Source: an uncultured bacterium
GTDB lineage: Bacteria > Armatimonadota > HRBIN16
Direction: 5' to 3'
Assembly (NCBI GenBank): GCA_964650005.1
Contig: CAZYPZ010000013.1
Span: 8,942-72,941 of the forward strand
Length of the DNA: 64,000 bases
Positions 1 through 64,000 of the stretch are shown here, piece after piece (within the stretch, counting starts at the first letter, position 1; each line of letters opens with the position of its first letter). The translations under genes and the position numbers were made by a program. The notes beneath the pieces are model-generated. The model did not search any database, had not been told where the DNA came from, and saw only the letters and a list, made by a program, of their open reading frames with translations.

Positions 1-1
1 G

Positions 2-751
2 AAACAGATAGGTGAAGCATTTTTGCTGTATGCACCGGATTACGACGACAGGCTGCCCACGCCGGGCGGGCGCGCCGAGTATGGTCCCAACGGGGTCTGT
101 GAGTCCCCGCGTAACGGGTGGGTGCAGTCGTCCGGCCCCGGACTGGGCAAGGATGCCGGAGGCATCTTTCCGTACATCCGGTTCCGCAGCAACATTCCGG
201 GCGCCAATCCGTGGTGTTGTCCCAAGGCGAAGCCCGGGACGCGCGGGGCCTGGTCGCCCGGCCAGAACTATGTGATGAATGACTATCTGCGCATGGGTTA
301 TCCGGGTGAGGGGGTTACCCGCATCCCGGACTGTCGGTGCGGTTCGCCATATCGTCCATGCCCCGGCTATTTCGATGGCGTGCCCACGGGCACTTTGCCG
401 AATGCGGCTGAAGTGATCCTGGTGTTCGAGGCGGCGCAGAAAACAGACGGAAGCGTGGCGCGAAACGGCAGTCCTTACTTCAGTACGGCAGCTTCCAGCG
501 CCCATCCACCGGTTCCCGCGAACGCTCCGGCCATGTACCACTTGGGGGCGTGCAACCTGTTGTTCACCGATGGACATGTGAAGGCGATGAAGCCATATAC
601 GACATGGACTAACGACTCACGGGAGCAGGCATCACACCTTTGGCGTTATAACGCTCGGTACGCAGACCTTCTGGAACGCCTGGGCCATGGGGTACGTGGA
701 GGCCCTGTCGATCTGTGGGATCCGCAGCTGCCGGGTGTGGTGTATCCCTGA
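2..751 (+). CDS. DUF1559-type prepilin-like protein (H-X9-DG family), C-terminal fragment; the N-terminus lies outside the window
   Basis: Reading frame is open to the window edge. C-terminal HLGACNLLFTDG matches the H-X9-DG signature of DUF1559 proteins (Planctomycetota/Verrucomicrobiota/Armatimonadota-type). Confidence 0.55.
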   Translation, partial: KQIGEAFLLYAPDYDDRLPTPGGRAEYGPNGVCESPRNGWVQSSGPGLGKDAGGIFPYIRFRSNIPGANPWCCPKAKPGTRGAWSPGQNYVMNDYLRMGYPGEGVTRIPDCRCGSPYRPCPGYFDGVPTGTLPNAAEVILVFEAAQKTDGSVARNGSPYFSTAASSAHPPVPANAPAMYHLGACNLLFTDGHVKAMKPYTTWTNDSREQASHLWRYNARYADLLERLGHGVRGGPVDLWDPQLPGVVYP

Positions 752-824
752 ACCGGAGTCTGGCGTGGTTGCCGCGCAATGCGGCACAATGCTACGGATC
801 ACACCATGCGAACCGGAGGTATTC

Positions 825-1415
825 ATGCGGCTGGTACTGGCGTCTGCGTCTCCTCGACGCGCGGAACTGCTGGCATTGTTGGGTGTTCCGTTCACGGTGG
901 TCCCGGCGGATGTCGATGAACAGTGTGACCCCGGATGGACGCCCGAACAGGCGGTGGTGAACCTCGCCATCCGCAAAGCACTGGCGGTTCCGCAGCATGT
1001 TGAGCCCGATGTATGGGTGTTGGGCGCGGATACGCTGGTAGCTGTGGACGGTGAAATGCTGGGCAAACCGTGCGACCGTGCCGATGCGGTGGCCATGCTG
1101 CGCCGATTGAACGGCCGTACACACCATGTTTGGACCGGTGTTGCGCTGGCTCGCGCCGGTCGGATCGTGAGTGCGAAAGCGGAGTGTACCGGCGTTACGT
1201 TCCGGGCAGTCCCTGACGATTTGCTGCAGCGATACGTGGATACCGGTGAACCCTTTGACAAGGCAGGCGCATATGCCATTCAAGGGTATGGCGCAGTACT
1301 CGTGGCCCGGGTGGATGGGTGCTATAATAATGTAGTCGGTTTACCGACCGCGTTGCTATGCGATCTGCTTCAGGCAGAAGGGGTGCCCTTGCTCAACACG
1401 ACTGCCAACCGCTAA
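825..1415 (+). CDS. maf: Maf-like nucleoside triphosphate pyrophosphatase (septum formation protein Maf)
   Basis: MRLVLASASPRRAELL... N-terminus and Maf-family motifs throughout. GGAGGT RBS 5 nt upstream of the ATG at 825; the ORF-track start at 687 is an upstream extension. Confidence 0.85.
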   Translation: MRLVLASASPRRAELLALLGVPFTVVPADVDEQCDPGWTPEQAVVNLAIRKALAVPQHVEPDVWVLGADTLVAVDGEMLGKPCDRADAVAMLRRLNGRTHHVWTGVALARAGRIVSAKAECTGVTFRAVPDDLLQRYVDTGEPFDKAGAYAIQGYGAVLVARVDGCYNNVVGLPTALLCDLLQAEGVPLLNTTANR

Positions 1416-1453
1416 TTGTTCAACATTGTGATGAGTCTGTCGCCGTTTTACGG

Positions 1454-1482
1454 TTGACAGCGCCTTTTGTTTGTGTAATAAT
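1454..1482 (+). promoter_or_regulatory. Sigma-70-type promoter for rpoBC: TTGACA, 16-17 nt spacer, TAATAAT
   Basis: Perfect -35 TTGACA at 1454-1459 and an AT-rich -10 (TAATAAT, 1476-1482) in an otherwise GC-rich intergenic region, 35 nt upstream of the rpoB RBS. Confidence 0.5.
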
Positions 1483-1515
1483 TGATGTTTGCGTGCAGGC
1501 GTAGGAGGGTACCCA

Positions 1516-4500
1516 ATGACCGCCAGGACTGTACATTCGGCCAAGCAGACCTCTTGTGTACTTGAACTTCCCAACTTGATCTCCGTGCAACTGGATTCGT
1601 TCCGTTGGTTCCTGGAATCGGGACTCAACGAGCTTTTCCGGGATTTCTCTCCGATCAAGGACTTCAGTGGCACTCTGTTCGTCGAGCTGTTGGGCTTCAC
1701 TCTGGGTGAGCCCAAATGGAGCTTGGAGGAGTGCCGAGATCGAGACATGACCTTCGAGGCGCCCATCCGTGCCCGTGTTCGCATGGGGCAGGTGAATGGC
1801 GAAACCCAGGAAACAGAGCTGTACCTCGGCGACCTTCCGTTGATGACTGATAAAGGCACGTTCATCATCAACGGCCGAGAACGCGTCGTGGTCAGCCAGC
1901 TGATCCGTTCCTCGGGCGTCTACTTTGAAAACGTATTTGACCGGATCTTCCGAAAGGGAACACCTACGGGAGTCTGGCTGGAAACATACCTGACCAACCG
2001 TAACATCTTCGGCGCCAAGATCATCCCCAGTGAAGGCCCATGGATCGAGATAGACACCGCGTCCAATGACGTGGTAACCGTCAAGGTGGGCCAGGGCAAG
2101 GCGATCTGCGTGACGACGCTGCTGAGAGCGCTCGAGAGTTTCGAGCAAGCGTGCGAACCGCGCTTTATGAGACTTGGTGATGCGATCAACCGCCGCTATC
2201 TGGGCATACCGTATCAGGAGCGTGAAGAAGTCGACCCGGACACGGGCGAAGTGCTGATGCGTGAATGTCAGATCGAGCAGGTCGAGGGCTATTATCGGAC
2301 CAGTCCCAAGATCAAAGCTCAACCGGTTATGGATGCAGAGACCGGTGAGATCTACGTGATGCCCGGACAGATACTCGATGCAGACACGATCGGGCGCATG
2401 CCTGAGGCGGTCAAAGATCTGTATGTGGCGATCACCACCCCCACAAGCACGAATGAAGAGCTGCTCAACCTGTTCGGCACCCGAAAGAAGTTGGAAAAGC
2501 CCAACATCGAAGATTTGGAGCGCAAGTGGGCACTGACCGAGATCGTCAATCCGCGCAACAACAAGGTGCTTGCCAAGCCGTACCAGTTGATTGACAAAGA
2601 GCATGCCCGTCAGATCGCTGCGCTCGAGCTCGAGTCGGTCGAAGTGTTGGATGTGCCTTCGTTGATTACGGCTACGTTGGATCACGACGGAACGCACAAC
2701 AGCCAAGAAGCGCTGATGGATATCTACAAGAAGACACGGCCGGGTGATCCACCTTCCGAGCAGGCCGCTATGGAGCTGATCCGCAGCCAGTTTTATGACA
2801 GCCGTCGGTATGATCTGGCGCGGGTTGGACGCTATAAGCTGAACCGCAAACTTGGTATCCATGTGGCGCTGGACGTGCGCACAATCACCAAGGAAGACTT
2901 CATCTCGACGCTGGAGTACCTGATCCGGCTGACCGCCGGTGAAGGTGACATTGACGAGATCGACCACCTGAAAAACAAGCGCGTTCGGGCGGTGGGTGAG
3001 CTGCTGCAGAGCCAGCTGCGCAACGGGTTTGTGCGGATGGAGAAAGTGGCGCGTGAGCGGATGACCCAGGACCAGGATCACCTGGTGCCTCAAGCGATCA
3101 TGGCCATCAAACCCATCAGCGCGGCTATCAAGTCGTTCTTCGGCTCCAGCCAGCTGTCTCAGTTTATGGATCAAACCAATCCGTTGAGCGAACTGACCCA
3201 TAAACGACGCTTGAGCGCACTGGGCCCTGGGGGATTGACCCGTCAGTCAGCCACGCTGGAAGTGCGAGATGTCCATGACAGCCACTATGGGCGCATTTGT
3301 CCCATCGAGACCCCGGAAGGTCCGAACATCGGTCTGATCAGTCAGCTGGCCACCTATGCACGGGTCAACGAGTTTGGCTTCATCGAGACGCCGTATCGGC
3401 GCGTCGTGGATGGCAGAGTGACGGATGAAGTCGTGTACCTGTCGGCCGAAGAGGACGAGAAGTACCGCATCGCTCCCGGGGACACCCCGTTGGACAGTCA
3501 TGGCAAGATCAAGCAGGCGCGTGTGCAGGTGCGGCACCAACTGGGCCAAGACACGGTATACCCCGAAGTGGACCGTACCGAAGTCGACTACATGGATGTC
3601 TCACCGGTTCAGCTGGTGTCCATCGCCAGCGCGCTGATCCCGTTCCTGGAGAACGACGATGCCACGCGCGCCTTGATGGGGTCGAACATGCAGAAGCAGG
3701 CTGTGCCGCTGTTGCGTTCGGATGCCCCCGTAGTGAAGACCGGGTTTGAGCGTCGGGCTCTGATGGACTCCGGTGCGCTGGTGCTGGCTCGCCGGCGAGG
3801 CACCGTTCGCCAGGTGACCTGCACCGAGATTACGGTGAAGACGCCCGATGGCAGCCTGGATGTCTATCCGCTGATGAGCCATCTGCAGAGCAACCAAAGC
3901 ACGTGCGTCAGTCAGCGGCCAATCGTATCCCCCGGTGAACGGGTGCGCGAAGGTCAGGTGCTGGCAGACGGCCCCTGTTCTGACCATGGCGAGATGGCGC
4001 TGGGCAAGAACGTGCTGGTCTGCTTCGTGCCATGGGGCGGCTACAACTATGAAGATGCCATTCTGGTTTCACAGCGACTGGTCCGCGATGATGTCTACAG
4101 TTCCATCCATATGGAGCGATATGAGATCGAAGCGCGCGACACGAAGCTGGGACCGGAAGAGATCACGCGTGACATTCCCAACTTGGGTGAAGAGGCGCTG
4201 AAGGACCTGGATGAGAACGGTATCATCCGGATTGGCGCCCAGGTACAGCCGGAAGACATCCTTGTCGGCAAGGTGCAGCCCAAGGGGCAGAGCGAACTGA
4301 GCGCCGAAGAGCGCCTGATCATCGCCATTTTCGGCAAAAAGGCCGAGGAGACACGGGATGTGTCGCTGAAGCTGCCGCACGGTGAAAAAGGCAAAGTGGT
4401 GGACGTGAAGGTGTTTTCACGCTTCCGGTTCCGCTGCAAGTCCTGCGGCATGGAGATCAAACTCAGCAAAAAGCCCGAAGAGGCACAACCGGAATGCAAG

Positions 4501-5721
4501 CGCTGTGGCGGCAACACCGAAAAGCTGCCGCCGGATGAGCTGGCCGCCGGTGTGAACATGCTGGTGCGCGTCTACGTGGCCCAGAAGCGCAAGCTGATGG
4601 AAGGCGACAAAATGGCCGGACGGCATGGAAACAAGGGCGTCATTTCCAAGATCCTGCCCGATGAAGACATGCCATTCCTGCCTGACGGCACACCTGTGGA
4701 TATCGTCTTGAACCCGCTGGGTGTTCCGTCGCGTATGAACATCGGCCAGATCATGGAGACCCATCTGGGCTGGGCAGGGACGTTCTTCGATACCAGTTAC
4801 GAGAATCCCGCCTTCCAAGGCGCGTCCGAACAGGAGATCCTGCAGCAGCTGGCCCTCATGGCCGAAGCCACTCGGGCGCGGGTACTGCAGCAGTATGTGC
4901 GCTCGGAGCTGATGCTCGACCTGCAGTTCCATGCAGACGAGAGCACGGAAACGATGCTGAAGCGTCTGAGGGACCATTTGCTTACACTGCCTGTATGGCA
5001 GATCGAACGGATCGCTCGGGTGGTAAATGTCCCATCGCCCGTCTCACCCATCCTCATGGACTATATGGGGCTGGCATCGATCGGCTGGCGTGAGGCGGTT
5101 ATCGACGAGTCGATGCTGCCTGCTGAGCTGCGCGAAACGGCAGATCCCAGCATCATCGACGATATCATCGAGCATGTCAAACGAAACACCTGGGAACGGT
5201 GCGGTATCGATGAGAAAACCGGAAAGTGCCGCGTGCGCGACGGTATGACCGGTGAACCGTTCGACAATCCGCTGACGGTGGGTGTGATCTACATGCTGAA
5301 GCTGGCGCACCTGGTGGATGACAAGATCCATGCGCGGTCTACCGGTCCCTATTCGCTGGTGACCCAGCAGCCACTGGGTGGCAAGGCGCAATTCGGAGGC
5401 CAGCGTTTCGGCGAAATGGAGGTGTGGGCGCTGGAGGCCTACGGCGCTTCCAACACCCTTCAGGAGATGTTGACCATCAAGTCGGACGATATCCACGGAC
5501 GCGTCAAAGTCTACGAGGCGATCGTCAAGGGTGAGCCGATGATGGACCCGGGCATTCCCGAGTCATTCAAGATCCTGGTCAAGGAGCTGCAGAGCTTGGG
5601 ACTGCGTGTCAGCGCCTACGACATGGATCAACGGGAGATCAACTGGCGCGAAGAGGACGAGCAGGACGCGATGCGATACCGCCGGTTCTCATTCGACCAC
5701 GAAGGTCAGCGGGAGGTATGA
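1516..5721 (+). CDS. rpoB: DNA-directed RNA polymerase subunit beta, with a lineage-specific CxxC-X17-CxxC insertion
   Basis: Unmistakable RpoB signature blocks ([22 protein letters not shown] and others). AGGAGGG RBS before the ATG at 1516. Confidence 0.97.
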
Positions 5722-5728
5722 GCGGTAT

Positions 5729-8700
5729 ATGACGGACGCGCGAAGCTTCGATAAGATCCGGATCAGCATCGCTTCTCCGGATGACATCCGAACATGGTCA
5801 TACGGCGAAGTCAAAAAACCGGAAACCATTAACTACCGCACGTTCAAACCCGAACGCGACGGCCTGTTCTGCGAGCGCATCTTTGGTCCCGTAAAGGACT
5901 GGGAATGCCACTGCGGACGGTACAAGAAACAGAAACACAAAGGCACCATTTGTGAGCGATGCGGCGTGGAAGTGACACGGGCCCGTGTGCGGCGCAGCCG
6001 CATGGGGCACATCGAACTGGCTTCGCCGGTAGCGCATATCTGGTACCTGAAGGCGTTGCCCTCGCCGCTTTCCCTGTTGCTGGACATTCCGGCCCGCAAC
6101 CTGGAAAAGGTTATCTACTTCGCGTCGTACATGGTGACCCATGTCGATCGCCTGCAGATCAACCAGGAGCTGGACGCCATCAAGGGCGCTTTGCGTGAAG
6201 TGATCGAGGACATGCACCAGCAACACGCCGCGGAAGTGGACCGTATGCGGCGTGAGCATAACCAGCAGGTGGAAGAACACCGCAACGCCGAGGGCGACGA
6301 TCACTGGGACGAAGACCAAATCCAGAGCAAGAATAACGCTTTGGAACGCCGTATTTTGCAGGAAGAGGCCGAGCTCAATGAGCGCATCGAAGAGATGCAG
6401 CGTGCCTTGGAAGGCACCGGTGACGCCGCTTCACTGGACAAGCTGGAAAAGAAGCAGCTGATCAACGATGACGAGTGGCGCGGGATTGAAAAGCTGCTGC
6501 GTGAAGTCAGTAAAAAGCTCGGCAAAGATCTGACCACACTGGTGCAGGCGTCTATGGGTGGTGCTGCCATCCGCGATCTGCTCAAAGAGATCGATCTGGA
6601 GCAGCTGCGGTTGGAACTCAAAACCGAGGCTGCCGGCGCGAGCGGGCAAGCCCGGCTGAAACTGATCAAACGCTTGGAGATCGTGGATTCGTTGATCGCC
6701 AGTCGCTGTCGACCGGAATGGATGATCCTGGAGGCGGTACCGGTGCTTCCGCCGGAGTTGCGGCCAATGGTGCAACTGGACGGGGGACGTTTCGCCACAT
6801 CTGACCTGAACGATCTGTATCGCCGGATCATCAACCGGAACAACCGACTGCGCAAGATCGTGGAGATCCGTGCGCCGGAGAGCATTATCAACCACGAAAA
6901 ACGCCTGCTGCAGGAAGCGGTGGATGCGTTGATTGATAACGGGCGGCGCTCGCGCCCCGTTGTGGGATCGAATAACCGCGCCCTGAAGTCGCTGTCCGAC
7001 ATGCTCAAAGGCAAAGAGGGACGGTTCCGCAAGAACCTGCTGGGCAAACGTGTGGACTATTCGGGCCGTTCGGTTATCGTGGTGGGGCCGCATCTGAAAC
7101 TGCATCAGTGCGGTCTTCCCAAAGAGATGGCACTCGAGCTGTTCAAGCCATTCGTGATGAAGAACCTGGTGGACCGTGGCGTCGCCACCAATGTGAAGCA
7201 AGCTAAACGGATGATCGAGCGGCTGAGCGATGCTGTCTGGGACTCCTTGGATGAGGTCATCCGCGAACATCCGGTATTGCTGAACCGTGCGCCGACCCTG
7301 CACCGCTTGGGTATTCAGGCATTCGAGCCGAAGCTGGTGGACGGCAAGGCGATCCAGATCCATCCGCTGGTCTGCACCGCGTTCAACGCGGACTTCGACG
7401 GCGATCAGATGGCTGTACATGTGCCGTTGAGTCCGCTGGCACAGGCCGAAGCGCGTGTGCTGATGCTGTCATCACAAAACCTGTTCTCACCGGCCAGTGG
7501 ACATGCGATTGTGGCGCCAACGCAAGACATCGTGTTGGGCTGCTACTATCTGACCATGACCAGTCCGGATGACTCGGACAATCAGGTGATCGGTTCAACC
7601 CCGTTGCCTATCGGGAGCGAGGTGGAATGGCTGCCGTTCCGCTCCGTGGATGAGGTGATCACCGCCTGGCAGGACCGCCGGCTGCGCTTGCACCAGCGGG
7701 TCAAGGTGCGAATCGAGCGCAACGGTGTCCGTGAGGTGGTGGAGACCACTCCGGGACGCCTGATGTTCCACCAGATCTTGCCTCCGCCCTTGAAGTACAG
7801 CGATGAATATCTCAATCGCACCATGAACAAGAATGAGCTGGGGGCGTTGGTGGTGACCTGCTTCGAAAAAGCAGGACATGAGGCCACGGTCAAGCTTCTG
7901 GACGATGTGAAAGACCTCGGTTTCCGCTTTGCGAAGCTGTCGGGTGTGACCATCGCGATGACCGATATGGATAGCCCGCCGGCTCGCGCCGACATTTTGA
8001 AGCGCACCTATGCTGCGGTGGAGCGTCTGCGCAATCGATATGACCGGGGATTGATCCGTATCGAAGACCGGAAAAAGCAGACTGTGGAGGCGTGGACCCG
8101 CGCAGGAGCTGAACTGGGGCAGGCGATCGTCGAATCCACCGACCATCGTAATCCGCTCTTTATCATTACCGACTCTGGAGCTCGCGGATCCCACAAGCAG
8201 CTGTCCCAGCTGGCGGGTATGCGCGGACTGTTCGCGGACGCTCGCGGCAACCTGATGGAGGACCTGCCGATCACGTCGAACTTCCATGAAGGGCTGTCGG
8301 TTTTCGAATACTTCGTGTCTACGCACGGAGCCCGAAAAGGAATGTCGGACACGGCGTTGCGTACGGCAGATGCGGGCTATCTGACCCGACGTCTGGTTGA
8401 CGCCGCGCAAGATGTGATCGTTCGCATTCATGACTGCCAGACGCAGAACGGTATATTTGTGCGGCTGAAGAGCCAAAACAACAATATCGTGGAGACGGTG
8501 GCAGAGCGGCTCTATGGGCGGATCGCCATGCAGGACCTCGAGCATCCGGTGACCGGAGAACGGTTGATGCAAGCCGGCGAGATGATTGGCGAAGATGCAG
8601 CGCGTCACGTCGATCGGTTGCTCATCGTTGCAGCCGGTCTGCTGGCGGCGCGGCAGACGCCGGAATGTCGGAAGGCGCATGCTGCATGGAAAGCATCTGG

Positions 8701-10384
8701 AGCGAGCTCTGACCTGCAAGCTCTGGCAGCCAGTATGACACAGCATGTTCCAGACAATGAGCTGACTGGCGAGTTTGCCCGTCTGGCGGGCAACCCGGAC
8801 GTCAACGCCGAAATGCTGGGCGTGGATAACTTACTGGATGCCGATGATCAGCGCATACAGGTCTGCCTGGAGATGGTGGAGACCGGCGTGAAGGTGCGTT
8901 CCCCCTTCACCTGCGAACACCAGCGCGGTGTCTGTTCCATGTGCTATGGGCGAGACCTGGCCACAGGACGCCTCGTCGAGATCGGTACAGCCGTTGGTAT
9001 CATTGCGGCAGAATCGATTGGCGAACCGGGTACACAGCTGACAATGCGTACCTTCCATACGGGAGGCGTGGCCGGAACGCACGTGGCCGGTGGTAAGCAG
9101 GCGTTCAACGCCCGCTTGAACCTGCTGGAAGAACTGCGTCATGACTATGCCAACCTGATGGTGAATCGCACGCCTTCCGAAGGCGACTTGCAGACCGAGG
9201 AGAAGATCAGTTCCAAGCAGTTCCGCGAACTGATGGATACCTATATCTCTCCGGCGGGTTCATTACCCCGGGTTATCGACCTCTTCATGGCCACGGAGGC
9301 ATTGAAGGGGCGCGCCATCATGTCAGAATACGAAGGCGTGGTTCGGTCCATAGAAAATCGCGACCTGATGCGCATGGTGGTACTCGAGGTTGTGCTGCCC
9401 GTAAGGGAGCATGGCGCCGAAGTGCTGGACAAGCGCTTGGCTGAGGACGTGTACGATCCGGCGTTGGCCGCGGAGAGCACGGAGTTAGAGCCGATCCTCA
9501 AAGCGGGAGAAGTGATCAAGGCGCCCCAGTTGGAGCTTCTGCTCAAGATGGGGGTTCGCCAGGTGAAGGCACGCGAAGAGGTGCTGGTGCCGGCGCGTGG
9601 TAACCTGAAGGTCGCTGTGGGACAGCATGTGATGCCCGGAGATGCCTTGACCGAGGGGTTGCTGCAACCGCGTGAGCTGCTCAAACTCAAGGGCGTGTCC
9701 GCCGTGCAGGAATATCTGGTTCAAGAGATCCAGAAGGTCTATAAGCAGCAGGGCGTGGATATCCATGATAAACACATGGAGATCATCGTACGTCAGATGC
9801 TGAAGAAACGGCGCGTCGTCGATCCGGGCGACACGCGTTTCCTGCCCGGGCGGATCGTGGACAAGTTCGTGTTTGAGGCCGAAAACCAGCGGGTTCGGAA
9901 TGAAGGTGGACGGGAGGCTACGGCCGAGTGGGTTCTGCAGAGCATCACTGAATCGGCTTTGACCACGGACAGCTTCCTGTCCGCTGCGTCATTCGAACGG
10001 ACCACGCACGTGCTCACCGAGGCGGCGGTTCGTGGAAAGATGGATGATCTGGTTGGCCTTAAGGAGAACGTGATCATCGGACGACTGATACCTGCCGGAA
10101 CCGGCTTCAAGCCATACGACCGGCTGGAACCCGTGCCGCTTCCGGAAGGTGAAACGATTCCCGACGAAGCCTTTAACCCGGTGCTTCAGCTGATCGAGGA
10201 CGATGGGCCGCTTACCCAAGGCACATTCGATACACACCAGTTTGGCCAGGATGATGGTTTGGTTGATCTGGTGGAAGACGAGGATCACGAAGTCGAGGCT
10301 CTTGGGGACGGTGAGTCGCCGATGGACCCCTTGGCCGAAGTCGATGATGACGCTCCGGTGTCATCATTTACCCAAGAAGACTGA
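5729..10384 (+). CDS. rpoC: DNA-directed RNA polymerase subunit beta-prime, 1551 aa with lineage-specific insertions and an acidic C-terminal tail
   Basis: N-terminus [54 protein letters not shown]. Zn-binding CHCGRYK...C...C motif and the NADFDGDQM catalytic loop are present. Confidence 0.97.
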
Positions 10385-10398
10385 AAAATCGGTCAAAA

Positions 10399-10434
10399 AC
10401 AGTCCCTGCTGGCGTGCAATCCAGCGGGGACTGT
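10399..10434 (+). terminator. Stem-loop terminator candidate after rpoC
   Basis: ACAGTCCCTGCTGG / CCAGCGGGGACTGT: about 13-bp stem with one mismatch and an 8-nt loop, 15 nt after the rpoC stop. The U-tract is weak (TGTATGAT). Confidence 0.45.
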
Positions 10435-10692
10435 TGTATGATAAACGATGGTGTCTCGGCCGGGGCGGCTCGAGACTCGGTGCAATCTGAATAGCGTACC
10501 TGTCAGTTATCCTCCGCTGCCTGGCAGATGTCGGTGATCCGACTGATCATCGGTGTGATCTGTCTCCCTGAGGTTACCTCGAGGAGAGGATGCGGGAAGC
10601 AGGGAATCGTTTCCGCTTTCCGGCGTCAGAGGCAAGAGGCCACATGCTGAAGGCCCGCCGCGCTTCCTGCGCGTCAGCCGTCTGTCTGTGAT

Positions 10693-10724
10693 GCCTCTTC
10701 GCCTGTAAGGCGGAGAGGCTTTTT
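10693..10724 (+). terminator. Intrinsic terminator/attenuator hairpin immediately upstream of the rpsL RBS
   Basis: GCCTCTTCGCC-TGTAA-GGCGGAGAGGC followed by TTTTT. It ends about 20 nt before the rpsL GGAG RBS. Confidence 0.55.
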
Positions 10725-10750
10725 GATGGGGTAAGGAGCAGCCAAAACAC

Positions 10751-11122
10751 ATGCCCACAGTAAACCAGTTAGTGCGCAAAGGGCGCACACCCGTGGTGAA
10801 GAAAAGCAAGAGCCCTGCGCTCAAGGGGTGCCCACAGAAGCGTGGCGTCTGCCTGGTGGTGCGTACGGTATCACCCAAGAAGCCGAACTCGGCGCTGCGC
10901 AAGGTCGCCCGTGTCCGACTGACCAACCACGTGGAGGTCACCGCGTATATTCCCGGTGTTGGGCATAACCTGCAGGAACACTCGGTGGTGCTGGTTCGCG
11001 GCGGTCGTGTCAAGGACCTGCCGGGTGTGCGGTATCACGTGGTCCGGGGCGCACTGGATACAGCAGGCACCAACAACCGCAAGCAGGGCCGTTCCAAGTA
11101 CGGCGCGAAGCGGCCGAAGTAA
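10751..11122 (+). CDS. rpsL: 30S ribosomal protein S12
   Basis: [12 protein letters not shown]...[11 protein letters not shown]... Confidence 0.97.
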
Positions 11123-11141
11123 GTCGGAGGAGTAGGAAACA

Positions 11142-11612
11142 ATGCCGAGAAAAGGTCCGGCTCAGCGCAGGCAGATCCAGCCTGATCCGATATACAACGA
11201 CCTGATGGTCCAGCGTTTCATCAACCGCATGATGCTCGATGGCAAGAAGAGCGTTTCCGAGCGTATCTTCTACGGCGCGATGGAAGCGGTCGAGGCGAAG
11301 ACCGGTAAGCCCGCGCTGGAAGTGTTTCATGCCGCGTTGCGTAATGTGATGCCGCTGGTGGAAGTCAAACCCCGGCGCGTGGGGGGGGCCACCTATCAGG
11401 TGCCCGTCGAGGTTCGTCCCGAGCGGAAAACCGCACTGGGTATTCGCTGGATGGTAGGGTTTGCCCGAAAGCGTGGCGGGCGCACCATGATCGATAAGCT
11501 GTCTGCCGAGATCATCGACGCAGCCAATGGCACCGGCGCTTCGGTCAAGAAGCGTGAAGATACGCACCGTATGGCGGAGGCGAACAAGGCGTTCGCGCAC
11601 TACCGCTGGTAA
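11142..11612 (+). CDS. rpsG: 30S ribosomal protein S7
   Basis: [20 protein letters not shown]... with canonical S7 blocks. Confidence 0.97.
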
Positions 11613-11656
11613 GGCCGCGACAGAGCCGAGAGTCGCACGAGGAGTTTCCGTTTTAG

Positions 11657-13750
<2,094 letters not shown>

Positions 13751-13787
13751 CGGGATACCGGCAGGTCTATGAGGAGGTAGTCCAGAA

Positions 13788-14990
13788 ATGGCCAAGCAGC
13801 GATTTGAGCGCACCAAGCCCCATATGAACATTGGCACCATCGGGCACGTCGACCACGGTAAGACGACCTTGACGGCCGCGATCACCAAGGTTCTGGCCAG
13901 CGAGGGGTGGGCCAAGTACCAGGCTTACGACCAGATCGACTCTGCACCGGAAGAGCGCGAGCGTGGCGTAACCATCAACATTTATCACGCCGAGTATGAG
14001 ACGGCTAAGCGTCACTATGCGCACGTGGACTGCCCCGGCCACGCGGACTACATCAAGAACATGATCACGGGCGCCGCTCAGATGGACGGTGCGGTGCTGG
14101 TGGTGTCCGCCGCGGATGGTCCGATGCCGCAGACGCGCGAGCACATTCTTCTGGCCCGACAGGTGGGTGTGCCGTACATCGTGGTGTTCCTGAACAAGGA
14201 AGACATGGTGGACGACCCGGAACTGATCGAACTGGTCGAGATGGAAGTGCGCGAGCTGCTTTCCAAGTACGGCTTCCCCGGCGATGAGATACCGGTGATC
14301 ACCGGTTCCGGCCTTCAGGTGCTGGAAGGCACTGCTACGGGCCGCGATGACAAGTGGGCCGGTAAGATCTGGCAGCTGCTGGACGCGATCGACGAGTACA
14401 TCCCGACGCCTCAGCGCGATGTCGACAAGCCGTTCCTGATGCCGGTGGAAGACGTGTTCACGATCACGGGCCGCGGCACGGTGGTGACGGGCCGCGTGGA
14501 GCGCGGTATTCTGAAGGCCGGCGAGCAGGTGGAGATCGTGGGCATCGCGGAGAAGTCTCGGACTACGGTGGCCACCTCATTGGAGATGTTCCGCAAGATC
14601 CTGGACCAGATCGAGCCCGGCGACAATGCAGGTATCCTGTTGCGTGGTGTCGATCGCACCTCGGTTGAGCGCGGTATGGTTTTGGCCAAGCCCGGCAGCA
14701 TCAAGCCGCACACCAAGTTCATGGGCGAGATCTACGTGTTGACCAAGGATGAAGGCGGCCGTCACACGCCGTTCTTCAGTGGTTACCGTCCGCAGTTCTA
14801 CTTCCGTACAACGGATGTGACGGGCAGCATGCACCTTCCGGAAGGCGTAGAGATGGTGATGCCCGGCGACAACATCACGATTACCGGCGAGCTGATACAC
14901 CCAATCGCCATGGAAGAGGGACTTCGGTTTGCCGTGCGCGAGGGTGGTCACACCGTTGGCGCCGGCGTCGTTACCAAAGTCATCGAGTAA
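13788..14990 (+). CDS. tuf: Elongation factor Tu
   Basis: [23 protein letters not shown] and NKEDMVDD; 400 aa. Confidence 0.97.
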
Positions 14991-15011
14991 CCTGCAGGGA
15001 GGCGTATAGAT

Positions 15012-15332
15012 ATGGCGCGTCGGGATGTAACCCAAAACCGCGTGCGAATCCGTTTGCGGGCATATGATCACAAGATCTTGGACCAGTCGGTTCAGAAGAT
15101 CGTCGATACGGTTCGGCGCTCCGGCGCCAAGGTGACAGGCCCAGTGCTGTTGCCGACCGAGCGTAACCGTTTCTGTGTGATCCGTGGTCCGCATATCGAT
15201 AAGACCTCGATGGAGCATTTCGAATTGCTTACGCATAAGCGTCTGATCGACCTGTTCGATTCTGGACCGAAAACGATCGATGCGCTCATGCGTCTGGATC
15301 TGCCCAGCGGCGTGTACATCGAGATCAAATAG
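15012..15332 (+). CDS. rpsJ: 30S ribosomal protein S10
   Basis: [16 protein letters not shown]... Confidence 0.95.
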
Positions 15333-15343
15333 GAGTTACGGCA

Positions 15344-15976
15344 ATGGCAGTGCAGGCTATTCTGGGCAAGAAGATAGGCATGACACAGATCTTCGATGAA
15401 TCGGGTCGGGCCATTCCGGTGTCGGTCATCGAAGCAGGTCCGTGTGTCGTGACCCAGATCAAAACGCCCGAGAAGGATGGGTACATGGCCGTGCAGATGG
15501 GCTTCGGCGATGTGCAACCCAAACGGCTACCGAAGCCGCTGAAGGGCCATTTCGAAAAAGCGGGCGTGGAAGCCCGACGCTATCTGCGCGAAGTGCGCGT
15601 GGACGATGTGCAGGGGATCAACACCGGATCCGAAATCGGCGTCAGCGACGTGTTCAAAGCGGGCGACAAAGTGAAGGTGACAGGCACCAGCAAGGGGCGC
15701 GGATTTGCAGGCGTGGTCCGTCGGTACCACTTTCACGGTGGACCGATGTCTCACGGTTCCATGGTGCACCGCAAACCCCAGTCAAACGGAGCCACCGACG
15801 GCGCACGCACCTTCAAGGGCGTTCGGAAGCCGGGGCACATGGGTGATGAGACCGTTACCCAAAGTGGCGTGACCGTGGTCAAGGTTGACGCGGAGCGCAA
15901 TCTGTTGCTGGTGCGCGGCGGCGTGCCTGGCGCGAACGGCTGTCTGCTGTACATCGCCAGGGATGAGAGAGGCTGA
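15344..15976 (+). CDS. rplC: 50S ribosomal protein L3
   Basis: ILGKKIGMTQIFDESG... Confidence 0.95.
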   Translation: MAVQAILGKKIGMTQIFDESGRAIPVSVIEAGPCVVTQIKTPEKDGYMAVQMGFGDVQPKRLPKPLKGHFEKAGVEARRYLREVRVDDVQGINTGSEIGVSDVFKAGDKVKVTGTSKGRGFAGVVRRYHFHGGPMSHGSMVHRKPQSNGATDGARTFKGVRKPGHMGDETVTQSGVTVVKVDAERNLLLVRGGVPGANGCLLYIARDERG

Positions 15977-15981
15977 GCATC

Positions 15982-16611
15982 ATGGCAAAGATAAGCATAT
16001 ACAATAACGAAGGTGCTGCGGTCAGCGAACTGGAGTTGCGCGAAAGCGTGTTCGGCGCGGACCCGCGGGGCGATCTGTTCCACTCCGCTGTGGTGACCGA
16101 AGAGGCGAATGCCCGACAGGGAACCCATAAGTCCAAGACGCGCACAGAGGTGTCTGGCGGCGGGCGGAAACCATGGCGACAGAAGGGAACAGGCCGCGCC
16201 CGTCAGGGATCCTTCCGAGCGCCGCATTTCCGGCACGGAGGAGTTGTTTTCGGTCCACTGCCGCGTGACTATGGCAAGGGGCTTCCCAAGAAGATGCGCC
16301 GTTCAGCCATGCGTGGTGCTCTGACGATGCATCTGGAACATGACAGCCTGCGAGCCGTTGAGAGCCTGACGTTCGACACTCCCAGTACGAAGGCGGCGTC
16401 ATCGCTGTTGGACTCGCTGGGTATGAATGCGCAGCGTGTGCTGGTGCTATTGCCTGAATACGACAAGAGCGCGTATCTGAGTTTCCGGAATATCCCGGGA
16501 GTGGAGATCCGGTTTGCTCCGGCCGTGTCGGTGCGTGACTTGTTGCTGGCTCAGCAGGTGTTGACCACTCCCCACGCGCTGGAAGTGATGCAGGAGGCGC
16601 TGGACCGATGA
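15982..16611 (+). CDS. rplD: 50S ribosomal protein L4
   Basis: Typical L4 sequence in the conserved operon position. Confidence 0.93.
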   Translation: MAKISIYNNEGAAVSELELRESVFGADPRGDLFHSAVVTEEANARQGTHKSKTRTEVSGGGRKPWRQKGTGRARQGSFRAPHFRHGGVVFGPLPRDYGKGLPKKMRRSAMRGALTMHLEHDSLRAVESLTFDTPSTKAASSLLDSLGMNAQRVLVLLPEYDKSAYLSFRNIPGVEIRFAPAVSVRDLLLAQQVLTTPHALEVMQEALDR

Positions 16612-16898
16612 AACATCCCGCCGATATCGTGATGTACCCGGTGATCACCGAGAAGAGTACTGATAACGTGCTGCTTGGCAGATACACCTTCCGAGTGGCG
16701 ATGAGCGCCAATAAAATCGAGATCGCCCGAGCTATCGAGGTTTTATACAAGGTTGACGTGATCAAGGTGAACGTGATCACCACTCCAGGACGCGCCAAGC
16801 GTGTTGGCCGGGGAGCTTTGGGCCGCACATCCGACACGAAGAAGGCAATCGTCACCATCAAACCCGGCCAGCGTATCGACGCATTCGAGATGGCGTAG
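16608..16898 (+). CDS. rplW: 50S ribosomal protein L23
   Basis: Overlaps the rplD stop by 4 nt; L23 family. Confidence 0.93.
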   Translation: MKHPADIVMYPVITEKSTDNVLLGRYTFRVAMSANKIEIARAIEVLYKVDVIKVNVITTPGRAKRVGRGALGRTSDTKKAIVTIKPGQRIDAFEMA

Positions 16899-16936
16899 GC
16901 CGACGAAACGACAGGTGAGGGTAGAGGAGGCATTCA

Positions 16937-17770
16937 ATGCCGATTAGACAATATAAACCAACGACACCGTCGCGCCGGCACATGGCCGTTTCGACGTTTG
17001 ACGATATCACCCGGAAGAAACCCGAGAAATCGTTGACCGTAGGGCTGCACAAGACCGGCGGCAGAAACGCTCAGGGCAAAATCACCTCGCGATTCCGCGG
17101 AGGGGGCGTGCGCCGACTGTACCGGGTCATCGATTTCAAACGCGACAAGATGGATGTCCCGGGCAAGGTGGTCAGTATCGAATATGATCCGAACCGCTCA
17201 GCCCGCATCGCTTTAGTACAGTATGCCGATGGCGAGAAACGGTACATCATTTGTCCACTGGACCTGAAGGTGGGCGACCCCATAGTCTGCAGCGAAACTG
17301 CCGACATTCGGCCGGGAAACTGTCTGCCGATCCGGTGTATTCCTGTGGGTACTGTCATACACGCGATCGAGCTGAAGCCGGGCCGGGGAGCGCAGATGGT
17401 ACGCGGAGCCGGAGCCAGCGCTCAATTGATGGCCCGTGAAGGCATATACGCCCAAGTGCGTCTGCCAAGCGGCGAGGTGCGCATGGTGCATGTGAACTGC
17501 AAGGCCAGCATCGGGCAAGTGGGACACATCGAACACGAAAATGAATCGCTAGGAAAGGCCGGCAAGAGCAGGTACCTGGGTCGACGGCCACACGTACGGG
17601 GTTCCGCCATGAATCCAAACGACCACCCGCATGGCGGTGGTGAAGGCAAATCGCCTGTCGGGCGAAAAGACGGCCCTTCCACTCCATGGGGTAAGCCGGC
17701 TCTGGGTAAGAAGACACGTAATAACAAGACGACCGATAAATTCATCGTTCGGCGCCGGGGCAAGAAGTAG
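16937..17770 (+). CDS. rplB: 50S ribosomal protein L2
   Basis: Shows the standard L2 conserved blocks, including ...[12 protein letters not shown]... Confidence 0.96.
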
Positions 17771-17857
17771 TCCGGCTGAACGACGCCTGGTAGTCGCGGC
17801 GCTTCGCCTGTCACACGGAGCGTCGCCGCCGGGGCAGCATCGTGGAGGAGTAACCAG

Positions 17858-18139
17858 ATGGCAAGATCGATCAAGAAAGGGCCCTTTACGGACTCATATC
17901 TGATCAAGAAAATCGAGCAGCTCAATGCGTCGAACGAGAAGCGGATCATCAAGACCTGGTCCCGACGTTCGACCATCCTGCCGATGATGCTGGGTCATAC
18001 CCTGGCGGTGCATGATGGACGCAAGCACATTCCGGTGTTTATTACCGAGAATATGGTCGGGCATAAGCTCGGCGAGTTTGCGCAAACCCGCACGTTCCGG
18101 GGTCATGCCGGCAGCGACAAGACAACGCGAAAGAAATAA
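17858..18139 (+). CDS. rpsS: 30S ribosomal protein S19
   Basis: [12 protein letters not shown]... Confidence 0.96.
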
Positions 18140-18151
18140 CGGGGGACAACA

Positions 18152-18577
18152 ATGGCAAAGGCAGTCGCCAAATTTATACGTCTGTCGCCGCGCAAGTCCC
18201 GGCTCGTGATCGATGCGATTCGCGGACAGTATGTGAGCGATGCCCTGCTGTTCCTGCGTTATTCACCGCAGCGGGCCGCCAAGGCGATCTACAAAGTGGT
18301 GCATTCGGCAGCGGCGAACACCATGAATCAGGCAGAGAACGACCGGCGCGTGGTCGACGAGGATTCGTTGAAGATTACCGCGGCGTTCATCGATGAGGGG
18401 CCACGCATCAAACGGGTGCATCCGCGTGCCATGGGGCGCGTGTATCCCATCATCAAACCGATGTGTCACATCACGGTGGAGGTTGATGAGGTTCCGCGTG
18501 AGCGGAAGAGTACCAGCCGACAGCGCCGTGTGGCCGCATCGACAGCGGCGAACAAGAACGCCGCCACGGCCGAATAG
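18152..18577 (+). CDS. rplV: 50S ribosomal protein L22
   Basis: Standard L22 sequence in the conserved operon position. Confidence 0.93.
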   Translation: MAKAVAKFIRLSPRKSRLVIDAIRGQYVSDALLFLRYSPQRAAKAIYKVVHSAAANTMNQAENDRRVVDEDSLKITAAFIDEGPRIKRVHPRAMGRVYPIIKPMCHITVEVDEVPRERKSTSRQRRVAASTAANKNAATAE

Positions 18578-18602
18578 GCGAACCAGTCACAGGAGGAAGT
18601 CA

Positions 18603-19430
18603 TTGGGACAGAAGATACATCCGATCGGATACCGGGTCGGCATCATCCGTGACTATAGGAGCCACTGGTTCTCGGCCAAGGGCTACAGTCAATGGGTATA
18701 TGAGGACGCCAAAATCCGTCGGTTCTTGATGAAGGATCTGCCGAAGCGCCGCCAGGAACTGGCCAGCGCCGGTATTGCAGCCGTCGATATCAGCCGCGCG
18801 GCCAACCGGGTAGACGTGGTCATCCATACAGCACGCCCGGGTGTGGTGATCGGCCGACAAGGCAAAGGACTTGACGAGATCCGCGATGCATTGATAGCCA
18901 TTCTGGATCCGGGGTTGAAGCACCGCATGGCGCATTCGAAGAACGCGCAACCCAACGTGGACGTGCGACCGCGTGTGGAAGAGATCCGCGATCCGGATCG
19001 GTATGCGCAACTGGTGGCCGACAACATCGCCCAGTCCATCACACGACGTGTGGCGTTCAAACGCGCTATGCGGCAGGGTGTGATGCGAGCTATGCGCGCA
19101 GGTGCTCAGGGTATCAAGGTGCGCTGTGCGGGACGCCTGGGTGGCAGCGAAATGGCGCGTGTCGAGATGGTGAAGGAAGGCAAGATCCCCCTGCAGACCA
19201 TCCGTGCCGATGTGGATTATGCACTGGCCGAGGCGCCCACCACCTATGGCAATATCGGCGTCAAGGTGTGGATCTACCGCGGGGATGTGATGCCCGGCGA
19301 GATGGTGAACGAATCCGCCTTGGAGCCGCAGGGCGCGTCCCGACAATTGGGTGACCGGCGACGATCTGCTGGGCGGCGTGGATCCGGCAACGGTCCGTCG
19401 AGAAGGAGAAGCAGCCATGTTGATGCCTAG
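18603..19430 (+). CDS. rpsC: 30S ribosomal protein S3 with an Arg/Gly/Ser-rich C-terminal extension
   Basis: (L)[13 protein letters not shown]... N-terminus. TTG start preceded by an AGGAGG RBS at 18591-18596. The ORF-track start at 18393 overlaps rplV and was rejected. Confidence 0.85.
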
Positions 19431-19884
19431 GAGGGTTAAGTACCGCAAGATGCACCGCGGGAACCGCCGAGGCGTGGCCTCTGGCGCCACCAAGCTGGAT
19501 TTTGGCGAATACGGTCTGCAGGCTCTGGAGTCCTGTTGGATGACCAGCAATCAGATCGAGGCGGCCCGTATCGCCATGACTCGCTACATCCGGCGCGGTG
19601 GAAAGATCTGGATTCGGATTTTTCCCGATAAGAGCTATACCAAGAAACCGGCTGAGACCCGCATGGGCTCCGGTAAGGGCGCGCCAGAAGGCTGGGTGGC
19701 CGTGGTGAAGCCGGGACGTATACTGTTTGAAATGGCCGGGCCGACTGAAGCCGTCGCCCGTGAGGCCATGCGGTTGGCTGCACACAAGTTGCCGATCGCG
19801 ACCAAGTTCGTCACACGACGCGATTTCGAGGTGAAGCATGAAGGCACTGAAGGCGGAGGATCTGCGGAAGCTGAGTCAGCCTGA
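19417..19884 (+). CDS. rplP: 50S ribosomal protein L16 (about 15 aa longer at the C-terminus than usual)
   Basis: [15 protein letters not shown]... with a GAAGGAGAAG RBS. Overlaps rpsC by 14 nt and rpmC by 47 nt. Confidence 0.88.
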
Positions 19885-20044
19885 GCTGGAGAAGCAGCTG
19901 CAGCAAGAAAGGGAGAGGCTATTCTCTCTGCGTCAGAACCGAGCGACCCGAAAACTGACTGACTCCGCGAGTGTACCGGTAGTGCGGCGAAACATCGCCC
20001 GACTGCTGACAATCATCTCGGAGCAGCGTCAGTCCGGCGCCTAG
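19838..20044 (+). CDS. rpmC: 50S ribosomal protein L29
   Basis: [21 protein letters not shown]... Confidence 0.9.
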
Positions 20045-20059
20045 CACGGGGAGGTAAGC

Positions 20060-20335
20060 ATGGAAGAGGTACAGACAACCGCTGCGCGGGCGCGCCGGAA
20101 AGTACGGCAGGGGCGCGTAGTCAGCGACAAAATGGATAAGACAGTGGTCGTGGCGGTAGAAAACCGGGTGCGCCACCCGCTGTACGGCAAAACCGTGAAG
20201 TACACCAAACGCTATCACGTACACGATGAGACAAATGCGTGTGGTGTGGGCGATGTGGTTGAGATCATGGAAACGCGCCCGATCAGCCGCACCAAGTGTT
20301 GGCGTGTCGCTCGCGTTGTCGAGAAGGCCCGGTAA
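20060..20335 (+). CDS. rpsQ: 30S ribosomal protein S17
   Basis: [25 protein letters not shown]... Confidence 0.93.
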
Positions 20336-20349
20336 AGGAGAGCTGCGTC

Positions 20350-20718
20350 ATGATACAAATCTATTCGCGGCTCAAAGCCGCAGACAACAGCGGTGCCCGT
20401 CAATTGATGTGCATCCGGGTGCTGAAAGGCAGCAATGCCCGTTACGCCCGCGTGGGTGACATCATTGTGGCCGTCGTTAAATCGGCTACGCCGGGCATGC
20501 AGGTCAAAAAGAGCGATGTGGTCAAATGCGTGGTCGTTCGCACCCGCCGGCACATCAAGCGCAAGGACGGTTCGTCACTGCGCTTCGATGATAACGCGGC
20601 TGTGGTTCTGAACAACAACTTGGAGCCCCGCGGCACCCGTATCTTCGGGCCCGTGGCGCGTGAGCTGCGCGAACGCGGTCAGATGCGCGTGATCTCATTG
20701 GCTCCCGAAGTTCTGTAA
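20350..20718 (+). CDS. rplN: 50S ribosomal protein L14
   Basis: [17 protein letters not shown]... Confidence 0.95.
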
Positions 20719-20728
20719 GGAGGGGGTC

Positions 20729-21100
20729 ATGGCTCTTCAGAAGCATACCATACAGAAAACCGTGAAGCCCATGAAGATACGTAAGGGCGACATGGTGCAA
20801 GTGATAGCCGGAAAAGACAATGGGAAACGGGCGAAGGTGATCCAGGCGATCCCGGCAGACGGCAAGGTTGTGCTGGACGGCCTGAATCTGGTGGTGCGCC
20901 ATCAAAAGCGGCAGTCGACCAATCGGGCGACCCCCGAAAGTCAGACAGGCCGTATCACCAAGCCCGCTCCAATGCCGGTTGCTAAAGTCATGCTGGTCTG
21001 TCCGCATTGTTCCAAGTCGACTCGTATCGGCATGACGGTTGCGGGTGAGCAGCGCGTGCGGCAATGCAAGAAGTGCCGCGAAATCATAGATTCGGTGTAA
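20729..21100 (+). CDS. rplX: 50S ribosomal protein L24 with a C-terminal CxxC...CxxC zinc-ribbon extension
   Basis: [25 protein letters not shown] motif; GGAGGGGG RBS; C-terminal CPHCSKS...CKKC. Confidence 0.9.
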
Positions 21101-21104
21101 CGCG

Positions 21105-21659
21105 ATGAGCAACTACGAACCACGACTGAAGGCGCGGTACCGGGATGAGGTAGTCCCGTTGCTGATGGAAAAGTTCCAATACACCACAATCATGCAGGCG
21201 CCCAGATTGGTGAAGGTCGTCTTGAACATGGGTGTAGGACAGGGTGACAGCGACCCCAAACAGTTGGAAGGTGCAGTACGTGACCTTACGTTGATCTCAG
21301 GTCAGAAACCGCTGGTCACCAGGGCGCGTAAGTCCATCTCCAACTTCAAGATCCGACAGGGACATAAGATCGGCTGTAAAGTCACACTGCGCGGTAATGC
21401 AATGTGGGATTTCCTGGATAAATGGATGTCCATTACATTGCCGCGGGTGCGTGATTTCCAGGGTATCTCCCTGAACTCGTTTGACGGTCATGGCAATTTC
21501 GCTACCGGCATGCGCGAACAGATAGTGTTCCCTGAGATCAACTATGATCAGGTGGACCGAACACGGGGACTCGATGTGTGTATCGTCACCACGGCAAAGA
21601 CGGACCAGGAGGCGCGTGAGCTTTTGCGTGCCATGGGCATGCCGTTTGCCCGCAAATAG
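21105..21659 (+). CDS. rplE: 50S ribosomal protein L5
   Basis: Standard L5 sequence. Confidence 0.95.
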
Positions 21660-21785
21660 CCCGATACACGCCGCGTGACACACGTGGCGTCCACACGGAA
21701 CACACGTAGCGGCGCCGTCTCGGTACCAGTACCGGGGCGGTTGTCCGCAACTCGAGGGTGAATTCCTAATCGCGGAGGCGTACCA

Positions 21786-23867
21786 GTGAAGCAGGTTGGT
21801 ATAGATGCGATCCGCAACATGGCCTTTTTAGGTCACGGCGGATCTGGCAAATCCAGTATGGCCGAAGCGCTGCTGTTCAGCGCGGCTAACATCGACCGTC
21901 TGGGTCGCGTGGATGACGGGAGCTCTTGCTCGGACTTCGACGACGACGAGAAGAAGAGGCATATCAGTATCAACCTCTCGGTGATACCCGTTCTCTGGAA
22001 AGAGACCAAGCTGAATATACTGGATGCCCCGGGCTTTTTGGACTTCGTGGGGGAAGTGTACAGCGCCCTGGCCGTCAGTGACGCCGCCGTCATTTTCACT
22101 CCGGCCACCAGCGCACTGGAAGTAGGTTTTCACATCGCCTGGGAACAGGTGGAAGATCGCAGTCTGCCTTGCGCTGTATGTGTCAATAAGATGGACCGTG
22201 AGAACGCCGATTTCGGCGCACGCGTGAGGGAATTGCGAGGAACATATGGCACCAAGGTGGTGCCGGTTGCGGTGCCTATCGGATCGCAGACAACGTTTGA
22301 CGGCGTGATCGACTTGCTCAACAACCGGGCGATCCAAGGCGTTGGGGCGGCTGCAAAGGAGGTTCCCGTCGATTCGGTCATCGGTGCTGTTCAAGACGAT
22401 CTGGACGAGTATCGTCAGTGGCTGACCGAAGCCGCCGCAGAAGGCGATGACGAATTGATGATGAAGTACCTGGAAGAGGAGCAGTTGACGCCAGAAGAGG
22501 TCGCACAGGGGATCGTCGCCGCCTTCAAGGCGGGAAAGATCGTTCCCGTGTTCGGTGCTTCTGCAGCCAACCCATCCGGCTTGACCGCTGTGCTGGATCT
22601 GATGGCACAGCTGTTCCCGACGCCGGCCGACAGAGGACCCGCACGGTCGGCAACAGGGGATGAGACTCGCCTGCCGTCTGACTCGGAGCCCTTCTCTGCT
22701 TTCGTTTTCAAGACGACCGCCGATCCGTTTGTGGGTAAGTTGACTTACTTCAAAGTGATGAGCGGGCAGCTCAAAGCCGATTCGCACGTGTGGAATGCCA
22801 ATAAGTCCCATGACGAGCGGATCGGACAACCATTCTTCCTGCGCGGAAAGACGCAAGCCAATACGGCTGTGGTCGGGGCGGGCGATATCGCCGCGGTATC
22901 CAAGTTGCAGGAGACTGGTACAAACGACACATTGTGCGATCGGGCCAAACCCATCGTGTACCCGCCAATCGCTTTCCCCAAGCCGGTGTACAGTCTGGCC
23001 GTGCGAGCCAAGAGCAAGGCCGATGAGGATAAGATGGGCAATGCGATCGCAAGAATGGCGGAAGAGGATCCAACATTTACCTACCATCGTGATCCCGAAA
23101 CCAGCCAGACGGTCATATCCGGCATGGGTGACACCCATTTGGATGTGGCGATGGCGCGAATGAAGCGCAAATTCGGTACCGAGGTGGAAACAGAGCCCAT
23201 CCGCATAGCTTATCGTGAGGCCATACAAGGCAAGGCAGAGGCGCAGGGACGACACAAGAAACAGACCGGAGGACGTGGGCAGTTTGGTGACTGCTGGATC
23301 CGGATCGAGCCTACAGAGCGTGGCGCCGGGTTCGAGTTTGCCGATGAGATCTTTGGAGGCGCTATCCCCAAGCAGTACGTGCCAGCTGTGGAAAAAGGTG
23401 TGCGTACCGCTATGGCGCGGGGTGTGATCGCCGGTTACCCTGTGGTGGATGTGAAAGTCACGGTGTACGATGGCTCGTTCCACACGGTTGACTCATCGGA
23501 CGCTGCATTCCAGATGGCCGGTATCTTGGCGTTCAATAACGCAGCTGCCAAGGCGGGGGTGGCGTTGCTGGAGCCGATCATGAAGGTCGAAGTGATCGTG
23601 CCGGAAGAAGACATGGGCGCGGTGATGAGCGACTTCAACGGCAAGCGTGGACGCGTTCTGGGAATGGAAAGCGCCGGAAAGGGACGACAGTTGGTGACGG
23701 CGCTGGTTCCGCAGGCGGAGATGCTTCGCTATGCAATCGATCTGCGCTCGATCACCCGGGGACGCGGCAGCTTTACCACCGAGTTCTCACACTACGAAGA
23801 AGTGCCGGCACATGTGGCCCAGCCTGTCATCGATGCGTATAAGGCGCAGAAGGCCAAAGACGAGTAG
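21786..23867 (+). CDS. EF-G paralogue of the EF-G-2/EFG-like type (translational GTPase), sitting inside the r-protein operon
   Basis: Five-domain EF-G architecture over 693 aa. The G1 motif is divergent (GHGGSGKSS rather than AHIDAGKTT); DAPG (G3) and NKMD (G4) are present, and the C-terminal QTGGRGQFG block is EF-G-like. GTG start with a GGAGG RBS. Confidence 0.85.
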   Translation: MKQVGIDAIRNMAFLGHGGSGKSSMAEALLFSAANIDRLGRVDDGSSCSDFDDDEKKRHISINLSVIPVLWKETKLNILDAPGFLDFVGEVYSALAVSDAAVIFTPATSALEVGFHIAWEQVEDRSLPCAVCVNKMDRENADFGARVRELRGTYGTKVVPVAVPIGSQTTFDGVIDLLNNRAIQGVGAAAKEVPVDSVIGAVQDDLDEYRQWLTEAAAEGDDELMMKYLEEEQLTPEEVAQGIVAAFKAGKIVPVFGASAANPSGLTAVLDLMAQLFPTPADRGPARSATGDETRLPSDSEPFSAFVFKTTADPFVGKLTYFKVMSGQLKADSHVWNANKSHDERIGQPFFLRGKTQANTAVVGAGDIAAVSKLQETGTNDTLCDRAKPIVYPPIAFPKPVYSLAVRAKSKADEDKMGNAIARMAEEDPTFTYHRDPETSQTVISGMGDTHLDVAMARMKRKFGTEVETEPIRIAYREAIQGKAEAQGRHKKQTGGRGQFGDCWIRIEPTERGAGFEFADEIFGGAIPKQYVPAVEKGVRTAMARGVIAGYPVVDVKVTVYDGSFHTVDSSDAAFQMAGILAFNNAAAKAGVALLEPIMKVEVIVPEEDMGAVMSDFNGKRGRVLGMESAGKGRQLVTALVPQAEMLRYAIDLRSITRGRGSFTTEFSHYEEVPAHVAQPVIDAYKAQKAKDE

Positions 23868-23899
23868 TAGTATTAGCGGGTCGGCCTACCGGTCGGCCC

Positions 23900-23918
23900 G
23901 TATTTTGCGGTATAATAT
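23900..23918 (+). promoter_or_regulatory. Possible internal promoter (-10 TATAAT) upstream of rpsN
   Basis: Perfect TATAAT hexamer (GCGGTATAATATC), rare in this GC-rich sequence, about 70 nt upstream of rpsN. The -35 is poor. Confidence 0.3.
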
Positions 23919-23990
23919 CACTCGTGCCCCATGGTCCCAGGCCCTCACAGGGCTTGGATGGCAAATGGGCGCCCATTCGGAGGAGACGAT

Positions 23991-24176
23991 TTGGCGAAGC
24001 ACTGCCTGATGCTGAAAGCTCGGCAGAAACCGAAATTCGGAGTGCGCCGGTATAACCGCTGCAACATCTGCGGCCGCCCTCATGCGTACTTCCGCAAGTT
24101 CGGCATCTGCCGGATCTGCTTCCGGGAAATGGCCCACAAAGGCCTGCTTCCGGGAGTCCATAAGGCTTCCTGGTAA
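23991..24176 (+). CDS. rpsN: 30S ribosomal protein S14, type Z (zinc-binding, 61 aa)
   Basis: [23 protein letters not shown] CxxC...CxxC motif. A TTG start preceded by GGAGGAG gives the canonical 61-aa length; the alternative ATG at 23958 would add an 11-aa extension. Confidence 0.85.
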
Positions 24177-24313
24177 CAGAAAGCTGAAGAACGGGGCGGC
24201 CGAAGGCCGTTCGCGATCGCCCCGCATGTTGTTCGCGCTCAGATACCTCCATCGTGCCGACAGGCTCGCAATGGACCGTCTGGACGCCGTATCGGAAAAC
24301 CAAGGAGACACGT

Positions 24314-24724
24314 ATGCCTGTCACCGATCCGATTGCGGATCTGCTTACACGCATTCGCAACGCCAATATGGCCTATCATGACTCGCTGGAGCTGGACAGT
24401 TCGAAGATCAAGGTCGAAGTGTGCAAGATCCTGAAGGACGAGGGCTATATCAAAGGCTTTGAGCTGATCGACGCGCAGCCTCAGCCCCGGCTGAGGGTGT
24501 TCATGAAGTTTGGCCCGCGCCGCGGTCCGACCCGTGAACGCGCCATCACCAATTTGAAGCGCGTCAGCAAGCCCGGCCTGCGCATATATCGCAAAGCGGC
24601 AGAACTGAAACCCGTGCTGCGCGGTTTTGGCATCGCCATTATCAGCACCTCGAAAGGTTTGATGACCGACCGTGAGGCCCGAAAGCAGGGCTACGGCGGT
24701 GAAGTCATCGCCGAGGTCTGGTGA
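24314..24724 (+). CDS. rpsH: 30S ribosomal protein S8
   Basis: [17 protein letters not shown]... Confidence 0.95.
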
Positions 24725-24758
24725 TCGGGACAGCTAGCGGACAGGAGGAGACGTAAAG

Positions 24759-25331
24759 ATGTCACGGATTGGAAAGTTGCCAATCGCCCTTCCCGCCGGC
24801 GTCCAGGTCGACTGGCAGCCGGGGCACATCACCGTGAAGGGCCCCAAAGGCGAACTCTCACGAGACCTGCCAGTGGATATCACGGTACGGCAGGAAGACT
24901 CGACGCTCTATGTAGAGCGACCCACCGATGCACGGCACCATAGAGCCCAGCACGGTCTGGTGCGGTCTTTGGTAAACAACATGGTCACCGGTGTGTCAAC
25001 GGGATTCTCCAAGACACTTGAAGTGATCGGCGTTGGATATCGCGCCCAGTTGGATGGCCCGAATCTGGTGCTTAATCTGGGACTGTCCCATCAGGTCGTC
25101 ATGGAGCCGCTGGAAGGTGTCAGTTTCCAGGTGGGAATCGACACAAATACACGTATGCCCTTCGTCGTGGTCAGCGGCGCGAATAAGGAAAATGTGGGAC
25201 AGCAGTGCGCGTTGATCCGCAGGTATCGCCCGCCCGAACCGTACAAGGGCAAGGGCATACGTTTCCGCGGTGAGCAGATCCGCCGGAAGGCCGGTAAGGC
25301 TGGAAAAGCCGGCGCCAAGGGGAAGAAGTAG
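24759..25331 (+). CDS. rplF: 50S ribosomal protein L6 with a Lys/Ala/Gly-rich C-terminal tail
   Basis: [15 protein letters not shown]... Confidence 0.95.
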
Positions 25332-25333
25332 CC

Positions 25334-25711
25334 ATGATTAAGCATAAGAAGATGGCCGAACGTCAGCGCAGCCGGCTGCTGCGGCATGCGCGAGTACGCA
25401 AGCGGGTGTCCGGTACCGCTGAACGCCCACGCATGTGCGTATTTCGCAGCCTGCAGTACCTGTATGTGCAGCTGATCGATGACACAGCAGGTCACACCGT
25501 GTGTGCGGCATCCTCATTGGAGCCCGCTCTCAAAGAGTCGTTGGAGCACACTGACAATATGGAGGCGGCCGTAGCCGTCGGAAAACTGATCGCGGAGCGC
25601 GCGATTGCCAAAGGCATCACCTCCGTCGTGTTCGACCGCGCCGGTTTCCGGTATCACGGTCGAATCAAGGCGCTGGCCGATGCCGCCCGGGAAGGAGGGC
25701 TGGTGTTTTAA
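25334..25711 (+). CDS. rplR: 50S ribosomal protein L18
   Basis: Standard L18 sequence. Confidence 0.93.
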
Positions 25712-25713
25712 CG

Positions 25714-26256
25714 ATGGCAAGAGTCAACCCTGATACCCTCAACCTGACCGAGAGCGTGGTGAAAACCAATCGGGTGCAGAAGACACACAAGGGTGGTCGC
25801 ACCATGAGTTGGAACTCGCTGGTGGTTGTTGGCGATGGCGAAGGACACGTGGGCGCCGGCTTAGGCAAGGCGCGCGCTATCCCGGATGCCGTTCGCAAAG
25901 GCACCGAAGATGCCCGTAAACGCTTGATCGAAGTACCCATTTTGGGGCACACGATCCCGCATGACGTGGTTGCCTCCTTCGGTTCGTCCACCATAGTGTT
26001 GCATCCAGCCGCTCCTGGTACGGGTGTTGTTGCCGGAACCGCTTGCCGCGCGATCCTGGTAGCGGCGGGCGTGCAGGATGTGCTGGCCAAATGCATCGGC
26101 AGCACCAATGCAATCAACGTGGCTTGGGCGACCATGAAGGCGCTGAAGTCGTTGCGCCGCGTCGAGGACGTCGCTTCCATGCGCGGTAAGGATCCCGCCA
26201 AGCTGGTGCCGTGGGCGCGTAAATATGGGATCGGTGAGTCGGAGGCTGCTGAATGA
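25714..26256 (+). CDS. rpsE: 30S ribosomal protein S5
   Basis: Standard S5 sequence. Confidence 0.95.
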
Positions 26257-26453
26257 AGCTGAAGATCACGCTGGTCAAGAGCCCAATTGGATACTCAGAG
26301 CGCCAGAAACGCACGGTGCTGGCGCTGGGGCTGCGGAAGATGAACCATACCGTCTTGCAGCCTGATAACGACGCCATTCGCGGCATGGCCTTCAAGGTTC
26401 GCCATCTGGTGAAGCTGGAAGAGGTTGCCGACGAACAGGCAGGGGAGGCGTAA
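26253..26453 (+). CDS. rpmD: 50S ribosomal protein L30
   Basis: [29 protein letters not shown]... Confidence 0.92.
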
Positions 26454-26900
26454 ATGAGCGTTCTTCACTTACTGGGCCCCAATCCGGGTGCAGTCAAGAA
26501 GGGTGAGCGCAAAGGTCGCGGTATCGGTACCGGAAACGGTAAGACCGCTGGCCGGGGAACCAAGGGGCAGCGGGCGCGCAACAAGGTGCGAGCGCAATTC
26601 GAAGGTGGGCAGACACCGCTGCATCGGCGCCTGCCGCGCAAGAAGGGCTTCCGTAATCCGAACCATGTGGAGTACTCGGTGCTCAACGTGGGCGACTTGG
26701 AGAACTGGTTCGAGAGTGGAGCGGAGGTCAACATCGAGACATTGATGGCGTGCGGAGCGATCGGCACCCTCAAAAACGGCGGCGTGAAGATCCTGGGTGA
26801 TGGCGAACTGACTGTCCCGCTGACCGTAAAGGTACATGCGTGCAGCAAATCCGCTATCGAGAAGATCCAAGCCGCTGGCGGTACTGTGGAGGCCATATAA
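26454..26900 (+). CDS. rplO: 50S ribosomal protein L15
   Basis: Standard L15 sequence. Confidence 0.93.
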
Positions 26901-26903
26901 CAG

Positions 26904-28187
26904 ATGCTGGAGTCGTTAGTTGCGGCATGGCGCCTTCCTGATCTCAGGAAGCGCATTCTGTTCGTGTTCGGCGCATTCGCTGTATATACGCTGGGGTTGC
27001 ACATACCCGTTCCGGGGATCAACCACGCGGCTCTCGAAAAGCTGTTCGCGTCGGGCGCCATGTTTGGTCTGATCGACGTGTTCTCCGGCGGGGCGCTGCG
27101 TAAGTTCACGATCTTCGCCATGGGCATCGTGCCGTATATTAACGCCTCCATCATCATGCAGTTGCTGATTGCCGCCATACCGGCGTGGAAAGAGCTGCAG
27201 AAAGAGGGGCAGACCGGTCAGAAGGAGCTCAACAAAAAGACCCGTTACCTTACGGTCGCCTTGGCGTTCTTTCAATCGCTGGGAATCAGCACCATGTTCC
27301 TGCACGGCGGTATTCTCACCGCCGGTCCGGTTCAGCTGGTATTCACATGTGTCGTACTGACAGCCGGCACCATGTTCCTGCTGTGGTTGGGCGAGCAGAT
27401 CACTGAACACGGTCTGGGTAACGGAGTATCGTTGATTATCTTCTGCAGTATCACCGCCTCACTGCCATGGCAGGTGGCCAAGGTGTTGGAGCAGGCCAGC
27501 GTTACCAGCTATCTTAGCCTGCTTGCGCTCGCGGTGCTGTTCCTTGCCACCATCGTGGGAATCGTGTATGTCACGCAGGCAAGCCGCAAGATACCCATAC
27601 AGCACGCCCGTCGGGTGGTGGGTATGCGCCAGATGGGCGGTCACAGCAGCTATCTGCCGTTGAAGATCGCCATGGCCGGCGTGATCCCGATCATCTTTGC
27701 CATTTCGCTTCAGCTGCTGCCGATGACCATTCTGTCCGCCATACCGGGAGATGAGGGGTTCATCGGTACATTGAAGATGCTTTCACACCGGTTGAGCCCG
27801 GGTGACAATCCGGTAGCGTTGTTGCTGTATGCCGGGATCATCATGCTGTTCACCTACTTCTATACAGCTGTGCAGTTTGATGTGAACGACATCGCCGATA
27901 ACCTGAAGAAGCATGGCAGTTATATCCCAGGGATCCGTCCGGGAAAGCCCACATCTGACTATCTGGACAAGGTGATCACGCGGATCACTTTCGCCGGTGC
28001 GTTGTTCCTGGCCGCAGTGGCGGTTATTCAATACGTCGCGCCGGGACTGACCGGCGTGAACATCGGCACGTTCTCGTTGATTGGCGGTACCTCTCTGCTG
28101 ATTATGGTGGGAGTGGCGCTTGAGACCATGCAGAGTATCGAGGCGCAGCTGATGATGCGCAACTACGAAGGATTCTTGAAGGACTAG
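26904..28187 (+). CDS. secY: Preprotein translocase subunit SecY
   Basis: 427 aa, 10-TM SecY; in the conserved position. Confidence 0.95.
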   Translation: MLESLVAAWRLPDLRKRILFVFGAFAVYTLGLHIPVPGINHAALEKLFASGAMFGLIDVFSGGALRKFTIFAMGIVPYINASIIMQLLIAAIPAWKELQKEGQTGQKELNKKTRYLTVALAFFQSLGISTMFLHGGILTAGPVQLVFTCVVLTAGTMFLLWLGEQITEHGLGNGVSLIIFCSITASLPWQVAKVLEQASVTSYLSLLALAVLFLATIVGIVYVTQASRKIPIQHARRVVGMRQMGGHSSYLPLKIAMAGVIPIIFAISLQLLPMTILSAIPGDEGFIGTLKMLSHRLSPGDNPVALLLYAGIIMLFTYFYTAVQFDVNDIADNLKKHGSYIPGIRPGKPTSDYLDKVITRITFAGALFLAAVAVIQYVAPGLTGVNIGTFSLIGGTSLLIMVGVALETMQSIEAQLMMRNYEGFLKD

Positions 28188-28196
28188 GACAGACGA

Positions 28197-28850
28197 ATGA
28201 TCTGGATACTACTGGGCGCACCAGGCTCGGGCAAGGGCACGCAGGCAGAACGGCTGCGCGATGAATTCGGTCTGAAGACCATCTCTACCGGAGATATGTT
28301 GCGGCAAGCCATGGCTTCAGGCAGTGAATTGGGCCGACAGGTGGAAGGGATCGTCAAGAGCGGCGCATTGGTGCCGGATGAGTTGATCTCCAGCGTACTG
28401 CAGGCGCGTCTGGAGTCAGAAGGCATCGGAGCCGGGGTGATTTTGGATGGTTTTCCCCGTACGGTACCGCAGGCAGACTTGCTGGACAAAATGATTGAAG
28501 CCAACCAATGGAAATTGGGCGGCGCCATCCTGTGTGACGTGCCTGTAGACGTGGTCGTTCGACGCCTGGGCGGCCGGCGAATGTGTGCACGTTGCGGACA
28601 GGGATATCATGTGGAGACGCTTCCGCCTGCCGTCGAAGGCATCTGTGACAAGTGCGGCGGTGAACTGATTATCCGGGCGGACGATGCTCCGGATGCCATC
28701 AGGAAGCGTATGGCTGTCTATGAAGAGCAGACAGCCCCGTTGATAGATCTGTACAGAAGCCGCAATCTGTTGCATGTGGTCGACTCGTCAGATGATGTGG
28801 ACAGCGTGCATCAGCGGATGCGCCAGCTGTTCATCGGGTTGACTGGCTGA
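28197..28850 (+). CDS. adk: Adenylate kinase (zinc-lid type)
   Basis: ILLGAPGSGKGTQA P-loop and a CxxC...CxxC lid. Confidence 0.95.
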   Translation: MIWILLGAPGSGKGTQAERLRDEFGLKTISTGDMLRQAMASGSELGRQVEGIVKSGALVPDELISSVLQARLESEGIGAGVILDGFPRTVPQADLLDKMIEANQWKLGGAILCDVPVDVVVRRLGGRRMCARCGQGYHVETLPPAVEGICDKCGGELIIRADDAPDAIRKRMAVYEEQTAPLIDLYRSRNLLHVVDSSDDVDSVHQRMRQLFIGLTG

Positions 28851-28851
28851 C

Positions 28852-29604
28852 ATGGTCATACTGAAGACCGCAGAGGAGATCGACAAGATGCGTCGTGCAG
28901 GACGCATCGTCGCTCAAGTGCTGCGGCAGCTCAGCGAGATGATCGAACCGGAAGAGACCACCACGGGCGATCTGGATGTGCTCGCAGAGCAGATTTGTCG
29001 GAATCACGGCGTGGAAGCCGCGTTCAAGGGTTACCGGGGATATCCGGCCAGTTTATGCACATCCGTGAATGAACAGGTGGTGCATGGTATCCCGGGTGCC
29101 AGAAAACTGCGTAACGGCGACATACTGGGCATGGATTTCGGCGTAAAACTGGATGGATGTTACGCGGACGCAGCCATAACCGTTCCCATTGGCGATGTGA
29201 GCGAGCAGGCCAGACGGTTGATCGATGTGACCCGTGAATCCCTGTATAAGGGTATAGCTGCTGCCGTTCCGGGTAACACGCTGGGAGATATCGGCGCCGC
29301 CATACAAAGCCATGTTGAAGCGGCTGGCTTTCATGTGGTGCGTGACCTGGTGGGACACGGTGTGGGCTTGAGCCTTCACGAAGATCCGTCCGTTCCCAAT
29401 GTGGGAAAGCCCGGCCAGGGCGCCCAACTGAAACCGGGAATGACGCTGGCGATTGAACCAATGATCAACGCCGGTACGTGGAGGGTACGTTACCTGTCCG
29501 ATCGCTGGACGGTCGTTGCGCAAGATGGAGGGCTATCGGCCCATTTTGAACACACCATCGCCATCCGTGAGGACGGCAATGAGATTCTGACTCTGGAGGA
29601 CTAG
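28852..29604 (+). CDS. map: Methionine aminopeptidase type I
   Basis: Standard MetAP-I sequence. Confidence 0.93.
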   Translation: MVILKTAEEIDKMRRAGRIVAQVLRQLSEMIEPEETTTGDLDVLAEQICRNHGVEAAFKGYRGYPASLCTSVNEQVVHGIPGARKLRNGDILGMDFGVKLDGCYADAAITVPIGDVSEQARRLIDVTRESLYKGIAAAVPGNTLGDIGAAIQSHVEAAGFHVVRDLVGHGVGLSLHEDPSVPNVGKPGQGAQLKPGMTLAIEPMINAGTWRVRYLSDRWTVVAQDGGLSAHFEHTIAIREDGNEILTLED

Positions 29605-29610
29605 TGCCTG

Positions 29611-29871
29611 GTGAGACAAAAACGGACACCGCGTCGAACCGAAACACAGACCGACGACAAAGAGCGCGGACTTCAGATGGAAGGCACCGTGGTCGAAACA
29701 CTGCCGAACGCGATGTTTCGCGTGCAGGTCGGTGAGGGACATGTGGTGCTGGCGCATGTCTCGGGAAAGATGAGGATGCACTTCATCAAGATCCTTCCCG
29801 GTGACCGCGTAGCGGTGGAGTTGTCGCCATATGATCTCTCCAGAGGACGGATTACCTATCGATATAAGTAG
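29611..29871 (+). CDS. infA: Translation initiation factor IF-1, modelled with an N-terminal extension from a GTG start; an internal ATG at 29677 is an alternative
   Basis: [31 protein letters not shown]... Confidence 0.8.
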
Positions 29872-29903
29872 ACTGCCGGCCTGGCGGGCCGGAATAGACG
29901 GAC

Positions 29904-29932
29904 TTGCCCGCGTGACACGAATCCGATATAAT
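29904..29932 (+). promoter_or_regulatory. Sigma-70-type promoter for the rpmJ/alpha operon: TTGCCC, 17-nt spacer, TATAAT
   Basis: Perfect -10 TATAAT (29927-29932) with -35 TTGCCC at 17-nt spacing, followed by the same post -10 block seen at the rpoB promoter. Confidence 0.45.
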
Positions 29933-30002
29933 TATTGTTTGCGTGTCGCATGAGGCCAAAGGGCCCCGGGGCAGGCCAGAAACGCTAAGAGGTTCACACA
30001 GG

Positions 30003-30119
30003 ATGAAAGTCAGAGCATCCGTAAAAAAGATGTGCGCCGACTGTAAGATCATCCGACGCGAAGGCGTTGTGAGGGTGATCTGCAAGCGGTATCCCAAGCA
30101 CAAACAGCGACAAGGCTAA
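30003..30119 (+). CDS. rpmJ: 50S ribosomal protein L36 (zinc-ribbon type); absent from the ORF track because it is under 60 aa
   Basis: [38 protein letters not shown] read directly from the sequence. Confidence 0.9.
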
Positions 30120-30130
30120 GGAGGCAGCAT

Positions 30131-30505
30131 TTGGCACGCATAGCGGGAATCGATCTTCCCCGGGATAAGCGAGTCGAGTATGCGCTTCCGTACATATACG
30201 GGATCGGTTTGACCTCCTCTCGCAAGATCCTGACTCAGTGCGGAATCGACTACTCGACACGCGTACGCGATCTGAGCGACACAGAGATCGCCCGGCTTCG
30301 CGAAGTGATAGAGAACGAGTACCGTATCGAGGGTGAACTGCGCCGTGAAGTTCAGATGAATATCCGGCGCCTGATGGAGATAGGGTGCTACAGAGGGTTG
30401 CGCCACCGGAAAGGTCTGCCCGTACGTGGACAACGCACGCGCACCAACGCACGAACCCGCAAGGGCAAGAAGCGCACCGTGGGCACCCGCAAGGGCAAGA
30501 AGTAG
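30131..30505 (+). CDS. rpsM: 30S ribosomal protein S13
   Basis: [19 protein letters not shown]... Confidence 0.95.
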
Positions 30506-30523
30506 GCAGGAGGCGATCGATAA

Positions 30524-30919
30524 ATGGCTAAGAAAGTGACGGCCACCCGCCAAAAGGCGAAGCCGAAGAAGAACATTGCGCAGGGTGTTGCGCATATCAG
30601 TTCCACGTTCAATAACACGATCGTCTCCATCACCGATGTTCGCGGTGCTGTGATCTCCTGGTCCTCATCCGGACATGTCAACTTCAAGGGGTCACGCAAG
30701 AGCACTCCGTTCGCCGCTCAAATGGCTGCAGAAGATTGCGCGAAAAAGGCGATGGAGCATGGCGTTCGAAAAGTGGACGTGCAGGTGAAGGGACCTGGCC
30801 CAGGCCGGGAAACAGCCATCCGCGCCATTCAGGCTGCCGGTATCGATGTGATGTCGATCCGCGATGTGACCCCTGTTCCGCACAATGGATGTCGCCCGCC
30901 CAAGGCACGGCGCGTGTAA
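30524..30919 (+). CDS. rpsK: 30S ribosomal protein S11
   Basis: Standard S11 sequence. Confidence 0.95.
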
Positions 30920-30938
30920 CGCAGGAGAGGACTAACCT

Positions 30939-31574
30939 ATGTCAGTAAAAGAACCGCGGTGCCGACAGTGCCGACGTGAGGCCGCCAAGCTGTACCTGAA
31001 AGGTGACCGTTGCTATTCCAAAGCGTGTCCAATGGACCGCGAAGGACGACGTGAGCCGCCTGGACAGCACGGCGAGCGTGCGGCCATGAAGAAGTTGACC
31101 GAGTACGGCAAGCAGCTGCGCGAAAAGCAGAAATTGCGGCGCATCTACATGGTGGAAGAGGGCATCTTCCGGCGATATGTGAATGAAGCGGAGCGCCGCC
31201 AGGGCGTGGCCGGTGAGAACCTGTTGCAGCTGCTGGAAACCCGTCTAGATAACGTGATTTACCGGATGGGTTTGGCCGTATCACGCGCCCAGGCAAGACA
31301 GATCGTCGGGCATGGCTTTGTGGCGCTGAACGGTCGCAAAGTGGACGTGCCGTCCATTCAGGTGCGAGTTGGTGACGTCATCACCATTCGCGAGTCCAAG
31401 CGTAACTCAGTGTTGATTAAAAACGCCGTCGCCAACCGGCCCGCGAACTCGACGCCCGCATGGCTGGAGTTCTCGAACACCGAATATGAAGGACGCGTTC
31501 TCGCGTTGCCGACCCGCGATCAGATCAACACTGATGTTCGGGAGCAGGTCATCATCGAATTCTACTCCAGGTAA
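30939..31574 (+). CDS. rpsD: 30S ribosomal protein S4 (zinc-binding N-terminus)
   Basis: CRQCRREAAKLYLKGDRCYSKAC motif. Confidence 0.95.
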   Translation: MSVKEPRCRQCRREAAKLYLKGDRCYSKACPMDREGRREPPGQHGERAAMKKLTEYGKQLREKQKLRRIYMVEEGIFRRYVNEAERRQGVAGENLLQLLETRLDNVIYRMGLAVSRAQARQIVGHGFVALNGRKVDVPSIQVRVGDVITIRESKRNSVLIKNAVANRPANSTPAWLEFSNTEYEGRVLALPTRDQINTDVREQVIIEFYSR

Positions 31575-31676
31575 CGCCGGATGAGCCGTTCGCTTCGAGC
31601 AATCAGCTCGGAGTGTCGGCTAAGAAGACGGACCCTACCCGGAAACGGCGATGACAGGAGGCTATAGCCCGATATT

Positions 31677-32825
31677 ATGAATGACACGATAATCGGTCCT
31701 CGCATCAATATAGTCGAAATGAACGAGAGCTACGGCAAGTTCGTGGTTGAGCCGCTTGCACGTGGTTACGCCACGACGCTGGGCAACGCCATGCGGCGAG
31801 TCATGCTCAGCTCCGTGCCGGGCGCATCTGTGAGCGCCATTCAGATCGAAGGCGTGTTTCACGAGTTTTCGACGCTGCCGGGGGTCAAAGAAGATACAAC
31901 CGAACTGATCCTGAACCTCAAGGATGTATCGGTCAAAAGCTACAGGCAACTCGAGCCCAATGAATCCGTGATACTCGAGCTGGACGTGCAGGGCGAGGGG
32001 GTTGTGACCGCGGCGGACATCCGATGCCCCGAGGACATCGAGATTGTCAACCCGGAAGTCTACTTGTGTACGCTGAGCGGTGAAAACGCCAGGCTGCAGA
32101 TGCAGATACACGTTCAAACAGGCATCGGCTATGTGCTTCCTGACAAGGTGACGCTTCCTGCCAACATTCAAAACACCATCGGCGTCATTCCGATCGGTGC
32201 GCATTTTTCGCCGGTCGTCAAGGTGAACCACATCGTTGAGTCCACCCGCGTAGGCTTCCAGACCGACTTGGAGCGTCTGACCATCGAAGTCTGGACGAAT
32301 AACACCATCACACCGATCGAGGTGGTGCGTACCGCGGCGAACGTGCTGATATCGGCGTTTTCGCTGTTCACCAAGCTGGGTGAGTCCCGGGATCTGCAGA
32401 CTGTGCCCGGTTTGGAGAACGTTCCGGAGATCCCGCTGCAGCAGCTGGGATTCACGTCCCGCACTCAGAACTGCCTCAGTCGGGCGCAGTGCTCAACCCT
32501 GCGTGATCTGGTCTGCCTCAGTCAGACCGATCTGATGGGTATACGTAATTTCGGGGAAAAGTCGCTGCGTGAAGTCCGCGAAGTGCTGTATCAGCGGGGA
32601 TTGACGCTGCGTGGTGACAACTTGGAAAACGTACGCAAGGAGCTCTTCGCATCGGGCGGAAGCGATGTACCTATCGGCCTGGATACGTCCGCAGGCCAAG
32701 GGCAGACCGAGCCGATGCAGACCGATGACCAAGCGGTATCGGCCGGCGCAAGCCCCGCGGAAGCGTCGGTCGCTGAGGGCGCCGTTGACGACCAGACGGA
32801 CGGCCCTGAGACAAGTAAGGACTAG
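31677..32825 (+). CDS. rpoA: DNA-directed RNA polymerase subunit alpha with an acidic C-terminal extension
   Basis: Standard N-terminal and C-terminal domain blocks. Confidence 0.95.
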   Translation: MNDTIIGPRINIVEMNESYGKFVVEPLARGYATTLGNAMRRVMLSSVPGASVSAIQIEGVFHEFSTLPGVKEDTTELILNLKDVSVKSYRQLEPNESVILELDVQGEGVVTAADIRCPEDIEIVNPEVYLCTLSGENARLQMQIHVQTGIGYVLPDKVTLPANIQNTIGVIPIGAHFSPVVKVNHIVESTRVGFQTDLERLTIEVWTNNTITPIEVVRTAANVLISAFSLFTKLGESRDLQTVPGLENVPEIPLQQLGFTSRTQNCLSRAQCSTLRDLVCLSQTDLMGIRNFGEKSLREVREVLYQRGLTLRGDNLENVRKELFASGGSDVPIGLDTSAGQGQTEPMQTDDQAVSAGASPAEASVAEGAVDDQTDGPETSKD

Positions 32826-32837
32826 GAGACGCACGAG

Positions 32838-33191
32838 ATGAGACACCGAGTGGCACATCGGAAGCTGGGACTGCCCACGGATCAGCGCATGGCGCTGTTG
32901 CACGGGCTTGTTCAGCAACTGTTCATACATGAATCAATCAAGACAACCGTGACGCGTGCTAAAGAGGTTCAGCCGATTGCGGAGAAGATCATCACGCTGG
33001 CCAAGCGCGACGATCTTCACAGCCGGCGATTGGCATTTCGCATCCTGAAGGACGAGAGTCTGGTACGCCGGGTGTTCACGGAGATTACTCCGCGGTTCGC
33101 CAGCCGTAACGGTGGTTACACCCGCCGAGTGCGTCTGGGACAGCGCCGGGGTGATGCCGCGATGATCGCCCTTTTGGAGCTGGTGCAATAG
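32838..33191 (+). CDS. rplQ: 50S ribosomal protein L17
   Basis: MRHRVAHRKLGLPTDQRMALL... Confidence 0.95.
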   Translation: MRHRVAHRKLGLPTDQRMALLHGLVQQLFIHESIKTTVTRAKEVQPIAEKIITLAKRDDLHSRRLAFRILKDESLVRRVFTEITPRFASRNGGYTRRVRLGQRRGDAAMIALLELVQ

Positions 33192-33213
33192 CATCGGCTC
33201 CCCAGCCACCTGC

Positions 33214-33972
33214 ATGCGTCGTATTGCCGCGCTTGTGGAGTATGATGGAACCGCGTTCCATGGGTTCCAAACTCAGCGTAGTGAGCGTACTGTGCAGCAG
33301 GTGCTGGAGCAGGCAGTCAGCCGCATTACGGGAAGCCGGGTGCGGGTGACAGGCGCCGGAAGGACCGACGCCGGGGCCCACGCGGTGGGCCAAGTTGTGC
33401 ACTTTGATACGATAAGCAACATACCGGAGCACCGATGGGCTGATGCCCTGAACGCGGCGCTTCCACCGGATGTGTCTGTTCAGGGTTGCGCTGAAGTGGA
33501 GAGCTGTTTCCACGCGCGATTCAGCGCGATCGGACGGGAATACCGGTATTCGGTATGGAACAGCAGCAGACGTTCGGCCTGTCGCCGACTGCAAACCTGT
33601 CATGTCAGACATCCGCTGGACATTGAACGGATGGATCAGGCAGCGCGCATACTGCAGGGTGAATGGGATTTTCGGGGGTTTGCCAGTAATCCAGACAGAT
33701 ACCGTTCCACAATCCGGCGGGTGTTTTGCGCTCGGGTGACTGCTGAGGGACAACTGGTGGTATTCCGGATCGACGCGGAGGGTTTTCTGCAGGGAATGAT
33801 CCGGAGCATCATGGGAACGCTGATTCAGATCGGTTCCGGGCGTAGCGAGCCGGAATGTGTACAGGAGATCCTGGACACCGGTGACAGAGACAAAGCCGGA
33901 GCCTGTGTTCCGGCATGCGGGTTATGCCTGCACAGAGTTCGGTATCCGGGCGGTGGACCCCGGTGGCGATAG
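33214..33972 (+). CDS. truA: tRNA pseudouridine(38-40) synthase
   Basis: MRRIAALVEYDGTAFHGFQTQ...RTDAGAHA. Confidence 0.9.
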   Translation: MRRIAALVEYDGTAFHGFQTQRSERTVQQVLEQAVSRITGSRVRVTGAGRTDAGAHAVGQVVHFDTISNIPEHRWADALNAALPPDVSVQGCAEVESCFHARFSAIGREYRYSVWNSSRRSACRRLQTCHVRHPLDIERMDQAARILQGEWDFRGFASNPDRYRSTIRRVFCARVTAEGQLVVFRIDAEGFLQGMIRSIMGTLIQIGSGRSEPECVQEILDTGDRDKAGACVPACGLCLHRVRYPGGGPRWR

Positions 33973-34007
33973 CAACAGATGGAGCAACCAAAGGACGAGT
34001 GACCAAC

Positions 34008-34451
34008 ATGAAAACGTTTTCGACAAAGCCAAGTGATATCACGCGGCAGTGGTATGTCGTAGATGCAACGAACGTGCCGCTGGGGCGACTCGCTGTAGAG
34101 GTTGCCAAGATACTGCACGGCAAGCATAAGCCCATATTTGTGCCGAACTTGGATACGGGTGATCACGTCATCGTGATCAACGCCGGCAAGGTACGCCTGT
34201 CTGGGCGAAAGGCTGAAGAGCGTATCTACTGGCACACCCTCTGGCCCGGTGGCCTGCGATCGATCACCAAGGGCGATATGCTGGTGCGTAACGCCACAAA
34301 ACTGGTGCGGCGCAGTGTGAAAGGCATGCTGCCGAGCAATAAGTTGGGTGACGCCATGCTGACAAAGCTCAAGGTGTACGAGGGGGCTCAGCATCCGCAT
34401 GAGGCCCAGCAGCCCATCGAGTTGAAGATCGATGCACGGAATGGGGAGTGA
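34008..34451 (+). CDS. rplM: 50S ribosomal protein L13
   Basis: MKTFSTKPSDITRQWYVVDA.... The ORF-track start at 33915 overlaps truA and was trimmed to this Met. Confidence 0.92.
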   Translation: MKTFSTKPSDITRQWYVVDATNVPLGRLAVEVAKILHGKHKPIFVPNLDTGDHVIVINAGKVRLSGRKAEERIYWHTLWPGGLRSITKGDMLVRNATKLVRRSVKGMLPSNKLGDAMLTKLKVYEGAQHPHEAQQPIELKIDARNGE

Positions 34452-34458
34452 CGCATAG

Positions 34459-34854
34459 ATGGCAACCGCAATGAGACTGTATGCAACCGGACGCCGAAAG
34501 ACGGCGGTAGCCCGGGTGTGGGTGATGCCGGGAACCGGCAAGATCCAGATTAACGGCCGCGAGCTGAGCGAATATGTCGGCCGGAGGACGCTGGAAGTCA
34601 TGGTGATGCAGCCGTTTGAGGTGACCGGGACGGTTGGCCAGTTCAACGTTGTCGCCACCTGTAAAGGCGGTGGTATCAGCGGACATGCTGGCGCCGTGCG
34701 CCATGGCATCGCCCGAGCGTTGCAGGACATCAGCCCGGAAGCGTACCAAACGTTGCGTCGCGGTGGATACGTGACCCGGGACCCGCGGGTCAAAGAACGG
34801 AAGAAGTACGGTCTCAAGCGAGCCCGACGCGCCTTCCAGTGGTCCAAACGCTAA
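34459..34854 (+). CDS. rpsI: 30S ribosomal protein S9
   Basis: Standard S9 sequence. Confidence 0.95.
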
Positions 34855-34886
34855 CGCCTAACCGGCCTAACTGAACAACCGGCAGC

Positions 34887-34926
34887 CCTCGTCATTGCGG
34901 CGGGGGCTGCCGGCTTTGGGGAGGGA
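34887..34926 (+). terminator. Intrinsic terminator candidate after rpsI
   Basis: CCGGCAGCCC ... GGGGGCTGCCGG stem followed by CTTTGGGG. Confidence 0.5.
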
Positions 34927-34929
34927 GTC

Positions 34930-36093
34930 ATGAACGAATACCGTCAGGCGGAGCCGCAAACGCAGGCGGTACGCGCCGGACTGCATCCGGAGAGATGGGA
35001 AGGTGCAGTGCAGCCGCCGCTCTATCAGGCCTCCACATACGAGCTGCACGACATCGATCAGATCGGTCAGGGGTGGGTGTACTCCCGCTTGGGCAACGCC
35101 AACCGGAGCAGTTTCGAAGAGGCGGTCTCGGCGCTCGAACAGACCCGGCACACCATGGCGTATCCCAGCGGTGTCTCTGCGGTGAATGCGGTGTTCGATC
35201 TGGTGCAGGCGGGCGAACACATTATCTGTTCCGAGCATGTATACGGCGGCAGCTGGGCGTTGCTGATGCATGAAGTGGTACGGCGCGGCGTAGATGTCAC
35301 CATGGTTGACATGCGCAATCCCGACAATGTCCGTGACGCCTGTCGACCGAATACCCGGCTGATCTGGATGGAGAGTCCCACCAATCCCACGCTGGAAGTG
35401 GTGGATATCACCGCGTTGGCGCAGATAGCGCGTGAAGCGGGCGCACTTTCGGGTATAGATAATACTTTTGCGACACCTGTGTTGCAGCAACCTGCCACTT
35501 TGGGGGTGGACTTGGTCGTACACAGCGTGACCAAGTACCTGAGTGGACACAGCGATGTGGTGATGGGCTCGGTCTCGTTGAACGACGAGGCGCTGTATCA
35601 GCGGATGAGCACGCGTCAACGGCGTGTAGGGGCCGTGGCCGGTCCGTTCGATTGCTGGCTGGCGCTTCGCGGTCTGCGCACTCTGCATCTGCGCGTACAA
35701 GCGCACTGCCGGAACGCCCTGACAGTGGCTCACGCGATGTCCGGCGCACCTGGCATCTCGCGGGTCTATTATCCGGGCCTGCCGGATCATCCGGCACACG
35801 CCTTGGCGAAGCACCAGATGAACGGGCTGTTCGGCGGCGTGGTCTCTTTGGAATTGCAGGGTGGAAGGCCTGCGGTGGAACGATTCTTTGCCAGAACGCA
35901 ATGGTTCCGGCTGGCGGCCAGTCTCGGGGGCGTAGAGTCCATGGGTAACTACCCGGCAGCTTTGTCCCATTCCAGTATGAGCGCCGAGCAGCGACTGCGT
36001 ACAGGAGTTACCGACGGGCTGATACGGCTATCGGTTGGGATCGAGTCTGTAAACGACCTGGTGGAAGATCTGCTGCAGGCCACCTCTCCCTGA
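34930..36093 (+). CDS. PLP-dependent Cys/Met-metabolism enzyme (cystathionine gamma-synthase/beta-lyase family)
   Basis: SVTKYLSGHSDVV PLP-lysine motif; 387 aa. Confidence 0.85.
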   Translation: MNEYRQAEPQTQAVRAGLHPERWEGAVQPPLYQASTYELHDIDQIGQGWVYSRLGNANRSSFEEAVSALEQTRHTMAYPSGVSAVNAVFDLVQAGEHIICSEHVYGGSWALLMHEVVRRGVDVTMVDMRNPDNVRDACRPNTRLIWMESPTNPTLEVVDITALAQIAREAGALSGIDNTFATPVLQQPATLGVDLVVHSVTKYLSGHSDVVMGSVSLNDEALYQRMSTRQRRVGAVAGPFDCWLALRGLRTLHLRVQAHCRNALTVAHAMSGAPGISRVYYPGLPDHPAHALAKHQMNGLFGGVVSLELQGGRPAVERFFARTQWFRLAASLGGVESMGNYPAALSHSSMSAEQRLRTGVTDGLIRLSVGIESVNDLVEDLLQATSP

Positions 36094-36264
36094 CGTCAGC
36101 GTTGATTTAGGGATGGTGTCTGCAGGATGCGAAAACTGGCGGATACCGATATACTGTTGCACCGGAAGCGGCAGAATCGCCGCAAGGGCGCCGGTGGTGA
36201 ATGTCCCCATGAAAAAGGGGATGCCAACCTGTTTTACTGTCCGACACAGGAGGAGGACCGATCG

Positions 36265-37056
36265 ATGGATGCCAAGATACGCGTGCTGGTATGGAATGAG
36301 TTTCGACACGAAAAGCTTCATGAGGCGGTGAGTCGGATCTATCCAGACGGGATCCATACCGCGATTGCCGCCGGATTGGGTGCATGTGACGCGCTCGACG
36401 TTCGTACCGCCACGCTGGACGAGCCGGAGCATGGTTTGGCCGATGAGGTGCTGCAGAACACCGATGTACTGATCTGGTGGGGACATATGGCGCACCAAGA
36501 TGTGGATGACGCCATCGTCGAGCGGGTGTATAACCGGGTGCAGGAGGGCATGGGGATCATCGTGCTGCATTCCGGTCACTTCTCCAAGATTTTCCGGCGC
36601 CTGATGGGTACGCATTGCTCGTTGAAGTGGCGTGAAAAGAACGAGAAGGTACGCGTGTGGAATATTGCGCCGTCTCACCCAATCACCCAGGGTATCCCGG
36701 AGTACTTCGAACTGGCCAATGATGAGATGTACGGTGAACCGTTCGCAATTCCCGAACCCGAGGCCACTCTGTTCATCTCCTGGTTCGAGGGCGGGGAGGT
36801 CTTCCGGAGTGGCTGTATCTGGCGCCGGGGAGCCGGTCGTGTTTTCTACTTCTGTCCGGGCCATGAGACATATCCCGTATACTACAACCCCACAATCATC
36901 CGGATCCTGCAGAATGCGAGCGTATGGGCAGCGGGGACGCGATCGCGGGTGCCATTCGCCTGCCCGCACTCGGATGAATTGGAGCCGATCCCGGCCCGGG
37001 ACATCGATCTGACCTACCTGCCGGAGTCCGTCAAAGTGCGGATGGAGTCCAAATAA
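36265..37056 (+). CDS. ThuA-like (trehalose-utilisation family) class-I glutamine-amidotransferase-like protein
   Basis: [16 protein letters not shown]... AGGAGGAGGA RBS before the ATG at 36265; the ORF-track start at 36127 is an extension. Confidence 0.7.
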
Positions 37057-38096
37057 TGGCGGCCCCATTGAAAGTTGGCGTCATCGGACTCGGGATGGGG
37101 CGGGTGCATCTGGAAGGATATCAGTCACATCCCGGATGCACCGTGACAGCCATCTGTGATACCGATGTGGACCGGCTGGAGCAGGTGGGTAAACATTTCC
37201 GCATCGCTGGACGCTACACCGATGCCGGCGTGATGTTCGCAAAGGAACAGCTGGATGTGGTCAGCATTGCCGTTCCGAACAAGTTCCATAAACCGCTGAC
37301 CCTGCAGGCGCTGCAGGCGGGTTGTCATGTGCTGTGCGAGAAGCCCATGGCCATGAACGCTACCGAGGCGCAAGAAATGCTGACAGCCGCTCGAGCCGCA
37401 AAGCGGCGGTTGATGATCAACTTCTCGTTTCGCTTCATCGATCAGTCACAGGCGTTGAAACGCGAAGTCGATACCGGCATACTGGGGGATATCTACTTCG
37501 GTCGAACCCTGTGGTTGCGTCGCCGTGGTATGCCCGGATTCGGGGGGTGGTTTGGCACCAAGGCGCTGTCCGGCGGCGGTCCGCTGATCGATCTAGGGGT
37601 CCACCGGTTGGATCTGGCTCTCTGGCTGATGGGATACCCGAAGCCGGTATGGGTGATGGGCAACACATGGAACGCGATTGCCGGCCCGATGGCCGCCAAG
37701 GTGAAGAAGACGTTCGATGTGGAAGACTTCGCCGCCGGTATGATCCGCTTCGAGAACGGCGCAATGCTCGAGGTCGAAGCCTCCTGGGCCAGCAACATCG
37801 GTGACAACGAAATGGTGGAGACCCGTCTGCTGGGAACCAAAGGCGGATTGCTGCAGAAGACTGGCGAGGACTGGCGGGTGACCGCCGAGATCTACACGGA
37901 ACGCAATGGATGCCAGTACGACACCAAACTGCATCCCCCGGTTCCCGGCTCCTGCAGCAGCATGTATCACTTCATTCAGAGTATTCTGGACGATGTACCG
38001 CATGACGCCGATGGCGAACAGGGGTTGATCGTGATGCGCCTGCTGGATGCGCTGTACCTCAGCGCCGAAAGCGGCGAACCGGTGAAGCTGGACTGA
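37056..38096 (+). CDS. Gfo/Idh/MocA-family NAD(P)-dependent oxidoreductase
   Basis: KVGVIGLGMGRVHLEGY Rossmann N-terminus; start overlaps the ThuA-like stop. Confidence 0.85.
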   Translation: MAAPLKVGVIGLGMGRVHLEGYQSHPGCTVTAICDTDVDRLEQVGKHFRIAGRYTDAGVMFAKEQLDVVSIAVPNKFHKPLTLQALQAGCHVLCEKPMAMNATEAQEMLTAARAAKRRLMINFSFRFIDQSQALKREVDTGILGDIYFGRTLWLRRRGMPGFGGWFGTKALSGGGPLIDLGVHRLDLALWLMGYPKPVWVMGNTWNAIAGPMAAKVKKTFDVEDFAAGMIRFENGAMLEVEASWASNIGDNEMVETRLLGTKGGLLQKTGEDWRVTAEIYTERNGCQYDTKLHPPVPGSCSSMYHFIQSILDDVPHDADGEQGLIVMRLLDALYLSAESGEPVKLD

Positions 38097-38112
38097 CCCG
38101 TACGGTCAGAAA

Positions 38113-38150
38113 CCCAGTGGAGGCGGGATCGATTTCCCGCCTCCACTTTC
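38113..38150. terminator. Bidirectional intrinsic terminator between convergent operons
   Basis: GTGGAGGCGGG-ATCGATTT-CCCGCCTCCAC perfect 11-bp stem, followed by TTTCTTTCG on the plus strand. Confidence 0.65.
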
Positions 38151-38165
38151 TTTCGTGTTGCAGCT

Positions 38166-38354
38166 TTAGGAACGCACCCCTAGACGTTTGAGGATCGCCA
38201 TCATCGGGCACCAGTTGGTTAGCGCCGATTGGGCGAGGTTCAGCCCGACGAATGCGGTGAACCAGTACCAGCCCGGGTGAACCCAGTGCCCAAGCCCCAC
38301 ACTGATGAGGATGAAAAGGCCTGCGATCAGCCGCAGGTATCGGTCGACTGTCAT
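38166..38354 (-). CDS. Small inner-membrane protein, DUF2892/YgaP-like (two TM helices, 62 aa)
   Basis: Two hydrophobic helices; the ATG overlaps the RND gene stop (ATGA). Confidence 0.6.
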
Positions 38355-41300
38355 TGTGCATCCACTCCTTCTATGGTCACGGCCCGTCCCTGTTTCAGCA
38401 TGAAATAGAGAACCGGCACCGCAAAACGGGATAGTAATGTCGAAGCGATTTCACCGGCCATGAGCGCTATGGCCAGCCCTTGAAAGATGGGGTCGAACAG
38501 AATCACCGCCGAACCGACGATGACGGCCGCCGCCGTCAATAGCATGGGCCGGAATCGGGTGGCGCCTGCATCGATCACCGCCTGATCCAGCGGGAGTCCA
38601 TGGCGCATCCGCAGCTCGATGAAATCCACCAGGATGATCGAGTTGCGCACGATAATACCCGCACCGGCGATGAACCCAATCATGCTGGTGGCCGTGAAGA
38701 AGGCTCCCATTGCCGCATGTGCGGGCAAGATGCCCACCAAAGTTAACGGAATGGGCGCCATGATTACCAATGGTATCCGGAACGATTGGAACCAGGCCAC
38801 CACCAGGATGTAGATCAGTACGAGAACCGCGGCGAATGCGATTCCCAGATCGCGAAACACCTCATAAGAGATGTGCCACTCACCGTCCCATTTCATTTCG
38901 GGACGGGCGTCGCTTGTGGGCAGTCTCGTGCTCAGCACATTCAGCCTTCCGCCATCCTCCAGTCGGAATTGGGCGATTTTACGGTTCATCGCCAGAATGG
39001 CATAGACTGGACTCTCCCGTCTGCCGGATACGTCTCCTGTCACGTAGATCACCGGCATCAGGTTTTTGTGGTAGATGGCAGTGTCCGGTGTCTCGTCAAC
39101 AGGCTTTACCAGTTCGGACAACGGTGTCAATTGCCCTGTTTGCGATGGAACCGAGTACTGCGCCAGATCGGTCAGCGTGGCCCGCTGGCTTCGCGGTAGC
39201 CGCAACGTGATCGGGACATCCTCATGAGCCGACGGGTCATGAAGCAGGCCAAAGGACGCTGATCCCAGTACCGCCTGGATGGTGCGGTTGATCGAGCCGA
39301 TATCCACCCCGGAGACAGCGGCCTTCTCCTTGTCGATGGCGATGTTCCAAGATGTACGGGGATCGTCATGGTACCAGTCCACATCGGTAACGCCTTCTGT
39401 GCTGTGGAACACCTGCTTAATCTGTGCGGCCACCGCTTCACGGGCTTTGGGCGTCGGACCGTATATCTCGGCCACCAGCGTCTGCAGCACAGGAGGTCCC
39501 GGCGGCACTTCGGCGATCTTCACGCGCACGCCCAATTCTCTGCCCAGGCGTTCCACATCCGGGCGAATGCGGCGGACGATGTCGTGACTTTGCGCTTTGC
39601 GGGCATGCTTGGGGGTCAGATTGACTTGTATGTCGCCCTGCCAAGGCATGCGACGGTCGAAATAGTGTCGCACCAACCCGTTGAAGTTGTAAGGGGCGGC
39701 CGTACCCGCATAGACCTGGTAGTTATCCACCTCTGGCTCACGGGCGATACGCAGCGCAAGTGTGCGTGCCGCTGCGAGTGTTTGCTCCAGGCTGCTACCC
39801 GTAGGCATGTCGACTATCACCTGGAATTCACTTTTGTTGTCAAACGGCAGCATCTTTACGATCACAGCCCCCAGCGGGATCAGCGCCACGGCGGCCATGA
39901 GCAGAACTCCGACTCCAGCCAGAAATGCGAAACGTACGGTGCGGCGATGCAGCAGCGGATCCATAACGCGCTTGTACAGCCGTGTCATCAGGTCATCCGG
40001 GGCGGTCTCATGCCCGTCGTGACTGTTGCCGTGGCTGGCGCCATGACCGCCTCGCCCCAGCAGACGGACTGCGGCCCAAGGTGTGACGATGAAAGCCACC
40101 AGCAGCGAGAAGATCATCGCGGCGGTTGCCCCGACAGGAATGGGGCGCATATAGGGGCCCATCAGGCCACCGACAAACGCCATGGGGAGGATGGCGGCGA
40201 TCACCGCGATAGTGGCCAGAATGGTGGGGTTGCCCACCTCGTCAACCGCTTCGATGGCCACCTGCAGTTTGGATCGCGCCTGATTGGCCGGCATGCGCAT
40301 ATGCCGCACGATGTTCTCCACGACAACAATGGCGTCATCGACCAGAATGCCAATAGAGAAAATCAGCGCAAACAGGGTGATCCGGTTCAAGGTGTAACCC
40401 ACCAGATAGAACACCAACAGCGTCAATGCCAGTGTGACGGGTATCGCCACGGCGACGACCAATGCTTCTCGGCGCCCCAAAGCTACACCGATCAATATGG
40501 TGACCGAGACAACCGCGATCATCATGTGAAACAACAGCTCCCCCGACTTCTCGGCTGCAGTCTCACCATAGTTGCGCGTGATGGTGACCGTTACATCGGC
40601 CGGGATTACCCGTCCGCGTAACGCCTCGACCCGCGACATGACGGCGTGCGCCACATCGATCGCGTTGGTGCCTTGGCGCTTGGCGACCGAAATCGTCACC
40701 GCAGGTTCGGTCGACTGTTGGGTTGCGCCGCCATGACCGAACAGCACGTATTGCTTCGCCTCTTCCGGGCCGTCGCTGATGGACGCGATGTCGCCCAGCC
40801 GTACCGGGCGTCCTTCGTGGGATGACACCACCAGATCGTTCATGTGGCTCACATCGCGTAACTGAGCACCCGATGTGACCGCTTGGCGTTCGTTCCCGGT
40901 ATCGATACCGCTTGTCTGTGCGCGCTGGTTGTTGGCTTCGATGGCCCTGCCAACCGCGTCGATGCTCAAGCCCCACGCTTCCAAGCGGGCACGGTCCAAC
41001 TCCACGCGCACCTCGCGCCGCCGGCCGCCGATAATGTGCGTTTCCGAGACGTTAGGAGTCTGTTTGATCGTGTCTTCCACCCGTGCAGCGATCTGGCGCA
41101 GCAGGTGATCGTCCAATTGTTTGCTGTGCAGAGTGATCGCAAGGATAGGCACGTCGTCGATCGATCGCGGCTTAATGATCGGTTGCGATGCGCCGGGCGG
41201 AATGATGTCAAAATGTGACTGAAGCTTTTCACGCAGCCTCACGAAGGCCGCTTCCTGGTTTTCGCCCACATAGAACCGCACGATCACCATCGATTGCCCG

Positions 41301-41572
41301 GGCATCGATGTACTGTAGACGTACTCCACCCCCGGGACTTCCCAGATTAGCTTTTCCATGGGCGAGGTGACACGTCGTTCCACTTCGGCCGAAGTCGATC
41401 CCGGCATGGAGACGATCACATCGGCCATCGGGACGATGATCTGCGGTTCTTCCTCCCGAGGAGTCTTCATCACGGCGAACAGGCCGAGCAACAGCGATGC
41501 AATGATGATGAGCGGGGTCAACTTGGAGTTGATGAATGCCGCTGCCAGCTTTCCAGAAGGACCGATATTCAT
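38351..41572 (-). CDS. RND-family efflux transporter permease (AcrB/HAE1-like), 1073 aa
   Basis: 12-TM RND architecture with large periplasmic loops; start overlaps the adaptor gene stop (ATGA). Confidence 0.9.
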
Positions 41573-43041
41573 GGCGACACCTGCCGTGTCCGAACCTGAT
41601 CGCCTTCGGCCAACCGTCCCTTACCGGATGCGACAATCACTTCGCCCGGCTTGAGGCCTGTTGTGACCTCAATACGATCACCATACGTGCCGCCCACGGT
41701 GACCATCCGCAGCCGGACGGCGCCTTTATCGATGACCCAGACCATTGTCAGCCCCTGTTCGTCCCACACCGCGCGTGTCGGTACCGTCAAGGCATAACGC
41801 GTGCCTTGCGGAATGCGGACTCGCCCGAACAGACCGCTCACTGCGGTATTCAGTCCCGGCAGCTCATACCGGGCAGTGACAGTGTGGGTCTGTGGATCGG
41901 CGGAAGGGGTGACTTCGCGTAACCGGGCGGACCATCGGGCCCCGAGCGATTCGACGGTGACTTCCGCGCTCATACCAGGTGATAGCGATGCGGCATGTCG
42001 CGCCGGAATAGTGGCAGTGAACAGTAAGGGACGGGATTCGATCTGCAGTATGGGTGCGCCCGGTGACGCCAAGTCGCCGGGATCCATTAACCGACGGGTC
42101 ACGACACCGTCAAAAGGGGCCACAATTGTCGCATAATCCCGATTCACTTTAGCTGCCTCGAGAGACGCCCGGCTTTGGGCAACCTGAGCGGCGGCTGCAC
42201 GCGCCTCTTGAGCTCGCACCTCAGCTTGGACGGCGGCCGCTCTGGCGGATTTCAATGCGGCACGCGCCTGCACGAGCTCCGCCTGAGCCTGACGTACACC
42301 CTCTTCAGCCTGTCTCAACTCTTCAGCGCGACTGCCCTCATCGGCAATACTCTGTGCCTGACGAGCGGTCTGCAGCTGCGCTTTGGCCACATCGGCTTGA
42401 GTTTGTGCGGCTTCATACGCCTGTAATCCGATGGCGCCCTCACGCAGCAGTCGCTCCATGCGGGCTCGATTCGACTCGGCGAGATTGTACTGTGCTTGGG
42501 CTTGAGCGACGGCCAGGGAGGCCTGTTCTCGTTCCTGTCTGCGCGGTCCGGTGCGGACCATCTCGAGCCGGGCTTGGGCTGCCTGAACAGCGGACTCACT
42601 TTGCTTTACACGCGCTTCCGCCTGATCGATACGGGTCTGTACCAGGGTGCGCTCCAGTTTTGCCACCGCTTGGGCGCTGCGGTGAGATTCTACGGCCGAA
42701 ATCACATTGGCCTGTGCGACGGCTACCGAGGCATCCAGATCACGTGATTCGACGGTGGCGAGCAGTTGCCCGCGCCGAATTCTATCGCCTTCGCGCACCA
42801 GAACCGTGTTCACGCGGCCGGATGTTCGGGTGCTCAGGGTGGCTTGCAGATCAGGCGTGGTCCGCCCTACGGCCTCGATGGCATCCGAAACCGTTACATT
42901 GCGGATGGTGATCACATCCACTGTCTGCGGGCGGCTTTGGGGGGTAGACGGCGCCTTGGCGTGCATCCTGGTCAGGGCCAGGGCCGCGAGTACCGTCAGG
43001 ATGCCTGCCAGGGCGATGGGTATCAGTCGGCGAGGTTGCAT
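41569..43041 (-). CDS. RND efflux periplasmic adaptor (HlyD/membrane-fusion protein family) with a long coiled coil
   Basis: N-terminal TM segment, Ala/Gln/Arg-rich coiled coil, C-terminal beta-barrel motifs. AGGAG RBS before the ATG at 43041. Confidence 0.85.
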
Positions 43042-43271
43042 ACTCTGCTCCTGTGCGTGGTAGATTGCTGTCATCCTGTTAGAGTCACCGTTGTAGCCTC
43101 CGGATGCATCAGACGCTGACAGCGCGGGGTATTCTAGAAGGCATGGGGCGGTAATGAGGTTCCTGCAAGGGGCGCTCAGGGGAAGGAATTACCGCGCCCG
43201 TTGATGTATGGACTACAGGCGCTCGAGCAGTGCGGACAGCGCCGGTTAGCCCGCGATGATGGAGGTGCAGC

Positions 43272-43781
43272 GTGGATATCTACGAACTGATCGGTAAGCG
43301 GCACAGCATTCGCAGCTATACGGATACCCCTGTGTCAGATGAAGTACTGAAACGTATTCTGGAAGCGGCACGACTCGCGCCATCTGCGTGCAACCTTCAG
43401 CCGTGGCGATTTTATGTGGTGCGTGATAAAGCGGTGCAGCAGGCGATGTTTCCTCATGAACGACATCGCTGGATTATCGACAAAACCCCCGTCGTGATCG
43501 TGGCCTGTTCAATAGCCCGCAGGGCATGGGTGCGTGCGGTGGACGGCAAGAATCATTGCGATATCGATGTGGCGATCGCTATGGAACACTTGGTGCTGGC
43601 CGCCACCCATGAAGGGCTGTCCACGTGCTGGATCTGTGCGTTCGACCCAGCGGCAATCCGCGAAGCGTTGAAGCTGCCTCCGGATGAAGAGCCGGTGGCG
43701 GCGACACCATTGGGGTACGGCGACGGCGAGGCCCGGCCCAGACAGCGGAAATCCCTGGAAGACATCGTCACATTCGTCTAG
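43272..43781 (+). CDS. Nitroreductase-family flavoprotein
   Basis: HSIRSYTDTPVSDEVLKRILEAARLAPSACNLQPWRF. Confidence 0.85.
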   Translation: MDIYELIGKRHSIRSYTDTPVSDEVLKRILEAARLAPSACNLQPWRFYVVRDKAVQQAMFPHERHRWIIDKTPVVIVACSIARRAWVRAVDGKNHCDIDVAIAMEHLVLAATHEGLSTCWICAFDPAAIREALKLPPDEEPVAATPLGYGDGEARPRQRKSLEDIVTFV

Positions 43782-43814
43782 CGCCGAGGTCACCGAGTGC
43801 TGGGAGAGCTTTGA

Positions 43815-44873
43815 ATGTACCATGACCGAATGACCCCGCGGGAGAGGTGGCTGGCTGTCTTGCGGCGCGAGCGGCCGGATCGGGTGCCGATGGACTATTG
43901 GGCTACCGGTGAGGCCACGGCCAAACTCATCCGGCACCTGGGCGTTTCCACACCGGACGAGGCGTTCTCCTTGTTGCACATCGATGCCCCGTATACCTTG
44001 AGCGGCCGTTACATAGGTCCGGACATACCCGAGGGAGAGAACGAGTTCGGTTGCCGATACACCCAAGTGGATTACGGCACAGGAGCCTATGCCGAGATAA
44101 CCTACCATCCGCTGGCTCGTTTCCAGTCACTGGATGAACTTCGCTCGGAGTACCGATGGCCGGAAGCCGACTGGTGGACATATGATCACATTCCCGAGGA
44201 GGTCGAACGAGCCGGTGATCGTCCCATCCGAGGCGGCGGGTCGGAGATATTTCTGGCGTATTGCATGCTGCGCGGGCAGGAACAGGCGTTCATGGATCTG
44301 GTGGAAAATCCGGAGATGGTTCACTACTGTTTGGATAATCTGATCCATTTGGCCTATGAGAGCACCCGGCGCATACTGGAGGCTGCCCGCGGCGCCGTCA
44401 TGATCAGTTATGTGGCGGAGGATCTGGGCAGCCAGGAGTCGTTGATGTTCTCTCCCAGCCAGATCCGCACGTTTCTGTTGCCCCGCATGCGGCTGATGGC
44501 TGATCTCGTTCACCGTCATGGCGCTTGGGTGTTTACGCACAGTGACGGTGCGATCCGGGCGGTTATTCCCGATCTGCTGGATATGGGCATGGATGTGCTC
44601 AATCCCGTGCAGTGGAGATGCCGCGGCATGGAACGCGACGCGCTGAAGCGCGACTTTGGCGATCGGTTGATATTTCACGGCGCAGTGGACAATCAGCAGA
44701 CCTTGGCGTTTGGTTCGGTCAGCGATGTGCGCCAGGAAGTTGCCGACAATCTGCGCATATTAGGGGCCGGCGGTGGTTATATCATCGCCCCCTGCCACAA
44801 TATTCAGGCGGTCAGTCCTCCGGAGAACATCGTGGCCATGTACGAAGAAGGGTACGTGTTGGGACGCACCTGA
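43815..44873 (+). CDS. Uroporphyrinogen-decarboxylase (URO-D) family protein, MtaA/methyltransferase-like rather than canonical HemE
   Basis: URO-D fold length; the N-terminus resembles MtaA-type rather than HemE-type. Confidence 0.6.
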   Translation: MYHDRMTPRERWLAVLRRERPDRVPMDYWATGEATAKLIRHLGVSTPDEAFSLLHIDAPYTLSGRYIGPDIPEGENEFGCRYTQVDYGTGAYAEITYHPLARFQSLDELRSEYRWPEADWWTYDHIPEEVERAGDRPIRGGGSEIFLAYCMLRGQEQAFMDLVENPEMVHYCLDNLIHLAYESTRRILEAARGAVMISYVAEDLGSQESLMFSPSQIRTFLLPRMRLMADLVHRHGAWVFTHSDGAIRAVIPDLLDMGMDVLNPVQWRCRGMERDALKRDFGDRLIFHGAVDNQQTLAFGSVSDVRQEVADNLRILGAGGGYIIAPCHNIQAVSPPENIVAMYEEGYVLGRT

Positions 44874-44949
44874 TACGATGCCCACCACAGGACCGTAATC
44901 GGTGAGGCGCCCCCTGCGTATCGATAAACAGTTCGCAACGGCATCGTTC

Positions 44950-44984
44950 ATTCCTGACTTCAGTCCAAAAGTGCTGATATAATG
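44950..44984 (+). promoter_or_regulatory. Promoter candidate with an extended -10 (TGATATAAT)
   Basis: TGnTATAAT with a -35-like CTGACT at 17-nt spacing, about 60 nt upstream of the SGNH hydrolase gene. Confidence 0.4.
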
Positions 44985-45041
44985 CGATAATGAAGGCAAT
45001 TGGAATACGATTGGTCTGTAAACAGGCCGCACGGAGGGGTG

Positions 45042-46259
45042 ATGATGCCGCAACAGAACACCATGGAAGCGTTTCTGCGATCGCATGTGCTGCGACGCGA
45101 AGAGGTGGATGCATTTCTGGATCCTGACGCGCCTCATTGGGCTCAATTCGACCCGGAATTGGGCTACGTACTTCACGACTGCACCGTTCAGGACGGAATG
45201 GATGGATCGTATACCATCGGCACGTATCTCAGCACGGGTGAGCGCCGGATTATCAACTACGCGGATCTTCCCTGCCGTATCTCCTGTTTCGGTGACAGCT
45301 TCACCATGTGTCATCAGGTGAGCGACTCGGAGACATGGGAAGAGTATCTTGCCGGGCACCTGGGTGAACCAATACGCAACTATGGAGTGGGCGGATACGG
45401 TGTGTATCAGGCCTACCTGAGGCTGAAACGGGTTGTGCAGCAAGGGCGCTCCACCCCATACATGCTGCTGAACGTGTTCGGAATGGACGATCATTTTCGG
45501 AGCCTGGACGCCTGGCGGCGACCCCGTTGCGGAGACTGGTTTCAAACAAATCCCCCTCTTCTGTTTCACGCCAATCCTTGGAACCATGTGCGGTTCAATC
45601 TGAACACCGGCCAACTGGAGGAGATTCCGTCTTTATGCCCGGACCCGGAATCGTTGTATCGGCTCTGTGATGAGCAGTGGGTTCTGGAAACCTTCGGTAA
45701 TGACATCGCCCTTCAGATGCACTTGGGCTGCACGGGACAGTATGAGTTGGACACGCAGCAGATGGAGCGCCTGGCTGCGGTTCTGGATGTGCCGTTCGAC
45801 CCGGCAGCCGGACCGGATGCCGTGCGCGAACTGCAGCGGGTGGCGGGTCTGCGAGCCACTATGCAGATCATCGAGTGGGCGTTCGAGTTTACCACCTCCC
45901 ATGCGATCCAATTGCGGGTGATGCTGACCCATGGTTATCCGGAGCTATACGGCGCGTTGAGCGGCTGGCCGCGTCCCGACCGTGAGCTGGTGGATTGGCT
46001 CAAAGAGCGTGACTGGCTGATCTTCGATGTGGCTGACAGCCATATTCAGGACTTGCGTGACTTCAATGTCAGCGTGGAGCGCTATCTGCAGAGGCTGATG
46101 ATCGGTCATTACAATCCGGCAGGTAATCACTTCCTGGCTTACTCGCTGAAAAACGCCATGGTGGAGTGGCTGGAGCCGAAGCCCCGCACCTATCCGCACA
46201 TGGGGGAGACACTCCGGTTCGACGGGTACCTGTTCGGGCTGAACAGAGCAGATGCCTGA
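45042..46259 (+). CDS. SGNH/GDSL-family hydrolase (no signal peptide)
   Basis: CFGDSFT GDS(x) catalytic block; GGAGGGG RBS before the ATG at 45042. Confidence 0.6.
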   Translation: MMPQQNTMEAFLRSHVLRREEVDAFLDPDAPHWAQFDPELGYVLHDCTVQDGMDGSYTIGTYLSTGERRIINYADLPCRISCFGDSFTMCHQVSDSETWEEYLAGHLGEPIRNYGVGGYGVYQAYLRLKRVVQQGRSTPYMLLNVFGMDDHFRSLDAWRRPRCGDWFQTNPPLLFHANPWNHVRFNLNTGQLEEIPSLCPDPESLYRLCDEQWVLETFGNDIALQMHLGCTGQYELDTQQMERLAAVLDVPFDPAAGPDAVRELQRVAGLRATMQIIEWAFEFTTSHAIQLRVMLTHGYPELYGALSGWPRPDRELVDWLKERDWLIFDVADSHIQDLRDFNVSVERYLQRLMIGHYNPAGNHFLAYSLKNAMVEWLEPKPRTYPHMGETLRFDGYLFGLNRADA

Positions 46260-46288
46260 ATTGCTGTGATCGACCGACAGGAGGCGCT

Positions 46289-47533
46289 ATGAAATCGCTG
46301 CGTGACGAGCTGTACGCGTATCTTCGTCAAATGGTCATCATCGATGCACATGAGCATCTGATGCCCGAACGCCACCGTGTCAGCCGTCCGACGGATGTGC
46401 TGAACCTGCTATCTCTGTATGCGTGGTTCGATCTCATGTCGGCCGGTCTGCCCACAGATGGGCTGAAGACAGCGATTGGCGACAACTACCTCACCGACCA
46501 GCAGATACCGACGGCCACCAAGTGGAAACGGGTGTGGCCATTCCTTCAGCGCATCAAACACGGATCTTACTACCGGGCCACCGCCATCGCGCTCCGCGAT
46601 CTGTACGGTGTTGCCGATCTGAATGACCGCACGTGGCGCGAAGCCAACGAACGTGTAAAAGCCGCGAATCGTCCCGGCTTGTATCGATCGGTATTACGGG
46701 ACAGGTGTCGCATTCAAACGTGCCTGGTACAGAATGGCGCCATATTGGAACAAGACCCTGCGGATCTGTTTACGCCCGTGCTGGGGTCGGTTCCACTTCA
46801 TGCGGCGCCGTGTCGCGAGTTTGCCGACTATTTGGGCGCGGAGAGCGGTGTGTCTGTCACCGATCTGGACAGTTATCTGCAAGCCTATGGCCTGTATATG
46901 GCAAAAGTGCGGAGCCAGGGCGCTGTGGGCGTGAAGATCCGCAGCTGCCATATGGTGAAGCCGGACATGGCTGCGGCACGGCAGGCCTTCCAGGACGCCT
47001 TACGGGGAGCGCCGCCATCCCCGGTGTTGGCGTGTACGGTGCTTGACTTTGTGCTGAAATGGGCCGGTGAACATGACTGGCCGGTAGCTGTTCACTGCGG
47101 CGTCTGGGGAGATTTCCGCACGGTCAATCCGAGACAGATGCTGGACATCGTGCCGGCTTACCCGCAGACCCGCTTCGATCTGTACCATCTCGGGTTGCCT
47201 GACGTGCGCGACACGCTGTTCATCGCCAAAAACTTCCCCAATGCGTATCTTAACCTCTGCTGGTGCTGGGTGGTCAGTCAGGACATCTCGCAACGTGCCG
47301 TGCATGAGATATTGGATGTCGTTCCGGTCAACAAGGTGTTCGCATTTGGCGGGGATTACATCACCGAGGTGGAGAACGTCTACGGGCATCTGGAAATGGC
47401 GAGGGAAAGCCTGGCTGCAGCGTTTTCGGAGCGCGTACAGCGCGGATGGATGGGTATCGATGATGCCCGTGAGGTGTTGCGTCTGTGGATGCACCAGAAC
47501 CCATCGCGTTTTTATGGTTTGAAAACGGCCTGA
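46289..47533 (+). CDS. Metal-dependent TIM-barrel hydrolase (amidohydrolase superfamily; possibly uronate-isomerase-like)
   Basis: IIDAHEHL HxH motif; AGGAGG RBS. Confidence 0.6.
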   Translation: MKSLRDELYAYLRQMVIIDAHEHLMPERHRVSRPTDVLNLLSLYAWFDLMSAGLPTDGLKTAIGDNYLTDQQIPTATKWKRVWPFLQRIKHGSYYRATAIALRDLYGVADLNDRTWREANERVKAANRPGLYRSVLRDRCRIQTCLVQNGAILEQDPADLFTPVLGSVPLHAAPCREFADYLGAESGVSVTDLDSYLQAYGLYMAKVRSQGAVGVKIRSCHMVKPDMAAARQAFQDALRGAPPSPVLACTVLDFVLKWAGEHDWPVAVHCGVWGDFRTVNPRQMLDIVPAYPQTRFDLYHLGLPDVRDTLFIAKNFPNAYLNLCWCWVVSQDISQRAVHEILDVVPVNKVFAFGGDYITEVENVYGHLEMARESLAAAFSERVQRGWMGIDDAREVLRLWMHQNPSRFYGLKTA

Positions 47534-47691
47534 TCCATCCGCTGTGACTGCCTGACGAAACACGCTGCGCGTCGTGAAGAACGCTTGAGCGCGTAAATAC
47601 ACCCAACGGCGTGAATACGGGTATAACGTGGTTGGTTCCAGATGTTTGGATTGGACCACGCACGTGTTGATTTCGCATGCCGGAGGAACTG

Positions 47692-50208
47692 ATGAAGGCT
47701 GTAGTGATGGCGGGTGGGGAAGGCTCCCGGTTGCGTCCGCTGACTTCTGGGCGTCCCAAACCAATGGTGCCCGTGATGGGCCGACCGATCATGGAACATA
47801 TTATACGCCTGTTGAAGAGACAAGGTTACGATGATATATTCGCCACACTGTATTACAAGGCTGATGAGATATCCGGTGCATTTGGAGATGGCAGCGACCT
47901 GGGTGTTCGTTTGACCTACTCCATTGAAGAGACCCCGCTGGGTACGGCCGGAGCCGTGAAACTGTTGGAGCCGCATTTGCGCGACGATACGTTTGTGATC
48001 GTCTCCGGGGATGCACTGACCGATGTACGGCTTGATCGGGCGGTTCGTTTTCACCGGTCAGTCGGGGCGGTGGCTACCCTCGTGCTGGCTCGCGTACCCA
48101 ACCCGCTGGAGTTCGGTATCGTCGTCACGGATGACGACAATCGTGTGACGCGTTTCCTGGAAAAGCCCGACTGGGGACGCGTTTTTACCGATACTGTGAA
48201 CACGGGTATGTACGTTCTGGACCCGGAGGTGTTCGACGAAATCGAACCGGGCAAGCAGTATGACTGGAGCCAGGATGTATTTCCGAAGCTGCTGGAGGAA
48301 GGGCGGCCTATATACGGCTATGTGCTGGATGAGGACGAGTACTGGTGTGACATCGGTACGCTGGAGCAGTACCGCGATGCACATGAGCATGTGTTTGAAG
48401 GTAAAGTGAGCCTGCCCACTGAAGCGCGTGAGACGTTCACGGGTTCGGGCGTGTGGGTGGAAGAGGGCGCGAACATTCACCCGGAAGCGTCTGTCGTTGC
48501 ACCGGCCTATATTGGCCGCCAGTGTGTGATCAAGAAGAGGGCTCAGGTAGGACCGTTTACGGTGTTGGGGGACAACACCATTATCGAAGAAAAAGCGCAC
48601 GTGGAGCGCAGCGTCATCTGGGAGTCCTGTTATGTGGGCAACGACGCGCACGTCACCTCGGCGGTGCTGTGCAGTCATGTGACGGTCAAGTGCGATTGTG
48701 TGGTGCGCGAAAACGCCGTGGTGGGCGATGGATGTGTGCTGGGACAAAGCAGCACCGTGCGGCCAGGCATCAAAATCTGGCCCGACAAGTTCATCGAGCC
48801 GGGCGCTGTCGTCACCATGAGTCTGGTCTGGGGCAAGAAGTGGCAGGGCTCTTTGTTCCGCAGTATGGGCGTATCCGGTATCACCAACATCGAGATCACG
48901 CCTGAGTTCGCGGCAAAGCTGGCGGCATCCTACGGCGCCTATCTAGGGCGTGGGACGCAAGTGCTGATGTCGCGCGACTCACACCGCGCATCGCGGGCCA
49001 TCAAGCACGCCGTGATGAGCGGATTACTCTCGGTTGGATGTAAAGTGTTGGATCTGCGATCCATGCCCATTCCCATCGTTCGGCATCATATCCGTGCGTC
49101 CGGTTCAGTGGGCGGATTGAATGTGCGGGTGGCGCCCACCAATCCGCGCATGACGCTGCTGGAATTCCTGGACAAGAACGGTGTCTACATCAGCAAACCG
49201 GCGGAAAGAAAGGTGGAGTCCATCTTTTTCCGCGAAGATTTCGCCCGCACCGATGCCGAAGAGGTCGGAGAGATTGAATTCTCCGCTCGGGCGATCGAAC
49301 AGTACCAGCACGATTTCTTCCGGAACATGTCGTCATTTGGCGGCCGAGACGTCCGGTATAAGGTCGTGGTGGACTTTGCCTATCACCGGATGGCCACGAT
49401 CTTCCCCAGTATCTTGGGCAAGATGAACTGTGACGTGATCGCACTCAATGCCTACGCCGATCCGGACCGGTCGCCCAAGAACGTTGCCGAGCGCGCCGCA
49501 CATGTGGAGAACCTGCAGACGATCGTGCAGACATTGCGGGCCGACATGGGTGTTCTGTTCGAAAGCGATGGCGAGCGTATGACGTTGGTAGGGCCGGATG
49601 GACGGGTGTTCAACCAACAGGATCTGGCGCTTCTGTACGCATCCATCGTGGCGCGTTCGCATCGCCGGGCACGGGTAGCTGCGCCTGTCACCATGTCCCG
49701 AAAACTGGAGGCCGTGGTGGGAGCGCATGGAGGTACGGTAATCCGCACCCGAAGCGACATCCGATCGCTGATGGCTACCGCGGCTCAGAGCGATGGGTCG
49801 ATCTATCTGGCAGCGGACGGCGACGGCGGTTTCATCCTGCCGCAGTTCCAACCCACGTTCGACGCTCTGTATGCGTTTACGAAAATGCTGGATCTGCTGA
49901 CCAGGTTGAACGTGACGATCAACGATGTCGCAGCTGAGGTGGAGCCGGTGCATGTGGTGCGCGAAACCGTGCATTGCCCGTGGGAAGCCAAGGGCAAAGT
50001 GATGCGCATCTTGACCGAAGACCTCACACGAGACCGCAAGGCAGACCTGACCGATGGCATCCGTGTGGAAGAAGACGGCGGCTGGGTGCTGGTGTTGCCA
50101 GACTCGTTCGAGCCGATGTTTGTCGTGCTGGCCGAACACCAGCATCCCGAAGAAGCGCATCGGCTTGTGACCGACTACGCCGAGCGCATCAAAACGTTGA
50201 GGGAATAG
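47692..50208 (+). CDS. Sugar-1-phosphate nucleotidyltransferase (GDP-mannose-pyrophosphorylase-like) plus left-handed beta-helix, fused to a phosphohexomutase (PMM/PGM) domain
   Basis: [19 protein letters not shown]-terminus, hexapeptide repeats, and a C-terminal PGM/PMM domain with a DGDGG metal loop. Confidence 0.8.
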
Positions 50209-50230
50209 CCGTCGACGCGCAAGCCTGCGT

Positions 50231-50755
50231 TCAGTGGTACTTCTCCGCCCGGAAGCGGGATAGGCTGATCGGTTCGTTGTCTCGGATACCTGCCTTGCGC
50301 CGGCAGATAGCCAGTTGCTGGTCGACTGTGTCCACACCGTCCAGATCGGGCAGCAGCAGACCGGTGCGGCCCAGTGTGCCGCGTACGATGACGCCGTATA
50401 CACGGGGATCCAGCGCTTCCGGGCCGTCGATGGGCTCTTCCGGGTGCAGCACGTAGACCTCGCAGTCCGCCGACTCCACTTCCGCCCGGCTCATTGGCGG
50501 AAATCGCGGGTCACGTAACGCGCTTGTGCGCGCGTTCTGCCGGATCTCGTCGGCCAGCGTGGGCTGTGTTCGGCGGAACGTGCCGCAACAGCCTCGCAGG
50601 TCTCCGTCCGGGGTGTGAAAGGAGACGAATACCCCGCTCCAGTCCTCGGGCGGCTCGGGCCACTCGTCGGGCAAATGATCGGGCGCAGGCTGGCCCGATG
50701 CCGCGGCAATCGCACACTGCCGCGCCCAGGTGACGTAAGGATGAGAGTTCCGCAT
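50231..50755 (-). CDS. AMMECR1-domain protein
   Basis: AMMECR1 fold motifs (CGTF, RGTLG). Confidence 0.75.
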   Translation of the reverse strand: MRNSHPYVTWARQCAIAAASGQPAPDHLPDEWPEPPEDWSGVFVSFHTPDGDLRGCCGTFRRTQPTLADEIRQNARTSALRDPRFPPMSRAEVESADCEVYVLHPEEPIDGPEALDPRVYGVIVRGTLGRTGLLLPDLDGVDTVDQQLAICRRKAGIRDNEPISLSRFRAEKYH

Positions 50756-50769
50756 TCAGGCGCCTCCTG

Positions 50770-51429
50770 TCAGGTGTCGCGTCGAGACCACCAGAGACGG
50801 ACCCGCGGCTCGGTTCCCTGCGCCAGACGCCGGAAATTGGGGCGATGTTTGTACGCCACGAACACAGCGCCGAGCAGGCACAGCCAGCCGGCGAGAGGCT
50901 GGCCGCCGTCGCCTGCGGGAAACACGAACAACATATACCCTGCCAATGCGAATGAACCCAGCACAGAGGCCACGGATATATACCTGCATACACTCAGGAT
51001 CACCAGCCAGGTGACAAACGCCGCCAGGGCCGATAACGGAGAGAATGCCGCAAACACACCCAAGCCGGTGGCTACCGCCCGCCCTCCTTTGAAACCCAGG
51101 TACGGGCTGTAGCTGTGCCCGAGTATCGCGCCCAATCCGGCGGACATTTGGTCAAACAGGCGGTCTCCGCCTACATACACATTGGCCAACAGAACCGGCA
51201 AGACACCCTTGGCCAGGTCGAGCAGAAACACCAGCGTCCCTCCGCCGGGGCCCAGAACACGCCAGGCGTTTGTGGCGCCGATATTGCCGCTTCCGTGTTC
51301 ACGGATATCCACATGTTTCCAAATTCGTGCCAGCAGCCAACCGAATGGAATACCGCCAATGAGAAATGCAATGACGAACCCCAACAGATATTCCCGTGCA
51401 ATCATGATCAACAGATCTGTTCCGCTCAT
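50770..51429 (-). CDS. plsY: Glycerol-3-phosphate acyltransferase PlsY
   Basis: GSGNIGATNAWRVLG motif; GGAGG RBS before the ATG at 51429. Confidence 0.9.
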   Translation of the reverse strand: MSGTDLLIMIAREYLLGFVIAFLIGGIPFGWLLARIWKHVDIREHGSGNIGATNAWRVLGPGGGTLVFLLDLAKGVLPVLLANVYVGGDRLFDQMSAGLGAILGHSYSPYLGFKGGRAVATGLGVFAAFSPLSALAAFVTWLVILSVCRYISVASVLGSFALAGYMLFVFPAGDGGQPLAGWLCLLGAVFVAYKHRPNFRRLAQGTEPRVRLWWSRRDT

Positions 51430-54400
51430 TCGGGTAGTACACCTCCATACAGCTCGCGCACGGTCCACTGCCGCACATCGCGCATGAGCGGCGTCAGCTC
51501 GGACATCAGGCGCTTCCAGTGTGATCCCTGCTGTTCCGTAACCCCTATCAGGCGGGCTACCGCCTCCTGTTCCTGTTCGGTATCAGGCAGGTGATCGCGT
51601 GCAGCCCCGTAGACCAGATTCATGGCGTTACGAATGGCCGCGCACAGATGATAACACCGGGCGCCATTCCGCGCATCGGCCGCGGATACCAGGCCTTCGG
51701 CGCGCAATGCGTGCAACGCCTGTACCGTGTTGGCATGCCGGATGCTTGGGCGCTCGTGTCCATGTCGCAATTGGAGCATCTGAACCGTGAACTCGATATC
51801 GCTTACACCGCCATACCCCAGTTTGACGTCGGTTTCACGCCGATCCGGACGCAGGCGTTCTGTTTCGATGCGGCGTTTCATGTGTTGGATCGCCCGGAGT
51901 TCCGTCTCTTCCAATCCACGGCCATATGTAACCTCGGCGGCCATATCCATCAGCGCCTGAGCTGCCGATGGATCACCACATACGGGACGCAGACGCGTGA
52001 GCGCCTGCCGTTCCCATGTGTCGCCGCGTTCGCGATAGTAACCGAGATAATCGGACGCCAGGCGGGAAATAGCGCCATACCGGCCCTCAGGGCGCAATCG
52101 GGCGTCCACATCCAGCGGTACGCCGTGTGACTGGACCTGCCGGCATAAAGCAAGCACGTGATTAGCTACGGCGGCTGCATATTGGTATGCGTCTGCGTGC
52201 GTCATACCGTCGGGATGTGTGTGCGTAAACAGGATATCCAGATCAGACGAATAGCCCAACTCCTGTCCGCCGAATTTACCCATACCCAGCACCGCGACTG
52301 CTGGAGCTACCGGTTGATGCCCTTGTGGCAGCTCTCTTTGTATCGTGACGATTGCGTGTTTCAGCAACGCCTCCAGCACAGCTTCATACAATGCGGTGAT
52401 CTCGGAGGCGATCACCAATCCGCTGGCCTCGCCCCAAACATCGCGGGCGATAATCCGCAGGCGTTCCCGCCGTATAAACGCGGCGATATGCGGTGAGGGG
52501 TCGCCGCGGCGTGGTAGTCGCTGGGCGAGCTGTTCCGCCATCTCGGCGCGTGTCGCTGCGGCTGGTTCATGGGTCTCGTCGCTGAACAGCACATCCAGCA
52601 ACTCCTGATGCGCCGTCAGCACCTGCATGGCCATGGGGCTGGCGCCTGCAATGTCGGCCAATCGTCGCAGCATATCGCCATCAGCCGCCAGGGTTTCGTA
52701 CAAATGCGCCCTGTTGGGGACGGCATCCGCCAGCGCTTCGATTCCCATGAGGGCGCGATCTGGCCAAGGGCTACGCCGGCAGGCATCGAGCAACGCCGGC
52801 AACAGGGTGATGCAAGCCCGGCGTGTGTCCGGGGTGGCCACACTGGATGCCATGTCGGACGCATTCGGATCGTTACCGAGTGTTGACCTGGCGATCAGAC
52901 GCAGCGCCTGATCGGTATCACGGAAGTGCATCGATGCCAGCAACTTGGCCATTTGCGTCCGAGCGGCGTCCAGATGCAGGTTTGCGGCCCATTCCTGCAA
53001 TGCCTCGGTGTACTCCAACGGGGCGACGGACGCGTCTGCATAGAACAGTCGTTGATAGATCTCGTGAACAGTGTCCCTTTCGAACGCCAATTGCGCCTCG
53101 AACGCTTCCACCGTATCGAATCCCATGCGACGGGCCAACAGAGCGCGGGCGCGCGGCTCCGTAGGCAGCCGTTGTGTCTGCTGCTCATACAGGATCTGGA
53201 GGCGATGTTCCACGGTACGCAGGAAGCGGTAGCCTCGGTCGAGATTGGCGGCGTCGGCGCTGCTGATCAACCCTTCGTGCTGAAGAGCGGCCAGTGCGTC
53301 CAAGGTAGATACCTGGCGCACGCGGGGTCGGGCGCCGCCATGTCGCAGCTGCAGCAGCTGTACCGTGAACTCCACGTCGCGGATACCGCCGCGCCCGATC
53401 TTCACGTTTGTCTCCGTGACTTGCTCCATGGCTGCCTGCTGCTCGATTCGCCGCTTGTTGTAGCGGATCTCTTCCAGCCACTCCGCCGGCATTCGCGGAG
53501 GATAGGCCATCGCTTGGGCCATCGATCGCCATCGGTCGCCCAGTGGCGGATATCCGGCAACGAAGCGGGACTTGATCAACGCCTGGCGCTCCCATGACTC
53601 CGCCCAAGTCTCATAGTAATGCACACACGAGCCGATCGACCGGCTGGGAGCGCCGAACCGTCCTTCCGGGCGCAAACGCAGATCGACACGGAACACAAAC
53701 CCCCGTTCCATCGGCTCCGATAAAACCCGAACGATCTCCTGAGCCAGACGCTCCGAAAACCGTACACCGTCAATCCGTCCCACGGGCGGCGGGTCATCCT
53801 GATGTACGAACACCAGGTCGATGTCCGAGCTGTAGTTGAGCTCTCGGCCTCCGTGTTTGCCCATGGCGATCACGGCCAGATGAGGCGCCCGCTCACCGCC
53901 GTAGCGTTCCAGCAGCTCATCGCGCGCCAGCTCATAGGCACATTGACAGGCCGCATCGGCAAAGTCACTGAGCGCCCGGGTGACCTGGGGCAGATCCAAC
54001 GCCCCCAGGATATCCATGACGCCGATCCGTAATACCTCTCGGCGTTTGTACCGGCGCAGTGCATCCATACGGCCGGCATAACTTCGGGCCAGTCCGCACT
54101 GACGTTGCATCTCCCGGTAGTGTTCCGAAGTGGTGCGCGTGCGCGCCCTCAGTTCAGGGTCGGCGAAGAGATCGAACAGTTCCGGTTGGGAGATGAGTAT
54201 TTCGGAGAAGAACACGCTGGTGGCGCAGACCGTACAAAAGATCTCCAGAATGCGAGGATTGGCTGCGAGAAACCGGTAATAGGGCAATCGGTTTCCCAGT
54301 CCTGCCTGCCAGCGGTCCAGATTGATCAGCGCCATGTCCGGATCGGGCGCCAGAGAAAGCGACCGCACCAACGCGGGTTTCATTTCATCGAACGCCTCGG

Positions 54401-54521
54401 CATGTGGACCCCATCCTCGCAAGGTGAGAAGGATCTCGTGTGCACGGGGGATGTCCCGGATACCGATTGCCTCGAGTTCGCTGTCGCTGATCACCCGCTG
54501 TGGTTGCCCGGTGGACTCCAT
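51426..54521 (-). CDS. glnE: Bifunctional glutamine-synthetase adenylyltransferase/deadenylyltransferase
   Basis: Two GlnE nucleotidyltransferase domains, each with LQLRHG; 1031 aa. Confidence 0.9.
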   Translation of the reverse strand: MESTGQPQRVISDSELEAIGIRDIPRAHEILLTLRGWGPHAEAFDEMKPALVRSLSLAPDPDMALINLDRWQAGLGNRLPYYRFLAANPRILEIFCTVCATSVFFSEILISQPELFDLFADPELRARTRTTSEHYREMQRQCGLARSYAGRMDALRRYKRREVLRIGVMDILGALDLPQVTRALSDFADAACQCAYELARDELLERYGGERAPHLAVIAMGKHGGRELNYSSDIDLVFVHQDDPPPVGRIDGVRFSERLAQEIVRVLSEPMERGFVFRVDLRLRPEGRFGAPSRSIGSCVHYYETWAESWERQALIKSRFVAGYPPLGDRWRSMAQAMAYPPRMPAEWLEEIRYNKRRIEQQAAMEQVTETNVKIGRGGIRDVEFTVQLLQLRHGGARPRVRQVSTLDALAALQHEGLISSADAANLDRGYRFLRTVEHRLQILYEQQTQRLPTEPRARALLARRMGFDTVEAFEAQLAFERDTVHEIYQRLFYADASVAPLEYTEALQEWAANLHLDAARTQMAKLLASMHFRDTDQALRLIARSTLGNDPNASDMASSVATPDTRRACITLLPALLDACRRSPWPDRALMGIEALADAVPNRAHLYETLAADGDMLRRLADIAGASPMAMQVLTAHQELLDVLFSDETHEPAAATRAEMAEQLAQRLPRRGDPSPHIAAFIRRERLRIIARDVWGEASGLVIASEITALYEAVLEALLKHAIVTIQRELPQGHQPVAPAVAVLGMGKFGGQELGYSSDLDILFTHTHPDGMTHADAYQYAAAVANHVLALCRQVQSHGVPLDVDARLRPEGRYGAISRLASDYLGYYRERGDTWERQALTRLRPVCGDPSAAQALMDMAAEVTYGRGLEETELRAIQHMKRRIETERLRPDRRETDVKLGYGGVSDIEFTVQMLQLRHGHERPSIRHANTVQALHALRAEGLVSAADARNGARCYHLCAAIRNAMNLVYGAARDHLPDTEQEQEAVARLIGVTEQQGSHWKRLMSELTPLMRDVRQWTVRELYGGVLPE

Positions 54522-54524
54522 CGA

Positions 54525-55883
54525 TCAGTCCTTGCGCTGCTCCGGGGTCGCATTCCGGACAGAGATCCGTATCGGCGTGCCCTCCAGACGGTACTGTTTC
54601 CGGATCGCGTTTTCCAGATACCTCAGATACGAAAAGTGCGCCAGTTGCGGATCGTTGACGAAGAGCACAACGGTGGGGGGCTGTGTGGACGGCATGGTTG
54701 CATAATAGATCTTGAGCGCTTTGCCGCGTCGACTGTACGGCCGAGCATCAGCAGCTTCCCGGATCAGTCGGTTCAACACGCCGGTCGATATGCGAAATGC
54801 GTGCGCTTCGGATGCCTCGATGGCGGTGTCGAGGACCGCGTCAATTCCTGTGCTGTTCAGCGCCGAGCAGAATGCCAGCGGAGCGTAGGACAGATAAGGA
54901 CACTGTTTTCGGACGTGAGCGGCGAACTCACGCATGGCGCGGCGTTTATCCGGGGCGTCCACAAGATCCCATTTGTTGATCACCAGCACCACGCCGCATC
55001 CGGCCTCCTCAGCCTGCCCGGCGACCCGTTTGTCGCCGTCTGACAGTCCGGCGTGCGCGTCGATCACCACAAGCGCCACCTGACAACGCTCCATCGCTTT
55101 GTGTGCGCGCAGTACACTGTAGTACTCCACAGATCCTTGCACTTTACCGGCTCGGCGGATACCGGCCGTATCGATGAGCAAAAGTCGGCGATCGTTCCAA
55201 GTGAAGGGCGTGTCAGTGGCGTCGCGTGTCGTTCCGGCGATTTCACTGACGATGGCGCGCGGTTCACCGAGTATGGCGTTCAGCAATGACGACTTGCCCA
55301 CGTTGGGACGCCCGACGATCGCCAGCTTGATCTGGTCATCGGGCGTCTCTTCCCACTCGAGATCGAGCGGCAGCAGTTCGATGATGCGGTCGAGCAACTC
55401 CGCGACACCATGCCCGTGCACCGACGAGATCGTGAAAAGCTCGGGCCAGCCTAAGCTGTAGAACTCGGCGGCGTTCAGTTCGCGCGACAGGTTGTCTGAC
55501 TTGTTCACGGCAAGCAGAACAGGTGGCCCGGCACCGCGCAAGGCATCAGCCAGCTCTTCATCGGCCGGGGTAAGGCCTTCATCCGCATCGGTGACAAATA
55601 CGATCACCGAGGCTTCGTTCATCGCGGTCTGCGCCTGGATACGGATCTGTTCCATCATCGGATCAGCCGAATCCATGGTGACGCCGCCCGTGTCCACCAA
55701 CTTGAATGACTGCCCGCGCCAGGTGCAGTCGGCCTCGATGCGGTCGCGTGTGATCCCCGGAATATCTTCGACAATCGCGGTGCGACGCCCGATCAGCCGG
55801 TTGAACAGGGTGGATTTGCCGACGTTGGGCCGCCCGACGATGGCCACAACGGGTTTGCCGCTAGTGGGAGTGTGTTCCTGCAT
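54525..55883 (-). CDS. der: Ribosome-biogenesis GTPase Der (EngA)
   Basis: Tandem G-domains (GRPNVGKSTL appears twice) plus a KH-like C-terminus. Confidence 0.93.
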   Translation of the reverse strand: MQEHTPTSGKPVVAIVGRPNVGKSTLFNRLIGRRTAIVEDIPGITRDRIEADCTWRGQSFKLVDTGGVTMDSADPMMEQIRIQAQTAMNEASVIVFVTDADEGLTPADEELADALRGAGPPVLLAVNKSDNLSRELNAAEFYSLGWPELFTISSVHGHGVAELLDRIIELLPLDLEWEETPDDQIKLAIVGRPNVGKSSLLNAILGEPRAIVSEIAGTTRDATDTPFTWNDRRLLLIDTAGIRRAGKVQGSVEYYSVLRAHKAMERCQVALVVIDAHAGLSDGDKRVAGQAEEAGCGVVLVINKWDLVDAPDKRRAMREFAAHVRKQCPYLSYAPLAFCSALNSTGIDAVLDTAIEASEAHAFRISTGVLNRLIREAADARPYSRRGKALKIYYATMPSTQPPTVVLFVNDPQLAHFSYLRYLENAIRKQYRLEGTPIRISVRNATPEQRKD

Positions 55884-55915
55884 AGTATCTATCAGTATAC
55901 GGGGTTCGAGCGCAT

Positions 55916-55950
55916 CCGTTAACGTTGCCCTTCAAAGCCGGACGTTAACG
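55916..55950. repeat. Two copies of the palindrome CGTTAACG separated by 18 nt, in the der upstream region
   Basis: CCGTTAACG ...18 nt... CGTTAACG, read directly from the sequence. Confidence 0.5.
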
Positions 55951-55985
55951 CGGTGTTTAAAGGCGATGCGTGTCTCTAAAAGGAT

Positions 55986-56915
55986 CTAGAGATGATGTTG
56001 CATATGAGTGCGTGCTTCAGCTGCGAATTCGAGTACGCGGTTAAACGGCTGGATTCCCGCGTGAGCGCCCCGCACCCCCATGTTCAAGGCGGCTGCGGCG
56101 GCGCCAAACCGCATGGCCTCCGTCAGATCCCATTCCATCAGGTAGTGTCCATAGATCAGTCCAGCCCGGAAAGCATCTCCGCATCCGGTGCCATCCACGA
56201 TCACGGGCGCCACAAACGCCGGGACATGCTCGACGGATCCGTTACCGCGTCGGGCCAGTACAGCGCCTTTTTCACCGGCTGTGAGGATTACATGGCAGTC
56301 CCACCAGTCGCGCAGGCGTTCTGCGCGCTGGGCCAATTTACCCAGATCATGTTCCTGCAGCACATCCGACGAGGTCAGTATGATGTCTGCCGCGCGGCAG
56401 GCGTCGTCGCTGTCGATCAAGTCCATGGCTACAACGGGAATACCCGCATCGGCAGCGGTCAGGCAGGCGTTCACTGAGGCCTGCCCCGGGTTACAATCGG
56501 CCGTAAACGCGGCGGCATTTTTCCACACTTCCGGTGGTATCGTGTCCACCGACATGGTGGCGAAACCGCTGCCGAACATCGTCCGGTTGCCATCGGGAGT
56601 GATATAGCAGTCACAAGTAGGTGTCTGCACGCCTGCGTCGGCGCGCACCCAGCGGCTGTCCAATGTGGGGTAACTCCGGAGCGTCTCCCGAATCAGCGAT
56701 GCCGCTTCGTCGGTACCGACGGCGTTCCCCACCAATCGCACCGGCGCATGCCACGTGGCCAGAGCGACCGCTGTATTCAGTGCTTCACCACCTGCCGCCC
56801 GTTCCTGTGCAATGATCTCCGCATATCCGCCCGTGGGAGGCAGCGCCTCGACTTCCAGGATGCGATCCAAGCACACCGTCCCGAACACCACTACCGGTTT
56901 CAACGTGCCGTTCAT
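55986..56915 (-). CDS. PfkB-family carbohydrate kinase (ribokinase-like)
   Basis: DGTGCGDAFRAGLIYG motif. Start is uncertain: ATG at 56915 or TTG at 56954. Confidence 0.8.
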   Translation of the reverse strand: MNGTLKPVVVFGTVCLDRILEVEALPPTGGYAEIIAQERAAGGEALNTAVALATWHAPVRLVGNAVGTDEAASLIRETLRSYPTLDSRWVRADAGVQTPTCDCYITPDGNRTMFGSGFATMSVDTIPPEVWKNAAAFTADCNPGQASVNACLTAADAGIPVVAMDLIDSDDACRAADIILTSSDVLQEHDLGKLAQRAERLRDWWDCHVILTAGEKGAVLARRGNGSVEHVPAFVAPVIVDGTGCGDAFRAGLIYGHYLMEWDLTEAMRFGAAAAALNMGVRGAHAGIQPFNRVLEFAAEARTHMQHHL

Positions 56916-56916
56916 G

Positions 56917-57540
56917 TCATTTGCCCTGGCGAAGCCGCAGCATTTCGTACGCAACCAGCGATGCCGAGGCCTCGATATTCGCTGCGATACGGTCTAAGAT
57001 ACGCCCCAAGTTGCGCGAGTTCTGCTCGTCCATCGGTTCCCCGGGAGGGCTGATAGTATCCACCACTTTGATCGTCTGTTCCAGCGCGCGACGGAGGTAA
57101 AGCGCGCGCACCTGAGGCAGGTTGCGTAACGGCATCTCCACATACATGCGCTGAACCTGTTCATACAGTCCTTCCCAGGAACGCTCGATTTCGGCGAGTC
57201 GCTGGCTGCGCGTGTACTGAGCGTCTTGCACTCTTTTCAGTGCCTGCTCGCGCATCTTGGCTCGGTCCCAGTCCTGGCGGGTGGTGCCCTCGATCAGCAC
57301 CATGTTCATACGCCGGCCAATGACGGCTGAGAGCTCTTCCTCGATGGCGTGCTGATGGGCGGAATTACGGAAATGTCCGGCCAGGCTGCTGTTTTCGGGC
57401 GCCATCCCCAGAATAAACCGGTCTTCTTCCATCTCGATGGGCACCGCGGCTTCAAGCGCCAGCCAGAAAGACGGCAGCACAATGCGATCTTTGACCTTGT
57501 TGGCGGCGGTGGTCCAAATCTCTTCCAGAATTGACGGCAT
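56917..57540 (-). CDS. Hypothetical protein with a DnaA-domain-I-like N-terminus and a coiled-coil C-terminus
   Basis: ILEEIWTTAANKVKDRIVLPSFWLALEAAVPIEMEEDRFILGMAP resembles DnaA N-terminal domain I; GGAGG RBS. Confidence 0.4.
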   Translation of the reverse strand: MPSILEEIWTTAANKVKDRIVLPSFWLALEAAVPIEMEEDRFILGMAPENSSLAGHFRNSAHQHAIEEELSAVIGRRMNMVLIEGTTRQDWDRAKMREQALKRVQDAQYTRSQRLAEIERSWEGLYEQVQRMYVEMPLRNLPQVRALYLRRALEQTIKVVDTISPPGEPMDEQNSRNLGRILDRIAANIEASASLVAYEMLRLRQGK

Positions 57541-57606
57541 AGTTGCCTCCTTCACGCAGCGGCCTGCTTGGCGATTACATTATATGCGACCGACCTGTCT
57601 TCCGTA

Positions 57607-58398
57607 TTACCGAACCAGAAGCCAGACGGCAGACAGTGCGGACAGTCCGATAATCAGCCGTTCGAAAAGCACAGGGGGTATCCGCCGGAGCAGCCATCGC
57701 CCGGAGTACAGACCGGCCACCACAAACGGTGACACGATCAGGTCAAACCACAGCCCTTTGGGGGTGATAAATGCATACCGGGGATCATGCATAGACAGAC
57801 CAATGAGTATCGGTAGTTTGCTGATGTTCACCAGACAGAAAAACCAGGCATTGGTGCCGACGAATTGGACCGGTGACAACCTGGCGCCTGACAGGTAGAT
57901 GGCCATGACCGGTCCGGCCGCGTTGGATACCGTGGTGGTAAAACCCGCCAGTATGCCCGAGACCGGATACATCCAAGCGGATCGCAAAGGCCCACTCTTA
58001 TGCAGTCTGTACAGGTGTACGGCGATCAGCATCAGCACAATGGCGCCGATGGCCCGATTCATCGCGACCGCCCCGAAGCTGCTCTGTCCCACCTTCCACA
58101 AAAACAGCGCACCCAGTATCAAGCCCGGAATGACCCATCCGGCGATGTGTCGCAATTCTTGCCATTTTGTGTGCCGATGAAACCAAGCCACGGCGAACAT
58201 ATCCGCGAAGATCAACAGGGGCAGCATGACTCCGACCGCCAGACGGCCGTTAAACAGGATCGCCAGCAGCACAACCACCAACACGCCGGATGTCGGCACA
58301 CCGGATTTGCTGAATCCAACGAGTACGCCCACCACAGCGGCCGCTATCCACTGAAGCCAGCCGAAATCAGCAAACAGGTTCAATGGAGTGTCAGGCAT
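57607..58398 (-). CDS. TauE/SafE-family (DUF81) membrane permease
   Basis: Multi-TM protein with GFSKSG-type motifs; the ATG overlaps the hydF stop by 8 nt. Confidence 0.75.
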   Translation of the reverse strand: MPDTPLNLFADFGWLQWIAAAVVGVLVGFSKSGVPTSGVLVVVLLAILFNGRLAVGVMLPLLIFADMFAVAWFHRHTKWQELRHIAGWVIPGLILGALFLWKVGQSSFGAVAMNRAIGAIVLMLIAVHLYRLHKSGPLRSAWMYPVSGILAGFTTTVSNAAGPVMAIYLSGARLSPVQFVGTNAWFFCLVNISKLPILIGLSMHDPRYAFITPKGLWFDLIVSPFVVAGLYSGRWLLRRIPPVLFERLIIGLSALSAVWLLVR

Positions 58399-59617
58399 TC
58401 TGTAAGGCGTGCAACGCCGAGGGAAATGGCGCCAGAGCGCGGCGGGTGATTCCCAGCGCATGGGCGATGGCAATACCGTAGTTGGTAATGGGCACTCCGG
58501 CTTCGCGGCAGCGGGCCACGCGTGACAGAATGACCCGGCGGGTCACCGAGCATCCGCCGCATTGTACGACCAGCGCGTATCCCGTGAGGTCCTCCGGGAA
58601 GTCGAGACCCTGTACGTGCTGGAACTCCAACTGGCATCCCGTATATTGGCGCAGCCAGCGGGGTATCTTGACGCGGCCGATGTCGTCGCCGATGGGATGA
58701 TGTGTGCATGACTCCGCCATGAGCACCCGATCACCATCCCGCAGGCGGTCAATGGAGGCGGCTCCGGCCGCGAATGCGTCCAAGTCCCCATTACGGCGTG
58801 CCTGCAGGATGGAGAAAGATGTCATCGGTACCGACTCGGGAGTGTCCGCCGCCACTTTCAGAAACGCCTGTGAATCGGTGACTACCAGATCGGGAGGCGT
58901 TTTGAGCCGTTCCAACGCCAGGCGCAATTCGCGCTCTTTCACCACCAGCGCCATCGCGTCGTGGTCCAGCAGGTCCCGGATGGCCTGGACCTGCGGCATG
59001 ATCAACCGCCCTTTGGGCGCCTCCATGTCGATCGGGGTCACAAGCACGGCGATGCCGCCTACCGGCACGAGATCACCCAGTAGCGAGGGAACTTCCATCC
59101 ATTCGGCAGGAGCCGCGTCGGCAAGCGCATCCCGCAGTGCGCGGATGCCCGTTCCGGTGCGTGCGCTGACCACCACGGGCCGAAGCCCGGATGAACGCAG
59201 TGTATCCAGCCAGCTGTCTGCAGGCGGATTGATGTCTGCTTTGTTTACGGCGACCACCACAGGCACGCTGCGCTGGCGCAGGCGTTCCAGCAGCCCCTGT
59301 TCAAACACGCCCCATACGCCCGCTTCGGTGATGATAACCGCCAGGTCCACCCGCTCCAGCACCTTACGGGTACGCTCCACGCGCGCCTCGCCCAATGCGC
59401 CCTCATCGTCCACTCCGGCCGTGTCGACAAACACCACCGGCCCCAGCGGAAGCATCTCCATCACTTTCTCCACTGGGTCTGTGGTGGTGCCTGCCTCACT
59501 GGACACCAGTGAGACATCCTGTCGGGTAATCGCGTTCAACACCGAGCTCTTACCCGTGTTCCGGCGGCCAAACAGGCCGATATGAAGTCTCAGACTTTTG
59601 GGCGTGCGCTGCATCAT
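58391..59617 (-). CDS. hydF: [FeFe]-hydrogenase maturation GTPase HydF
   Basis: GRRNTGKSS P-loop; near-colinear with Thermotoga HydF, including the CTHHP...RVKIPRWL...QCGGC cluster-binding region. Confidence 0.85.
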   Translation of the reverse strand: MMQRTPKSLRLHIGLFGRRNTGKSSVLNAITRQDVSLVSSEAGTTTDPVEKVMEMLPLGPVVFVDTAGVDDEGALGEARVERTRKVLERVDLAVIITEAGVWGVFEQGLLERLRQRSVPVVVAVNKADINPPADSWLDTLRSSGLRPVVVSARTGTGIRALRDALADAAPAEWMEVPSLLGDLVPVGGIAVLVTPIDMEAPKGRLIMPQVQAIRDLLDHDAMALVVKERELRLALERLKTPPDLVVTDSQAFLKVAADTPESVPMTSFSILQARRNGDLDAFAAGAASIDRLRDGDRVLMAESCTHHPIGDDIGRVKIPRWLRQYTGCQLEFQHVQGLDFPEDLTGYALVVQCGGCSVTRRVILSRVARCREAGVPITNYGIAIAHALGITRRALAPFPSALHALQNA

Positions 59618-61047
59618 GGGCCGGCGCCTCCTTCGATCGTATCCGGTGAGCCGAGCATGGTGATGCGGTCCGGACTGATTGCCCGGTCGAACGACTGGGC
59701 ATCCATCGCCCCCGTCTCAACAGCCGCTTCCCGAAGACTGCACGAGTGCGCCTGAGCGTATTGCAGTATGCGCAGTGCACCGCTGTAACCCACAGCGGGA
59801 ACCAGCGCAGTCGCCAGTGCTGTACTGTTGCTCACCTGCAAATCGCATCTGTGTTCGTTGGCGGTGATGCCCGATACGCACAGTTCCGCAAGCACCCGGA
59901 TGGCGTTGGTCAACAGCTCGACTGCGTGAAGCAGGGAGTCCGCCACCAAAGGGAGATACTGACTCAACTCCAGATTGGCCAAACCGCAGGCGGTGGAGAT
60001 CTCCTGGTCGGCAGACATGACGCGTAACGCCGCCTGAGCCGCTGCTTCCGGAATGACCGGATTGACCTTGCCGGGCATGATCGATGAGCCCGCTTGTCGC
60101 GGGGGCAGGTTGATCTCCCCCAGACCGGCATCCGGTCCCGATGACAGCAGCCGCAAATCTGTGCTGATCTTTAGCACGTTCACTGCCACCGTACGCACCA
60201 TGCCGCTGACCTCGACCAAGGCATCGGTGTTTTGGGTGGCCTCCAGCAGGTTTTCCGCTCGAGCCAGGCCAAAGCCGGTCAGTTCACGTAAGTGGTCGAC
60301 CACTCGAAAGATATATCGGCGGGGAGCTCCGAGTCCCGTGCCGATCGCTGTGCCTCCAAGATTGACCACACGCAGCCGTTCTTCGCAGCGTGTCAACCGC
60401 CAACGGTCACGCGCCAAGGCGTCCGCGAACGCTCCCATCGATCGGCCCAGCGTCGTCAGCGCGGCGTCCTGCAGTTCCGTGCGGCCGACTTTCACCACAT
60501 GCGCCAAAGCTCGCTCCCGCTCCTGGAAAGCCTCCATCAGGTCACTGACCGCGCGCTCCAACCGGCGAATCAGCCGGATCAGGGCAACGCGTAACGCCGT
60601 GGGATAGGTATCATTGGTGGATTGGCTGCGGTTGAGATCATCGATCGGGTGCAGCACGTCATAGGAGCCCGGCCGGTGTCCCATCAGGATGAGCGCCCTG
60701 TTGCACAGCACCTCATTCACGTTCATGTTGGTGCTGGTGCCGGCGCCACCCTGTAGAGCGTCCACCACGATGTGTTCATCCAGCGCGCCCTCCGCCATTT
60801 CCCTGCAGGCTTGGTCGATGGCCGAGAACAGATCCGGTGGCCAGGGGGTTACATCCTGGTTAGCCCGCGCGCAGGCGCGCTTGACATCGCCGTAGGCATG
60901 GATCAGCGATGCATGCACGCGCCTGCTCGTGAGCGGAAAACTCTCGCGGGCTCGCAGCGTATGGATCCCCCAAAGCGCGTCTGCGGGCACCTGCCGTTCA
61001 CCCAGCAGGTCATGTTCTATACGCCAACGCCCGTCAGACGAGCACAT
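59614..61047 (-). CDS. Aspartate ammonia-lyase/fumarase class-II family protein embedded in the hyd maturase operon
   Basis: GSSIMPGKVNPVIPE signature and RIEHDLLGERQVPADALWGIHTLRA N-terminus; GGGGAG RBS before the ATG at 61047. Confidence 0.85.
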   Translation of the reverse strand: MCSSDGRWRIEHDLLGERQVPADALWGIHTLRARESFPLTSRRVHASLIHAYGDVKRACARANQDVTPWPPDLFSAIDQACREMAEGALDEHIVVDALQGGAGTSTNMNVNEVLCNRALILMGHRPGSYDVLHPIDDLNRSQSTNDTYPTALRVALIRLIRRLERAVSDLMEAFQERERALAHVVKVGRTELQDAALTTLGRSMGAFADALARDRWRLTRCEERLRVVNLGGTAIGTGLGAPRRYIFRVVDHLRELTGFGLARAENLLEATQNTDALVEVSGMVRTVAVNVLKISTDLRLLSSGPDAGLGEINLPPRQAGSSIMPGKVNPVIPEAAAQAALRVMSADQEISTACGLANLELSQYLPLVADSLLHAVELLTNAIRVLAELCVSGITANEHRCDLQVSNSTALATALVPAVGYSGALRILQYAQAHSCSLREAAVETGAMDAQSFDRAISPDRITMLGSPDTIEGGAGP

Positions 61048-62446
61048 CGCGCTCCCCGCCAAGTACCCGGTCAACCATCTGTTGAGCGGCCGTACGTTCG
61101 GCTTCCGGCAAAGCTTGGAGTTGTTCGGCGATCAATCGGGCGCCTTCACGTCGCGTCTCCTCGCTGGCGTAGTCACACAGGTACTCCTGAAGGGTGGCCA
61201 ACGCATTCGGGCTGCAGCAACGCTGTATGAACCCGGGTATGGCGAACTCCATGAAGACCTCACCCGTACGGCCCAGTCGGTAGCAGGCGGTACAGAAACT
61301 CGGAATGTGTCCGTTCCGGATCAGTTCGAGTGACACCTCATCCAGCGAGCGGGTATCGGCCAGTTCAAACTGCTCGCGGTGCGTATCTTGCCCGTCCTTA
61401 GGGCTATCGGTGTATCCGCCCAGCTCTAGTCGGGTGCCTGCATCGATCTGTGTCACCCCGATCTCGAGGCCGGCACGCCGCACGGCAGGGCTTTCGCGGC
61501 AAGTCATGATCATGCCGGTATAAGGCACCGCCAGGCGCAGCGCGGTGACCGCCTGCAGGAACGACTTGTCATCCACCGGAGACCAGGCCGCGGGGTCCAG
61601 TCCACTGGCGGGACGAAGCCGAGGGAAACTGATGGTATGGGGGCCTACGCCTTGTGTCTGTTGCAGATAGTGAGCATGAGCCACCAGGCCCAGTACTTCA
61701 AAGCGCCAGTCACCCAAGCCGAACAGCGCACCGATGCCTACATCGTCCAGCCCGGCTTCCATACCTCGCGACAGCGCATCCAGGCGCCAGTCATAATCGG
61801 CTTTCAGTGTGCCCTTGGGATGCCAGCGCGCATATGTTTCCGGGTGATAGGTCTCCTGAAACACCTGGTATGTGCCGATCCCCGCATCCTTGACCGTCCG
61901 GTATCCGGCGATATCCAGCGGAGCCGCGTTGATATTCACCCGCCGGATTTCACCGGGACCTTCCTTGACGCTGTAGACCGTTCGGGCACACTCGGCGATG
62001 AACTCCGGGCTGTATTCCGCGTGTTCGCCGAACACCAGGATGAGCCGTTTCTGTCCGGTGGCGATCAGCGCGCGCGTCTGCTCCTTCACCTGATCCAAAG
62101 TGAGGCTGATACGTACGGCGTCGCGATTGGATCGGCGAAAGCCGCAGTACTGGCAATCGTTCACGCATCGGTTGCCGATGTACAGCGGAGCGAACAGTAC
62201 GATCCGGTTGCCGTATACGCGATGTTTGAGTTCACGCGCTACCGATCCCATCTGTTCGATCAGATCCGGATCCGTTGCGGTGATCAGCGCCGCGGTCTGA
62301 CGCAGATCCAACGGCTGCAACGATGAACTGCAATCCAGCGCGTCACGGAATATCGCCGGATCGAAGGGCGCCTGTAAGAGCCGTTCGAATTCATCGACGT
62401 CGATGAACCGACGGTAGTTTTTACTGTATTCGGTCATGTCGGGCAT
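61034..62446 (-). CDS. hydG: [FeFe]-hydrogenase maturase HydG (radical-SAM tyrosine lyase)
   Basis: CVNDCQYC radical-SAM motif and C-terminal CTACYR...C auxiliary-cluster motif; colinear with Thermotoga HydG; GGAGGAGG RBS. Confidence 0.9.
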   Translation of the reverse strand: MPDMTEYSKNYRRFIDVDEFERLLQAPFDPAIFRDALDCSSSLQPLDLRQTAALITATDPDLIEQMGSVARELKHRVYGNRIVLFAPLYIGNRCVNDCQYCGFRRSNRDAVRISLTLDQVKEQTRALIATGQKRLILVFGEHAEYSPEFIAECARTVYSVKEGPGEIRRVNINAAPLDIAGYRTVKDAGIGTYQVFQETYHPETYARWHPKGTLKADYDWRLDALSRGMEAGLDDVGIGALFGLGDWRFEVLGLVAHAHYLQQTQGVGPHTISFPRLRPASGLDPAAWSPVDDKSFLQAVTALRLAVPYTGMIMTCRESPAVRRAGLEIGVTQIDAGTRLELGGYTDSPKDGQDTHREQFELADTRSLDEVSLELIRNGHIPSFCTACYRLGRTGEVFMEFAIPGFIQRCCSPNALATLQEYLCDYASEETRREGARLIAEQLQALPEAERTAAQQMVDRVLGGERDVLV

Positions 62447-63548
62447 GTCGCCTCTCGTCCTCCTCCTGTCTTCGCCGATAGGCCTCCGAAGCGCCCGGCC
62501 CGGTACTGGTCGGTCGTTTCAAACGCTGCAGCATGCGCAGCGCCGCGTCTGCCGGTCCATCGGGATCGCCGGCGGCAGACACTTTGCCCGGATAGATCGC
62601 GTAGTCTTCGCGATACCGGGCGGGGGTCAGGTTCAGCATCATGACGTTGGCGCCGCATCGCAGCGCCATCTCTCGGCCCGCCTCTGGGTCCACGGCAGCC
62701 AGTGCGGTGGCGGCGGGAATATTGGCATATGGGCAGGCCAGGCGCAGCAGCGCCAGCGCCTTCCATGTGTTGATTGCGGTGGGTTCAACCTGCCGGCCTT
62801 TCAGTCGTGCGGCCATACGCCAAGCGGGGTGATCCGGTTGGCGTCCCAGCGCGGTGTCCTCATGCAGTATGAATGGCCCAACGCCGATCATATCGAGGTT
62901 CAGTCGGGCGCATTCCAGAATATCGGTCGCCAGTCGCTCATAACTTTGGCCGGGAAGCCCGACCATAAAGCCGCCGCCCACTTCATACCCCATTTGCCTC
63001 AAGCGCATGAGCAACGCCATGCGATCAGATGATTGGCCGGCCACATCCGGGTGAACATGGTGATACAGCTCCGGATCGCTGGTTTCGAAGCGCATCAGAT
63101 AGCGGTCGGCTCCCGCTTCGCGCCACAGTGTATATTCAGCATCTGTCCATTCACCCAGACTGAGCGTGACGGCCAAGCCGGTCTCCTGTTTGGCCAGTCG
63201 GATGATCCGCGCGATCTCTTCGGCGGGGCGTCCGGGATCCTCACCGGATTGTAGCACCAGCGTGCCGCAACCGATGGCGACGGCGCGATGGGCGCAGGCG
63301 ATGATCTCTTCTTCCGGCATGCGGTACCGCATGGACGATTTGGATCCCGCCGTAAGCCCGCAATACGCGCAGGTGCGCCGGCAGGCGCTCGAGACTTCGA
63401 CGAGCCCGCGCAGATGCACCGCGTCTCCCACGGTACGTCGAGCCGTCGTGTCGGCAAGATCGAACAGGTGATGAAGCCGTTCTCTATCGGTAACGCGTAA
63501 CCATGCAAGCACCTGTTCATACTGCATGGCGCAGCATCGAGTAACCAC
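62421..63548 (-). CDS. hydE: [FeFe]-hydrogenase maturase HydE (radical SAM)
   Basis: CRRTCAYCGL motif and strong colinearity with Thermotoga HydE. Start is either GTG at 63548 or ATG at 63527. Confidence 0.88.
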   Translation of the reverse strand: MVTRCCAMQYEQVLAWLRVTDRERLHHLFDLADTTARRTVGDAVHLRGLVEVSSACRRTCAYCGLTAGSKSSMRYRMPEEEIIACAHRAVAIGCGTLVLQSGEDPGRPAEEIARIIRLAKQETGLAVTLSLGEWTDAEYTLWREAGADRYLMRFETSDPELYHHVHPDVAGQSSDRMALLMRLRQMGYEVGGGFMVGLPGQSYERLATDILECARLNLDMIGVGPFILHEDTALGRQPDHPAWRMAARLKGRQVEPTAINTWKALALLRLACPYANIPAATALAAVDPEAGREMALRCGANVMMLNLTPARYREDYAIYPGKVSAAGDPDGPADAALRMLQRLKRPTSTGPGASEAYRRRQEEDERRHARHDRIQ

Positions 63549-63604
63549 GTCGGATCAGATCGCTTTCGTTGACGGTCGGAGGCTGAGCGTCTTCCGCCAA
63601 CCCA

Positions 63605-63622
63605 TTGTGTCACATTTCACAG
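63605..63622. promoter_or_regulatory. Candidate Rex (redox-sensing repressor) operator upstream of hydE
   Basis: TTGTGTCACATTTCACAG versus the Rex consensus TTGTGAA-N4-TTCACAA; 57-75 nt upstream of the hydE start. Confidence 0.45.
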
Positions 63623-64000
63623 AGACATGTGGCACACCGCAGCGAAAAAGGAAGGGAAAACCGGTATCCTCCGCGTATATCCAGAATTGGACCGCTGTAA
63701 TCGACACGCCCGGCTATTAGTCAAAGTCAGCCTGTTTGTCAACAGCTGGTTGGCGCTTACAACGGATTCTCCCTGGGACGCTTATGGGTGCCTGCAACGT
63801 CGTACGCACATAATGATCGTCCCATATAAGGCGAATACCATCCATCGGTCATGGCCAGGGTTCCGCGGGCATGCAGGACGCCGGTGTCATTGTGCCTGCC
63901 ATACCGCCGATAGGCCGGGTATGTATGGACAATTCGTTTAAGTGGTTACATCGGAACAATCAGTTGCCAGGTCGTGCATCCATACACCCAGCATGCCGGT

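Follow-up and report, generated by a model that had tools for sequence, protein, structure and literature searches.

Why should a gene for a second elongation factor G (EF-G) stand inside the spc ribosomal-protein operon, and what might its product do there? The question is raised by a locus from an uncultured bacterium of the Armatimonadota (GenBank assembly GCA_964650005.1, contig CAZYPZ010000013.1, positions 8,942 to 72,941). The 64,000 nucleotides analysed here, referred to as the window, contain a canonical fusA gene and, between rplE and rpsN, a paralogue that we assign to the EFG II subfamily. Of the EF-G paralogues EFG II is the most widespread, and its role is still debated. A sequence-only reading of the same DNA had pointed out the placement, described it as an insertion and stated that no role is established for the EF-G-2 subfamily. 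The last statement is outdated: with Bacteroides EF-G2, translation can proceed independently of GTP (Han et al., 2023, PMC9841332, as relayed by papers that summarize it), and the mycobacterial EF-G2 has been described as a stress factor.

The locus and its genes

The genes on which the argument turns are as follows, in the coordinates of the window.

11657–13750, + strand: canonical fusA (EFG I), in the str operon; 1133.8 bits against TIGR00484 (cut-off 659.4), with motifs AHIDAGKTT and DTPGH
21105–21659, + strand: rplE (L5), the upstream neighbour; open reading frame and translation, with an L5 match in all related loci
21786–23867, + strand: EF-G paralogue, assigned below to EFG II; 693 aa, GTG start, domains G, G', II, III, IV and V
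23991–24176, + strand: rpsN (S14), the downstream neighbour; 61 aa, zinc-ribbon type (CxxC...CxxC), TTG start

The open reading frame of the paralogue, on the same strand as rplE and rpsN and with a GGAGG ribosome-binding site 7 nt 5' of its GTG, was verified as earlier described, and so was the canonical fusA 8 kb upstream. This fusA, which is followed by tuf, is the housekeeping EF-G and coexists with the paralogue, which lies outside the str operon. In an alignment with a relative, L001, this GTG falls on the ATG start (MKQVG) of its gene; the TTG start of rpsN is common to the window, L001, L002, L004, L086, L087 and L088, and Pfam calls Ribosomal_S14 in L085 and L086. The paralogue is 41 % identical to the window FusA (BLASTP), and the two align gap-free over residues 1–286. 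All five EF-G domains were detected in it by Pfam, its AF2 model (pLDDT 77) superposes on ribosome-bound EF-G with TM scores of 0.83–0.88, and a fold search confirmed the EF-G fold at a level that does not separate the subfamilies. The open reading frame is intact with every domain conserved, and its G+C content equals that of its flanks. At 31 well-conserved positions the window copy departs from the family consensus; these departures are spread evenly over the domains and are typical of its own subclade, and the idea that the copy is degenerating was rejected on those grounds. Public records label the gene plainly 'elongation factor G'.

Assignment to the EFG II subfamily

The residues diagnostic of EFG II are, in Thermus EF-G-1 numbering, G19, S64, T316, G360, K379 and KK498/499, and at position 28, just past the P-loop, Leu replaces Thr in 99 % of EFG II proteins (Margus et al., 2011). 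That study names six type I positions as diagnostic, and the window protein has the EFG II residue at five of them, as well as the domain IV Lys-Lys. The first position of the P-loop (position 19) is G16 in the window and Ala in FusA, and is Gly in 120 of 120 family members; in G2, RGITI is relaxed to RHISI in the window and to RKISI in most of the family, with Ser for Thr in all 120. The domain II residues T310, G354 and K373 (positions 316, 360 and 379; I, A and G in FusA) do not vary among the embedded loci examined and recur in 78–79 of 79 other EFG II loci, and domain IV positions 498/499 are K491 and K492 (V and R in FusA). At position 28 the window has Met25, a hydrophobic residue but not Leu (Thr in FusA); Leu is found in the other four embedded loci aligned and in at least 90 % of the family, and the 79 other EFG II loci divide into 71 with L, six with V, one with A and one with T. 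To judge from these residues, the paralogue belongs to EFG II, with Met for Leu as its one conservative exception.

The EF-G-2 assignment of the sequence-only reading is borne out further by the G domain alone, which among PDB entries ranks the EF-G2 proteins of Thermus (1wdt, 106.9 bits), Bacteroides (7uvp, 101.1) and Mycobacterium smegmatis (9k0z, 96.9) above canonical Thermus EF-G (92.8). Over its full length the protein comes out closer to canonical Thermus EF-G (568 bits) than to 1wdt (439), its domains II–V being much less diverged than those of Thermus EF-G-2. A neighbour-joining tree with a single EFG I outgroup groups the window protein with about 80 EFG II genes of other phyla and separates it by a long branch from its own FusA. 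Strict monophyly of the embedded clade was obtained in 26 of 60 bootstrap replicates (34 of 60 with L031 included), and neighbour joining gives no resolution of the deep branching order inside EFG II; the EFG II copy of locus L054 may be a relocated orthologue or an independent capture. Among subfamily models, the protein passes NF009381 'elongation factor G' (896.4 bits, cut-off 583), and reaches neither the NF009377 'elongation factor G-like protein EF-G2' equivalog (657.9 bits, cut-off 890) nor NF058620 (574 bits, cut-off 1000). Its score against the canonical EF-G equivalog TIGR00484 (652.6 bits) is below the cut-off of 659.4 and, like its motifs DAPGF and RHISI and its place in the spc operon, sets it apart from canonical FusA. 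The three-residue 'KDG' insertion in switch I of spdEFG1 is absent, since the alignment with FusA runs without gaps through switch I.

With Thermus EF-G-2 (PDB 1WDT/2DY1) and EFG II in general the window protein shares the five-domain architecture, the P-loop Gly, the switch I Ser and the loss of RGITI, the domain II Thr, Gly and Lys, the domain IV Lys-Lys, DxPG followed by an aromatic residue, DFVGE, and coexistence with a canonical fusA that has remained in the str operon. The data set in which EFG II was defined does not contain the Armatimonadota group (Margus, Remm and Tenson, 2011).

Catalytic and nucleotide-binding motifs

The motifs reported earlier, GHGGSGKSS in G1 and DAPG (here DAPGF) in G3 as against AHIDAGKTT and DTPGH of the window FusA, are confirmed. 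The key motif, as far as can be told from sequence, is one absent from that reading, namely the missing catalytic His after DxPG. This switch II residue is absent in 120 of the 120 closest relatives, being Tyr in 116 and Phe in four (Phe in the window), and in all 79 EFG II genes sampled from other phyla, and the P-loop Ile-Asp of FusA is Gly-Gly in the paralogue. The paralogue differs from canonical EF-G in these two features, in RGITI and in its location outside the str operon, but the two have in common the fold, the domain order, the domain IV tip loops and the acidic G' helix (the L7/L12 contact). The nucleotide-binding motifs are also kept (P-loop GxxxxGK[ST], DxPG, NKMD and SA), and the decoding-centre loops GGRGQFG and DGSFHxVDSS are retained at the tip of a domain IV that is 59 % identical to that of the window FusA.

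Hydrolysis of GTP by the paralogue is most likely weak or absent. The substitution H88Y nearly abolishes the GTPase activity of M. smegmatis EF-G1, and M. smegmatis EF-G2, with Tyr at the catalytic position, binds ribosomes without ribosome-dependent GTPase activity. Thermus EF-G-2 also has Tyr there, yet GTPase and poly(Phe) activity have been reported for it, together with weak translocation, so loss of the His does not in itself prove loss of hydrolysis.

The M. smegmatis protein (MSMEG_6535; PDB 9K0Z/9K10) is an EFG II member more degenerate than that of the window, with GPSGGGKTT as P-loop, TKLD in G4, a shortened C-terminal helix and domain IV loops that are displaced; it has been characterized as a non-essential, stress-specific factor, cannot recycle, and is not reported to lie in a ribosomal-protein operon. 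The Bacteroides thetaiotaomicron EF-G2 (fusA2, BT2167; PDB 7UVP/8DMF) likewise lacks the catalytic His in a G domain of EFG II type, and the window model superposes on its ribosome-bound structure 8dmf with a TM score of 0.79. As presented in the summarizing papers, it is a functional model for translocation without GTP hydrolysis. It differs in having DCPGS for DAPGF, NQLD for NKMD in G4 and no P-loop His (GSSGSGKTT; His17 in the window protein). Its gene stands alone and is induced about 238-fold by carbon limitation through Cur/BT4338, whereas the window gene is embedded among ribosomal-protein genes.

Conservation of the arrangement among relatives

The order L5–EFG II–S14 occurs in at least 13 distinct related loci in addition to the window, at 52–65 % identity. 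Among the matches listed, which are a sample and not a census, it is present in eight of eight informative loci at 55 % identity or more, in five of 15 at 50–55 % and in none of 141 below 50 %. The placement inside the spc operon is real, and it is not a singular insertion; the arrangement is conserved and vertically inherited in an Armatimonadota clade. In the relatives the EFG II and rpsN reading frames overlap by 8 nt in three loci and adjoin without a gap in one; in four more they are 11–18 nt apart, three of these four with AGGAGG. Distances between EFG II proteins follow those of S14+S8+L6 (Mantel r = 0.906, reached in none of 5000 permutations; rate ratio 1.11). Outside the clade no context recurs in the loci sampled: the 140 neighbours of 70 non-embedded EFG II genes match 157 Pfam families, none of which appears more than five times and none of which is a ribosomal protein. 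Conserved placement, overlap with or short gaps to rpsN, the Mantel correlation and the lack of a recurring context elsewhere together argue for one old insertion that has been inherited vertically and is part of the operon.

The sequence-only reading had weighed against itself the prospect of the same arrangement being common and already annotated across a known phylum. In part this is so, as it is a feature of the whole clade and the genes carry the general label given above; it is not phylum-wide, however, and a literature search found no paper that describes the L5–EFG II–S14 arrangement.

In the relatives the gene spacing strongly supports co-transcription with rpsN, and a paralogue that lies between two ribosomal-protein genes is probably made together with the ribosomal proteins. 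Codon adaptation was considered as a proxy for expression and rejected: neither EFG II (0.677) nor fusA (0.672) separates from ordinary genes (0.59 to 0.73; tuf 0.759), and codon bias in this genome is too small for the measure to say anything on expression.

Spacers and transcription signals in the window

Many relatives have no spacer at all. Long structured spacers flank the EFG II gene in the window, L001 and L088, and in this subclade it may be regulated on its own. The features of the window spacers are as follows.

21660–21785, + strand: rplE–EFG II spacer, 126 nt; hairpins at about 21668–21690 and 21706–21751, without U-tract; GGAGG at 21774–21778
23876–23901, + strand: hairpin 3' of the paralogue stop; 11 bp, GC-rich, followed by AUUUUG
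23911–23916, + strand: TATAAT, candidate −10 box for rpsN and the downstream genes; no recognisable −35
23924–23972, + strand: second stem-loop of the EFG II–rpsN spacer, 5' of the rpsN ribosome-binding site GGAGGAG (23979–23985)

In the upstream spacer, which begins directly after rplE and folds at −54.9 kcal/mol (z = −2.2), a consensus scan found neither a terminator nor a promoter, which agrees with the gap free of terminators described earlier, although two stable hairpins fold there; it matches no Rfam family. The corresponding gap is 4–297 nt in relatives, where the window spacer is not conserved. The 123-nt EFG II–rpsN spacer folds at −53 kcal/mol (z = −2.71), and a 63-nt segment containing the hairpin at 23876–23901 at −25.5 kcal/mol (z = −2.97). 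This hairpin is terminator-like; it may terminate transcription weakly or in part, or mark a processing site. The scan, by which the + strand of both gaps was without an intrinsic terminator, overlooked it because its four U fall under the U-tract threshold. In L001 an analogous hairpin followed by TTT lies after the EFG II copy, and a hairpin, TTTTT and TATAAT lie ahead of it.

The TATAAT that had been proposed to re-drive rpsN is indeed present in the window, but the case for a promoter is weak: the motif occurs six times in the window where chance predicts 6.0, so that alone it carries no meaning, and no sigma-70-like −35/−10 pair was found anywhere in 19000–27000. A block of about 19 nt, GTAnAATATnAnTCGTGCC, aligns with L001, and the remainder of the spacer does not. 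An Rfam scan of 19000–27000 at E ≤ 1 gave zero matches, so the spacers contain no known ribosomal-protein leader or riboswitch. Two further candidates were rejected: a repeated (REP-like) element, as each hairpin is unique within the window, and a conserved RNA element, as alignments with L001, L085 and L086 share only the ribosome-binding site and start regions besides the block in L001. With structured gaps of 126 and 123 nt, a hairpin with a weak U-tract and the TATAAT, co-transcription in the window is plausible rather than proven. The co-transcription that the sequence-only reading thought likely is strongly supported in the relatives, with their overlaps or gaps of 0–18 nt to rpsN, and for the window itself we infer it.

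Discussion

Our working hypothesis, which we hold with slightly more confidence than doubt, is that the paralogue is an EFG II protein whose gene was inserted once and kept vertically in the spc operon, and that it acts as a GTP-binding translocase with little or no hydrolysis, made together with the ribosomal proteins. The gene would have entered the rplE–rpsN junction long ago, in the ancestor of one Armatimonadota clade, and would since have been passed on as a working part of the operon. Its product no longer has the features by which the ribosome triggers hydrolysis of GTP, the switch II His having become Phe (Tyr in most relatives) and the P-loop Ile-Asp Gly-Gly. It would bind GTP and the ribosome as EF-G does, and may translocate with little or no hydrolysis in the manner of Bacteroides EF-G2; unlike that starvation-induced protein, its output would keep in step with the ribosomal proteins, alongside canonical FusA.

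An unlikely alternative is a non-translocating, ribosome-binding regulator like the mycobacterial EF-G2, which would hold the factor site of the 70S or 50S particle without hydrolysis and modulate or protect it under stress or idling; embedding in the operon would then merely keep its level proportional to ribosome number. The protein belongs to the same subfamily as M. smegmatis EF-G2 and has lost the same catalytic His, and translocation has been doubted as the main role of EF-GII (Atkinson, 2015). However, the divergence of M. smegmatis EF-G2 extends to the P-loop (GPSGG), switch I and G4 (TKLD) and to domain IV loops that are moved away from the tRNA, whereas His17, R-x-I-S-I, NKMD and the canonical tip loops of domain IV are all present in the window protein; a ribosomal-protein operon, moreover, is growth-coupled and not stress-coupled.

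The stable position among ribosomal-protein genes, the translational coupling in several relatives and a rate of evolution like that of ribosomal proteins might also suit a factor in ribosome biogenesis or quality control that tests or releases new subunits, in the manner of the eukaryotic EF-2 paralogue EFL1. We consider this very unlikely, as no EFG II member is known to be linked to assembly, no assembly-factor partner gene lies near the paralogue within the window, and EFL1 is a working GTPase, whereas the window protein is without the catalytic His. Specialization in recycling together with RRF, as in Borrelia EF-G2, Pseudomonas aeruginosa EF-G1B or mitochondrial EF-G2, would be in keeping with the well-documented division of labour between EF-G paralogues, but is very doubtful here. 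The spirochaete-type and mitochondrial recycling factors reportedly fall, in the classification of Margus and colleagues, within the spdEFG subfamilies, and P. aeruginosa EF-G1B is of EFG I, so that none is an EFG II protein; M. smegmatis EF-G2, which is one, cannot recycle. The KDG insertion of spdEFG1 is absent, and the window protein scores only 255–265 bits against mitochondrial RRF2.

A tetracycline-type ribosome-protection protein is extremely improbable, for all that the general EF-G-like fold is shared and the PDB entry of Bacteroides EF-G2, 7uvp, is labelled 'TetQ': the protein reaches 298.5 bits against NF012153 tet_protect (cut-off 775), 154–184 bits against the Tet(M), Tet(O) and Tet(Q) models (cut-offs 1100–1425) and 165–179 bits against TetO/TetM structures as opposed to 568 for EF-G, and its domain IV loops are of the EF-G type. 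That the gene arrived recently by horizontal transfer, or is a decaying passenger with no part in the operon, as the unusually long flanking spacers and the 31 departures from consensus might suggest, is effectively refuted by the position conserved in at least 13 related loci at 52–65 % identity, the correlation with ribosomal-protein distances, the G+C content, the intact open reading frame with all its domains, deviations that are evenly spread and common to the subclade, and flanking hairpins that are not repeated.

It is tempting to carry the working hypothesis further. The paralogue may be a quasi-ribosomal component, kept stoichiometric with the ribosomal proteins by translational coupling to rpsN. 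Its task might then be routine translocation without hydrolysis in slow-growing cells or, as with EFL1, the proof-reading or maturation of new ribosomes. We think this decidedly unlikely; either role, if true, would be new for a bacterial EF-G paralogue.

The locus is a rare case of a large non-ribosomal gene held stably within, and not between, conserved ribosomal-protein operons. Elsewhere EFG II is under starvation or stress regulation where it has been studied, and has no conserved context in the loci sampled; fixation in the spc operon implies the opposite regulatory logic, in which production is proportional to ribosomes. If this is confirmed, it would argue that some bacteria can use hydrolysis-poor translocation constitutively, and the clade would offer a natural system for asking why EF-G needs GTP hydrolysis.

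RESULTS

The rpoBC-str-S10-spc genes of the window follow their usual order on the + strand, and the EF-G-like gene that the sequence-only reading placed between rplE and rpsN is there as written, an intact frame with a GGAGG ahead of it, spacers of 126 nt upstream and 123 nt downstream, and all five EF-G domains (Pfam). Its GTG start aligns with the ATG start (MKQVG) of locus L001, the closest long-contig relative. Identity with the canonical FusA of the window (11657-13750) is 41 %, and G+C does not differ from that of the flanks.

Features around the embedded gene (EFG II)
21105-21659, +, rplE, upstream neighbour
21774-21778, +, GGAGG, 7 nt ahead of the GTG
21786-23867, +, EFG II ORF, 693 aa, GTG start
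23876-23901, +, 11-bp hairpin then AUUUUG, opening the downstream spacer
23911-23916, +, TATAAT, after the 11-bp hairpin and before a second stem-loop
23991-24176, +, rpsN, downstream neighbour

The rpsN-rpsH spacer (24177-24313) is also long, at 137 nt, and holds a GC-rich inverted repeat (GGGGCG...CGCCCC); that of L001 is ~125 nt at the matching place, and the spc operon of this subclade seems to be marked by long structured spacers. Elsewhere in the window, the rpsC frame (18393-19430) ends in an Arg/Ser/Gly-rich tail of ~40 aa and overlaps the rplP start (S3 proteins of related loci have 234-302 aa), and the length of the rpoB and rpoC frames (1489-10384; 1410 and 1592 aa, as ORF extents rather than confirmed starts) suggests lineage-specific insertions.

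The protein scored 896 bits against the NCBIfam 'elongation factor G' subfamily model NF009381 (cut-off 583), but fell below the cut-offs of the canonical EF-G model TIGR00484 (652.6 against 659.4; FusA, 1133.8) and of the EF-G2 equivalog NF009377 (658 against 890). In Margus et al. (2011), six type I positions and several of type II define EFG II, and we compared the protein with FusA at these sites; the sole departure is Met at position 28, where Leu is expected and is found in the rest of its family.

Diagnostic positions (Thermus EF-G-1 numbering): window EFG II, window FusA
19: Gly, Ala
64: Ser, Thr
316: Thr, Ile
360: Gly, Ala
379: Lys, Gly
498/499: Lys-Lys, Val-Arg

Among solved structures, the whole protein scored higher against canonical Thermus EF-G (568 bits) than against Thermus EF-G-2 (439) or Bacteroides EF-G2 (433), because domains II-V are little diverged (46-59 % identity with FusA, against 29-31 % in G and G'). 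When the G domain was searched by itself, the EFG II structures 1wdt, 7uvp and 9k0z scored 106.9, 101.1 and 96.9 bits and canonical Thermus EF-G 92.8, although another canonical EF-G, 7pao, reached 100.1. The G-domain alignments share an EFG II signature, DAPGY, DCPGS or DTPGY followed each time by DFVGE, so the EF-G-2-type assignment was right, and in a neighbour-joining tree the protein falls within the EFG II radiation. It is a new phylum-level group within this known subfamily.

Hundreds of Armatimonadota proteins, all simply named 'elongation factor G', are its closest relatives, at 55-65 % identity. Context was surveyed through encoding-contig look-ups, a reference-genome scan and a metagenome scan, the counts being a sample among the matches listed. 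The order L14-L24-L5-EFG II-S14-S8-L6 recurs at no fewer than 13 distinct loci besides the window: among the matches listed, in 8/8 informative loci at ≥55 % identity to the window protein, 5/15 at 50-55 % and 0/141 below 50 %. The last group spans Bacillota, Chloroflexota, Actinomycetota, Deltaproteobacteria, Nitrospirae and other phyla, and also copies from Fimbriimonadia, Chthonomonas and Capsulimonadaceae. The genes flanking 70 non-embedded EFG II copies were heterogeneous (157 Pfam families, none seen more than five times), with no ribosomal protein among their Pfam matches.

Nor is the arrangement phylum-wide, since at L054 (Armatimonadota bin117, CP070816.1; L054:3462-7733) the order is L29-S17-EFG II-L14-L24-L5-S14-S8, with EFG II in the rpsQ/rplN slot, the classical S10/spc boundary, and the rplE-rpsN junction intact. 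This copy belongs to a different lineage (48 % identical, G4 TKLD), its divergence from the embedded clade (0.50) is proportional to that of the ribosomal proteins (0.46), and either relocation of the embedded gene within the cluster or a second capture could account for its position. Upstream of rpmC (L054:24-3044), ORFs of 223 and 716 aa without a Pfam match occupy the expected rplP/rpsC place; this may mark a break in the S10 operon, or both ORFs may be spurious.

In the neighbour-joining tree the embedded copies form one group within EFG II, with modest bootstrap support (26/60, or 34/60 with locus L031 included), and the window's own subclade has 60/60. Pairwise EFG II distances correlate with the S14+S8+L6 distances at the same loci (Mantel r = 0.906, reached in 0/5000 permutations), and EFG II changes at only 1.11 times the rate of these flanking proteins, a pattern consistent with one ancient insertion, passed on vertically and kept under strong purifying selection. 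Decay of the window copy was rejected by analysis of its deviations from the family consensus.

In three relatives (L089:2061-2068, L091:2274-2281 and L092:2741-2748) the EFG II frame ends in ATGGCTAA, whose ATG starts rpsN; this 8-nt overlap implies translational coupling of EFG II with S14. At L113 the stop codon abuts the rpsN ATG, the gap is 11 nt at L005, and it is 15-18 nt with AGGAGG at L002, L004 and L087. Four loci of this set have an rplE-EFG II gap of 4-18 nt, and from such compact junctions EFG II must be part of the operon there. The exceptions are the window, L001 and L088 (spacers 123-297 nt).

Co-transcription, proposed from the window, is strongly supported in the compact relatives and plausible in the window itself. 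The window's upstream spacer holds two stable hairpins (z = -2.2) without U-tracts, and the second downstream stem-loop precedes the rpsN RBS. The TATAAT proposed as a possible restart for rpsN and the genes after it is present; a promoter reading is opposed by its chance-level frequency in the window, the lack of a recognisable -35 element and consensus scans (19000-27000) without a match. A block of ~19 nt at this -10-like box can be aligned between the window and L001, and partial termination with re-initiation is possible in their subclade. At L001, a hairpin, TTTTT and TATAAT lie between rplE and EFG II (L001:3847-3886) and a GC hairpin with TTT, then TAGAAT, follows the gene (L001:6113-6153), which suggests that the paralogue may be started and stopped separately in that genome.

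DISCUSSION

The window protein keeps G1, G3, G4 (NKMD) and G5 (SA), and nucleotide binding is therefore expected. Its P-loop reads GHGGSGKSS against the canonical AHIDAGKTT and is missing the Ile and Asp that adjoin the catalytic site, and the switch II His of DxPGH is replaced by Phe. At that position the 120 closest relatives have Tyr (116) or Phe (4), and 79 EFG II genes of other phyla, among the matches listed, have Tyr (56), Phe (15), Asp (7) or Ala (1). M. smegmatis EF-G2, with Tyr, is without ribosome-dependent GTPase activity, the H88Y change nearly abolishes the GTPase activity of M. smegmatis EF-G1, and Bacteroides EF-G2 is reported to support GTP-independent translation; yet Thermus EF-G-2 is reported active although it has Tyr. 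Loss of GTP hydrolysis in the window protein is accordingly likely but not certain. The G4 guanine-specificity Asp (family alignment position 137, window 22194-22196) is Glu (NKME/NKLE) in 53/120 family members and in Fimbriimonadia and Chthonomonas copies (L055, L057, L077); for a GTPase this change is unusual, and nucleotide specificity may be affected.

Both domain IV tip loops (GGRGQFG and DGSFHTVDSS) and the acidic G' helix are conserved, and the AF2 model (pLDDT 77) superposes on ribosome-bound EF-G with TM 0.83-0.88. The best-supported reading is a GTP-binding EF-G paralogue that would promote translocation while hydrolysing little or no GTP and would be made in proportion to the ribosomal proteins. 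The main rival is a regulator of the mycobacterial type that would occupy the ribosome without translocating; features lost in mycobacterial EF-G2 but kept in the window protein make it the less likely reading. For an assembly or quality-control role, genomic context is the sole pointer. A recycling factor (FusA alignment, structure scores, M. smegmatis EF-G2 data), Tet-type ribosome protection (NF012153, 298 bits against a cut-off of 775) and a passenger gene (position conserved at 13 or more loci; the distance correlation with ribosomal proteins) are contradicted.

Insertions into this ribosomal protein operon cluster typically lie between operons (Brandis, 2021), and we found no description in the literature of EFG II stably embedded inside the spc operon. 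Mycobacterial EFG II has been described as stress-specific, and the Bacteroides gene as starvation-induced. The embedded EFG II of these mostly uncultivated bacteria is real and conserved and, as read from context and sequence, carries a clear functional implication.

Follow-up and report, generated by a model that had tools for sequence, protein, structure and literature searches.

Does the [FeFe]-hydrogenase maturase operon in this stretch of Armatimonadota DNA carry, in front of its first gene, a binding site for a redox-sensing repressor? Rex operators of the form TTGTGAA-N4-TTCACAA are found in Firmicutes, Actinobacteria, Thermotogae and Thermus, and to our knowledge neither a Rex regulon nor any other transcriptional regulon has been described in the Armatimonadota. 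A first-pass annotation of the 64-kb stretch analysed here as a whole (hereafter the window; 64,000 nt) proposed a near-consensus Rex box upstream of the maturase gene hydE, which would place expression of the maturases under redox control. The motif is present with exactly the sequence and coordinates claimed: it reads TTGTGTCACATTTCACAG on the plus strand (63605-63622) and agrees with the Rex operator at 11 of the 14 specified positions. We asked whether this box is functional, and which protein, if any, would be expected to bind it.

The box precedes an operon on the minus strand (57607..63527) in which the ORFs of hydE, hydG, an aspartase-like gene, hydF and tauE overlap or abut one another (Table 1), and the same gene order is found in the related contig L003. 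The gene between hydG and hydF belongs to the aspartate ammonia-lyase/fumarase family, and the gene 3' of hydF encodes a TauE/SafE-family membrane protein; both are kept in L003. Two starts are available to hydE, a GTG at 63548 and an ATG at 63527, the latter being favoured by database gene calls (P0001 and P0002, 368 aa; P0001 is 100% identical to HydE over 368 aa) together with homologue alignment. Measured from the GTG, which the first-pass annotation had used as the start, the box lies 57-74 nt upstream; measured from the favoured ATG, it lies 78-95 nt upstream. No recognisable Shine-Dalgarno sequence was found for hydE. A divergent ORF beside the box (63627-63941, plus strand) was rejected as a gene, having no coding signature (GC3 of 0.56, as compared with 0.67 in hydE) and no homologue in the relatives. 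Elsewhere in the window, a second EF-G-like gene (21786-23867, plus strand; 693 aa, with all EF-G Pfam domains) is located inside a ribosomal-protein gene cluster, flanked by an rplE-like ORF and further ribosomal-protein ORFs, while the canonical fusA occupies 11657-13750. EF-G assigns the organism to the Armatimonadota, the label borne by nearly all of the closest named relatives, which share 71-78% identity with it.

Table 1. Features of the hyd maturase operon and its upstream region, in window coordinates
Feature	Position	Strand	Sequence, evidence or remark
TauE-family gene	57607-58473	-	NCBIfam/Pfam
hydF	58391-59617	-	TIGR03918
Aspartate ammonia-lyase-like gene	59614-61074	-	NCBIfam/Pfam
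hydG	61034-62446	-	TIGR03955
hydE	62421-63527	-	radical SAM maturase, first gene of the operon; TIGR03956, 267.9 bits
Second invariant block (21 nt)	63560..63580	-	TCCGACCGTCAACGAAAGCGA; alignment of the window with relatives
Inverted repeat GGCGGAA...TCCGACC	63574..63598	-	between box and hydE; arms conserved, 12-13 nt loop variable
Conserved block around the box	63601..63626	-	GTCyCTGTGAAATGTGACACAATGGG; 22-nt core 63601-63622 invariant between two independent lineages
Candidate extended -10, TGaCACAAT	63604..63612	-	TG 63612-63611, hexamer CACAAT 63609-63604; inside the box
Box	63605..63622	-	coding strand CTGTGAAATGTGACACAA; imperfect inverted repeat
Upstream conserved block (block A)	63650..63668	-	GATACCGGTTTyyCCTTCC, with palindrome ACCGGT; three independent upstream lineages
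TTGACA-N17-TAATAG	63714..63742	-	TTGACA 63742-63737, TAATAG 63719-63714; window-specific promoter-like site

The evidence that the box matters comes from its conservation. A single related lineage was found in the databases searched, with a HydE 86% identical to that of the window (every other HydE is at most 57% identical), and it is sampled by one 17-kb MAG contig and seven shorter contigs (L003-L010). Between this lineage and the window, hydE shows 81% nucleotide identity overall and 61% at third-codon positions, so that the two have diverged considerably at silent sites. Nevertheless, the 22-nt block that contains the box (CTGTGAAATGTGACACAATGGG, 63601-63622) is identical at 22/22 positions, and the box itself is identical in all of L003-L010. 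At the third-position rate, 22 consecutive identities would be expected with a probability of 0.61^22, approximately 2e-5 per position. The remainder of the leader down to the ATG is approximately 84% identical, with invariant and variable patches alternating along it, and alignment of the window with the related lineage fails beyond about 170 nt upstream of hydE. As a conserved element the box is thus more than a chance occurrence, and its perfect retention in the related lineage, while neighbouring DNA diverged, supports the original suggestion that it behaves like a functional cis-element of the hydE promoter region. Being kept perfectly in the only known relative, the box is probably a real repressor-binding site.

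The relatives fall into two upstream haplotypes with different neighbour genes, a HisKA sensor kinase and a 135-aa ORF in one type and a CBM9-like protein in the other. Nucleotide identity between sequences of the L003 and L005 types is 100% starting with the first base of the box and continuing for more than 3 kb into the operon; it is approximately 70% over the 100 nt before the box, and further up the sequences are unrelated. The junction, at L003 position 7272 and L005 position 1881 (corresponding to window position 63622), coincides exactly with the 5' edge of the box, and this break in identity looks like a recombination junction. Given such a junction, the box is backed by two independent lineages, and block A, which lies approximately 25 nt upstream of it, by three. 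Outside this group we examined 80 more distant, metagenomic hydE loci, retrieved without reference to the motif, and did not find the box upstream of hydE as a general feature: matches to TGTGA-N6-TCACA with up to 2 mismatches occur at 0.19/kb upstream of hydE, as compared with 0.18/kb overall, and an nhmmer search with the leader matched nothing in these loci.

As a match to a consensus, the box is at chance level for the window. The Rex pattern, allowing up to 3 mismatches, has three matches in the 64 kb where 1.48 are expected, a number equalled in 17 of 100 shuffles; the other two are poor 3-mismatch matches, one within fusA and one at 1244-1261, a stretch without an assigned gene in the rough gene list. 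For TGTGA-N6-TCACA with up to 1 mismatch, one match was found in the 64 kb as compared with 1.96 expected, and this is the box, whose core TGTGT-N6-TCACA agrees with the CRP core at 9/10 positions and is the best in the window. No other exact TGTG-N8-CACA occurs in the 64 kb, and the box falls within the approximately 5.8 kb of non-coding DNA. One of its half-sites is a perfect TGTGAA and the other is degenerate (GACACA, where a Rex site would have TTCACA). Read from the sequence, 5/9 symmetric pairs of the dyad are complementary. The same 18 bp contain TGTGA twice in direct orientation (TGTGA-N2-TGTGA), and a perfect 9-bp palindrome of the form TGTG-A-CACA, TGTGACACA. A second 9-bp palindrome of this type, TGTGCCACA, occurs at 63629-63637 (minus strand), 23 nt upstream of the first from centre to centre; it is specific to the window and is not kept in the relatives.

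The three mismatches can be compared with Rex operators that have been studied directly. In the structure of T. maritima Rex bound to DNA, each half-site is read at G5, G7 and A8, with T3/T4 contacted from the minor groove (PMC8836258). The half-site CTGTGAA of the box lacks T3 and the half-site TTGTGTC lacks A8/A9, with the equivalents of G5 and G7 present in both halves. Validated Rex sites of S. avermitilis include some with three mismatches and a degenerate TT in one half-site, as in ndh2 (TTGTGAAGGGGCGCACGA) and ectABC (TTGTGATCGACTCCACAT); 3-mismatch motifs bound Rex more weakly, and Rex bound 6/16 candidate motifs in EMSA (PMC5355995). The description of the box as near-consensus was therefore overstated: it has three mismatches, stands at chance level, and of the bases contacted by Rex is short of A8 in one half-site and of T3 in the second.

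Within the 234 nt upstream of hydE, CACAAT is the sole -10-like hexamer (at least 4/6 matches, with A2 and T6 required) common to all three haplotypes, and it lies inside the box as part of the candidate extended -10 element TGaCACAAT, which is the probable promoter of the hydE operon, as judged from the alignment. A scan for consensus promoters reported no sigma-70 promoter in either lineage. The TTGACA hexamer that the first-pass annotation had pointed out as a -35 element is indeed present, 115 nt upstream of the box, but neither of the other two upstream haplotypes has kept it. As a hydE promoter, TTGACA-N17-TAATAG was rejected: the consensus scan did not report it, it has no counterpart in the relatives, and the region is unalignable in L003- or L004-type sequences. 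Sigma-54 (GG-N10-GC) and ECF-type patterns in the tract following the box, compared by eye only, had the wrong spacing or were not conserved. A class II CRP geometry was likewise rejected, since no -10-like hexamer is present 30-35 nt downstream of the box centre, a stretch that belongs to a variable patch.

That the sole conserved -10-like element lies inside the box fits a repressor operator, and if TGaCACAAT is the promoter, a protein on the box would occlude it. A comparable arrangement is seen in S. avermitilis, where footprinted Rex operators lie between -50 and +25, overlapping core promoters (PMC5355995). From these sequence relationships we infer the position of the promoter, repression upon binding and the identity of the factor alike. 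The reading that we favour, with a probability of roughly 0.6, is that the box is the operator of a dimeric transcription factor reading TGTGA-type half-sites. Such a factor, a winged-helix dimer, would bind the TGTGA/TCACA half-sites, 6 bp apart, over the extended -10, and would there block RNA polymerase, keeping the maturase operon off.

Rex is the most likely candidate for the factor that binds the box, and the narrower assignment of the box as a Rex operator is one that we make tentatively. According to it, Rex-NAD+ would occupy the box in the oxidised cell, and a rise in NADH/NAD+ would release Rex and allow the H-cluster maturases to be made, upon which an [FeFe]-hydrogenase encoded elsewhere would dispose of reducing equivalents as H2. 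There is precedent for Rex at such genes: in C. bescii the protein was shown by EMSA to bind in front of the hydG operon, at a distance of 181 nt from the ATG (PMC6391272), and the T. maritima Rex regulon takes in hydrogen production (PMC8836258). Genomic linkage points in the same direction, as a rex homologue directly adjoins hydE in 7 of the 80 distant loci (L014, L019, L044, L066, L073, L079 and L085; tblastn), two of which are confirmed as Rex by NCBIfam. The gene order is hydF-hydE-rex in four of these loci and rex-hydE in L019, and in L079 hydE is followed by a 1-mismatch Rex box, TAGTGAAATTATTCACAA, and then by rex. Upstream of rex in L014 and L019 we observed TGTTA/TAACA-type repeats, whose sequence suggests a variant Rex motif.

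No rex gene was found by tblastn with a Rex query in the 64-kb window, as the first-pass annotation had stated, nor in the 17-kb contig of the relative, and it was the same query that found rex in the seven other loci. Among the window ORFs scanned there is no regulator of the Rex or the Crp/Fnr type. Allowing up to 4 mismatches to the box core, neither the window nor L003-L007 yielded a second Rex-like box, and no intergenic one lies near the oxidoreductase genes; the expectation of further Rex-like boxes upstream of redox genes thus found no support in approximately 80 kb of DNA from this lineage, an amount that makes for a weak regulon test. None of the 120 matches listed was an Armatimonadota-named Rex, the relatives of the hydE-linked Rex of L019 carried Planctomycetota and Fermentibacter names among the matches listed, and a literature search linking Rex to Armatimonadetes returned no match; neither source, therefore, yielded evidence of Rex in Armatimonadota. 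The proposal of Rex control accordingly survives in part, through the C. bescii hydG precedent (PMC6391272) and the presence of rex beside hydE in 7/80 loci. It is weakened by a core that is equally CRP/FNR-like, and by the lack of a rex gene, a second box or an Armatimonadota Rex in the DNA within reach.

The closest competitor is a regulator of the CRP/FNR superfamily with a CRP-type recognition helix, which, sensing redox state, oxygen, cAMP or some other ligand, would read the box as TGTGA-N6-TCACA and, according to the true position of the promoter, repress or activate the operon. We consider this possible though rather doubtful. Sites of this form are bound by E. coli CRP and its relatives, and the superfamily is present in almost every bacterial phylum. 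The 9/10 core of the box is the best of its kind in the window, and because the Rex and the CRP consensus coincide exactly in core and spacing, sequence cannot separate the two. FNR-type boxes do occur upstream of hydE elsewhere: one in L068 is perfect (TTGATCTGCATCAA, 1987-2000, 110 nt upstream of hydE) and one in L012 near-perfect (TTGACCTGAATCAA, 5833-5846, 159 nt upstream), so that in some lineages hydE is probably controlled by a protein of the Crp/Fnr family. However, a single match with no more than 1 mismatch is fewer than the number expected by chance in the 64 kb, as given above, and no crp/fnr-like gene was found beside hydE in the 80 loci, the window or L003, whereas rex was found seven times; with E. 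coli CRP and FNR as queries, which are insensitive, no neighbour of hydE was matched even at E<5. Moreover, a promoter at the extended -10 within the box would leave the site at neither of the positions from which activators act (-41.5 or -61.5), and its flanks are without the A/T-rich arms of strong CRP sites.

It is less probable, and in our view unlikely, that the conserved block represents mainly the core promoter (its extended -10, its discriminator and the start region), or else that it binds an unrelated regulator, for example one reading the direct repeat TGTGA-N2-TGTGA or the palindrome TGTGACACA, with the Rex/CRP-like dyad being incidental. Several of the observations described above would suit this explanation, namely that TGaCACAAT is the only conserved -10-like element, that the dyad is weak (5/9 symmetric pairs), and that the box also holds the direct TGTGA pair and the perfect TGTG-A-CACA palindrome; in addition, the leader blocks at 63560-63580 and 63650-63668 are equally conserved and resemble no Rex or CRP site. 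A core promoter alone does not account well for the pattern of conservation, since it would assign the upstream half of the box, CTGTGAAA, to the promoter spacer, for which conservation is not usual, yet this half is invariant, and the adjoining -35 region varies in all three haplotypes. Furthermore, no -35 element or other sigma-factor consensus fits, the sigma-54 and ECF patterns, compared by eye, not fitting both lineages.

A regulatory element at the level of RNA is improbable. The box would here be part of a structured 5' leader whose transcript starts further upstream, for example at TTGACA-N17-TAATAG, with block A (UUUYYCCUUCC) pairing with the purine tract that follows the box, and the UGUG...CACA arms forming a small hairpin. 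In keeping with such a leader, the approximately 145 nt upstream of hydE are conserved in blocks, unlike the DNA further up, no obvious Shine-Dalgarno sequence precedes hydE, and in the RNAalifold consensus fold helix 1, between block A and GGGwTGGCGGAA just 3' of the box, is 97% paired, the three variable positions of block A changing only between U-G and C-G. Against it, folding energies are ordinary (z-scores of -0.16 to -0.79), the window's own minimum-energy fold does not contain helix 1, and no compensatory double changes were seen in any alignable helix. Rfam gave no match in the whole window at gathering thresholds or in 63400-64000 at E<=10, nhmmer detected no similar leader in the 80 other hyd loci, and the upstream promoter that such a transcript requires is not conserved. 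A known RNA family or structured leader was thus rejected, with neither the z-scores, nor alifold, nor pair counting giving significant support, and there is nothing positive in favour of the RNA reading. A 16-codon upstream ORF (ATG 63605 to TGA 63555) was rejected as well, as the two lineages differ in it by 5 non-synonymous codons and 1 synonymous codon; these mostly non-synonymous changes, together with the invariant third positions in the conserved block, indicate a constraint on the nucleotide sequence rather than on a peptide.

Block A may bind a second protein or pair with another part of the RNA. It is conceivable, at long odds, that the whole region of approximately 145 nt (63527-63670) acts as a composite module, specific to the lineage, for the control of H-cluster maturation in Armatimonadota, made up of block A, the box, the GGCGGAA/TCCGACC repeat and the 21-nt invariant block. 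As part of the same remote reading, the module would be either a new leader RNA based on pairing between the pyrimidine block and the purine tract after the box, or a non-canonical asymmetric operator, which would extend the Rex regulon or define a new TGTGA-reading regulator. Finally, that the box has no specific function, being a chance match kept by recent recombination of the hydE-proximal segment or by slow evolution, would agree with its chance-level consensus match, with its support from two independent lineages only, and with the demonstrable exchange of the hyd operon by recombination (L003- and L005-type sequences being 100% identical over more than 3 kb up to a sharp junction), but is highly doubtful given that the window and L003 lineages have truly diverged (61% at third-codon positions), that 22 identities in a row are expected at about 2e-5 per position at a neutral-like rate, and that the alternating invariant and variable patches of the leader form the pattern expected of constrained elements.

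The box is a plausible regulatory site of an ordinary kind, and it opens no new question. If a Rex or CRP/FNR-type sensor does gate the hydEGF maturases, hydrogenase activity would be controlled at the level of cofactor assembly and tied to the redox state of the cell. This would extend to the Armatimonadota, a phylum without described regulons, a circuit known from Firmicutes and Thermotogae, and the box would provide a concrete motif for regulon reconstruction once complete genomes exist.

Compared with known systems, the box differs from Rex operators by three mismatches, through which one half-site is missing the contacted base A8 and the other is missing T3, and from known Rex systems in that it is a single site without regulon evidence, for which no cognate rex was seen. 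It resembles them in being an 18-bp dyad whose arms are TGTG/CACA and whose centre (ATGT) is largely A/T, in having one perfect TGTGAA half-site, and, like the footprinted operators (PMC5355995), in probably overlapping the core promoter. The particular counterpart among them is the C. bescii Rex site upstream of the CopG-hydG operon (PMC6391272), and the box likewise precedes an [FeFe]-hydrogenase maturase operon, at less than 100 nt from its first gene. With CRP-type sites the box shares the half-site sequence and spacing (9/10 core), but it is without their A/T-rich flanks and probably lies over the -10 rather than at an activator position, and no member of the CRP/FNR family was found near hydE in any locus examined. 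The FNR-type boxes of L068 and L012 (TTGAT-N4-ATCAA) belong to different lineages and carry TTGAT half-sites in place of TGTGA; like the box described here, they are dyad operators of a winged-helix dimer upstream of hydE, there at a distance of 110-160 nt.
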